Below, one piece after another: positions 1 through 18,164 of a stretch of DNA of 18,164 nucleotides. The stretch lies in the IMG/VR virus record IMGVR_UViG_3300014886_000120; one strand, 5' to 3'. Origin of the DNA: a virus. Lineage: Duplodnaviria > Heunggongvirae > Uroviricota > Caudoviricetes. Numbering within the stretch: position 1 is the stretch's first letter; each line of letters begins with the position of its first letter. The notes beneath the pieces are model-generated. The model was not told where the DNA came from. It worked only from the letters and a program-made list of their open reading frames with translations, and did not search any database. A program made the position numbers and the translations under genes.

Positions 1-1101
1 CATGTGTCTGGCTAAGTATTCTATAAACTTTCTGTAGTAGCCAAACTCTGCAGACTTATCCCTTAGATTGACAGCTAGCTCCCGGTACCCTTCAAGGTAG
101 TCTCTACTTTCTAGCTTGATATCATCAAGCACTTTCCATAGCTTCTCATTTATTATCAGGCCGTCTAGTTCGTTAGCTAGATCCCTAAAGATATCTCTGG
201 GCTTCTTCCTATGCTCTACCAGAGGAGCACCAAATGCCATATACTTGCCTACCCTGTCCATTACCTTTTTCAGGAACAGAGCTGACCATACATCGTCCAT
301 GCCTCTAATGTCACCATCAGAATATCTTACCATACTGGCATCATGTACTCTCATTGGGAGATAGTAGTAAGCCGGGAGTATTTCAGGTTTAAATGAAATG
401 TTCATAGACGACACTGGTATGAAAGTGTTCCTGGGCACAAGTATCTTCTCATACTTCAGCTCTAAAGTCCTGACTTTGGGTATTCCCTTTAGTCCTCCCT
501 GGTTAAGTATAGTGACTGCATTAAGGTCTGGTATGTTAGTCCATAATCCCTGGTTAAACACTACCTTGTTCATTGCATTTCCTATCTCCATGCCTTCACC
601 TTCAAGCTCTGGGACAGCTGAGTAAGGTAAGCCTCGTTGATACACTCTGCCACAGCTGTTCTCTACCTCCATGAAGTCCAGAGGGTTTATCCATTTAGCC
701 AGCTGAACCTGGACATCATATATTCCATAAGAGAGCAAGTGTTTCCCTACAAAGTCCTCACTGGACAGGGGATACGTATCATCGTCAAACGTCATGATAT
801 AGTCTGAGTTTCTGGCTACAAGGAAGGCAAAGCTGAGCTCAGCATGGTGTCTCTCAGGAATAACGTCCATATACTTTTCCAGTCCATTCTTTATGAACCA
901 GTCCTTCCTCTCTGATGGTCCATAGAACTCTATCTTGTTACATATCCTTCTGTTGTACCTCCTTACAGCTTTGTCTCCTTCATCTACCACTATTATCCTG
1001 ATATTGTCAAGTTCATGGTTGTATTTGACAAGGTTGTCTATATACTTCCTAAGGTTGTCAAGCTTGTTGATTGCAGCTGTAACCAGACTTATCATACCCA
1101 T
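1..1101 (-). CDS. GT75 / reversibly glycosylated polypeptide (RGP, UDP-arabinopyranose mutase-like) protein, 3' end outside window
   Basis: Manual translation from ATG at 1101 (TGATG overlap with the kinase stop, SD GAGGTGA) stays open for 367 codons to position 1. RGP motifs in order: IMTFDDDTY, YQRGLPYS, NQGLWTNIPDLNA, PVSSMNISF, GMDDVWSA, GAPLVEHRK. Confidence 0.85.
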   Translation of the reverse strand, partial: MGMISLVTAAINKLDNLRKYIDNLVKYNHELDNIRIIVVDEGDKAVRRYNRRICNKIEFYGPSERKDWFIKNGLEKYMDVIPERHHAELSFAFLVARNSDYIMTFDDDTYPLSSEDFVGKHLLSYGIYDVQVQLAKWINPLDFMEVENSCGRVYQRGLPYSAVPELEGEGMEIGNAMNKVVFNQGLWTNIPDLNAVTILNQGGLKGIPKVRTLELKYEKILVPRNTFIPVSSMNISFKPEILPAYYYLPMRVHDASMVRYSDGDIRGMDDVWSALFLKKVMDRVGKYMAFGAPLVEHRKKPRDIFRDLANELDGLIINEKLWKVLDDIKLESRDYLEGYRELAVNLRDKSAEFGYYRKFIEYLARHM

Positions 1102-2075
1102 CACCTCTTTTCATAAATGATACTTGTACCGTCAGAATCAAACCTGACTTCCACTTCCTTAAGGTTAGAGAGTACTTCTCTCACTCTGTCTTGATCTTTC
1201 CTTTCTACATACAAGAGTAGGAATCCCCCTCCTCCAGCTCCAGATATCTTGCCTCCTAGAGCTCCAGCCTTCATGGCCTTATGGTAGTACGAGTCTATTA
1301 TGGGGTTACTTATTCCCTTAGCCAGCTGTTTCTTGTATGTCCACCCCTGGTGAAGCATGTTACCTAGCTCACTTATGTCATTGTCCCTCAGCATGTCTCT
1401 TAGTTTGACAGCTTGATCTTTCATCTTGTCCAGTATCTCCATCCTGTTTGGAATGTTCCTAGCTTGATAAGGAAGGATAGTGTCTGAAGGTCTGGTAATA
1501 TTGGTATAGAACAGCATCAAGCTATCCTCGAGTTCGTTCAATGTGTTAGAGGATAGCTTTATAGGCTCAACTATTACACTCTCATCCTTGTTGAACTGTA
1601 TATAGTTCAGACCTCCAAAGCTAGCTGCATACTGGTCTTGCTTGCCACATGATTTCTTTAGTATGTCTATCTCCAGTCTACAAGCTTCCCTAGCCAGGAA
1701 CTCCTTGTTCTGGATGATACCTATGAACTTGTACAGTGCATTCAGAAGTCCTACTGACAAGCTGCCAGAAGAACCTAGTCCTGTACCTTTACCTGGTATG
1801 TCAGCCAGAGTGAGTATCTCAAGGTATTTCGGTACATCCACCATCCTGATAGCTTCCCTAATGAGGCCATGCTTTATCTCTTCTAGCTTGTCTGTTATCT
1901 CTGTCTCTGAATAGCTTATCCTGTAGCTGTCTTCAAACCTCTTCTTAGCTATCACATAAATGTAATACTGGATGGCAGTACTAACTACAGCTCCAAAGCC
2001 TGTCCTGTAGTATCCTGGTAGGTCAGTTCCTCCTCCTACAAAGCTTATCCTGACTGGAGTTCTGGATATTATCAT
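1101..2075 (-). CDS. hddA: GHMP-family sugar kinase, D-glycero-D-manno-heptose-7-phosphate 1-kinase (HddA)-like
   Basis: ISRTPVRISFVGGGTDL, PGKGTGLGSSGS (GHMP ATP loop), GKQDQYAASFGG, KISGAGGGGF. Start moved to ATG 2075 (ATGA overlap with the upstream stop). Confidence 0.85.
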   Translation of the reverse strand: MIISRTPVRISFVGGGTDLPGYYRTGFGAVVSTAIQYYIYVIAKKRFEDSYRISYSETEITDKLEEIKHGLIREAIRMVDVPKYLEILTLADIPGKGTGLGSSGSLSVGLLNALYKFIGIIQNKEFLAREACRLEIDILKKSCGKQDQYAASFGGLNYIQFNKDESVIVEPIKLSSNTLNELEDSLMLFYTNITRPSDTILPYQARNIPNRMEILDKMKDQAVKLRDMLRDNDISELGNMLHQGWTYKKQLAKGISNPIIDSYYHKAMKAGALGGKISGAGGGGFLLLYVERKDQDRVREVLSNLKEVEVRFDSDGTSIIYEKR

Positions 2076-2260
2076 CCTTGTCTCTCCCCTTTGCCAAACC
2101 ATCTCTCCCAGTCCTCATCTGTTACCTCTGGGAATAGATGCTGCCATTCCTCCTTGGTTATATCCCTTGAGACCCTTCCACATGTATAGCACAGTACTTT
2201 ACCGTCAAACAAAGAGTAGGACTTCCTAGTGCACCCACATTCGGGACACTTTATTGTCAA
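2072..2260 (-). CDS. Small Zn-ribbon protein (62 aa)
   Basis: CPECG...CYTCG; TTG start in a TTGA overlap preceded by GGAGGT; its stop overlaps the next start (ATGA). Confidence 0.75.
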   Translation of the reverse strand: MTIKCPECGCTRKSYSLFDGKVLCYTCGRVSRDITKEEWQHLFPEVTDEDWERWFGKGERQG

Positions 2261-2970
2261 GCCCTTGACCTCCTAGCTCTGAACCAGGGAACTACCCTTA
2301 CTTCAGGGAATGGCCATAGTCTGTCAACTGGACTGTGGAAGAACAGTCCGTACTCACCAAATAGCTCTCCATGATCAGAGGTTATCACTATGTCCTTGTC
2401 TGGACAAGCTTCCACTATTTTCTGGCAGTACTTCAGGGCTACAAGCAGGTTTGATATGTATGCCTTCTTGAGCTCCTCAACTGTTATTTGACCCTCAAAG
2501 AAGCCTTTCCCTATGTTCCAGTCGAAGGGCACCCTAGCTCTTCTGGGATGCATCTGTATCCCTTTAATGCTTGGGTTACCTATGTAGGGAGCATGTGGCT
2601 GTAGGAAGTGAGCTAGTATCCTCATCCCCGGATATTTCTCTACTGCCTTTATGGTCTCCTCTGCCATGACAGCTGGATCAGTAGTGGTAAGCTCTTCGTT
2701 CCACCCATAGTCCCACACATCAAGTATCACTGGGAAAATCTTGGCCCACTGGTTGTCACTGCGTAGTGAAGGGTGGCCAGACAGGTACACTATGTCTTTC
2801 TGGGGATAGTAGAAGTTCATCCTCCACCATATCTCTGTCACTGACCCTTTACTCCACCTCTTGTCCAGTCTGCCAGGTATCCTGTTTACATGCCTGAACA
2901 CATCATACCTGCATGCATCCAGTAGGAGTAGGATGTCCCACTTTGATGAGGGTATGTCCTGTACATGCAT
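2257..2970 (-). CDS. Alkaline-phosphatase/sulfatase superfamily protein
   Basis: LLLLDACRYD, HFLQPHAPY and ITSDHGE...GLFFH metal-binding motifs. No CxPxR formylglycine motif; SKGSVT is the candidate Ser/Thr nucleophile segment. Confidence 0.75.
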   Translation of the reverse strand: MHVQDIPSSKWDILLLLDACRYDVFRHVNRIPGRLDKRWSKGSVTEIWWRMNFYYPQKDIVYLSGHPSLRSDNQWAKIFPVILDVWDYGWNEELTTTDPAVMAEETIKAVEKYPGMRILAHFLQPHAPYIGNPSIKGIQMHPRRARVPFDWNIGKGFFEGQITVEELKKAYISNLLVALKYCQKIVEACPDKDIVITSDHGELFGEYGLFFHSPVDRLWPFPEVRVVPWFRARRSRA

Positions 2971-2973
2971 GAC

Positions 2974-3870
2974 TTATTCATCCCTCCAGTACTTCTCTTT
3001 AACCTTCCTTAGTCCTTCTTCCAGAGTAGAGAATCTGTACCCAAACGTTTCCTGGAACCAATTGTTGCTTAGCCACAAGTGTCTCGGTCTTACTCCGTCA
3101 AACATAAAGTCATCCAGACTGGCCTTTTCTATGAGGTCTTTGTTGAATCCAAAGACTTCAGCTATCATGCTGGCATATTCATACCTGCTTACACATGAGC
3201 TACCTACAGTATGGAAGGTTCCCTGTATATCACTCTCAGCCAATATAAGAATAGCTTGAGCTAGGTCATCCACAAAAGTGGGACAGCTGAACTGGTCTAT
3301 GAACGGTTTCACTGTCTTACCCTTCTTCAAGCTGTCTAGTACCCATCCAAGGAACCTGCTTTTTTCTGGGTTGCCATATATCAGTGAGGGTCTCACTATA
3401 TTGTATCTTATACCCAGACTTCTTACTATGTGTTCACCTTCCACCTTGGTTCTGGCATAGACATTCAGGGGGTTAACCAAGTCTTCTTCAGTATAAGGCT
3501 CTAGCTTGGTTCCATCAAACACATAGTCTGTAGAGGTGTAGATTAGCTTAGCCCCTATTCTCTTACATTCATATCCAACATACAGCATGCTTACTGCCTG
3601 TACAACACTGGCCTCTACTGGGTGCCTCTCACAATAGTCTACCCCAGGCACATTGATCACATTGACTACAACGTCTGGGCATGTTTCCCTTATCAGCTTG
3701 ACTGTACCAAGGACATCAGCAATGTCAAGCTTAGTATATCCCTCGGATATAGAACTGTTTACTACTGGTCTGCTTCTGTATGTTCCAATAACCTCATGTC
3801 CTTTCTCTATGGCCAGCTCAGCTAGTCTGCTGCCTGTAAGTCCACTGGCTCCAAGTATGAGTATCCTCAT
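2974..3870 (-). CDS. rmlD: dTDP-4-dehydrorhamnose reductase-like (NDP-4-keto-sugar reductase)
   Basis: GASGLTG Rossmann motif, YTSTDYVFDG, PLNVYARTK, FSCPTFVDDLA, G.FH, RP...LSN. Confidence 0.88.
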   Translation of the reverse strand: MRILILGASGLTGSRLAELAIEKGHEVIGTYRSRPVVNSSISEGYTKLDIADVLGTVKLIRETCPDVVVNVINVPGVDYCERHPVEASVVQAVSMLYVGYECKRIGAKLIYTSTDYVFDGTKLEPYTEEDLVNPLNVYARTKVEGEHIVRSLGIRYNIVRPSLIYGNPEKSRFLGWVLDSLKKGKTVKPFIDQFSCPTFVDDLAQAILILAESDIQGTFHTVGSSCVSRYEYASMIAEVFGFNKDLIEKASLDDFMFDGVRPRHLWLSNNWFQETFGYRFSTLEEGLRKVKEKYWRDE

Positions 3871-4397
3871 TTCTCTTTCCTCTTCTTGAGCTCTTCTACT
3901 ATCTTTCTATACGGCTTGTAGAAGCTCACAGTCTTTGGATGCTCAAAGAACTCTATGAACCAGCTGTCTGTCAAAGATACCAGCCAGTGGGGTATCCCTG
4001 GCTCAAACACTACAAAGTCTCCCTCGTTAAGGTAGTGTACCTTCTCTCCAGGTATGGTTACTTTGCCTCCAGAATAGTCTATTGTAACCTCAGGGCTATA
4101 CCTCTCTATGATGGCTAGCCTGCCCTGGAGGACCAGAGTGTATTGTCTGTGGCTATGGTAGTCTCCTCCCCTTACAGCTCCAGCCTTGGTGTACATTATC
4201 ATTAGCTCCCTTAACGGTTCATCATTGAACCTGAAGCTATACACCTTACCTCTACTGTCCTCCTGTTCAAACACACATCTGGTAAAGTCTCTGGGTAGGC
4301 TGCTCCATATTCTGGCTAGCTCCTCAACAGCTAGCTCCTCCCTTGGTATCAGTAGGGTATCCTTCAATTTCTTAACCATCTCTCTAAAGTTTACCAT
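3867..4397 (-). CDS. RmlC-like cupin (NDP-sugar epimerase/ketoisomerase-like)
   Basis: EDSRG, TKAGAVRGGDYH and PGIPHWL cupin motifs; lies between SDR and RmlD-like genes. Confidence 0.7.
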   Translation of the reverse strand: MVNFREMVKKLKDTLLIPREELAVEELARIWSSLPRDFTRCVFEQEDSRGKVYSFRFNDEPLRELMIMYTKAGAVRGGDYHSHRQYTLVLQGRLAIIERYSPEVTIDYSGGKVTIPGEKVHYLNEGDFVVFEPGIPHWLVSLTDSWFIEFFEHPKTVSFYKPYRKIVEELKKRKEK

Positions 4398-4400
4398 ATC

Positions 4401-5345
4401 CTATTCCTCCTTTACTTCTTTTATTCCATATGATGGACCGTCAATTATGGACTTTCCAGTCCTGTACTCGTAACACCTCTTTATGCCCTCATCCACATCC
4501 ACAAAGCTTTCAGGATCTAGACCAAGCATGTTCTTAGCTTTGGTCATATCTGAGATATATGAGAAGCACCAAGCTTGTTCTTCAACATACTTTACTCTGA
4601 ACTCCTTGATAGCTTGAGCCTTCTTTATCACCTCATTTATGGAGTATGGTCTTTCTGTACCTATAAGGAATATCTCATAGCTCCTATCCATCCCCTCAAA
4701 ATAATGGATACATTCATCAACTACTCTGCATATGTCGTCTACGTAAAGGAACTCCCTCACATGGTTGCCCTGGCAATACACCTTGAAGGTTAGGTTATTG
4801 TTCACCATACAGTCCACTATCTGCTGGATAATGTTCTTCTCTTCCTGGTCTGGACCATAGATTATGGTTGGTCTAATGACTATTCCCTGGACACCATATA
4901 GCTCGGAATATAGCTTGACTAGAGCTTCCCCAGTGGCCTTGCTGAGTCCATACGGATTGTCTGGATTTATTGGATCAAGCTCATTGAGTGGTAGGGCTAC
5001 TCTGGGTCCAACTACGTTCCATGCACTAAAGAACACCATCTTCCTCACTCCATGGCTTCTCATAGCTTCAAGGATGTTCAGGGTTCCAGTTATATTGGTG
5101 AATAAATACTGCCATGGAAGCTTATAGCTAGGCCTGTTCCCAGCTCTGGCAGCCAAATGGATTACAAGGTCGTCCTGTCCAAGATTGTTGCTGGTAAAGA
5201 AGGCTTCCACATCCTTCATGTTGGTGACATCAAGCTTCAGTCCTTCACCCTTAATGTCTGTAGAGAGAACATCATAGTGTCTCTGGAGATAGCTAACTAT
5301 GTGTCTCCCCACAAACCCTCTTCCTCCAGTAACTAGCACTCTCAT
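4401..5345 (-). CDS. NAD-dependent NDP-sugar epimerase/dehydratase (extended SDR)
   Basis: VTGGRGFVG, HLAARAG, TNITGTLNILE, YGLSK, RPTIIYGP, REFLYVDD. Confidence 0.9.
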   Translation of the reverse strand: MRVLVTGGRGFVGRHIVSYLQRHYDVLSTDIKGEGLKLDVTNMKDVEAFFTSNNLGQDDLVIHLAARAGNRPSYKLPWQYLFTNITGTLNILEAMRSHGVRKMVFFSAWNVVGPRVALPLNELDPINPDNPYGLSKATGEALVKLYSELYGVQGIVIRPTIIYGPDQEEKNIIQQIVDCMVNNNLTFKVYCQGNHVREFLYVDDICRVVDECIHYFEGMDRSYEIFLIGTERPYSINEVIKKAQAIKEFRVKYVEEQAWCFSYISDMTKAKNMLGLDPESFVDVDEGIKRCYEYRTGKSIIDGPSYGIKEVKEE

Positions 5346-6316
5346 AAATGTCCCCTCCCACTGTTTATTTCAAGGAGTATCCTCTCAAACTCATTTATGG
5401 TATTCTCGTATGTACGTTCACTGGCCTTCCTGAGTGCAGCTCTCCTTAGCTGCTCATAGTCTGGTGAACTGATAACCTCAAGCATCTTTTCAGCTAGAAT
5501 ATCTACGTCTCTTTCAATAATGTATCCATCTACTCCATTCTCTATGAAGTCATCCGTACCTTTGGATGTAGATATGACTGGAGTACCACATGCCATGGCC
5601 TCTATCACTGGGAGTGGGGAACTCTCAAGGCTGCTTGAACATACATAGATCATTCCTGAAGAGTAGAGCTCGGCTAGCTCGTCATCTGTGAGTCTAGGAT
5701 GGTAAATCACCCTCTTCTCCTTGTATGGAAGGTTACCAAATGTGTGTAGCTCAAGATCAGGCCTCTCTTCCAGAGCTTTGTGGAATGCCGGTATCAGCAT
5801 GTCCAGGAAGCCTTTGAAGTCCTGGTATGCACTCAGCCCTATTATCCTGTTCCTGTGTTTCTGGACCTTCCTTGGATAGAATATTTTGGGGTCTACTCCT
5901 GGAATAATCACATACGGGTTTCTCTTCTTATGCTTGCTCCTAATCTCATTAGCTAGCCATGTAGAGGTACATATCAGGTACAGGGGAAAATCATATGTCC
6001 TTTTGGCTCTCATGTCACCAAATATGGTCTCGTAATGCTGGCATAGATATACCTTGTACTTGGATTTGCACCTCATTGCAGTATAAGCTGTGGGCCACCA
6101 TGTAGCTATGGGTATCTCATTCCTCTCTACACTCTTCACTTGTTCAGGTATAGTCTTCATCTCTTGTATCTCCACTGGAGTGTCCAGCCATTTTATGTAA
6201 CGGTTGGTTATTATCCTCACTTCATGTCCCTTCTTGTACAATCCAGTAGCTAGGGTGATGATGGTCCTGTTGCCTCCGGTAGGACCTGTTTGATCAGTAA
6301 GGAACACTACCCTCAT
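5342..6316 (-). CDS. Glycosyltransferase family 4 (GT-B)
   Basis: TGGNRTI at the N-terminus, DFKG, ESSPLPVIEAMACGTPVIS. Confidence 0.9.
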   Translation of the reverse strand: MRVVFLTDQTGPTGGNRTIITLATGLYKKGHEVRIITNRYIKWLDTPVEIQEMKTIPEQVKSVERNEIPIATWWPTAYTAMRCKSKYKVYLCQHYETIFGDMRAKRTYDFPLYLICTSTWLANEIRSKHKKRNPYVIIPGVDPKIFYPRKVQKHRNRIIGLSAYQDFKGFLDMLIPAFHKALEERPDLELHTFGNLPYKEKRVIYHPRLTDDELAELYSSGMIYVCSSSLESSPLPVIEAMACGTPVISTSKGTDDFIENGVDGYIIERDVDILAEKMLEVISSPDYEQLRRAALRKASERTYENTINEFERILLEINSGRGHL

Positions 6317-7155
6317 ATCATTCCCCTCACTGTAGCAGCTAGCACCATCTTGTCATTCCACCCAAACAGCTCAGGCTTCTCCTTGACCTTCTCCTTAAGC
6401 CAGTCTATCCATTTAGACCTGAATATCCTAAGGTTTCTAATCTGGGCTTGGTTCCACATCCTCTGATCCTGGGCAAAGTGTGTAGCAGTCTCATAGTGGT
6501 AGAGAGCTACCTTGCCATCATAGTAAATTCTGTATCCGTTGTCTAGCAGCTCCATGCACTTGTCAGTGTCCCCAAATGATCCGACCTTGTATACTGAGTC
6601 CATCTTACCAAAGAGCTCTCTCTTAGCTACTACTAAGGCAAATGTTATACACCCTATCTCTTCAAGTGTACTGTACTTCTCTCTTGGTTCAAACCTTCCC
6701 CTATGATAGAATGGCCATGTGAATCCATCAAATGCATTTGGAGCTAGATAGCTACCAGCTGACTGGATTGTGTCGTTTGGGTACAGTAGCTTAGGCCCTA
6801 CCAGGGCTGCCTTACTGTCTCTCTCAAGCACCCTTACAAGCTTTGTTAGCCATCTTATCTTGGGAACTATAATATCATTGTTCAACAGACACACATAGTC
6901 TTCCTTACAATACTCTAAAGCTGTGTTGACTCCTTCAGTAAAGCCACTGTCAGGCATCTTGTTCCTATGGACTATGACATTCTTGTACCTTGAGGTTAGC
7001 TCTTTTATGAACTGTTCAGTTCCCTCTTCTGTAGAGGCATTATCATAGAATATTAGATTGAACGGATACTTGGTGTTCCTGTATAGTGTCTGGACACATG
7101 GTCTGGTGAACTTGAGGTTGTTCCAGTTTATGAGGATAATATCTACCTTCTTCAT
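6313..7155 (-). CDS. Glycosyltransferase family 2 (GT-A)
   Basis: IILINWNN, FYDNAS, GFTEGVN, LLNNDI, GFGDTD-like acceptor motif (SFGDTDKC), LYHYE. Confidence 0.9.
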   Translation of the reverse strand: MKKVDIILINWNNLKFTRPCVQTLYRNTKYPFNLIFYDNASTEEGTEQFIKELTSRYKNVIVHRNKMPDSGFTEGVNTALEYCKEDYVCLLNNDIIVPKIRWLTKLVRVLERDSKAALVGPKLLYPNDTIQSAGSYLAPNAFDGFTWPFYHRGRFEPREKYSTLEEIGCITFALVVAKRELFGKMDSVYKVGSFGDTDKCMELLDNGYRIYYDGKVALYHYETATHFAQDQRMWNQAQIRNLRIFRSKWIDWLKEKVKEKPELFGWNDKMVLAATVRGMI

Positions 7156-8411
7156 CTCAAGGCCTCCCTTATCTTAGCCTCCCATAGCTTGTCCTTCTCT
7201 TCAGAGATTCCAGCTATCTGTCTGCCTGGCAGATTAGACTGCTCCTCAATTATCTTGTCCAGTAGGGGTACCCACTTGTCCCTCACTAGATCATCCCAGT
7301 TGAACTGGATAGCAAACTGTCTTGATAGCCTGGCATATTTCTTCCTTTCCTTGTCTTTGAAGTAAGCCCTCTCCATACACTTGTATATTGACTCTGGATC
7401 TATGACAGCTGTCACTGCATTGATTGGAGTGTCAATGAACGTCTTAACATCAGCTAGCCACCCATGCCCATATATCAGTTCAGGCATAGAGCTGAACATA
7501 GCTCCTATCACAGGAACTCCACAAGCTTGAGCTTCAATTATTGGCAGTCCAAACCCTTCCCTACGACTAGCTGAGCACAGCACATCAAAGCAGTTATAAA
7601 GTAGACACATTTCACTGTCCTTTATGCCTGTCTGGAAAAGCAATGGATCCTGGGTTATAACTACATCCTGTAGTCCAAACTTCTTTATGAACAGTTCCAA
7701 CTGTAATCCCCTACCGTCAGATGGGTTAGAGAACAAGAAATACTTCACATACTCCCTCTTAACATCTGGGTTGTTGTCAAAGAACATCTGCAAAGCTCTG
7801 AACTCCTCCACAAAGCTCTTCCTGCTCTCCTTGTCTGAGTTGGCAGCTACCTTACCGAATATGAATATGTCTTCTGGCAATCCCATAGCTTTCCTAGCTT
7901 GTTCCTTAGGTATTGGATAGTATGTAGTTACGTCTACTCCATGTGGGATATACTCAAATTCTATACCATATTTAGCCCATTCCTTCTGCTGGAACTTTGA
8001 TGGACTCACAAGATAGTCATAGTTCCTCATCATTTCCTGTATCTCTTCTGGGTAGTCCACATGATCTAACGGTCCATAGGAAGCTGAACATGGAAGGTCT
8101 CTGGAGAACCATTGGAATGCCCATGGATCAGTGTGTAACCATGCACACTTTATTTTCAAAGCTTTGTAGTAATACTTACAGCTTGTCTCTCCAAACGTAC
8201 CAAACTTAGAGGGCAATACTGGAATGTCGTTTATGAGTAGTACTCCTCCAGGCTCTACACCATAATAGGCTGATACTGTAAAGTTGTACCCGAACTGTTT
8301 AAACCTGGTTAGCAAGTTTCTGGTAACATTTCCATATCCAGATCTGATGTGTGGAGCTACACTGTGCCAGAGAAATCTAAACTGCTCTCTCTCCTTCATG
8401 CTAACCAACAA
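7152..8411 (-). CDS. Glycosyltransferase family 4 (GT-B)
   Basis: SVAPHIRSGYG, IPHGVD, RKSF, SRREGFGLPIIEAQACGVPVI. Start is TTG 8411 (after AGGTGA) or ATG 8399. Confidence 0.9.
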   Translation of the reverse strand: MLVSMKEREQFRFLWHSVAPHIRSGYGNVTRNLLTRFKQFGYNFTVSAYYGVEPGGVLLINDIPVLPSKFGTFGETSCKYYYKALKIKCAWLHTDPWAFQWFSRDLPCSASYGPLDHVDYPEEIQEMMRNYDYLVSPSKFQQKEWAKYGIEFEYIPHGVDVTTYYPIPKEQARKAMGLPEDIFIFGKVAANSDKESRKSFVEEFRALQMFFDNNPDVKREYVKYFLFSNPSDGRGLQLELFIKKFGLQDVVITQDPLLFQTGIKDSEMCLLYNCFDVLCSASRREGFGLPIIEAQACGVPVIGAMFSSMPELIYGHGWLADVKTFIDTPINAVTAVIDPESIYKCMERAYFKDKERKKYARLSRQFAIQFNWDDLVRDKWVPLLDKIIEEQSNLPGRQIAGISEEKDKLWEAKIREALR

Positions 8412-8445
8412 TCTTCACCTTCTTTAGCTCTGTAATTAATTGTCA

Positions 8446-8454
8446 TATATTTAA
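8446..8454 (-). promoter_or_regulatory. Archaeal TATA-like box (TTAAATATA) upstream of the glycosylation operon
   Basis: In the AT-rich 52-nt gap about 35 nt upstream of the GT4 start; the identical 9-mer occurs at 16586-16594. Confidence 0.55.
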
Positions 8455-8463
8455 GGGTTAGAA

Positions 8464-8718
8464 CTAGGATATCAGCTTGCTTAGCTCTCTTACCGGATAT
8501 CTCTGCCTCCTTATCTTCTTTAGTAGCTCCATATCATAGTTCTTCTTTATGTAACGTTCTCTGGCTACATGATAGGCTACATCTATTGAGGAATAGTACC
8601 TAAGCTCTTCTTCAGTAAGCAGCTCTTTGCATATCATTATCTCCCTACGTCTCCTGTCCGATAAGCCCTCAATATAGTCCTGATCTTTAAGCTTGTCAAA
8701 CAAGCTTCTAAACTTCAT
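8464..8718 (-). CDS. Hypothetical protein (84 aa, charged)
   Basis: ATG start overlapping the deaminase stop, co-oriented, fills the gap; no recognisable motif. Confidence 0.65.
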   Translation of the reverse strand: MKFRSLFDKLKDQDYIEGLSDRRRREIMICKELLTEEELRYYSSIDVAYHVARERYIKKNYDMELLKKIRRQRYPVRELSKLIS

Positions 8719-9121
8719 TCTTATACCACCTGTTTCTGGGGAAGGGCATCGGATATAGCTCTTTCAGTGTAGCTTCAAACCTTATGTTGCCTTTCTGGTC
8801 TACTACTGTAATAAGCAAGTCTGGACTGGTAAACTCCCATAGGTACTGTCTACATGATGCACATGCCGGATAGATGTTTGTTTGTTTCTCATTGAATGAA
8901 TAGACTATGACTATACCTAAGAAGTCTGATGGATCTACATCAGCATCCAGAGCTTTAATGAGAGCTACTTCTTCAGCATGAAAGCCCTTGTGTATCTTGT
9001 TCTCAATGTTAAACCCAGTAAAGAGCCTATCCTTAGTATAAAGACAAGCCCCTACTCTGGATCTGAATGTGATGGCCCTCTCCATGGCTTTTATAGCTTC
9101 CCTTATTGCAGCTTTCTTCAA
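8708..9121 (-). CDS. cdd: Cytidine/deoxycytidine deaminase family protein
   Basis: RVGACL, GFNIEN, HAEE and PACASCRQ Zn motifs. Start moved to TTG 9121 (TTGA overlap with the NDT-like stop), giving about 137 aa. Confidence 0.85.
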   Translation of the reverse strand: MKKAAIREAIKAMERAITFRSRVGACLYTKDRLFTGFNIENKIHKGFHAEEVALIKALDADVDPSDFLGIVIVYSFNEKQTNIYPACASCRQYLWEFTSPDLLITVVDQKGNIRFEATLKELYPMPFPRNRWYKNEV

Positions 9122-9579
9122 AGCAGTTCCCTCTTGAGCTTCAATATGCCTCTTTCCAGTCCCTTCAGTGTCTTGTATATCCTTCCAAAATACAATAGCC
9201 ATGGATGAGCTTCCATTACTGAGTATATTAGTGAAGGCTGGTATATCAGGACTGGTTTCTTGAGTACATGTGAGGTATAGAATATCTCCATTGCACACCC
9301 TATTGAAGGATACGGCACAATAGCTACGGTGCCATCACATTGCTGGATAGCTATCATGTCCGTCTCTACTACTTTCCTATAGTACTTTCTTAGAAACCTT
9401 GAGTATTCAGATGGAGAGCTAGCTTTTGAGTTGTACTCGTTGATCCATTTGGACTCCCATCCGTCATAGAAGGGATTGTGCATTACCACATCAAGCTTCT
9501 TTTCTATCCCTATCTCCCATTCCCTTACCTTTATACGTTCAGGGAAGGGATGGGAAAGGTAGAGCTTAAGCCTCCTCAA
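9118..9579 (-). CDS. Nucleoside 2-deoxyribosyltransferase / dNMP N-glycosidase (NDT/DNPH1/MilB-like)
   Basis: LYLSHPF, HNPF, DMIAIQQCDGTVA, SIGCAMEIFY, LKKPV; TTG start after GGGGTGA. Confidence 0.75.
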   Translation of the reverse strand: MRRLKLYLSHPFPERIKVREWEIGIEKKLDVVMHNPFYDGWESKWINEYNSKASSPSEYSRFLRKYYRKVVETDMIAIQQCDGTVAIVPYPSIGCAMEIFYTSHVLKKPVLIYQPSLIYSVMEAHPWLLYFGRIYKTLKGLERGILKLKRELL

Positions 9580-9594
9580 AGCTCACCCCTTCAT

Positions 9595-10806
9595 CTATCC
9601 AGTCTCATATAGATTGAAGTGCTGCCTCAATATTTCAGCATAGTACCTCATGTTCTTGTACTCTAGAGCTGGATCTGAAAGCTCAGCTTTTACCACTTCA
9701 TATCCTGGCCTTATAGGTATAACAGAGCCTTCATGCCTGCTGCATAGCAACAGAAGTATACCGGTAGGTCTCTGGTGTATGCTCCCATGCCATTTCTGGA
9801 ATCCTCCAGTCTCACTTATCTTTATGCCTTCGAGCTCCAGCTCTGGTGTGAGCCAGTGACAGTGTGCAGTGACTATCCGTTCAACTATCAGTCCCTCTCT
9901 GGAATACTCACTAATGGTCTTCCATAAATCTCTAATTAGCTGGTAAGAGACAGGATAGTAGCTTGATCCTCCATATCCATGAGTGAACATTACATTGTAG
10001 TGCCCAATAGGCTCAGCTATGTCAAGTAGCAGATGTTTGCTTGAGTATTTAGCTTTGCTCCCAAGGCATTTCTTGAGGTACAACATAAAGTTTGATTCTT
10101 GACTTTCATGGGTACCCTTTATCAAATAAATACTGGAGACATCTATGCCCTCTTCCTTTATAGACTCTAAGGTCTTCTTCAACACTCTTTCAGCTAAGAA
10201 GACCTGCCAGTGTCCCCTCTGTACCAGGTTCTCAAATATCTGGTACTTGTATACGTCTTTACCAGAAACTATGTCTCCATTACATACCAGGTTGAACCTG
10301 GCTATGTCATAGTTCTTCCTAAGGAATCTAAGCACTCTCTTAAGGTTGTTTATACAGCTCCAGTATGTCTCTGGTAAGTGTGTCTCATGTCCCAGATGCA
10401 AATCAGAAATCACTAAGGTTAGGACAATGTCCTTCTCCCTCTTTTCTAACAGCTCCAGAGGCAAAGGTACTACTATATCCTCTCTGGGAGTGAACTCGTA
10501 TCGTACTGGTTCAACAGTATCCTGTAATGACTTTATCAGGTCATCTAGTGTAAAGGTAGACTCTTCAGGTATAACAGACTCGTCAATCTCAATATTCCCC
10601 AAAGCATTGTTACTTCTCTTGTACAAGTTGGACACTGCAGCTGAAATGGTTCTCCTCTTTATACCAGCCTTCTTCATCCATGAAAGTATAGTTGTTTTGT
10701 TTACCCCAAGAAGCTCAGCTATTTCAGACAGAGACATGCCTCTGTTCCAGTATAGCTCATTTAATGTTTCAGCTAAATCTGGTTTCTTACTATCTCTACT
10801 TCCCAT
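9595..10806 (-). CDS. N-terminal HTH fused to a calcineurin-like metallophosphoesterase
   Basis: HTH: LYWNRGMSLSEIAELLGVNKTTILSWM. MPP motifs: ISDLHLGH, NGDIVSG, KGTHE, FTHG, AHCH. Confidence 0.8.
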   Translation of the reverse strand: MGSRDSKKPDLAETLNELYWNRGMSLSEIAELLGVNKTTILSWMKKAGIKRRTISAAVSNLYKRSNNALGNIEIDESVIPEESTFTLDDLIKSLQDTVEPVRYEFTPREDIVVPLPLELLEKREKDIVLTLVISDLHLGHETHLPETYWSCINNLKRVLRFLRKNYDIARFNLVCNGDIVSGKDVYKYQIFENLVQRGHWQVFLAERVLKKTLESIKEEGIDVSSIYLIKGTHESQESNFMLYLKKCLGSKAKYSSKHLLLDIAEPIGHYNVMFTHGYGGSSYYPVSYQLIRDLWKTISEYSREGLIVERIVTAHCHWLTPELELEGIKISETGGFQKWHGSIHQRPTGILLLLCSRHEGSVIPIRPGYEVVKAELSDPALEYKNMRYYAEILRQHFNLYETG

Positions 10807-10815
10807 ACAATCTAC

Positions 10816-11499
10816 CTACCTTATTACAACTTTATCCACATATTTTAATAAGCATTGCTTTATTTCCTCAAGCTCTTCCATGGTATAAGTTGTTTTGGTT
10901 CTGTAGCTTGGATTTAATGTCTTATTATTCCTAAACATCTGGAGTATATAAAGTTTAGCCCCTTTTAGCTCCTTCCCTATCTGGAGAATGTCTCTTACAG
11001 ACAGAAGCTCCTTTACCAGGGTGGTCCTGAATTCATAGCTGATGTCTGAATGGATTATTAGATCTTTGGACTTGGTAATGTTTACAGAATCTACTGGTGT
11101 ACCAGTTACTATGCTATATTTTGAGATGGGAGCTTTGTAGTCCATTGCTACATAGTCTATCAAGCTACAGTCCAATAGCTCCTTAAGCCTGTATGGAAAA
11201 GTACCATTAGTTTCTATCATGACTTTGTATCCAAGCTCCTTAACTAGGCTGCAGAAATACCCTATATCTCTGTGTATCAATGGTTCACCCCCAGTAATCA
11301 CTACACTTTCTAGCTTGCCAGTCCGTCTCTTAAGGAAGGAGATTACAGAGTCCACAGTTATGGATGGAGTAGCTCCCTTTACTAGCTCCGGATTCTGGCA
11401 ATACGGGCATCTTAGGTTACATCCTATGGTAAAGATTACAGCTGAGAAATAGCCTGGATATTCTATCATACTGAAGGGCAACAGTCTGGCTATCCTCAA
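10816..11499 (-). CDS. nrdG: Anaerobic ribonucleoside-triphosphate reductase activating protein (radical SAM)
   Basis: SMIEYPG...GCNLRCPYCQN, VVITGGEP, ETNG, YEFRTT. TTG 11499 preferred over GTG 11508 because GGGGTGA then acts as the SD. Confidence 0.9.
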   Translation of the reverse strand: MRIARLLPFSMIEYPGYFSAVIFTIGCNLRCPYCQNPELVKGATPSITVDSVISFLKRRTGKLESVVITGGEPLIHRDIGYFCSLVKELGYKVMIETNGTFPYRLKELLDCSLIDYVAMDYKAPISKYSIVTGTPVDSVNITKSKDLIIHSDISYEFRTTLVKELLSVRDILQIGKELKGAKLYILQMFRNNKTLNPSYRTKTTYTMEELEEIKQCLLKYVDKVVIR

Positions 11500-11510
11500 A
11501 TGGTTCACCC

Positions 11511-11822
11511 CTATAGCATTTCCATTATCAAGAACTTCATAAGATCTAGGCCTGTGGTGATGCTTCTACTTGATTTTCCCTTAATTATACTAACCTTGAG
11601 TGTCCCATTTGACGAGACAAACAGTGTCATCTCCACATTGTCTCCAGCCTTTAAGCTATTAGCTATCCCAGATGGTGCATAGCCCCTGACTATCTTGACA
11701 TACCCATTGTTCTTTCTTCCTATACCAACATGGAAGACTTTCCTGTGCTTCCCAAGTATTGTTCCCACAGTTGATATAACCTTCAATGTGAGTTCCCTTC
11801 CCTTAGCTCCAGATACACACAA
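11511..11822 (-). CDS. Hypothetical basic protein (103 aa)
   Basis: Co-oriented ORF filling the PHP-nrdG gap; start uncertain; no motif recognised. Confidence 0.6.
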   Translation of the reverse strand: MCVSGAKGRELTLKVISTVGTILGKHRKVFHVGIGRKNNGYVKIVRGYAPSGIANSLKAGDNVEMTLFVSSNGTLKVSIIKGKSSRSITTGLDLMKFLIMEML

Positions 11823-11840
11823 ACTTCACTAAGCTATATC

Positions 11841-12404
11841 CTAGAGATTGGCTGTTCCTTTTATGGTGAACCTCCCTTTCTTGAGGTTCTCTATTACCTC
11901 TTCTTTGGTGAACTCGTCTAGCTCCATTTCTATCCAGTTCTTCCCTATCATGCTAGCTGAGTGTGTATCATCCACACCATACCTTATGACACCAGGTATC
12001 TCTCCATTGAACTGTCTCTGCCCTCTGTTGCATACCTCAGCTCCGTCTAGCTTGTAGCTTCTGCATATCTCTCGTATCTGGTCATTAGTCAGAGACCATC
12101 TTCCAGGATGAGCTAGCCAGTCCACAGATGCAAGATCAAGCCTATCTCTCCAGTCCAAGCTCCTACCATTCCTTTCCAGAGGTAGGTCTAGCTTGATGAT
12201 ATGGTACCTGAACGTCCATTCTACTCCATTTATGAATATGATATCATCCGGTATCTGTAGCTCATGGGGTAGAGTCCAAGTGTTATGATCAGTGATAGCT
12301 ATAACTTTGAAGCCCCAGCTCTTTAAGGTGTAGAGTAGCTCGTGTGGGCTAAGGTGTCCATCACTAAGAATGGTGTGGTTATGTAGGGAACACTTAACTA
12401 TCAT
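11841..12404 (-). CDS. PHP-family metal-dependent phosphoesterase
   Basis: HNHTILSDG, ITDHN, GVEW, AHP, GVDDTH; SD AGGAGG. Confidence 0.88.
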   Translation of the reverse strand: MIVKCSLHNHTILSDGHLSPHELLYTLKSWGFKVIAITDHNTWTLPHELQIPDDIIFINGVEWTFRYHIIKLDLPLERNGRSLDWRDRLDLASVDWLAHPGRWSLTNDQIREICRSYKLDGAEVCNRGQRQFNGEIPGVIRYGVDDTHSASMIGKNWIEMELDEFTKEEVIENLKKGRFTIKGTANL

Positions 12405-12415
12405 CTCTTGTCCTC

Positions 12416-12739
12416 CTATAATTCTTCAGCTAGTCTCTTACCTATGCACTTCTCTGGCTCTCTACACTTCCACTTTCCGTTCTTGTAGTAATGGCCAATG
12501 GTAAGTTCCTCCAATGTGTCAAAGGAAAGAGTACTCTCACATGTTACAGGGAAACGTATTACTTCATCACCATACTTTAGGAGGTATAGAAAAGGTGTTT
12601 CACTTCCAACATGATATGGAGGTAAGACTACCTCGTCACTTATCTCAAAACAGCTACTGCATCTTTCTAGATCTGGGGAGCTATAGATTGTTAGGAACTT
12701 TCTACACTTCATACATTTGTCTCTTATATATTCCATCAA
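12416..12739 (-). CDS. Cys-rich, probably Zn-binding hypothetical protein
   Basis: CMKC...CSSC plus three more Cys; SD GGAGGG; start TTG 12739 or ATG 12736. Confidence 0.65.
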   Translation of the reverse strand: MMEYIRDKCMKCRKFLTIYSSPDLERCSSCFEISDEVVLPPYHVGSETPFLYLLKYGDEVIRFPVTCESTLSFDTLEELTIGHYYKNGKWKCREPEKCIGKRLAEEL

Positions 12740-12771
12740 TATCCCTCCATTACTTACTGGAACATGTCGAG

Positions 12772-14874
12772 CTATTCACTGGTTCCATATACTTTGAATA
12801 CCTTCCTCATTCTGTACTCAGCTTTCTTCCCCTTGTTCCATTGTGATACTGGCCTGAGGTATCCCACTATCCTGGAATAAACCTCTGTTTCCATGTTACA
12901 TTTAGGACATTTAGGTACTTCTCCATTGATATATCCATGTTCAGGACATATGCTGAAGGTGGGTGTAATAGTGAAGTACGGAAGTCTATATCCCTCACAT
13001 ATAGTTCTAACAAGCTTCTTAACCAACGTGTAATCATGGATTTGCTCTCCAATGAACAGGTGTAGTACGGTTCCTCCAGTGTACCTGGTCTGTATCTCAT
13101 CCTGAAGTTCAAGAGCTTCAAAGATGTCTTCAGTATAATTGACTGGCAGCTGAGTACTATTGGTATAGAATGGATCTTTAACCTTCTTCCCTATCCCATT
13201 GGCAAATATTGGATTCTTAAGCTTCTCCTTATCTAATAGAGCCAGCCTATAGCATGTACTTTCAGCTGGGGTAGCTTCTAGATTGTAGAGATTACCAGTC
13301 TCATTCTGGAACTCCAGTAGCCTCTCTCTCATAAAGTCCAGTACCTTAAGTGTGAACTTTATGCCTTCCTTTGTCCCAATATTGCATCCCATAAAGTTCA
13401 GCAAGCTCTCATTCATACCTACCAGTCCTATAGTACTGAAATGGTTCTTCCAGTACTTGTTAAACCTAGCTTTGATGTTCCTTAGATAGAACTTGGTGTA
13501 TGGATACAGTCCTTTCTCAGTGAAACGTTCAAGCACCTTTCTCTTAATCTCAAGACTGTTCTTAGCTAGCTCCATCAAGTGTGACAGCTTTTCAAAGTAT
13601 TCATTGTCGTCTTTAGCTAGGTACCCTATCCTAGGCATATTTATTGTTACCACTCCTATTGAACCGGTTAGGGCATTAGCTCCGAAGTATCCTCCCCCTT
13701 TCCTGTCTAGCTTGGAAGTATCCAGGCGTAGCCTACAACACATAGATCTGGCATCTTCAACCTTCATTTCACTGTTGATGAAGTTAGAGAAGTATGGAAT
13801 GCCATACTTAGCTGTGATCCTCCATAGTCCCTCAAGTATCTCATTGTCCCATTCCAGGTCTCTGGTTATGTTGTATGTCGGTATAGGAAAAGTGAACACT
13901 CTATGTAAAGCATCTCCCTCTTCCATAACCTCAAAGAAGGCTCTGTTGAACATGTCTATCTCATCCTGGAAGCTGTCATACACCTCATCAGTAAGGGAGC
14001 CATTCAGCAATACTGCCACATCATGGAAATAACTTGGAACCTTGAGAGCTAGAGTAACATTACTGAAAGGTGTCTCTCCTCCTACTCTGGTACTTACGTT
14101 CATGTTATAGACAAATTCCTGTAGACACTGTTTAACCTGTCTATAGGACAACCTGTCATGTCTGATGTATGGAGCTAGTAAAACATCTATATCGGAAACA
14201 GCCTGAGCCCCTGCGGCCTCTTGTTGCAAGCTGAAGAGGAAGTTTACTAACTGTCCAAGTGCTGTCCTGAAATGTTTAGGAGGTCTGGAAGCTATCTTCC
14301 CTGGAGGACCCCTGAAACCAGTAGCTAACAAATCATAGAGGTCCCATCCTACACAATAGACAGACAATAGGTTGAGAGTATGTATGTGGAAATCTCCAGA
14401 CTCATGAGCTTTCCTTATCTTTGGAGGATATATCTTGTTGAGCCAGTAGTTCCTGGTTATCTCTGTACTGACAAAATTGTTTAGTCCTTGTAGAGAGAAA
14501 GCTCTGTTTGCATTCTCCTTGACCTTCCAGTCGTTCTTGTTGAGATATGAATCTATTAGGTCAAGTGAAGTAAGCATGGTAGCTAGGTTCCTTAGCTCTT
14601 CATGTTGCTTCCTATACAGGATGTATGCCTTAGCTACTCTGGCCAGGTTCCTTTTTATCAGAACCTTCTCTACAGTATCCTGTATCTCCTCTACTGTTGG
14701 TACTCCATCCTCTCCATACTTCTTGTACAGCTTCCTGTGTACTTGTTCTCCCAGACTGTAAGCAAACTCCTTGCTCTGGTTACCTACCGACTGGCTGGCT
14801 TTCCATATGGCTTCCTGGATCCTTCTCTTATCATAAGGTTCAAGCTTACCGTTCCTCTTCCTTACATACTTCAA
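12772..14874 (-). CDS. nrdD: Class III anaerobic ribonucleoside-triphosphate reductase with N-terminal ATP cone
   Basis: ATP cone (VRKRNGKLEPYD), YCVGW, SMCCRL, EATPAES, YTGGTV, CPEHG...CPKC, glycyl-radical motif RIVGYL. Confidence 0.96.
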   Translation of the reverse strand: MKYVRKRNGKLEPYDKRRIQEAIWKASQSVGNQSKEFAYSLGEQVHRKLYKKYGEDGVPTVEEIQDTVEKVLIKRNLARVAKAYILYRKQHEELRNLATMLTSLDLIDSYLNKNDWKVKENANRAFSLQGLNNFVSTEITRNYWLNKIYPPKIRKAHESGDFHIHTLNLLSVYCVGWDLYDLLATGFRGPPGKIASRPPKHFRTALGQLVNFLFSLQQEAAGAQAVSDIDVLLAPYIRHDRLSYRQVKQCLQEFVYNMNVSTRVGGETPFSNVTLALKVPSYFHDVAVLLNGSLTDEVYDSFQDEIDMFNRAFFEVMEEGDALHRVFTFPIPTYNITRDLEWDNEILEGLWRITAKYGIPYFSNFINSEMKVEDARSMCCRLRLDTSKLDRKGGGYFGANALTGSIGVVTINMPRIGYLAKDDNEYFEKLSHLMELAKNSLEIKRKVLERFTEKGLYPYTKFYLRNIKARFNKYWKNHFSTIGLVGMNESLLNFMGCNIGTKEGIKFTLKVLDFMRERLLEFQNETGNLYNLEATPAESTCYRLALLDKEKLKNPIFANGIGKKVKDPFYTNSTQLPVNYTEDIFEALELQDEIQTRYTGGTVLHLFIGEQIHDYTLVKKLVRTICEGYRLPYFTITPTFSICPEHGYINGEVPKCPKCNMETEVYSRIVGYLRPVSQWNKGKKAEYRMRKVFKVYGTSE

Positions 14875-14910
14875 ATACAGCTCACATCTCCTTCAAAGCT
14901 ATAATCCAAG

Positions 14911-14927
14911 TATATCTCTCAGATATA
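14911..14927. repeat. Perfect 7-bp inverted repeat TATATCT-ctc-AGATATA in the portal-nrdD gap
   Basis: Read directly from the sequence; 37 nt upstream of the nrdD start. Function unknown. Confidence 0.5.
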
Positions 14928-14930
14928 GTT

Positions 14931-16331
14931 CTAAGACAGTTCTTCAGATACCCTTTCACTTACCTCTTCAGCTATGGTGTCTATATCAACATCGGACTTC
15001 GATTTAGGAGAAGAAGGTACTAGGTTAGAATCAGCTTCCCACTTCTTAAGCTCCCTGTCCAGATACTTGGTGGGCAGTCCTAGTTCTTGCCTTAGCTGTT
15101 TCTCAAGCTCTGGATCTCTTCTAATAAGATCCCGTCTTCCAAGTCTGGAAATCAGGTTTATCTTGTTCTCTAGAATATGTGGTACCCTTGTCCTGAAGAC
15201 TATCTTGGGTACCTCCTTAAGGGTCTTGACCATACCCCTGGCCTTCAACAGCCTGAACAGTAGCTTCTCTCTCACCTGTTCAGCCAGTCTGTCCTGCATG
15301 GCCATTATTCTCTGCTCAAAGTCTACCTCCATGCTCTCACTGGCTCTAGCTGTCACTCTGGAGAGAGGTATAAAGTGTCTAGTAACTGGGAACCCCATAC
15401 CAAGGCTCTGGACAGAAGCAAAGTACATTATGAGGTCTGTCCTGTCTCTAAGATCAGGGGTTGGGAACCTCTCTATCTTGACATAGCTTGGGAAAACAAA
15501 GATGGTCCTTGTAGTTACATTTTGTAAGTCCCTAGCTAGCTCTTTTAGCTTCTTTGTTGGTACTTCTCCAATGCCTTCCACATCAACATATCCTATGACA
15601 CCTCCAGCCCTGAATCCAGACTCACCAACATTGTCTTCCAGGTTAAGCCTGATAAGAGCCTGTTTATAGCAGCTTGCTAGGGGAGTCATCCCAAGGTATG
15701 AACCACCTATACTGAATAGCTTGAAGTGGGCTATCCTGTCCCTTCCATCCTCGTCAGCTCTCTGACGTTTCCATACTTCTTCACCAGCCACTATGATCTT
15801 GTCCCTTGTCCACATTATTTCTGCACCATGTGTTCCAGTTCTCTTTTTAACATAGCCTACGGGGTCTCCGTACTCATCAAGCTTCACATTGTTCGAGCTG
15901 TCCCTGATATAATCCATGTAGTTGGGGTTTAGTATCCTTAAGCTAGCTATGTCCCTTCCATCCTCAGTGTATCCGAGCTCAACCCATGCATTTCCTGAAC
16001 CTCCTACAAATATGTCCTTTATAACCTCCTCAAGTATACGTTTCAGCCTTACAGTGTCACACCACTCCTCACATATGTCAATGAGCTCTTGTTTACCCTT
16101 GAAATAGAATCCTGGAGCTACCACAAAGTCCACATAATCATACACTTCCCGTATCGTCAGTCCATCAGAGTATAATAGTTGTTCAAGCTGTTTGCTTGAC
16201 ACAGTAGACTTTATCCTCTCCTCCAGACTGGCCCACATTTTAGCTCTGGTCTTCATGGGGACAGAGTATGACATAGAGAGCTCCTCTGTTGAAGTACGAC
16301 GTTGAGGAGCTCTTCTACGGATTATCCTCAT
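14931..16331 (-). CDS. Phage portal protein
   Basis: 466 aa with portal-like segments in the expected order: GNAWVELGY...LRILNP, IAHFK...YLGMTPL, GMGFP, EQVREKLL...PKIVF, LRQELGLP; SD GAGGT. Confidence 0.75.
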   Translation of the reverse strand: MRIIRRRAPQRRTSTEELSMSYSVPMKTRAKMWASLEERIKSTVSSKQLEQLLYSDGLTIREVYDYVDFVVAPGFYFKGKQELIDICEEWCDTVRLKRILEEVIKDIFVGGSGNAWVELGYTEDGRDIASLRILNPNYMDYIRDSSNNVKLDEYGDPVGYVKKRTGTHGAEIMWTRDKIIVAGEEVWKRQRADEDGRDRIAHFKLFSIGGSYLGMTPLASCYKQALIRLNLEDNVGESGFRAGGVIGYVDVEGIGEVPTKKLKELARDLQNVTTRTIFVFPSYVKIERFPTPDLRDRTDLIMYFASVQSLGMGFPVTRHFIPLSRVTARASESMEVDFEQRIMAMQDRLAEQVREKLLFRLLKARGMVKTLKEVPKIVFRTRVPHILENKINLISRLGRRDLIRRDPELEKQLRQELGLPTKYLDRELKKWEADSNLVPSSPKSKSDVDIDTIAEEVSERVSEELS

Positions 16332-16342
16332 TTCTCTCTACC

Positions 16343-16561
16343 TCACTCTTTCGATAGCTTCAGTATCCCAGTTACTATAGCATCCGACAGTACAAGCTGG
16401 ACAAATGTGTCCTCAGAAATACTGCCCATGCCTCTCAGGAAGGCTAGCACCATGAAGATGATGAGGAATATCACTAGAGGGGCACTGGTTCTGCTTATTG
16501 CCTCCACAATCATATCAGCTTTTGTCTTCTCTACAATCTCTTCTTCAGACAAGCTTTTCAC
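16343..16561 (-). CDS. Small membrane protein (about 70 aa, one clear and one probable TM segment)
   Basis: Hydrophobic LVIFLIIFMVLAFL and FVQLVLSDAIVTGILKL; charged N-terminus; start GTG 16561 or TTG 16552. Confidence 0.7.
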   Translation of the reverse strand: MKSLSEEEIVEKTKADMIVEAISRTSAPLVIFLIIFMVLAFLRGMGSISEDTFVQLVLSDAIVTGILKLSKE

Positions 16562-16585
16562 CTCTCTAACATTTTATCTTACCAT

Positions 16586-16594
16586 TATATTTAA
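16586..16594 (-). promoter_or_regulatory. Archaeal TATA-like box (TTAAATATA) upstream of the membrane protein and portal genes
   Basis: In the AT-rich 40-nt gap about 25 nt upstream of the start; identical to the 8446-8454 motif. Confidence 0.55.
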
Positions 16595-16601
16595 ACATAT
16601 T

Positions 16602-18164
16602 TCAGTATGTGACTATTTCTACCCTTCCTTCCTTCTCTATGTACTCCCATTTACAGTAGAGCATGTCTCCTTCATCACTACCTGCAAACAGAGCTCCATG
16701 ATATCGTAGGTTTCCTATTCCATCCTTGCTTACTACTGGGGAACCACTGTCTCCTCCAGCACATTTGACCCTACACAGTACTACATCCTCGTAATAGGCT
16801 AGACCTCTACTTCCCTGGACATAACCGTTCCAGCTGGGATCTTCTATAGGTCCACTGGTAACCCCAGTAGTTCTCCCACTCTTGTAGACTTCTATACCTC
16901 GTTTATGTTCTCCCTTACCTACTATTCTTCCCTCTATTCCAAGAATGGAGTATGAGATTTCATCTGGATCTAGAGGTATACCAAAGCAAATATCAGCATG
17001 GTTAACAGCCTGATAAGTCCTGAAGTGTGTAGCTGCAAAAAGCAGCTTGTAAAGCTTGAACAGTATCCTCTTGTATAAGGAAGAGTATGAAGTAAACTTG
17101 GTTGGTACATTGTAGACATACTTGGCAATGGCATCACTCTCTTTACCTCCATCGTACGGGCTGGGTTGTATCCATAGCTCTCCCTTCTTAGCTTTATTTT
17201 CCCTACTTCCACAGTTTCCTGCCCATACTCCACATCCTTTTTCTCGTATAAATAAAGTATGATTCATGGGCAAAGTCACATCATACACAAAGCCTGAATA
17301 AGGATACTCTGTTATTGAACTTACCAGTGGGTCTATTGTCTTTAGGAATCTAACTCTGTACAGCACACTCTCTTTTCCCTTTGAGAAGTTGGTTATCCTA
17401 GATTCTCGTTTAATCAAAGTGGGGATTCCAAGCTTTAATGCTACCTCACAAACATCATTTGCTAAGCGTCTGGATGAAGTATTAAATCTACCATAGCTAT
17501 CACCATCTCCGTTCCTTAGAGTGTCGAGCAATATCTTGAGCTTAGAAGGTGGAAGCTCTTTGATTGTTGTAGGAATAAACTTCTCTTTAGAATGTACACC
17601 ATAAAGCCTGATATCTTTCAAAAGCTGATGGAAGGATGGATTATTAGATACAATTGCTGATTTACATCTCCATGTTCTTGCTTCCATGCTTTTCATACAC
17701 TTGTAAATTCTCTCATAGTATCTATTTTCTCTTTGTCTAATGCTGACTATTTTTTGACCTATGGAATTTTCACATGCTGAACCCTCTGATAGATACCAAC
17801 CTAGGAGCTCAATGAGCTCTTCACTAAACATATCATTATCTACACCTTTCCATTTGGCAATATTCTTGAACCTTACAGTAGTTGTTTTCCCTTCTGCTAA
17901 TCTCTCTTCAATTTCTTCAATCTTACCTAATTTAAAGTCACCAGCTTTCCGGCTATGGAACGGAGCTTTTGCAAAATAGACTGTGTTCCCTGGTGTCATT
18001 GAAACCTCAAACACCTTAGATTTGACTAATTTCATTGGTCCTCTATAGTAGATCTTATGGAAACGAATAGGCTGCAGATACTCTAAGCTTCCATCAGGAG
18101 CCAACGAGGCAAACCTTTCAGTACCATTTATTTCGTCCCATCTTTTAAAGCCATCTTTAGTTAG
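16602..18164 (-). CDS. Intein-containing trypsin-like (clan PA) serine protease, 5' end outside window
   Basis: Frame is open to the window edge (LTKDGFKRWDEI...). C-extein 16602-17213 has QPSPYDGG, NHAD (Asp), KSGRTTGVT, and GGDSGSP (Ser codon 16746-16748) followed by ALFAGS. Confidence 0.85.
   Translation of the reverse strand, partial: LTKDGFKRWDEINGTERFASLAPDGSLEYLQPIRFHKIYYRGPMKLVKSKVFEVSMTPGNTVYFAKAPFHSRKAGDFKLGKIEEIEERLAEGKTTTVRFKNIAKWKGVDNDMFSEELIELLGWYLSEGSACENSIGQKIVSIRQRENRYYERIYKCMKSMEARTWRCKSAIVSNNPSFHQLLKDIRLYGVHSKEKFIPTTIKELPPSKLKILLDTLRNGDGDSYGRFNTSSRRLANDVCEVALKLGIPTLIKRESRITNFSKGKESVLYRVRFLKTIDPLVSSITEYPYSGFVYDVTLPMNHTLFIREKGCGVWAGNCGSRENKAKKGELWIQPSPYDGGKESDAIAKYVYNVPTKFTSYSSLYKRILFKLYKLLFAATHFRTYQAVNHADICFGIPLDPDEISYSILGIEGRIVGKGEHKRGIEVYKSGRTTGVTSGPIEDPSWNGYVQGSRGLAYYEDVVLCRVKCAGGDSGSPVVSKDGIGNLRYHGALFAGSDEGDMLYCKWEYIEKEGRVEIVTY
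17214..18164 (-). mobile_element. Intein with LAGLIDADG homing endonuclease (N-terminal few residues outside window)
   Basis: LTKDGF follows block A; YYRGPM...MTPGN block-B region; LLGWYLSEGS and LLDTLRNGDG LAGLIDADG motifs; block F YSGFVYDVTLPMNHTLF; C-terminal WAGN followed by Cys+1. Confidence 0.92.

Follow-up and report, generated by a model that had tools for sequence, protein, structure and literature searches.

What does a tailed virus make with a long run of genes for the synthesis, transfer and decoration of sugars, and onto which target would the product be placed? The run lies in a window (the whole stretch of DNA that was analysed) of 18,164 nucleotides from an uncultured, archaeal-type tailed virus of marine sediment. 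The reading that we prefer, and hold with about even confidence, is that a single viral operon encodes 15 soluble proteins that would assemble, in the host cytoplasm, a heptose-containing glycan with decorations and put it on the virus particle. Its candidate promoter and the genes inside the window are the following.

8447..8454, minus strand: TATA-like box TTAAATAT, 43 nt upstream of the GT4a start codon; candidate archaeal-type promoter of the operon
7152..8411, minus strand: GT4a, GT-B retaining-type glycosyltransferase, first operon gene (Pfam Glyco_trans_1_4 and Glycos_transf_1)
6313..7155, minus strand: GT2 (GT-A fold) glycosyltransferase (PF00535, E 2.5e-18)
5342..6316, minus strand: GT4b, second GT-B glycosyltransferase (PF13692 and PF00534, E 1e-18 to 1e-19)
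4401..5345, minus strand: extended SDR, NDP-sugar 4,6-dehydratase/4-epimerase type (PF01370, E 1.5e-43)
3867..4397, minus strand: cupin (Cupin_2, E 6e-7)
2974..3870, minus strand: RmlD-like NDP-4-keto-sugar reductase (PF04321, E 2.4e-62)
2257..2970, minus strand: small, soluble alkaline-phosphatase-superfamily (AlkP) protein, sulfatase- or phosphoethanolamine-transferase-like (structure match)
2072..2260, minus strand: zinc-ribbon protein, 62 aa (weak zinc-ribbon Pfam matches, E about 1e-3)
1101..2075, minus strand: HddA-like GHMP sugar kinase, heptose-7-phosphate 1-kinase type (GHMP_kinases_N and _C)
1..1104, minus strand: GT75/RGP-family protein (PF03214, full-length, 73.7 bits against a cut-off of 23.8)

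A previous sequence-only reading had described a translationally coupled run of at least ten genes. All ten were found, and the true total is 15, as the run extends 3.9 kb beyond window position 1 with genes for a B12 radical-SAM enzyme, GmhA, a CysD-like enzyme, a small nucleotidyltransferase and GmhB. The GT75 protein (379 aa in full) itself crosses this border, with its final 11 codons and stop codon outside the window. Among the ten genes, the seven overlaps and two 3-nt gaps reported before are reproduced if the HddA-like kinase starts at the ATG at 2075, which is its likely start and gives an ATGA overlap; its longest open reading frame (1101-2102) would give a 31-nt overlap instead. The 4-nt overlaps in this stretch are ATGA (five times), TTGA and GTGA, with ATGA at both ends of the GT2 gene, and the zinc-ribbon gene is translationally coupled to both of its neighbours. 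Over the whole operon, 14 of 14 junctions measure 12 nt or less, compared with 56% of same-strand junctions in the rest of the genome, a difference expected by chance with a probability of about 3e-4; 4-nt overlaps make up 9 of the 14, short overlaps elsewhere 13%. The TATA-like box previously noted before the run is indeed present, and motifs of its class precede 8 of the 54 genes with gaps of at least 40 nt, where about 0.45 would be expected. No transmembrane helix was found in any of the 15 proteins.

The contig is viral throughout, with archaeal-type replication genes. The 128-kb IMG/VR record holds the large terminase and major capsid protein genes that the earlier reading had proposed to look for in the flanks (two HK97-type capsid genes), together with tail genes, portal, PolB, RadA and ligase. 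Upstream of the operon, the window contains these features.

8708..14874, minus strand: nucleotide-metabolism block (context; Pfam), comprising
8708-9298, minus strand: dCMP-deaminase-domain protein
9595-10806, minus strand: HTH-metallophosphatase
10816-11508, minus strand: NrdG-like radical SAM protein
11841-12404, minus strand: PHP-like protein
12772-14874, minus strand: NrdD
14931..16331, minus strand: portal protein (PHROG portal families, weak, E 2.5e-5 and 5.6e-5)

The claim that the same element carries a portal gene survives: the PHROG matches, although weak, are joined by structural similarity to Portal_Mu/SPP1-portal clusters in the Atlas (TM 0.60-0.71 across about 350 residues) and by orthologues at 36-55% identity in the equivalent position of relatives, while the Pfam search gave no portal match. 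Single enzymes of the run have their nearest named homologues in cells (archaea, DPANN, CPR bacteria), as would a cellular surface-glycan locus joined to viral DNA by misassembly, or a provirus lying beside host genes; we consider such an origin extremely improbable. It is contradicted by viral genes on both flanks, within 60 nt and 210 nt, by a composition that fits the rest of the genome (GC3 of 0.47 in the operon versus 0.42 +/- 0.05), by the recovery of 99-100% of sampled words in two independent public data sets, and by related viral genomes with direct terminal repeats, in which the same slot is occupied by a sugar island whose first gene is orthologous. A cellular S-layer locus beside a small provirus, which the earlier reading had named as the finding that would speak against it, is therefore not what the flanks hold. 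No RNA runs containing the sequence were found.

As a viral operon, what could it synthesize? The earlier reading held that the virus makes its own activated rare sugar and had pointed to gmhA, gmhB and hddC as genes to look for outside the window. With GmhA, GmhB and a nucleotidyltransferase immediately past the border, the predicted heptose genes are present, with the exception of HddC: no HddC/RmlA-type NTP_transferase was found in the genome. Given these adjoining genes, the viral flanks and the support for the portal, synthesis of the virus's own activated heptose is plausible. All heptose-pathway matches lie under the NCBIfam equivalog cut-offs; the HddA-like kinase, for instance, matches HddA (NF049969) at E 4.4e-51 with 174 bits, against a cut-off of 600. 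The nucleotidyltransferase (152 aa, cytidylyltransferase fold) scores against ethanolamine-phosphate and glycerol-3-phosphate cytidylyltransferases at least as well as against RfaE domain II, and could make a CDP-alcohol instead, in which case heptose-1-phosphate would be left without an activating enzyme.

Three genes of the run are candidates for remodelling such a sugar. The extended SDR, whose top NCBIfam matches (RmlB, GalE, LegB) are all well under cut-offs and whose PDB neighbours are GalE and dTDP-glucose dehydratases, is a candidate for the first tailoring step on NDP-heptose. The cupin gave no dTDP_sugar_isom match and no informative PDB match, and is a candidate 3- and/or 5-epimerase of the 4-keto intermediate because it is located between two SDRs, the second being the RmlD-like protein (209.9 bits against TIGR01214 rmlD, cut-off 224). 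The AlkP-fold protein, with no Pfam match, resembles archaeal sulfatase-like clusters in the ESM Atlas (TM 0.83-0.87), and its SDHGE...H motif aligns weakly with EptA/MCR-2 (E 0.3); it may be the transferase that adds a sulfate or phospho group as decoration. A CysD-like gene adjoins an AlkP-superfamily gene in four of the five contexts examined, the neighbour in the fifth being a weak profile match. As for the GT75 gene, assignment to the family stands (PF03214), while its role as a transferase is in doubt: the nearest structures are 7yua/7xpr (deposited as 'Transglycosylse', E 3e-22) and the plant UDP-arabinopyranose mutase 8cid (E 1.6e-5), and only five homologues were found, at 36-40% identity. 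Its possible functions are NDP-sugar pyranose-furanose mutase, transglycosylase and self-glycosylating primer. For the multi-residue glycan proposed before, the virus has three standard glycosyltransferases and this GT75-like protein.

From these genes we infer a route, including its substrates, step order and target. Host sedoheptulose-7-phosphate would be converted to heptose-1-phosphate by the GmhA-like isomerase, the HddA-like kinase and the GmhB-like phosphatase, and then to NDP-heptose by the cytidylyltransferase-fold enzyme. The SDR, the cupin and the RmlD-like reductase would remodel the sugar by oxidation or dehydration, epimerisation and reduction, as in Campylobacter. A further modification, perhaps ring contraction or transglycosylation together with C-methylation, would come from the GT75-like protein and the B12 radical-SAM enzyme, and a non-sugar group, sulfate via APS being the likeliest, from the CysD-like enzyme and the AlkP-fold protein. 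Finally, GT4a, GT2 and GT4b would assemble the glycan, with GT4a selecting an acceptor that is viral and conserved, most probably the C-terminal tail, rich in Ser/Thr, of the major capsid protein MCP1.

The comparison with relatives bears directly on this target. The gene order PolB, protease, portal, NrdD, HTH-phosphatase, GT4a, variable sugar island and convergent head block is shared by relatives L022-L030, three of which are rated complete and have terminal repeats. Conservation of the neighbourhood, put forward earlier as a check, is thus borne out, complete genomes included: the first gene of the island is always a GT4a orthologue, the only island gene conserved across relatives, and the rest is swapped. 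The island adjoins nucleotide-metabolism genes, a position compatible with a DNA target too. Members of the GT4a family (422 representatives at E<1e-30) come almost exclusively from viruses: relatives lie on 508 viral contigs of IMG/VR, versus four full-length matches in 185,579 species genomes. The AF2 model of GT4a (pLDDT 91) has its best PDB match in the chlorovirus NY2A glycosyltransferase 3oy2 (TM 0.74/0.79, 18% identity), and GT4a is our candidate for the target-recognising enzyme.

Of the 64 GT4a-family loci with enough upstream DNA, 28 gave a detectable MCP-like gene (36 did not; the search seeds came from upstream neighbours), always in the same direction as the GT4a homologue and ending 77-1482 bp upstream of it. 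Many of these proteins carry short Ser/Thr/Pro-rich C-terminal tails (e.g. DASTPS, DATAPSS, AATAPTS, TVETPFSC), in a survey that covered GT4a-linked capsid proteins only. GT4a and the capsid gene are not direct neighbours in the present virus or its close relatives, where GT4a belongs to a convergent block some 14 kb upstream of the capsid gene; the 3' end of the operon is about 2.7 kb from MCP1, which ends in SSDSTYPAA (NSDSTYPAS in the nearest orthologues). Mycobacteriophages are described as bearing C-terminal glycans on their capsid and tail-tube subunits (Freeman et al. 2023, Cell Host Microbe, PMC10527164, as related in PMC12619734 and PMC11256854). Because of the conserved slot with GT4a, the capsid linkage of its family and the Ser/Thr/Pro tails, the virion, with the capsid likeliest, appears to be the best-supported target, and the relatives would favour it over DNA or the host surface.

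The soluble transferases might instead remodel a host surface glycan by acting on dolichol-linked oligosaccharides at the cytoplasmic face, with export by the host flippase and oligosaccharyltransferase, so that altered S-layer or receptor glycans block superinfection; we regard this as unlikely, at roughly one chance in five. Cellular glycan loci with flippases and PMT/DUF2206-type membrane proteins do contain GT4 and GT2 enzymes as well as homologues of the AlkP-like and CysD-like proteins, the variable content of the island resembles surface-antigen diversification, and Haloferax sulfates a dolichol-linked hexose (PMC3892788). However, the operon encodes no membrane protein, initiating phosphoglycosyltransferase, flippase or oligosaccharyltransferase, the last two having been suggested for the flanks, and the almost wholly viral GT4a family is linked to capsid genes, not to host-type loci. 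Lysogenic seroconversion is not indicated, since no integrase was detected.

Less probable still is hypermodification of viral DNA, in which a heptose-containing mono- to trisaccharide on a hydroxylated or hydroxymethylated base would evade host nucleases. The operon directly follows NrdD, NrdG and the dCMP-deaminase-domain gene, all 15 of its proteins are soluble, and phage GT-A/GT-B clusters place hexose, HexNAc, heptose and Kdo glycans on 5hmC, heptose transfer in one of them needing a cytidylyltransferase and a GT-B enzyme (Pyle et al. 2024, Cell Rep; preprint 10.1101/2023.12.21.572611); the related arabinosyl-5-hydroxycytosine route shares the logic of isomerase, kinase, HAD phosphatase and nucleotidyltransferase (PMC13326640). 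The base hydroxymethylase of the known route to glycosylated DNA, which the earlier reading had thought of, is missing, however: no thymidylate-synthase-type hydroxymethylase or hydroxylase was found in the genome or in five relatives (four rated complete), with control genomes positive, nor a C5 DNA methyltransferase or ThyX in the genome, nor TET/JBP in a search that had no positive control. Pyle et al. regard transferases without such a neighbouring gene as less likely to act on DNA, and the GT4a family is linked to capsid genes.

Among known systems, the GDP-D-glycero-alpha-D-manno-heptose pathway (GmhA, HddA, GmhB, HddC) has GmhA-, HddA- (GHMP) and GmhB-like counterparts here, but its HddC guanylyltransferase does not; the operon's sole nucleotidyltransferase has the cytidylyltransferase fold of the ADP-heptose route (HldE/RfaE domain II), so the viral pathway would be a hybrid. 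Heptose tailoring in Campylobacter reportedly uses an SDR oxidase/dehydratase, a cupin epimerase and an SDR reductase (work of Raushel and Creuzenet), and an SDR, cupin and SDR trio is likewise encoded within the operon. Giant viruses of eukaryotes use their own sugar-nucleotide synthesis and cytoplasmic glycosyltransferases for the particle (chlorovirus capsid glycans, Mimivirus fibril sugars), with fucose, rhamnose, viosamine and bacillosamine. The present virus is predicted to encode both functions too, while hosts and sugars differ, and GT4a shows no detectable sequence orthology with 3oy2 past the GT4 fold. The phage DNA-glycan clusters likewise combine soluble GT-A/GT-B enzymes with sugar-activation genes, but their defining feature is an adjacent gene for a 5-methylpyrimidine dioxygenase or a homologue of thymidylate synthase (10.1101/2023.12.21.572611), the latter not found here or in the four relatives rated complete. 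The O-glycosylation cassettes of the mycobacteriophages Che8, Corndog and Myrna, in the accounts of PMC10527164 given by PMC12619734 and PMC11256854, consist of few genes and use host sugar nucleotides, whereas the operon of this archaeal-type virus counts 15 genes, among them those for a putative de novo route to heptose and for its predicted tailoring and decoration. Both encode soluble glycosyltransferases of their own, and where those cassettes, by the same accounts, glycosylate the C-termini of capsid and tail-tube proteins, many GT4a-linked capsid genes end in Ser/Thr/Pro tails.

The window is the reverse strand of bases 77043-95206 within one IMG/VR virus record of 128,201 bp, and all its sizeable ORFs lie on the minus strand. 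The sequence-only reading had placed a coupled sugar synthesis, transfer and decoration operon of ten or more genes at 1-8411. Pfam, NCBIfam and the ESM Atlas bore out those ten genes. Five more coupled genes follow past window position 1, which makes the run longer than first noted.

Genes of the 15-gene operon (L006, a locus of the same genome; unless stated otherwise, assignments come from Pfam, NCBIfam and ESM Atlas)
7152-8411, minus strand: GT4 glycosyltransferase, first gene (GT4a)
6313-7155, minus strand: GT2 glycosyltransferase
5342-6316, minus strand: GT4 glycosyltransferase (GT4b)
4401-5345, minus strand: extended SDR
3867-4397, minus strand: cupin (Cupin_2 match)
2974-3870, minus strand: RmlD-like reductase (210 bits, cut-off 224)
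2257-2970, minus strand: AlkP-fold protein, 237 aa (no Pfam match; Atlas model TM 0.83-0.87 to archaeal sulfatase-like clusters)
2072-2260, minus strand: Zn ribbon
1101-2102, minus strand: HddA-like GHMP kinase (NF049969 HddA)
1-1104, minus strand: GT75/RGP protein (PF03214)
Beyond window position 1, minus strand: B12-binding radical-SAM enzyme, 466 aa
L006:1649-2215, window minus strand: GmhA-like SIS isomerase, 188 aa
L006:2212-3051, window minus strand: CysD-like PAPS-reductase-family protein, 279 aa (PRK05253, 241 bits, over cut-off)
Beyond window position 1, minus strand: cytidylyltransferase-fold nucleotidyltransferase, 152 aa
L006:3528-4070, window minus strand: GmhB-like HAD-IIIA phosphatase, 180 aa, last gene

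All 14 junctions of the run measure 12 nt or less, against 56% of the same-strand junctions elsewhere, giving a chance probability of about 3e-4, and nine of the 14 are 4-nt overlaps. Within the window, there are seven 4-nt overlaps and two 3-nt gaps if the HddA-like gene starts at the ATG at position 2075. GGAGG- or GGTG-like motifs precede most operon starts, and a TTAAATAT box, of a motif class about 18-fold enriched upstream of genes in the genome, is found 43 nt upstream of the first start codon. The GC3 of the operon (0.47) is inside the genome range (0.42 +/- 0.05). Window and genome sequences differ at two bases, 2752 and 2761, both within the AlkP-fold gene. Between the operon end and the head block (the convergent capsid-gene block past the operon 3' end) lies a zinc-ribbon frame, CxxC...CxxC, of about 55 codons (L006:70-280; genome ~99090-99280) with no ATG, GTG or TTG start, which may be a remnant or an unusual-start gene.

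Extending the contig brought to light virion genes: the record encodes a large terminase, a minor tail protein, a tail-fibre-like protein and two HK97-type major capsid paralogues, the latter in a convergent block starting 210 nt past the operon. The 466-aa protein at 14931-16331, previously read as the portal, keeps that assignment. Its Atlas model matches clusters with Portal_Mu, Phage_portal or SPP1_portal at TM 0.60-0.71 over 340-365 residues, PHROG gives weak portal matches (E 2.5e-5), and the place of its gene is conserved among relatives; Pfam portal families gave none at E 0.01. A 596-aa gene sits between the two capsid paralogues (L006:6767-7840 and L006:10166-11242, minus strand; 357 and 358 aa), and both paralogues are retained in the relatives G001 and G002. 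Between the operon and MCP1, one of the two major capsid proteins of this virus (genome 101767-102840, minus strand), lie four small genes of the head block, none with a match in PHROG or Pfam.

Replication is encoded by archaeal-type genes: PolB, a RadA that has an HhH domain at its N-terminus, and an ATP-dependent DNA ligase of three domains. Together with the TATA-like boxes, these suggest a virus archaeal in type. Scanning species genomes with RadA for a hint of the host gave nothing close, and no tRNAs were found in the genome. The record is classed as linear. Its ends share a 693-bp direct repeat at 98% identity with 13 mismatches (genome 1-693 and 127509-128201; end loci L001 and L007), so the genome may be complete, as a terminally redundant or circularly permuted molecule in a mixed-strain assembly, despite a CheckV completeness estimate of 70%. 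The stretch is contained in sediment and seawater metagenomes; no RNA set is listed among these data sets, which says nothing on expression. Neither megablast of the whole window nor tblastn of the portal matched any of 50,697 phage records.

The 693-aa protease-like protein (16602-18164) carries a LAGLIDADG intein. Related viruses have homologues free of the intein, 330-370 aa long (L012:15515-16516, on a virus-like contig; a 350-aa gene in the related loci L022/L023), which supports an interruption of this gene by an intein. An N-terminal PHROG 'thymidylate synthase' match on the same gene was set aside as probably intein; the genome yielded neither ThyA nor ThyX. A 1575-aa protein (L007:8236-12963, minus strand) in the minus-strand late block of virion genes matches metal-dependent hydrolase, ATP-dependent DNA ligase, NrdD-like and terminase-like segments in PHROG, and may be intein-rich or fused. 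At window 8708-9579, a 196-aa dCMP-deaminase-domain ORF shares 180 nt with an ORF of 153 aa that weakly matches a nucleoside 2-deoxyribosyltransferase-like protein; the start of one ORF or the other is probably misassigned.

Together, the GmhA-like, HddA-like and GmhB-like proteins, all of them below NCBIfam equivalog cut-offs, would be the signature of a heptose route from sedoheptulose-7-phosphate. The four best NCBIfam matches of the GmhA-like protein are GmhA models (E 5e-26 to 3e-19; best score 91.5 bits, cut-off 209), DiaA matches more weakly, and no KdsD/KpsF is listed among its matches. The kinase matches NF049969 HddA best (E 4.4e-51; 174 bits, cut-off 600), followed by a fucokinase domain, while the GmhB-like phosphatase reaches 155 bits for PRK08942 (cut-off 178) and exceeds the cut-off for a HAD-IIIA subfamily domain. 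We rejected an arabinofuranose route (isomerase, kinase, HAD phosphatase and nucleotidyltransferase, as in RB69/DLP3): the best four matches of the SIS protein are to GmhA, not arabinose-5-phosphate isomerase, and the HddA-like kinase also disfavours it.

The genes gmhA, gmhB and hddC had been suggested for the flanks; GmhA-like and GmhB-like genes are there, and HddC, the guanylyltransferase of the GDP-D-glycero-alpha-D-manno-heptose pathway (GmhA-HddA-GmhB-HddC), is not, as the HddC/RmlA-type NTP_transferase (PF00483) is unmatched across the 128-kb genome by a search positive in 14 of 14 control genomes. The sole nucleotidyltransferase in the genome, the 152-aa cytidylyltransferase-fold protein, is the only candidate activating enzyme. 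It scores 65.7 bits for RfaE domain II (cut-off 181.5) and 68.8 bits for TagD; in the PDB it is closest to ethanolamine-phosphate cytidylyltransferase. The ADP-L-glycero-beta-D-manno-heptose route (GmhA-HldE-GmhB-HldD) does not fit: the kinase is GHMP, not PfkB, and the RfaE-II match is no better than TagD. Because heptose transfer in one phage gene cluster needs a cytidylyltransferase-type enzyme (Pyle et al., 10.1101/2023.12.21.572611), a hybrid activation by the GHMP kinase and the cytidylyltransferase-fold enzyme is plausible.

The tailoring genes do not make up the dTDP-L-rhamnose pathway (RmlABCD). The genome has no RmlA-type NTP_transferase, the SDR reaches 117 bits where RmlB requires 365, the cupin matches Cupin_2 and not PF00908 (dTDP_sugar_isom), and the RmlD-like reductase is the sole Rml component near its cut-off. 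Known heptose tailoring uses an SDR, cupin and reductase set, which is mirrored by the SDR, cupin and RmlD-like trio of the operon. The GT75 protein belongs to PF03214 (73.7 bits, cut-off 23.8; profile positions 70-340 of 342); since its nearest solved relatives are PDB entries deposited as 'Transglycosylse', followed by plant UDP-arabinopyranose mutase, it may not be a conventional transferase. Only five homologues were found, all on short contigs with no readable gene context.

The least certain step is decoration, where the CysD-like and AlkP-fold proteins would act as a sulfate-activating and -transferring module. The CysD-like protein is 55-63% identical to CysD-annotated proteins of DPANN archaea, CPR bacteria and Thorarchaeota. 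In four of the five neighbourhoods examined, its gene has an alkaline-phosphatase-superfamily gene (Sulfatase or Phosphodiest) beside it or overlapping it, and in the fifth (L013) the adjacent 242-aa gene has a weak AlkP-like profile match (E 5e-6). Cellular glycan loci make up three of these neighbourhoods; another is L012, a virus-like contig of distant relationship (contexts of the pair include L012, L013, L018 and L019). Homologues of the AlkP-fold protein also occur within cellular glycan loci. One homologue is fused to an APS-kinase domain. The pair may be an undescribed sulfate module that works without CysN, APS kinase or a classical sulfotransferase. In one Altiarchaeota genome the pair stands alone. 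The Haloferax sulfation factor Agl7 was considered as a possible identity of the AlkP-like protein; the Haloferax homologue lies in a different glycan locus.

An exhaustive HMMER search with GT4a gave 422 representatives at E<1e-30. Full-length relatives are present on 508 viral contigs in IMG/VR, against four full-length matches in 185,579 species genomes. The GT4a model has a pLDDT of 91, with a chlorovirus glycosyltransferase as nearest solved structure. In the more distant family, the gene just upstream is a major head protein by PHROG in four of five loci tested. Using these PHROG-identified neighbours as seeds and counting loci with at least 2.5 kb upstream (n=64), we detected an MCP-like gene in 28, by a search that is incomplete since HK97-type capsids are too diverse and the seeds were upstream neighbours; in all 28 it is co-directional and ends 77-1482 bp before the GT4a homologue. 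The four full-length relatives in bacterial MAGs had no MCP by the same seeds. In the studied virus, island and head block converge, and no capsid gene lies directly upstream of the island.

Related viral loci with a sugar island in the same slot (L022-L030) were obtained from the neighbourhood of the best GT4a match and from alignment-based IMG/VR scans; single-protein IMG/VR scans with GT75, portal or GT4a had no match, and the alignment-based scan alone was productive. Among the relatives, G001, G002 and G004 are genomes rated complete that end in direct terminal repeats. In most relatives the gene order is kept in full or for the most part: PolB, protease-like gene, portal, NrdD, HTH-metallophosphatase, GT4a and 7-12 more genes, followed by the convergent head block where the retrieved DNA extends far enough; L029 and L030 keep PolB alone upstream of GT4a. 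GT4a orthologues, 38-52% identical, are the first island gene in every relative, whereas the other island genes differ from those of the studied virus. A Pfam census of 62 island proteins from eight relatives counted ten radical-SAM proteins (six with SPASM, four with B12 domains), eight SDRs, five each of GT2, GT1/GT4 and Anp1-like transferases, three each of DegT aminotransferases and hexapeptide acyltransferases, two NTP_transferases and one PAPS-reductase-family protein. BLAST with GmhA, HddA and GmhB of the studied virus found no match in the 14 loci compared, a search that distant homologues would escape.

In many GT4a orthologues, between one and four insertions of some 330-450 aa interrupt the sequence at recurrent sites (proteins P0248-P0275; L021:1817-5749, L027:9008-11158 and L028:5178-7415 in homologue loci), near residues 23, 93-100, 191 (VAAN|C), 261 and 291 (GFGL|C...HN|C). 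The insertions have intein-like ends, with Pfam intein and LAGLIDADG matches, marked faint, in L021; GT4a of the studied virus has none. That this glycosyltransferase is an intein hot spot suggests that GT4a is a strongly conserved core gene.

Considering the target of the glycan, we give virion glycosylation an even chance or slightly better. Many capsid proteins end in short Ser/Thr/Pro/Ala tails, as seen among GT4a-linked MCPs; MCP1 ends in SSDSTYPAA, its closest orthologues in NSDSTYPAS and another orthologue in NLYPATIT. Mycobacteriophages bear glycans on the C-termini of capsid and tail-tube subunits, the sole experimentally established phage case (Freeman et al. 2023, as cited in PMC12619734 and PMC11256854). 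The Ser/Thr/Pro tails, with the capsid linkage of the GT4a family, are indirect evidence for putative C-terminal O-glycans of this kind. The operon could instead remodel the host surface, which we consider improbable: neither an integrase nor a membrane component was found in support, and none of the 15 operon proteins has a membrane-helix-type hydrophobic segment. Glycosylation of the viral DNA is less probable still, and quite unlikely. The DNA-glycan clusters of Pyle et al. are defined by a glycosyltransferase with a thymidylate-synthase-type hydroxymethylase, or by a cytosine methyltransferase with a 5mYOX/TET dioxygenase. The sequence-only reading had proposed looking for a base hydroxymethylase; the thymidylate-synthase type (PF00303), the known entry point, is missing from this genome and from all five relatives searched, of which four are rated complete; the controls were positive. 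No C5 methyltransferase (PF00145) was found, nor a TET match (PF12851), the latter in a search without a valid positive control.

Virion glycosylation leads to a broader proposal, which we advance tentatively and hold to be rather doubtful as a whole. GT4a would represent a capsid-glycosyltransferase family, almost virus-only, anchoring hypervariable islands in hundreds of bacterial and archaeal tailed viruses and giving an O-antigen-like, strain-specific virion coat. Here the material of the coat would be a modified heptose made by the virus, possibly sulfated by a CysD-like sulfate adenylyltransferase and an AlkP-fold transferase without CysN, APS kinase or classical sulfotransferase. If the capsid is coated, about 10% of the 128-kb genome of this sediment virus is given over to making and decorating its own heptose glycan, and relatives of the virus would vary the coat one gene at a time around a single retained anchoring enzyme. 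The surface of the virion would then be under strong selection, for example by host receptors, defence lectins, grazing or particle stability. Testable points are the hybrid heptose activation, the candidate capsid-tail acceptor motif and the CysD-like and AlkP-fold pair that recurs in the glycan loci of viruses as well as of DPANN archaea and CPR bacteria.

In conclusion, virus-encoded glycosylation of the particle is established in giant viruses and mycobacteriophages, and glycan-modified phage DNA is also known. To our knowledge, particle glycosylation has not been shown for archaeal tailed viruses, and the archaeal-virus literature searched mentions isolated glycosyltransferases only. What would be new, as predicted from the genes, is an operon of 15 genes for a heptose, its tailoring and its decoration, carried by an archaeal-type tailed virus, with a putative hybrid activation route and a conserved, almost virus-only anchoring transferase.

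Follow-up and report, generated by a model that had tools for sequence, protein, structure and literature searches.

Gene content of the locus

The window analyzed here is an 18,164-nucleotide stretch from IMG/VR record IMGVR_UViG_3300014886_000120 (Caudoviricetes), which derives from a large uncultured virus; the record searched comprises 128 kb and is about 70% complete. At one edge of the window lies a GT75 gene within a run of overlapping genes that encode GT4, GT2, and GT4 glycosyltransferases, two SDRs, a cupin protein, and an HddA-like kinase (Table 1). Translation of the minus strand at positions 1-1104 gave an open frame of 368 residues that is stop-free up to the window edge, and in the parent record this ORF comprises 379 codons and ends 36 nt past the edge. 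Only if frames without a closed end are allowed does the ORF enter the list, which explains why it was missing from the ORF track, as the earlier note had remarked. GTG at 1104, ATG at 1101, and ATG at 1095 are candidate start codons; the database copy of the gene starts at 1095, with an AGGTGA ribosome-binding-like site 6-8 nt before it.

Table 1. Genes and sequence motifs of the locus in window coordinates; equivalent residues are given for MtdL and plant enzymes
Feature	Position	Strand	Remarks
GT75/RGP-family gene	1..1104	(-)	368 of 379 codons; last 11 codons and stop lie beyond position 1; matches Pfam PF03214 and MtdL
HddA-like GHMP sugar kinase	1101..2102	(-)	PDB 3k85, E 3.9e-47; stop codon overlaps GT75 start
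237-residue protein	2257..2970	(-)	No Pfam, NCBIfam, or PHROG match; AlkP-family according to the earlier note
RmlD-like NDP-4-keto-sugar reductase	2974..3870	(-)	TIGR01214, 210 bits
Cupin protein	3867..4397	(-)	Possible sugar epimerase/isomerase; no RmlC-type match
GalE-like SDR	4401..5345	(-)	SAWNVVG ... YGLSK; acid dyad of 4,6-dehydratases absent
Three glycosyltransferases	5342..8411	(-)	GT4 5342-6316, GT2 6313-7155, GT4 7152-8411
VVDEGD	973..990	(-)	End of strand beta-2, N-terminal Rossmann-like half; MtdL nucleotide-base-binding D40-x-N42
HAE, clade signature	838..846	(-)	His87 for sugar-binding MtdL Asp87; Glu89 for MtdL Arg89
DDD (residues 107-109)	778..786	(-)	DxD metal/nucleotide-sugar motif; MtdL D109-D111
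QRGLPYS	619..639	(-)	Arg157 (634-636), predicted nucleophile/autoglycosylation site; MtdL Arg159, OsUAM1 Arg158
DLN	520..528	(-)	Third "DxD" of the family; Asp193 is essential MtdL Asp195; third position Asn, not Asp (PMC6861824)
SMN	400..408	(-)	MtdL S228-Q229-N230; middle Met as in plant GMN
IRGMDD	292..309	(-)	Asp271 is MtdL Asp260, proposed general base
HRKKPR	196..213	(-)	His298 is Mn-binding MtdL His287; Lys300 and Arg303 are diphosphate-binding Arg289 and His292

On the other side of the GT75 gene are genes for a B12 radical-SAM enzyme and then for GmhA, a nucleotidyltransferase, and GmhB. The nucleotidyltransferase is no closer to heptose-1-P adenylyltransferase than to glycerol-3-P and ethanolamine-P cytidylyltransferases. 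Genes related to nucleotide metabolism (dCMP-deaminase-like, deoxyribosyltransferase-like, and anaerobic ribonucleotide reductase with its activase) are also found near the operon. Assignment of the cupin protein as RmlC was unsupported by comparison, and the 314-residue GalE-like SDR was rejected as a 4,6-dehydratase for lack of the acid dyad and because its best solved matches were UDP-glucose 4-epimerases; a search for a 4,6-dehydratase or an RmlC-type epimerase found neither. Since no flavin-type mutase (PF03275) was detected across the 128-kb record, the GT75 protein is the sole candidate for ring contraction.

We compared the locus with 83 related loci, consisting of 80 cellular (79 archaeal) and 3 viral ones. 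A GalE-like SDR gene was located within 8 kb in 25 of them and lies directly upstream in the nearest relative. Viral locus L005 has the gene order GT4-GT2-GT4-GT75-B12 radical SAM, as here, and viral locus L006 carries a homologue of the 237-residue protein near its GT75 gene. The capsid and portal proteins of the virus matched nothing among 50,697 deposited phages, so they do not inform its classification or host.

Family membership, fold, and relatives

The earlier note had read the ORF as a GT75/RGP gene, and the HMM search it proposed bears this out. Pfam RGP (PF03214) matched the part inside the window with 63.5 bits (E 2.5e-17) and the whole ORF with 72.1 bits, against a curated gathering cut-off of 23.8 bits, and RGP was the only Pfam family to exceed its own cut-off in the protein; PHROGs and NCBIfam gave no family for it, and the GLF domain (PF03275) gave no match. 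The best solved relative by sequence was MtdL (E 3e-22, 82 bits, residues 79-349), an enzyme of the A201A pathway of Marinactinospora thermotolerans (PDB 7XPR, 7XPS, 7XPT, 7XPU, and 7YUA). MtdL and Hyg20 are bacterial GT75 enzymes and act as Mn2+-dependent GDP-L-galactose/GDP-L-fucose pyranose-furanose mutases.

An AlphaFold2 model of the viral protein (pLDDT 94.4, pTM 0.93) contained all three regions of the family fold, namely an N-terminal Rossmann-like GT-A half, a family-specific core, and a C-terminal helical region. By Foldseek the model superposed on the MtdL structures over the full length with TM 0.85-0.87 and an rmsd of 2.6-2.7 A (E 4.5e-30), as against TM of about 0.4 for ordinary GT-A enzymes. 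Models of plant UAM1-5 were matched with E 1e-18 to 4e-23, and rice UAM2, the sole solved plant member and probably an inactive class-2 protein, with TM 0.65-0.70 and an rmsd of about 8 A. STELLO/DUF288 showed structural likeness alone (TM 0.72 by query, 17% identity) and was set aside, since Pfam gives RGP and no STELLO family. The ORF is thus firmly a genuine member of GT75, a metal-dependent and flavin-free enzyme family that turns nucleotide-sugars with six-membered rings into their five-membered-ring forms. We regard its place in the family and its fold as established, along with the conservation of catalytic residues and the gene context.

A word-indexed protein search gave only five relatives (36-40% identity) and an exhaustive profile search was required; with E values no higher than 0.001, it returned 1,918 representative sequences related to the protein. 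The nearest cellular relatives share 32-39% identity over the full length and are almost all archaeal. The HAE-signature pattern retrieved 132 relatives, and 79 of the best 80 of these were archaeal; H-[ASN]-E-[TLN]-S-F is common to the viral protein and the archaeal clade. In a tree that contrasts the archaeal clade with the MtdL-like clade alone, the viral protein fell within a 91-row clade containing all archaeal rows (SH-aLRT 95), on a long branch with at most 42% identity to any relative. The earlier note had also described the protein as plant UAM-like. The family assignment holds; compared with the one solved plant enzyme, the prokaryotic branch is nearer (82 bits for MtdL vs 27 bits for rice UAM2).

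The archaeal clade includes members from Thermoproteota, Bathyarchaeia, Methanomethylicia, Borrarchaeum, and Halobacteria, and its genes have as neighbors those for GalE-like SDRs, NTP transferases, GT2 enzymes, or a membrane transferase of the PMT_2/DUF7846 type. A literature search found nothing on archaeal or Haloferax GT75 and no assayed enzyme of this clade. As for viruses, we likewise found no characterized GT75 member, as stated in the earlier note, but genes of the family are already represented among publicly available genomes of phages and in catalogues of virome genes. A 595-kb uncultured phage (LR756511) carries an unannotated GT75-type gene (PF03214, 146 bits), as do Synechococcus phages S-T4, Sf-CH5, and Sf-CH8; the S-T4 gene was matched by hhalign with a probability of 100% (E 2.5e-40) and neighbors PfkB-kinase, cytidylyltransferase-like, and annotated phosphoheptose-isomerase genes. 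LR756511 and the Synechococcus phages are bacterial viruses whose proteins belong to the MtdL-like or plant-like branch and show 22-28% identity to the protein studied here. In the S-T4 protein, Gln takes the place of the Mn-binding His, and the C-terminal helices are partly missing.

Catalytic residues and departures from MtdL

Residues were mapped onto MtdL by HMMER alignment, and conservation was counted in an alignment of 94 relatives. A script check located the DDD motif and the Arg codon (CGA, residue 157) of QRGLPYS exactly where the earlier note had placed them, and further motifs of the family (VVDEGD, HAE, DLN, SMN, IRGMDD, and HRKKPR) were found in order. The three DDD columns were conserved in 94, 93, and 93 of the 94 relatives. 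Arg157, claimed to be conserved, aligned with MtdL Arg159, for which the Arg that is autoglycosylated in plant UAMs has been named as the counterpart (PMC9937993), and both the R and the G of QRGLPYS were kept in every relative, as was Asp at the positions of Asp271 and Asp193; the His298 column held His in 82 and Gln in 12. Thus D109, R159, D195, and D260, which mutagenesis defined as essential in MtdL (PMC9937993), are kept in the viral protein, and so are S228, whose S228A mutant had about 21% activity left (PMC9937993), and D111 and H287, which are ligands of the Mn. Inactive plant class-2 proteins have DDN instead of DDD (PMC6861824) and the inactive AtRGP5 has lost the His and the Arg (PMC9937993), whereas the viral protein has both DDD and the His.

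The viral protein shares with MtdL the three-part architecture, DDD, the nucleophile Arg, the Asp195/Asp260 equivalents, and the Mn-binding His, but the two are only about 23% identical and differ in setting, an antibiotic pathway in one case and a viral glycan operon in the other. With plant class-1 UAM/RGP enzymes (OsUAM1 and AtRGP1-3) it has in common PF03214, DDD, and the Arg site RG-x-P-[FY], as well as Met where MtdL has Gln229 (GMN in plants) and Lys where MtdL has Arg289; Foldseek matched the plant models with E 1e-21 to 4e-23. The viral VVDEGD corresponds to the first DGD of the plant enzymes (PMC9937993, PMC6861824). The third motif, by contrast, is DYD in plants and DLN in the viral protein, and organism and pathway differ.

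Several residues near the MtdL substrate are replaced. Asp87 is His87 in the viral protein, Arg89 is Glu, and Arg90 is Leu; the MtdL mutants D87N and D87S were inactive (PMC9937993). Gln229 is replaced with Met234, as in plants. Because active plant enzymes also differ at both positions, with Ser for Asp87 and Met for Gln229, these positions mark the substrate class rather than family membership. The base-selecting residues are likewise unlike those of MtdL (Thr13 to Ala and Ser86 to His), so the nucleotide used by the viral enzyme is probably not predictable. A further departure concerns MtdL Arg257, the beta-phosphate/sugar-binding Arg that is lost in the inactive AtRGP5; substrate binding was abolished in the R257K mutant of MtdL (PMC9937993). 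Its apparent equivalent (R267) is displaced one residue toward the N-terminus (IRGMDD vs [DG]-R-[FY]-[DG]-D) and thus lies four residues ahead of the base Asp instead of three. Among 192 relatives the spacing was canonical in 169 and this shift occurred in the viral protein alone, which also differs from the archaeal clade in the longer, low-confidence loop (AlphaFold pLDDT 56) that precedes the displaced Arg. An alternative MAFFT alignment pairs R260 instead, with an 8-residue insert.

These departures bear on the possibility that the protein is a GT75 member but not a working mutase, being confined to self-glycosylation of Arg157 (as a reversibly glycosylated polypeptide or primer), serving as a class-2-like non-catalytic partner, or acting as an ordinary GT-A transferase that hands the sugar on to a different acceptor. 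The altered R-x-[DG]-D motif, in a pattern found in no other relative, and the replacement of the MtdL-essential Asp87 and Gln229 point in this direction, as do the overall GT-A fold, a weak GT2 match over the N-terminus, and the occurrence of inactive family members in plants (PMC9937993, PMC6861824). However, the viral protein retains DDD, the Mn-binding His, and an Arg near the base Asp, which are features that class-2 proteins or AtRGP5 lose, all active characterized GT75 members are mutases, and three dedicated transferases are already present in the operon. We therefore consider this reading unlikely, though it is the most serious competitor.

Proposed activity and its implications

Judging from the conserved residues and the operon, the most likely role of the protein is that of a Mn-dependent, flavin-independent NDP-sugar pyranose-furanose mutase, and we hold this with reasonable but not high confidence. 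The earlier note had proposed a mutase supplying furanose donors; the operon context fits a donor role for the adjacent glycosyltransferases, while the activity itself, together with mechanism, substrate, and acceptor, is what we infer here. By analogy with MtdL, Mn2+ and the diphosphate would sit at DDD and His298, with Arg157 as the nucleophile on C1 of the sugar, so that a short-lived arginine-sugar adduct would form. Asp271, with help from Asp193, would shuttle protons while the ring opens at O5 and recloses on O4, and return of the NDP would release the NDP-furanose. This donor may then be used by the three glycosyltransferases of the same translationally coupled operon, with a virion or host-surface glycan as a possible acceptor. 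Flavin-dependent mutases such as UGM/Glf and Campylobacter jejuni HS41.17 catalyze an equal net reaction at a similarly late place in NDP-sugar pathways (PMC12369002, PMC10680097), but they have an unrelated fold and use FADH2 as cofactor; C. jejuni HS10.16 and HS41.15 are annotated as flavin-type mutases and are still uncharacterized.

One candidate substrate is a galacto- or arabino-configured NDP-sugar provided by the GalE-like SDR, and another is a modified heptose from the GmhA, HddA, and GmhB branch of the operon. In C. jejuni, heptofuranose pathways run through GmhA, HddA, GmhB, a nucleotidyltransferase, an oxidoreductase, an epimerase, a reductase, and a mutase (PMC10680097). On a flavin-free counterpart of that route, the viral GmhA, HddA-like kinase, and GmhB would build D-glycero-D-manno-heptose-1-phosphate, and the nucleotidyltransferase, GalE-like SDR, cupin protein, and RmlD-like reductase would activate and reconfigure it. 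Ring contraction to a heptofuranose would fall to the archaeal-clade GT75 protein, with its His for Asp87; the viral glycosyltransferases would install this sugar, and the adjacent B12 radical-SAM enzyme would perhaps C-methylate it. The protein would then be the first GT75 mutase acting on NDP-heptose, in a heptofuranose route of an archaeal virus, which we put forward as a speculative and rather improbable extension. HddA, GmhA, and GmhB homologues were absent from all 83 related loci; a heptose linkage of the whole GT75 clade was thus rejected, and the idea rests on viral gene islands, in which all glycan genes cluster anyway.

A working mutase might instead provide furanose donors for decoration of viral DNA bases, as is the case in phage DNA hypermodified with sugars, rather than of a protein or surface glycan. 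The operon adjoins the nucleotide-metabolism genes, but neither a ThyA-type hydroxymethylase nor ThyX was found in the 128 kb, which is weak evidence given the incompleteness of the record, and GT4 and GT2 transferases are typical of glycan assembly; we regard such a role as very improbable. A chance or generic GT-A resemblance of an ORF outside GT75 can be practically dismissed, because, despite only ~20-24% identity to characterized members, the HMM score reaches three times the gathering cut-off, the full-length TM of 0.85 includes the core and C-terminal helices, the catalytic columns are invariant, and the profile search gave the 1,918 relatives mentioned above.

Returning to the mutase, furanose sugars are uncommon, and surface antigens are often defined by them. 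To our knowledge, only two enzyme types make nucleotide-activated furanose donors, and for the flavin-free GT75 type assays are limited to plant enzymes and those of two antibiotic pathways of actinomycetes. The viral protein adds a member to this known family and does not represent a new enzyme type. The large virus appears, from its gene content, to carry a long, self-contained sugar-donor pathway. If it works, the viral archaeal-clade enzyme would extend the assayed range of GT75 to archaea and viruses, and it would provide a possibly robust NDP-furanose biocatalyst with a different sugar pocket. It would also offer a first handle on the widespread archaeal GT75 genes and, maybe, on furanoses in archaeal surface glycans.

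Gene and family membership

Both the GT75-type ORF observed earlier and its motif coordinates are confirmed. The open frame comprises 368 codons at window positions 1-1104 on the minus strand and continues past the window's first base. The window corresponds to G000:C1:77043-95206 (minus strand) of a 128,201-bp IMG/VR record with an estimated completeness of about 70%, and the full ORF in this parent record has 379 codons, ending 36 nt outside the window. The ORF starts in GTGATGGGTATG and overlaps the stop codon of the kinase gene that precedes it, while the database copy starts at ATG 1095, a few bases past an AGGTGA site. As the earlier note had remarked, the gene is missing from the ORF track, because the window edge cuts it and such genes are listed only with open-ended frames. 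The DDD motif and the Arg codon of QRGLPYS were both reproduced by script.

The assignment to GT75/RGP was borne out by PF03214 (RGP; curated cut-off, 23.8 bits), which matched the window part with 63.5 bits (E 2.5e-17) and the whole ORF with 72.1 bits. Exhaustive profile searching at E <= 0.001 yielded 1,918 representative relatives, 377 of them below 1e-30. Among solved structures, the best sequence matches were entries deposited as 'Transglycosylse' (E 3e-22), followed by rice UAM2 (8CID, E 1.6e-5). According to Foldseek titles and PMC9937993, these entries are MtdL, which serves the A201A pathway as a Mn2+-dependent GDP-L-galactose/GDP-L-fucose pyranose mutase (PMC9937993). An AlphaFold2 model built on 94 relatives (mean pLDDT 94.4, pTM 0.93) superposed over its whole length on six MtdL entries with TM 0.83-0.87 and rmsd 2.6-2.7 A, compared with TM 0.65-0.70 for rice UAM2 and only about 0.4 for ordinary GT-A transferases. 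When reviewed AlphaFold models were searched, each of the twelve highest-ranking hits was a UDP-arabinopyranose mutase from plants (E 1e-18 to 4e-23), and STELLO1/2 came next. The protein almost certainly belongs to GT75.

Active site

Residues were compared by HMMER alignment to MtdL and by column counts among 94 relatives. Met234, at the MtdL Q229 position, corresponds to the Met of the plant GMN motif. In MtdL, Mn2+ is bound by D111 and H287, the diphosphate by Q229, R257, R289 and H292, and the sugar by D87, D109, R159, D195, S228, Q229, R257 and D260; mutase activity was lost in D87N/S, D109N, R159K, D195N, Q229A, R257K and D260N (PMC9937993). The arginine taken as conserved from a manual alignment, R157, indeed aligns to MtdL R159 and is invariant in all 94 relatives. 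Near D271, the window protein has I-R-G-M-D-D where relatives have [DG]-R-[FY]-[DG]-D, preceded by a loop 6-10 residues longer than theirs and modelled with low confidence (pLDDT 56, residues 251-260). Canonical Arg spacing occurred in 169 of 192 relatives and the shift in the window protein only; a large MAFFT alignment instead placed R260 in the conserved Arg column, with eight residues as an insert. Either R260 or the shifted Arg may therefore be the one that contacts the beta-phosphate.

Inactive plant class-2 proteins carry DDN instead of DDD (PMC6861824), and AtRGP5 has lost the His and Arg (PMC9937993), whereas the window protein has all three features reported lost there, DDD, the His and an Arg, the last in a shifted position. 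It is probably a working, metal-dependent pyranose-furanose mutase that supplies the transferases of its operon; we consider it unlikely to be a non-mutase GT75 protein or a plain transferase.

Motifs of the window protein, its counterparts of MtdL residues, and genes of the sugar operon numbered in transcription order
Feature	Position or state	Remark
DDD	778-786	residues 107-109; script check of coordinates
QRGLPYS	619-639, minus strand	script check
Arg codon in QRGLPYS	634-636	residue 157; script check
MtdL D109-D111	kept, D107-D109	94/94, 93/94, 93/94 relatives
MtdL R159	kept, R157	94/94 relatives
MtdL D195	kept, D193	94/94 relatives
MtdL S228	kept, S233	Ser 48, Thr 40 among relatives
MtdL D260	kept, D271	94/94 relatives
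MtdL H287	kept, H298	82 His, 12 Gln among relatives
MtdL R289 / H292	conservative, K300 / R303	Lys, Arg frequent alternatives in relatives
MtdL D87	replaced by His87	His in 20/94, the archaeal-type clade
MtdL R89 / R90	replaced by Glu89 / Leu90	Glu in 20/94
MtdL Q229	replaced by Met234	Met in 26/94 relatives
MtdL R257	Arg displaced one residue	1/192 relatives
1. GT4, GT2, GT4		first in order
2. GalE-like SDR
3. Cupin
4. RmlD-like reductase		TIGR01214, 210 bits
5. 237-residue protein	2257-2970	without family match
6. Zinc-ribbon ORF
7. HddA-like GHMP kinase		PDB 3K85, E 3.9e-47
8. GT75 gene		after HddA-like kinase
9. B12-binding radical-SAM enzyme	L002:52-1452 (+)	just beyond window position 1
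9. GmhA-like isomerase, CysD/PAPS-reductase-like protein, cytidylyltransferase-fold nucleotidyltransferase, GmhB-like phosphatase	L002:1449-3870 (+)	beyond the window, past GT75 gene

Sugar operon and substrate

Genes overlap at most junctions of the operon. Since the 128,201-bp record (about 70% complete) holds no flavin-type mutase (PF03275), PF00483 nucleotidyltransferase or RmlC-type epimerase, and only two SDRs (GalE-like and RmlD-like), GT75 is the sole ring-contraction candidate there. The natural users of its product are the operon's three transferases, and diversion into DNA modification is very improbable.

There are two competing candidates for the substrate, and one is a galacto- or arabino-configured NDP-sugar. 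Of 83 related loci, 25 have a GalE-like SDR no more than 8 kb away, often with NTP transferase or GT2 genes, and in the nearest relative an SDR from this epimerase/dehydratase superfamily is encoded 6 nt upstream of the GT75 gene. The viral SDR is itself GalE-like: it carries SAWNVVG and YGLSK, lacks the acid dyad of dehydratases and, among solved structures, is matched best by UDP-glucose 4-epimerases. By standard sugar stereochemistry, L-Ara, D-Gal, L-Fuc and L-Gal are galacto-type at C4. As these are the known GT75 substrates named in PMC9937993, such a sugar is suggested for the viral enzyme.

The other candidate is a heptose derivative, which we consider unlikely. The viral genes for GmhA, the HddA-like kinase and GmhB, taken with the SDR, cupin and reductase, parallel step for step the C. 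jejuni heptofuranose routes. Those routes end with a pyranose/furanose mutase and yield 6-deoxy-heptofuranoses (PMC10680097); the C. jejuni flavin mutase is described in PMC12369002. Independently, cyanophage S-T4 has a GT75-like gene between PfkB-kinase, cytidylyltransferase-like and annotated phosphoheptose-isomerase genes. However, heptose genes were absent near the GT75 gene in all 83 related loci, viral glycan genes cluster independently of pathway, and the viral nucleotidyltransferase is at least equally like glycerol-3-P or ethanolamine-P cytidylyltransferase.

Three viral loci, namely this virus, L005:9118-10314 and L006:9110-10099 + 4397-5587, have a radical-SAM gene beside GT75; it is B12-binding in the first two and SPASM-type in L006. 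The furanose sugar or its precursor may be C-methylated or otherwise radical-modified, and the CysD-like gene (NF003587, 241 bits) and the 237-residue protein might hint at glycan sulfation or phospho-decoration. Just upstream of the operon, at window 8708-9579 (-), a dCMP-deaminase-like ORF overlaps a weak nucleoside 2-deoxyribosyltransferase-like ORF in a different frame. A LAGLIDADG-type insert lies inside a protease-like ORF at window 16602-18164 (-).

Archaeal affinity and other carriers

A scan with the clade's own motifs (one genome per prokaryotic species) gave 132 relatives. The best 80 (32-39% identity) comprised one Anaerolineales bin and 79 archaea, among them Desulfurococcales, other Thermoproteota, Bathyarchaeia, Methanomethylicia/Methanosuratincola, the Asgard genus Borrarchaeum and many Halobacteria. 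When 192 proteins were placed in a quick maximum-likelihood tree, the window protein fell within a 91-row clade (SH-aLRT 95) that holds every archaeal row. Closest to it stood a metagenomic protein, a Thermoproteota bin and Borrarchaeum; the branch leading to it was long (0.73), and its top identity to any relative was 42%. Thus the plant-like RGP claim stands at the family level, but by tree and relatives the gene itself belongs to the archaeal-type prokaryotic GT75s. The RGP family was also matched in the control genome Haloferax volcanii, and CAZy held 43 archaeal GT75 entries by 2019 (PMC6861824). An archaeal host would fit the nearest cellular relatives being archaeal; the capsid and portal proteins had no match among 50,697 deposited phages.

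Among haloarchaeal loci, 27 (within L047-L086) have a large PMT_2 + DUF7846 membrane protein 1-4 kb after the GT75 gene (e.g. L053:13189-15354), and 25 have a solute-binding protein gene directly after it, a conserved neighbourhood.

The unannotated record of the 595-kb uncultured phage LR756511 contains a GT75 gene (146 bits on PF03214), whose neighbours (L088:7180-10947) comprise a pair of sulfotransferase genes, a methyltransferase and a protein bearing discoidin-type sugar-binding domains. Synechococcus phages S-T4, Sf-CH5 and Sf-CH8 have divergent GT75 genes annotated as hypothetical or membrane proteins; for cultured S-T4, hhalign gave a probability of 100% (E 2.5e-40). The S-T4 'putative membrane protein' AXQ70509.1 (L087:3746-7022; MH412654.1, about 76.7-79.9 kb) is a divergent GT75 in which Gln replaces the Mn-binding His; it is encoded within a heptose-type set beside fucosyltransferase-like genes, and its public annotation looks wrong. 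At least three further viral GT75 genes are present in IMG/VR, including one at L005 in the order GT4-GT2-GT4-GT75-B12 rSAM, and a soil-virome study includes GT75 in its bulk annotation of viral auxiliary genes (PMC11032446).

The earlier remark that no characterised viral member is known holds in that we found no assayed viral or archaeal GT75 member in the literature, but viral GT75 sequences were already public. What results is a sound annotation within a known family; the gene stands out by an unusual detail of its active site and by its interesting operon, but does not amount to a new kind of system.

What the first reader, a model, noticed from the sequence alone, without database searches (positions are those of the whole stretch)
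16602..18164. Intein inserted at the catalytic His of a viral serine protease: a potentially splicing-gated protease
Seen: the intein ends WAGN (17214-17216) and the extein resumes CGSRENKAKKGELWIQPSPYDGG, with Asp (NHAD) and Ser (GDSGS) downstream. This aligns in register with the H-V-L-A-N-x-N-x-A-x-x-G-D-x-I-x-Q-P-G-x-x-D-G-G pattern of related trypsin-like proteases, so the triad His is predicted to be the residue just before the intein. Known: inteins favour conserved active-site motifs but mostly in nucleic-acid enzymes and terminases; proteases are unusual hosts. Inference: the triad assembles only after splicing, so splicing could time protease activation.
Basis: partly seen in the sequence, partly recalled or inferred. 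Interest (0 to 1): 0.85.

Follow-up and report, generated by a model that had tools for sequence, protein, structure and literature searches.

The report
Homing intein splitting viral serine protease
A mobile, self-excising protein insert (an intein with its own DNA-cutting enzyme) sits exactly between the catalytic histidine and the next cysteine of a trypsin-fold protease gene in an uncultured sediment virus; the intein is genuine and I found no report of this host family, but nothing shows that it regulates the protease.

Summary
Reading past the window end gave the predicted junction, ...LNNH|C, with the intein's Cys1 eight codons beyond base 18164. The gene (693 codons) is N-extein, a 325-aa LAGLIDADG intein (C166...N490) and C-extein (C491...).

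Intein-free homologues (best 70% identical) read NNH-CG without a break. The exteins belong to a very large family related to rice NARROW LEAF 1 (NAL1) and alpha-lytic-type S1 proteases. His165 aligns with NAL1's catalytic His234.

A profile of the intein matches solved inteins, and its model matches the TliVMA, PI-SceI and PI-PfuI folds.

Each of four site-matched intein alleles is sister to an intein-free allele, up to 90% identical. The intein is also more conserved than its exteins, so it is a mobile homing element. The family carries inteins at five or more sites around the catalytic His.

Two oddities stand out. This site's intein lineage lacks the block-B His, and the +1 Cys covaries with an N-extein Cys like the S1 Cys42-Cys58 pair.

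Splicing-gated regulation remains untested speculation. The scan had already noted protease-hosted inteins on other DNA, including another site in what appears to be this family (same NNHVLAA|S junction).

The parts
17214..18164 (-). Intein, residues 174-490 of the 693-codon ORF. The first 8 intein codons (C166-YPGYTEV) and the whole N-extein lie beyond the window end, at L001:1477-1500 and L001:1027-1476.
   Evidence: Boundaries. A profile of 63 related inteins hits PI-PkoII 2cw7 at E 8e-21 and the Tli/Pho VMA inteins. The AF2 model has pLDDT 95.7. Foldseek top hits are TliVMA 7qsu at E 6e-16, PI-SceI and PI-PfuI.
17985..17996 (-). Intein block B, T-P-G-N. The usual His (TxxH) is replaced by Asn.
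   Evidence: Translation. The column is His in 67 of 73 related inteins. It is absent in all four related inteins at this insertion site.
17778..17807 (-). First LAGLIDADG motif (LLGWYLSEGS, acidic residue E300).
   Evidence: Glu is conserved in 69 of 72 relatives. The homing-endonuclease domain of the model matches I-DmoI.
17499..17531 (-). Second LAGLIDADG motif (LLDTLRNGDGD, acidic residue D393).
   Evidence: G-D-G is invariant in 72 of 72 relatives. Pfam LAGLIDADG_3 matches nearby at E 2e-4, just below its cut-off.
17214..17300 (-). Intein blocks F and G (YSGFVYDV...NHTLFI...GVWAGN). The terminal Asn490 codon is 17214-17216, and the penultimate residue is Gly, not His.
   Evidence: Terminal Asn is found in 73 of 73 relatives, and penultimate Gly in 58 of 73, so Gly is the norm for this intein family.
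17211..17213 (-). Cys491, the +1 nucleophile. It is a native residue of the protease (NNH-C) and corresponds to chymotrypsin Cys58.
   Evidence: Intein-free homologues read NNHC without a break. The residue covaries with the N-extein Cys of T-A-C-T: C/C 56, G/V 190, G/I 13, A/V 3, N/V 1, one G/C and two rows with a gap.
16605..17213 (-). C-extein (203 aa), the second part of the trypsin-fold protease, with Asp564 (16992-16994) and Ser646 in GDSGS (16746-16748). The stop codon is 16602-16604.
   Evidence: D564 and GDSGS are invariant in alignment A1. The family profile hits NAL1 8hau at E 1.4e-13 and alpha-lytic/streptogrisin proteases.
16343..16561 (-). 72-aa predicted membrane protein, directly downstream and conserved next to the protease in related viruses.
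   Evidence: tblastn hits in L002-L005 directly after the protease gene.
14931..16331 (-). 466-aa portal-like protein. It is the next gene in the conserved run protease, small membrane protein, this gene, then NrdD.
   Evidence: PHROG portal families give weak hits (E 2.5e-5). The synteny is seen in L002-L005 and L008.

Best explanation
This is a class-1 intein (Cys1 ... Asn | Cys+1) of 325 aa carrying a LAGLIDADG homing endonuclease. It is inserted between the catalytic His and the following Cys of a NAL1-like, trypsin-fold serine protease of an uncultured virus. After translation the intein most likely excises itself and joins ...LNNH to CGSRENK..., restoring an ordinary protease of about 353 aa with a His165/Asp564/Ser646 triad. 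At the DNA level its endonuclease cuts intein-free alleles at the conserved AAY-AAY-CAY|TGY-GG site and copies the element in. That explains why it sits on the most constrained codons of the gene. The precursor is almost certainly inactive, but this is a by-product of where a selfish element can survive, not a demonstrated control device. What is shown: the anatomy, the fold, the exact insertion, the presence/absence polymorphism and the signs of lateral movement. What is inferred: that splicing occurs, that the endonuclease is active and that the precursor is inactive.
For: Junctions: NNH165|C166 and N490|C491.

Intein-free homologues: they are contiguous across the site, the best being P0004 at 70% identity. 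Profile positions abut at the junction.

Intein identity: 72 non-redundant relatives in unrelated host proteins all run C1 ... N | C/S/T. The profile matches solved inteins. The model (pLDDT 95.7) matches TliVMA, PhoVMA, PI-SceI and PI-PfuI, and its endonuclease domain matches I-DmoI. Both LAGLIDADG acidic residues are kept.

Host identity: the model of P0004 (pLDDT 95.3) matches rice NAL1 at E 2e-16, TM 0.65, and then alpha-lytic-type S1 proteases. The profile aligns the His with NAL1's ...TNRH-VA. NAL1's triad is H234/D291/S385 (PMC12012508). His occupies that column in 261 of 266 family members.

Mobility: each of four site-matched intein alleles is sister, with support of 98 or more, to an intein-free allele, so the tree needs 4 changes. 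The extein pairs are 90%, 87%, 70% and 58% identical. The intein is more conserved than its exteins between hosts: 68 vs 53, 54 vs 39 and 51 vs 39%. A second, unrelated intein (28% identity) occupies the same site in P0006. The same virus carries two more inteins.
Against: There is no experimental evidence of splicing. The intein lacks two residues that are usually important, the block-B His (here Asn) and the penultimate His (here Gly). Curated models (Pfam Intein_splicing, NCBIfam intein N- and C-terminal models) do not reach threshold on it. The protease fold was modelled on a 70%-identical intein-free homologue, not on the spliced product itself. Mitigating points: penultimate Gly is the norm in this whole intein family. 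Loss of the block-B His has been shown experimentally to be compensated by large -1 residues, including His (PMC6333167). Four diverged copies at this site keep C1, the block-B Thr, the block-F Asp/His, the terminal Asn and Cys+1, and the host keeps its triad.
Confidence: 0.8

Rival explanations
1. Conditional-splicing switch. Splicing is slow or triggered by redox state, temperature or metals, so the protease is held as a 'splicing zymogen' and released at a set stage of infection. The missing block-B His would make the first step depend on the catalytic His at -1. The Cys136/Cys491 pair, or Cys166, could form a redox trap.
For: All four related inteins at this site lack the block-B His, against 2 of 69 elsewhere. 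Activation of the first step then depends on the -1 side chain in a model intein (PMC6333167). Cys+1 covaries with an N-extein Cys as a disulfide pair would. The insertion separates the catalytic His from the rest of the active site.
Against: The four inteins form one lineage, so the block-B loss may be a single event. Two relatives with -1 Asn or Gly also lack the His, and two relatives with -1 His keep it. Closely related viruses do without the intein (90% and 87% identical alleles; conserved synteny), so it is not needed for the protease's role. The distribution is what a homing element gives. The virus encodes an anaerobic ribonucleotide reductase, which suggests a reducing host cytoplasm.
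Confidence: 0.1
2. Decayed intein. The element no longer splices, so this copy of the protease is a permanently interrupted, non-functional gene that has not yet accumulated stop codons.
For: The block-B His and the penultimate His are both absent. Curated intein models score below threshold.
Against: The 693-codon frame is intact, and the identical protein was seen on two contigs. The triad and every family-invariant extein residue are kept. Four copies that have diverged to 51-68% identity keep every other splicing residue and both endonuclease acidic residues. Penultimate Gly is normal for 58 of 73 members spread over many intact host proteins.
Confidence: 0.07
3. The insert is not an excised element. 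It is either a permanent endonuclease domain fused into a bifunctional protein, or an assembly artefact.
For: None specific. This is listed only because splicing was not observed directly.
Against: The insert has a Hint fold, with its termini formed by blocks A and G and the exact C...N|C chemistry. The same architecture occurs in independent assemblies and samples (P0003 on 2 contigs, plus P0010, P0125 and P0269). Two sequencing runs from different studies hold the stretch.
Confidence: 0.02

Closest known systems
Endonuclease-bearing class-1 inteins with solved structures: TliVMA/PhoVMA (7qsu, 7qss, 7qst), PI-PkoII (2cw7), PI-SceI (1vde), PI-PfuI (1dq3)
   Same: Hint splicing domain with a nested LAGLIDADG endonuclease, Cys1, terminal Asn, a +1 nucleophile, and insertion into a highly conserved active-site motif. 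Profile E values range from 8e-21 to 5e-7. Foldseek E values range from 6e-16 to 7e-10 at TM about 0.55-0.67.
   Different: The host is a protease, not a V-ATPase or a polymerase. Identity is only 11-14% in the structural alignment. The block-B His is replaced by Asn and the penultimate His by Gly.
Published protease-hosted inteins: Chlamydomonas eugametos chloroplast ClpP intein (Wang & Liu 1997) and archaeal LonB inteins (cited in PMC4760082)
   Same: An intein interrupts a serine protease gene.
   Different: ClpP (clan SK) and Lon have unrelated folds, and the Lon inteins are listed under the P-loop ATPase. Here the host is a PA-clan, trypsin-fold enzyme. The insertion is at the peptide bond after the catalytic His. 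I found no paper describing this.
Rice NARROW LEAF 1 (NAL1) protease (7y77, 8hau, 8pmg) and alpha-lytic / streptogrisin S1E proteases
   Same: An N-terminal domain followed by a double beta-barrel protease with His/Asp/Ser in the same order. The profile hit has E 1.4e-13. The fold match has E 2e-16 and covers the whole length. The NAL1_N and Nal1_C Pfam families appear on distant family members.
   Different: Identity to NAL1 is about 16-17%. The hosts are prokaryotic or viral and the substrate is unknown. The viral clade has a Cys pair (T-A-C-T ... H-C) that the bacterial members lack: they have G and V.
Ssp DnaB / M86 intein block-B His mutants rescued by large -1 residues (Friedel et al. 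2019, PMC6333167)
   Same: An intein without the block-B His whose first step can proceed when the -1 extein residue is large, His included. The window's intein has Asn at block B and His at -1.
   Different: That is an engineered mini-intein assayed in vitro. Here the combination is natural and untested, and the association rests on one lineage.

Membership tests
Intein (class 1, Hint superfamily) | In-frame insertion that is exactly absent from otherwise collinear homologues | tested here: met
   Intein-free homologues read NNH-CG without a break. Profile positions abut at the junction.
Intein (class 1, Hint superfamily) | N-terminal nucleophile (Cys/Ser1), C-terminal Asn, and Cys/Ser/Thr at +1 | tested here: met
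   C166, N490 and C491. The same three residues are present in all 72 relatives.
Intein (class 1, Hint superfamily) | Hint fold | tested here: met
   The AF2 model has pLDDT 95.7. Foldseek top hits are solved inteins at E 6e-16 to 7e-10. The profile-to-PDB search hits inteins.
Intein (class 1, Hint superfamily) | Block-B TxxH histidine and penultimate (block-G) histidine. These are typical accelerating residues; natural inteins without them are documented, so they are not strictly defining. | tested here: not met
   The window has TPGN and A-G-N. His is at block B in 67 of 73 relatives. Penultimate Gly is found in 58 of 73, so it is the family norm. Compensation by large -1 residues is shown in PMC6333167.
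Intein (class 1, Hint superfamily) | Protein splicing actually occurs | not testable with these tools
   This needs expression of the precursor or proteomics.
Intein (class 1, Hint superfamily) | Match to curated intein models (Pfam PF14890, TIGR01443/TIGR01445) | tested here: not met
   No hit on the window's protein. P0010 scores 15.5 bits against a 15.6-bit cut-off for intein_Cterm. This is a sensitivity limit of the models, not evidence against membership.
LAGLIDADG homing endonuclease | Two LAGLIDADG helices, each ending in an acidic catalytic residue, within an I-DmoI-like fold | tested here: met
   The motifs are ...SEGS (E300) and ...GDGD (D393). I-DmoI structures match the middle of the model. 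Pfam LAGLIDADG_3 scores 22.1 bits against a 22.5-bit cut-off. DNA cleavage was not tested.
PA-clan (trypsin-fold) serine protease, NAL1-like family | Double beta-barrel fold | tested here: met
   Tested on the 70%-identical intein-free homologue P0004: pLDDT 95.3, NAL1 at E 2e-16 and alpha-lytic protease at E 2e-9. The window's own spliced product was not modelled.
PA-clan (trypsin-fold) serine protease, NAL1-like family | His, Asp, Ser catalytic triad in that order, within conserved motifs | tested here: met
   H165 (NNH), D564 (NHAD) and S646 (GDSGS). D and GDSGS are invariant and H is near-invariant. The His aligns with NAL1's catalytic His.
PA-clan (trypsin-fold) serine protease, NAL1-like family | NAL1_N-type N-terminal domain (PF25608) | tested here: inconclusive
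   There is no Pfam hit on the window's N-extein. Distant homologues give hits (P0060 E 1.2e-5, P0058 E 1.6e-4). The fold match to NAL1 spans the whole model.
PA-clan (trypsin-fold) serine protease, NAL1-like family | Proteolytic activity and substrate | not testable with these tools
   PHROG 20754 is annotated 'protease' (E 6e-23 on P0004), but that is only an annotation.

The most novel reading that the evidence does not exclude
The intein has been co-opted as a 'splicing zymogen'. In this lineage the loss of the block-B His makes the first splicing step depend on the protease's own catalytic His at -1. The +1 Cys is destined to pair with Cys136 in the mature enzyme and makes the reaction redox-sensitive. 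Protease activity would then be released only under defined conditions during infection.
Probability: 0.1. Interest if true: 0.8.

Novelty: new member of a known kind. Interest (0 to 1): 0.45.

Why it matters
1. It adds a trypsin-fold (PA-clan) protease family to the known intein hosts. The insertion is at the peptide bond after the catalytic His. The family turns out to be invaded at five or more sites around that His, so it is useful for studying what makes a site invadable.

2. It offers a natural test case for a laboratory result: large -1 residues can replace the block-B His.

3. A protease gives an easy activity read-out for the long-running question of whether some inteins act as conditional switches.

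4. On the practical side, curated intein models miss this element. Automatic annotation would call the gene a hypothetical protein or a homing endonuclease.

Tried and rejected
- Pfam and NCBIfam on the precursor, the intein and the separate exteins gave only sub-threshold hits: LAGLIDADG_3, Trypsin_2 and the intein-bearing DnaB/PolII models.
- A single-sequence search of the intein against PDB sequences found nothing. Only the 63-sequence profile worked.
- A composite alignment for folding the whole precursor (A4) placed the excised inteins on extein columns and was dropped. I folded the intein alone instead. The precursor and the spliced product were therefore not modelled.
- A search for a conserved functional neighbour of the protease across 67 viral loci found no universal partner. 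Contexts are clade-specific and mostly DNA-metabolism or unknown genes, so the protease's substrate stays unknown.
- Canonical head-protease (PF04586) and HK97 capsid (PF05065) models found nothing in this 70%-complete record. This is uninformative.
- Literature searches for an intein in a trypsin-like, S1 or NAL1 protease found none. The supplementary tables of PMC4760082 are not held.
- No RNA holder was listed among the sequencing runs.
- dN/dS was not attempted because divergence of 51-68% would be saturated.
- The Cys136-Cys491 distance could not be measured because model coordinates are not exposed.

Full report
**1. The observation**

The minus-strand frame 16602-18164 is open to the window's end. 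The window is the minus strand of C1:77043-95206 in a 128-kb IMG/VR virus record estimated to be 70% complete.

Locus L001 continues the frame to 693 codons. The likely start is the TTG at L001:1027, six bases after GGAGGTG.

The N-extein ends ...YLMLNNH165. The next residue, C166 (C-YPGYTEVLT...), opens the insert 24 nt beyond base 18164. The insert ends ...GVWAGN490 (Asn codon 17214-17216) and is followed by C491-GSRENKAKKGELWIQPSPYDGG.

**2. The insert is an intein**

Intein-free homologues of 320-400 aa are numerous. The best, P0004, is 70% identical over the joined exteins and reads ...LNNH-CGG... without a break. A profile of 38 intein-free members matches the precursor as two pieces that abut: profile 4-132 and profile 130-326.

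The 325-aa insert has 72 non-redundant relatives. They sit in sugar epimerases, dCTP deaminases, NrdD, helicases, terminases, papain-like proteases and a subtilase. Every one begins with Cys and ends in Asn followed by Cys, Ser or Thr.

A profile of 63 of them hits solved inteins: PI-PkoII at 8e-21, the Tli/Pho VMA inteins, an NrdHF mini-intein and KlbA. An AlphaFold model (pLDDT 95.7) matches TliVMA, PhoVMA, PI-PkoII, PI-SceI and PI-PfuI. Its middle domain matches I-DmoI.

Both LAGLIDADG motifs keep their acidic residues, E300 and D393.

Curated Pfam and NCBIfam intein models do not reach threshold. Routine annotation would therefore miss the element.

**3. The host is a NAL1-like, trypsin-fold serine protease, and His165 is its catalytic His**

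- The intein-free profile hits rice NARROW LEAF 1 structures at E 1.4e-13, then glutamyl endopeptidase, streptogrisin and alpha-lytic protease.
- The model of P0004 (pLDDT 95.3) matches NAL1 over its full length (E 2e-16, TM 0.65), then alpha-lytic-type S1 proteases.
- Distant members carry Pfam NAL1_N, Nal1_C, Trypsin_2 and Trypsin. PHROG 20754 'protease' matches P0004 at E 6e-23.
- The family is very large: 18,975 representatives at E <= 1e-3.
- The profile aligns the family's ...NNH with NAL1's ...TNRH-VA. NAL1's triad is H234/D291/S385 (PMC12012508).
- His occupies that column in 261 of 266 members. D564 and GDSGS (S646) are invariant.

The intein therefore lies on the peptide bond after the catalytic His. 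In chymotrypsin numbering this is between His57 and residue 58. That mapping rests on my knowledge of the S1 fold, not on a residue-level superposition.

**4. The +1 nucleophile is a native Cys with a likely structural partner**

Across 266 aligned members, the residue after the His and the residue in T-A-x-T covary almost perfectly:

| T-A-x-T residue / residue after His | Members |
|---|---|
| G / V | 190 |
| C / C | 56 |
| G / I | 13 |
| A / V | 3 |
| N / V | 1 |
| G / C (mixed) | 1 |
| gap in one or both columns | 2 |

The spacing (20 residues in short-loop members) equals that of the Cys42-Cys58 'histidine-loop' disulfide of alpha-lytic protease, again from my own knowledge of that enzyme.

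The intein at this site is found only in the Cys-Cys clade, which supplies the nucleophile it needs. The counts are not phylogenetically independent, and the disulfide itself is an inference.

**5. It behaves as a mobile element**

On an extein tree of 46 Cys-Cys members plus outgroups, each of the four intein-bearing alleles at this site is sister, with support of 98 or more, to an intein-free allele. Four gains or losses are required. One further same-site allele, P0125, was left out of the tree by my filter.

The four sister pairs have these extein identities:

| Intein-bearing allele | Intein-free sister | Extein identity |
|---|---|---|
| P0010 | P0008 | 90% |
| P0006 | P0007 | 87% |
| window | P0004 | 70% |
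| P0269 | P0260 | 58% |

Between hosts the intein is more conserved than its exteins: 68 vs 53%, 54 vs 39% and 51 vs 39%. P0006 carries an unrelated intein (28% identity, canonical TPEH and VHN) at the same bond.

Intein-free alleles in related viruses (L002-L010) keep the core AAY-AAY-CAY|TGY-GG. L005 shares 17 contiguous bases with the window's joined flanks.

The same virus has at least two further inteins. One is in a 1044-aa protein and one is in a 1575-aa metallo-beta-lactamase/ATP-dependent ligase protein.

**6. The family is a repeated intein host**

The best 150 representatives and the word-based hits show at least five insertion points. All lie in the first barrel around the catalytic His.

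| Insertion point | Examples |
|---|---|
| G-H-x \| S-x-T-A-G-T | P0058, P0244, P0252, P0270 |
| T-A-G \| S-L-G | P0129 |
| N-N-H \| C | window, P0010, P0125, P0269, P0006 |
| N-N-H-V-L-A-N/A \| S | P0234, P0256, P0270 |
| Q-P-G \| S-Y-D-G-G | P0131 |

P0270 carries two inteins in one protease.

**7. Non-canonical splicing residues**

Penultimate Gly (S/A-G-N) is the norm of this intein family, in 58 of 73 members.

The block-B His is present in 67 of 73. It is missing from all four related inteins at the N-N-H|C site (TPGN, TPGN, TPGQ, TSHQ) and from two others whose -1 residues are Asn and Gly. Two relatives with His at -1 keep it.

[quoted passage not shown] The window may hold a natural instance, but the association here rests on one lineage.

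The four copies still share Cys1, the block-B Thr, the block-F V-Y-D and N-H, the terminal Asn and Cys+1. Their hosts keep the triad. This argues that splicing is maintained.

**8. Context and function of the protease**

The run protease, 72-aa membrane protein, portal-like protein and then NrdD is conserved in the closest viruses, whose protease genes lack the intein. More distant viral loci show no common neighbour. The substrate is unknown.

Two runs, a sediment and a seawater metagenome from two studies, hold the stretch. Both may be its source.

Earlier notes of this scan call the record an archaeal tailed virus. I did not test that.

**9. Verdict**

The element is a textbook-type homing intein in a host family, and at a bond, for which I found no published report. 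Published protease hosts are chloroplast ClpP and archaeal LonB.

The precursor cannot have a normal active site, so activity follows splicing. Every line of evidence obtained fits a selfish element, and none requires a regulatory role.

The scan has noted protease-hosted inteins on other DNA before, including another site of what appears from its junction motif to be this same family.

Novelty: a new member of a known kind. Interest is moderate, mainly for the multi-site host family, the natural His(-1)/no-block-B-His combination, and a convenient assay system for conditional splicing.

Noticed in passing
L076:1622-4756 (-) and L076:4737-9464 (-), i.e. G000:C1:119121-122255 and 122236-126963: Two more intein-bearing genes in the same virus. 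One is a 1044-aa protein with LAGLIDADG_3, Intein_splicing and a weak LigD_N-like hit. The other is a 1575-aa protein with metallo-beta-lactamase and ATP-dependent DNA ligase domains plus a Hint/Intein_splicing insert at about residues 1023-1344. The record therefore carries at least three inteins in 128 kb.
   Followed up: partly
P0304, P0322, P0331 (papain-like C1A, PF00112) and P0310 (subtilase, PF00082): The same intein family is inserted in cysteine proteases at N-S-W-G|C...C-G-N|S-x-W-G, and in a subtilisin-like protease (|T at +1). Protease hosts are thus recurrent in metagenomic data although hardly reported.
   Followed up: no
P0270 (1051 aa): One NAL1-like protease carries two inteins of this family, at G-H-K|C...C-G-N|S-I-T-A-G-T and at N-N-H-V-L-A-A|C...S-G-N|S-N-D.
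   Followed up: partly
P0178 (1643 aa); L051:5971-9000 (1009-aa ORF): Very long family members. P0178 gives five significant matched stretches that look like repeated or partial protease domains. The L051 ORF is three times the normal length. Neither was examined.
   Followed up: no
window 14931-16561 with L002-L005 and L008: The run protease, 72-aa membrane protein, 466-aa portal-like protein and NrdD is conserved in related ~107-114 kb viral contigs. The 'portal' call rests only on PHROG hits at E 2.5e-5.
   Followed up: partly
window 9595-10806 (-), and L005:10967-12220: A 403-aa protein combines an N-terminal helix-turn-helix (PHROG 'HNH endonuclease'-type) segment with a calcineurin-like phosphoesterase/exonuclease domain. 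It is conserved in related viruses.
   Followed up: no
L001:645-1013 (+), just beyond the window end: An RNase H-like gene (PHROG 531, E 1e-13) ends 14 nt before the protease's likely TTG start. Its stop overlaps the longer GTG-started frame. Two small Zn-ribbon-like ORFs lie upstream.
   Followed up: no
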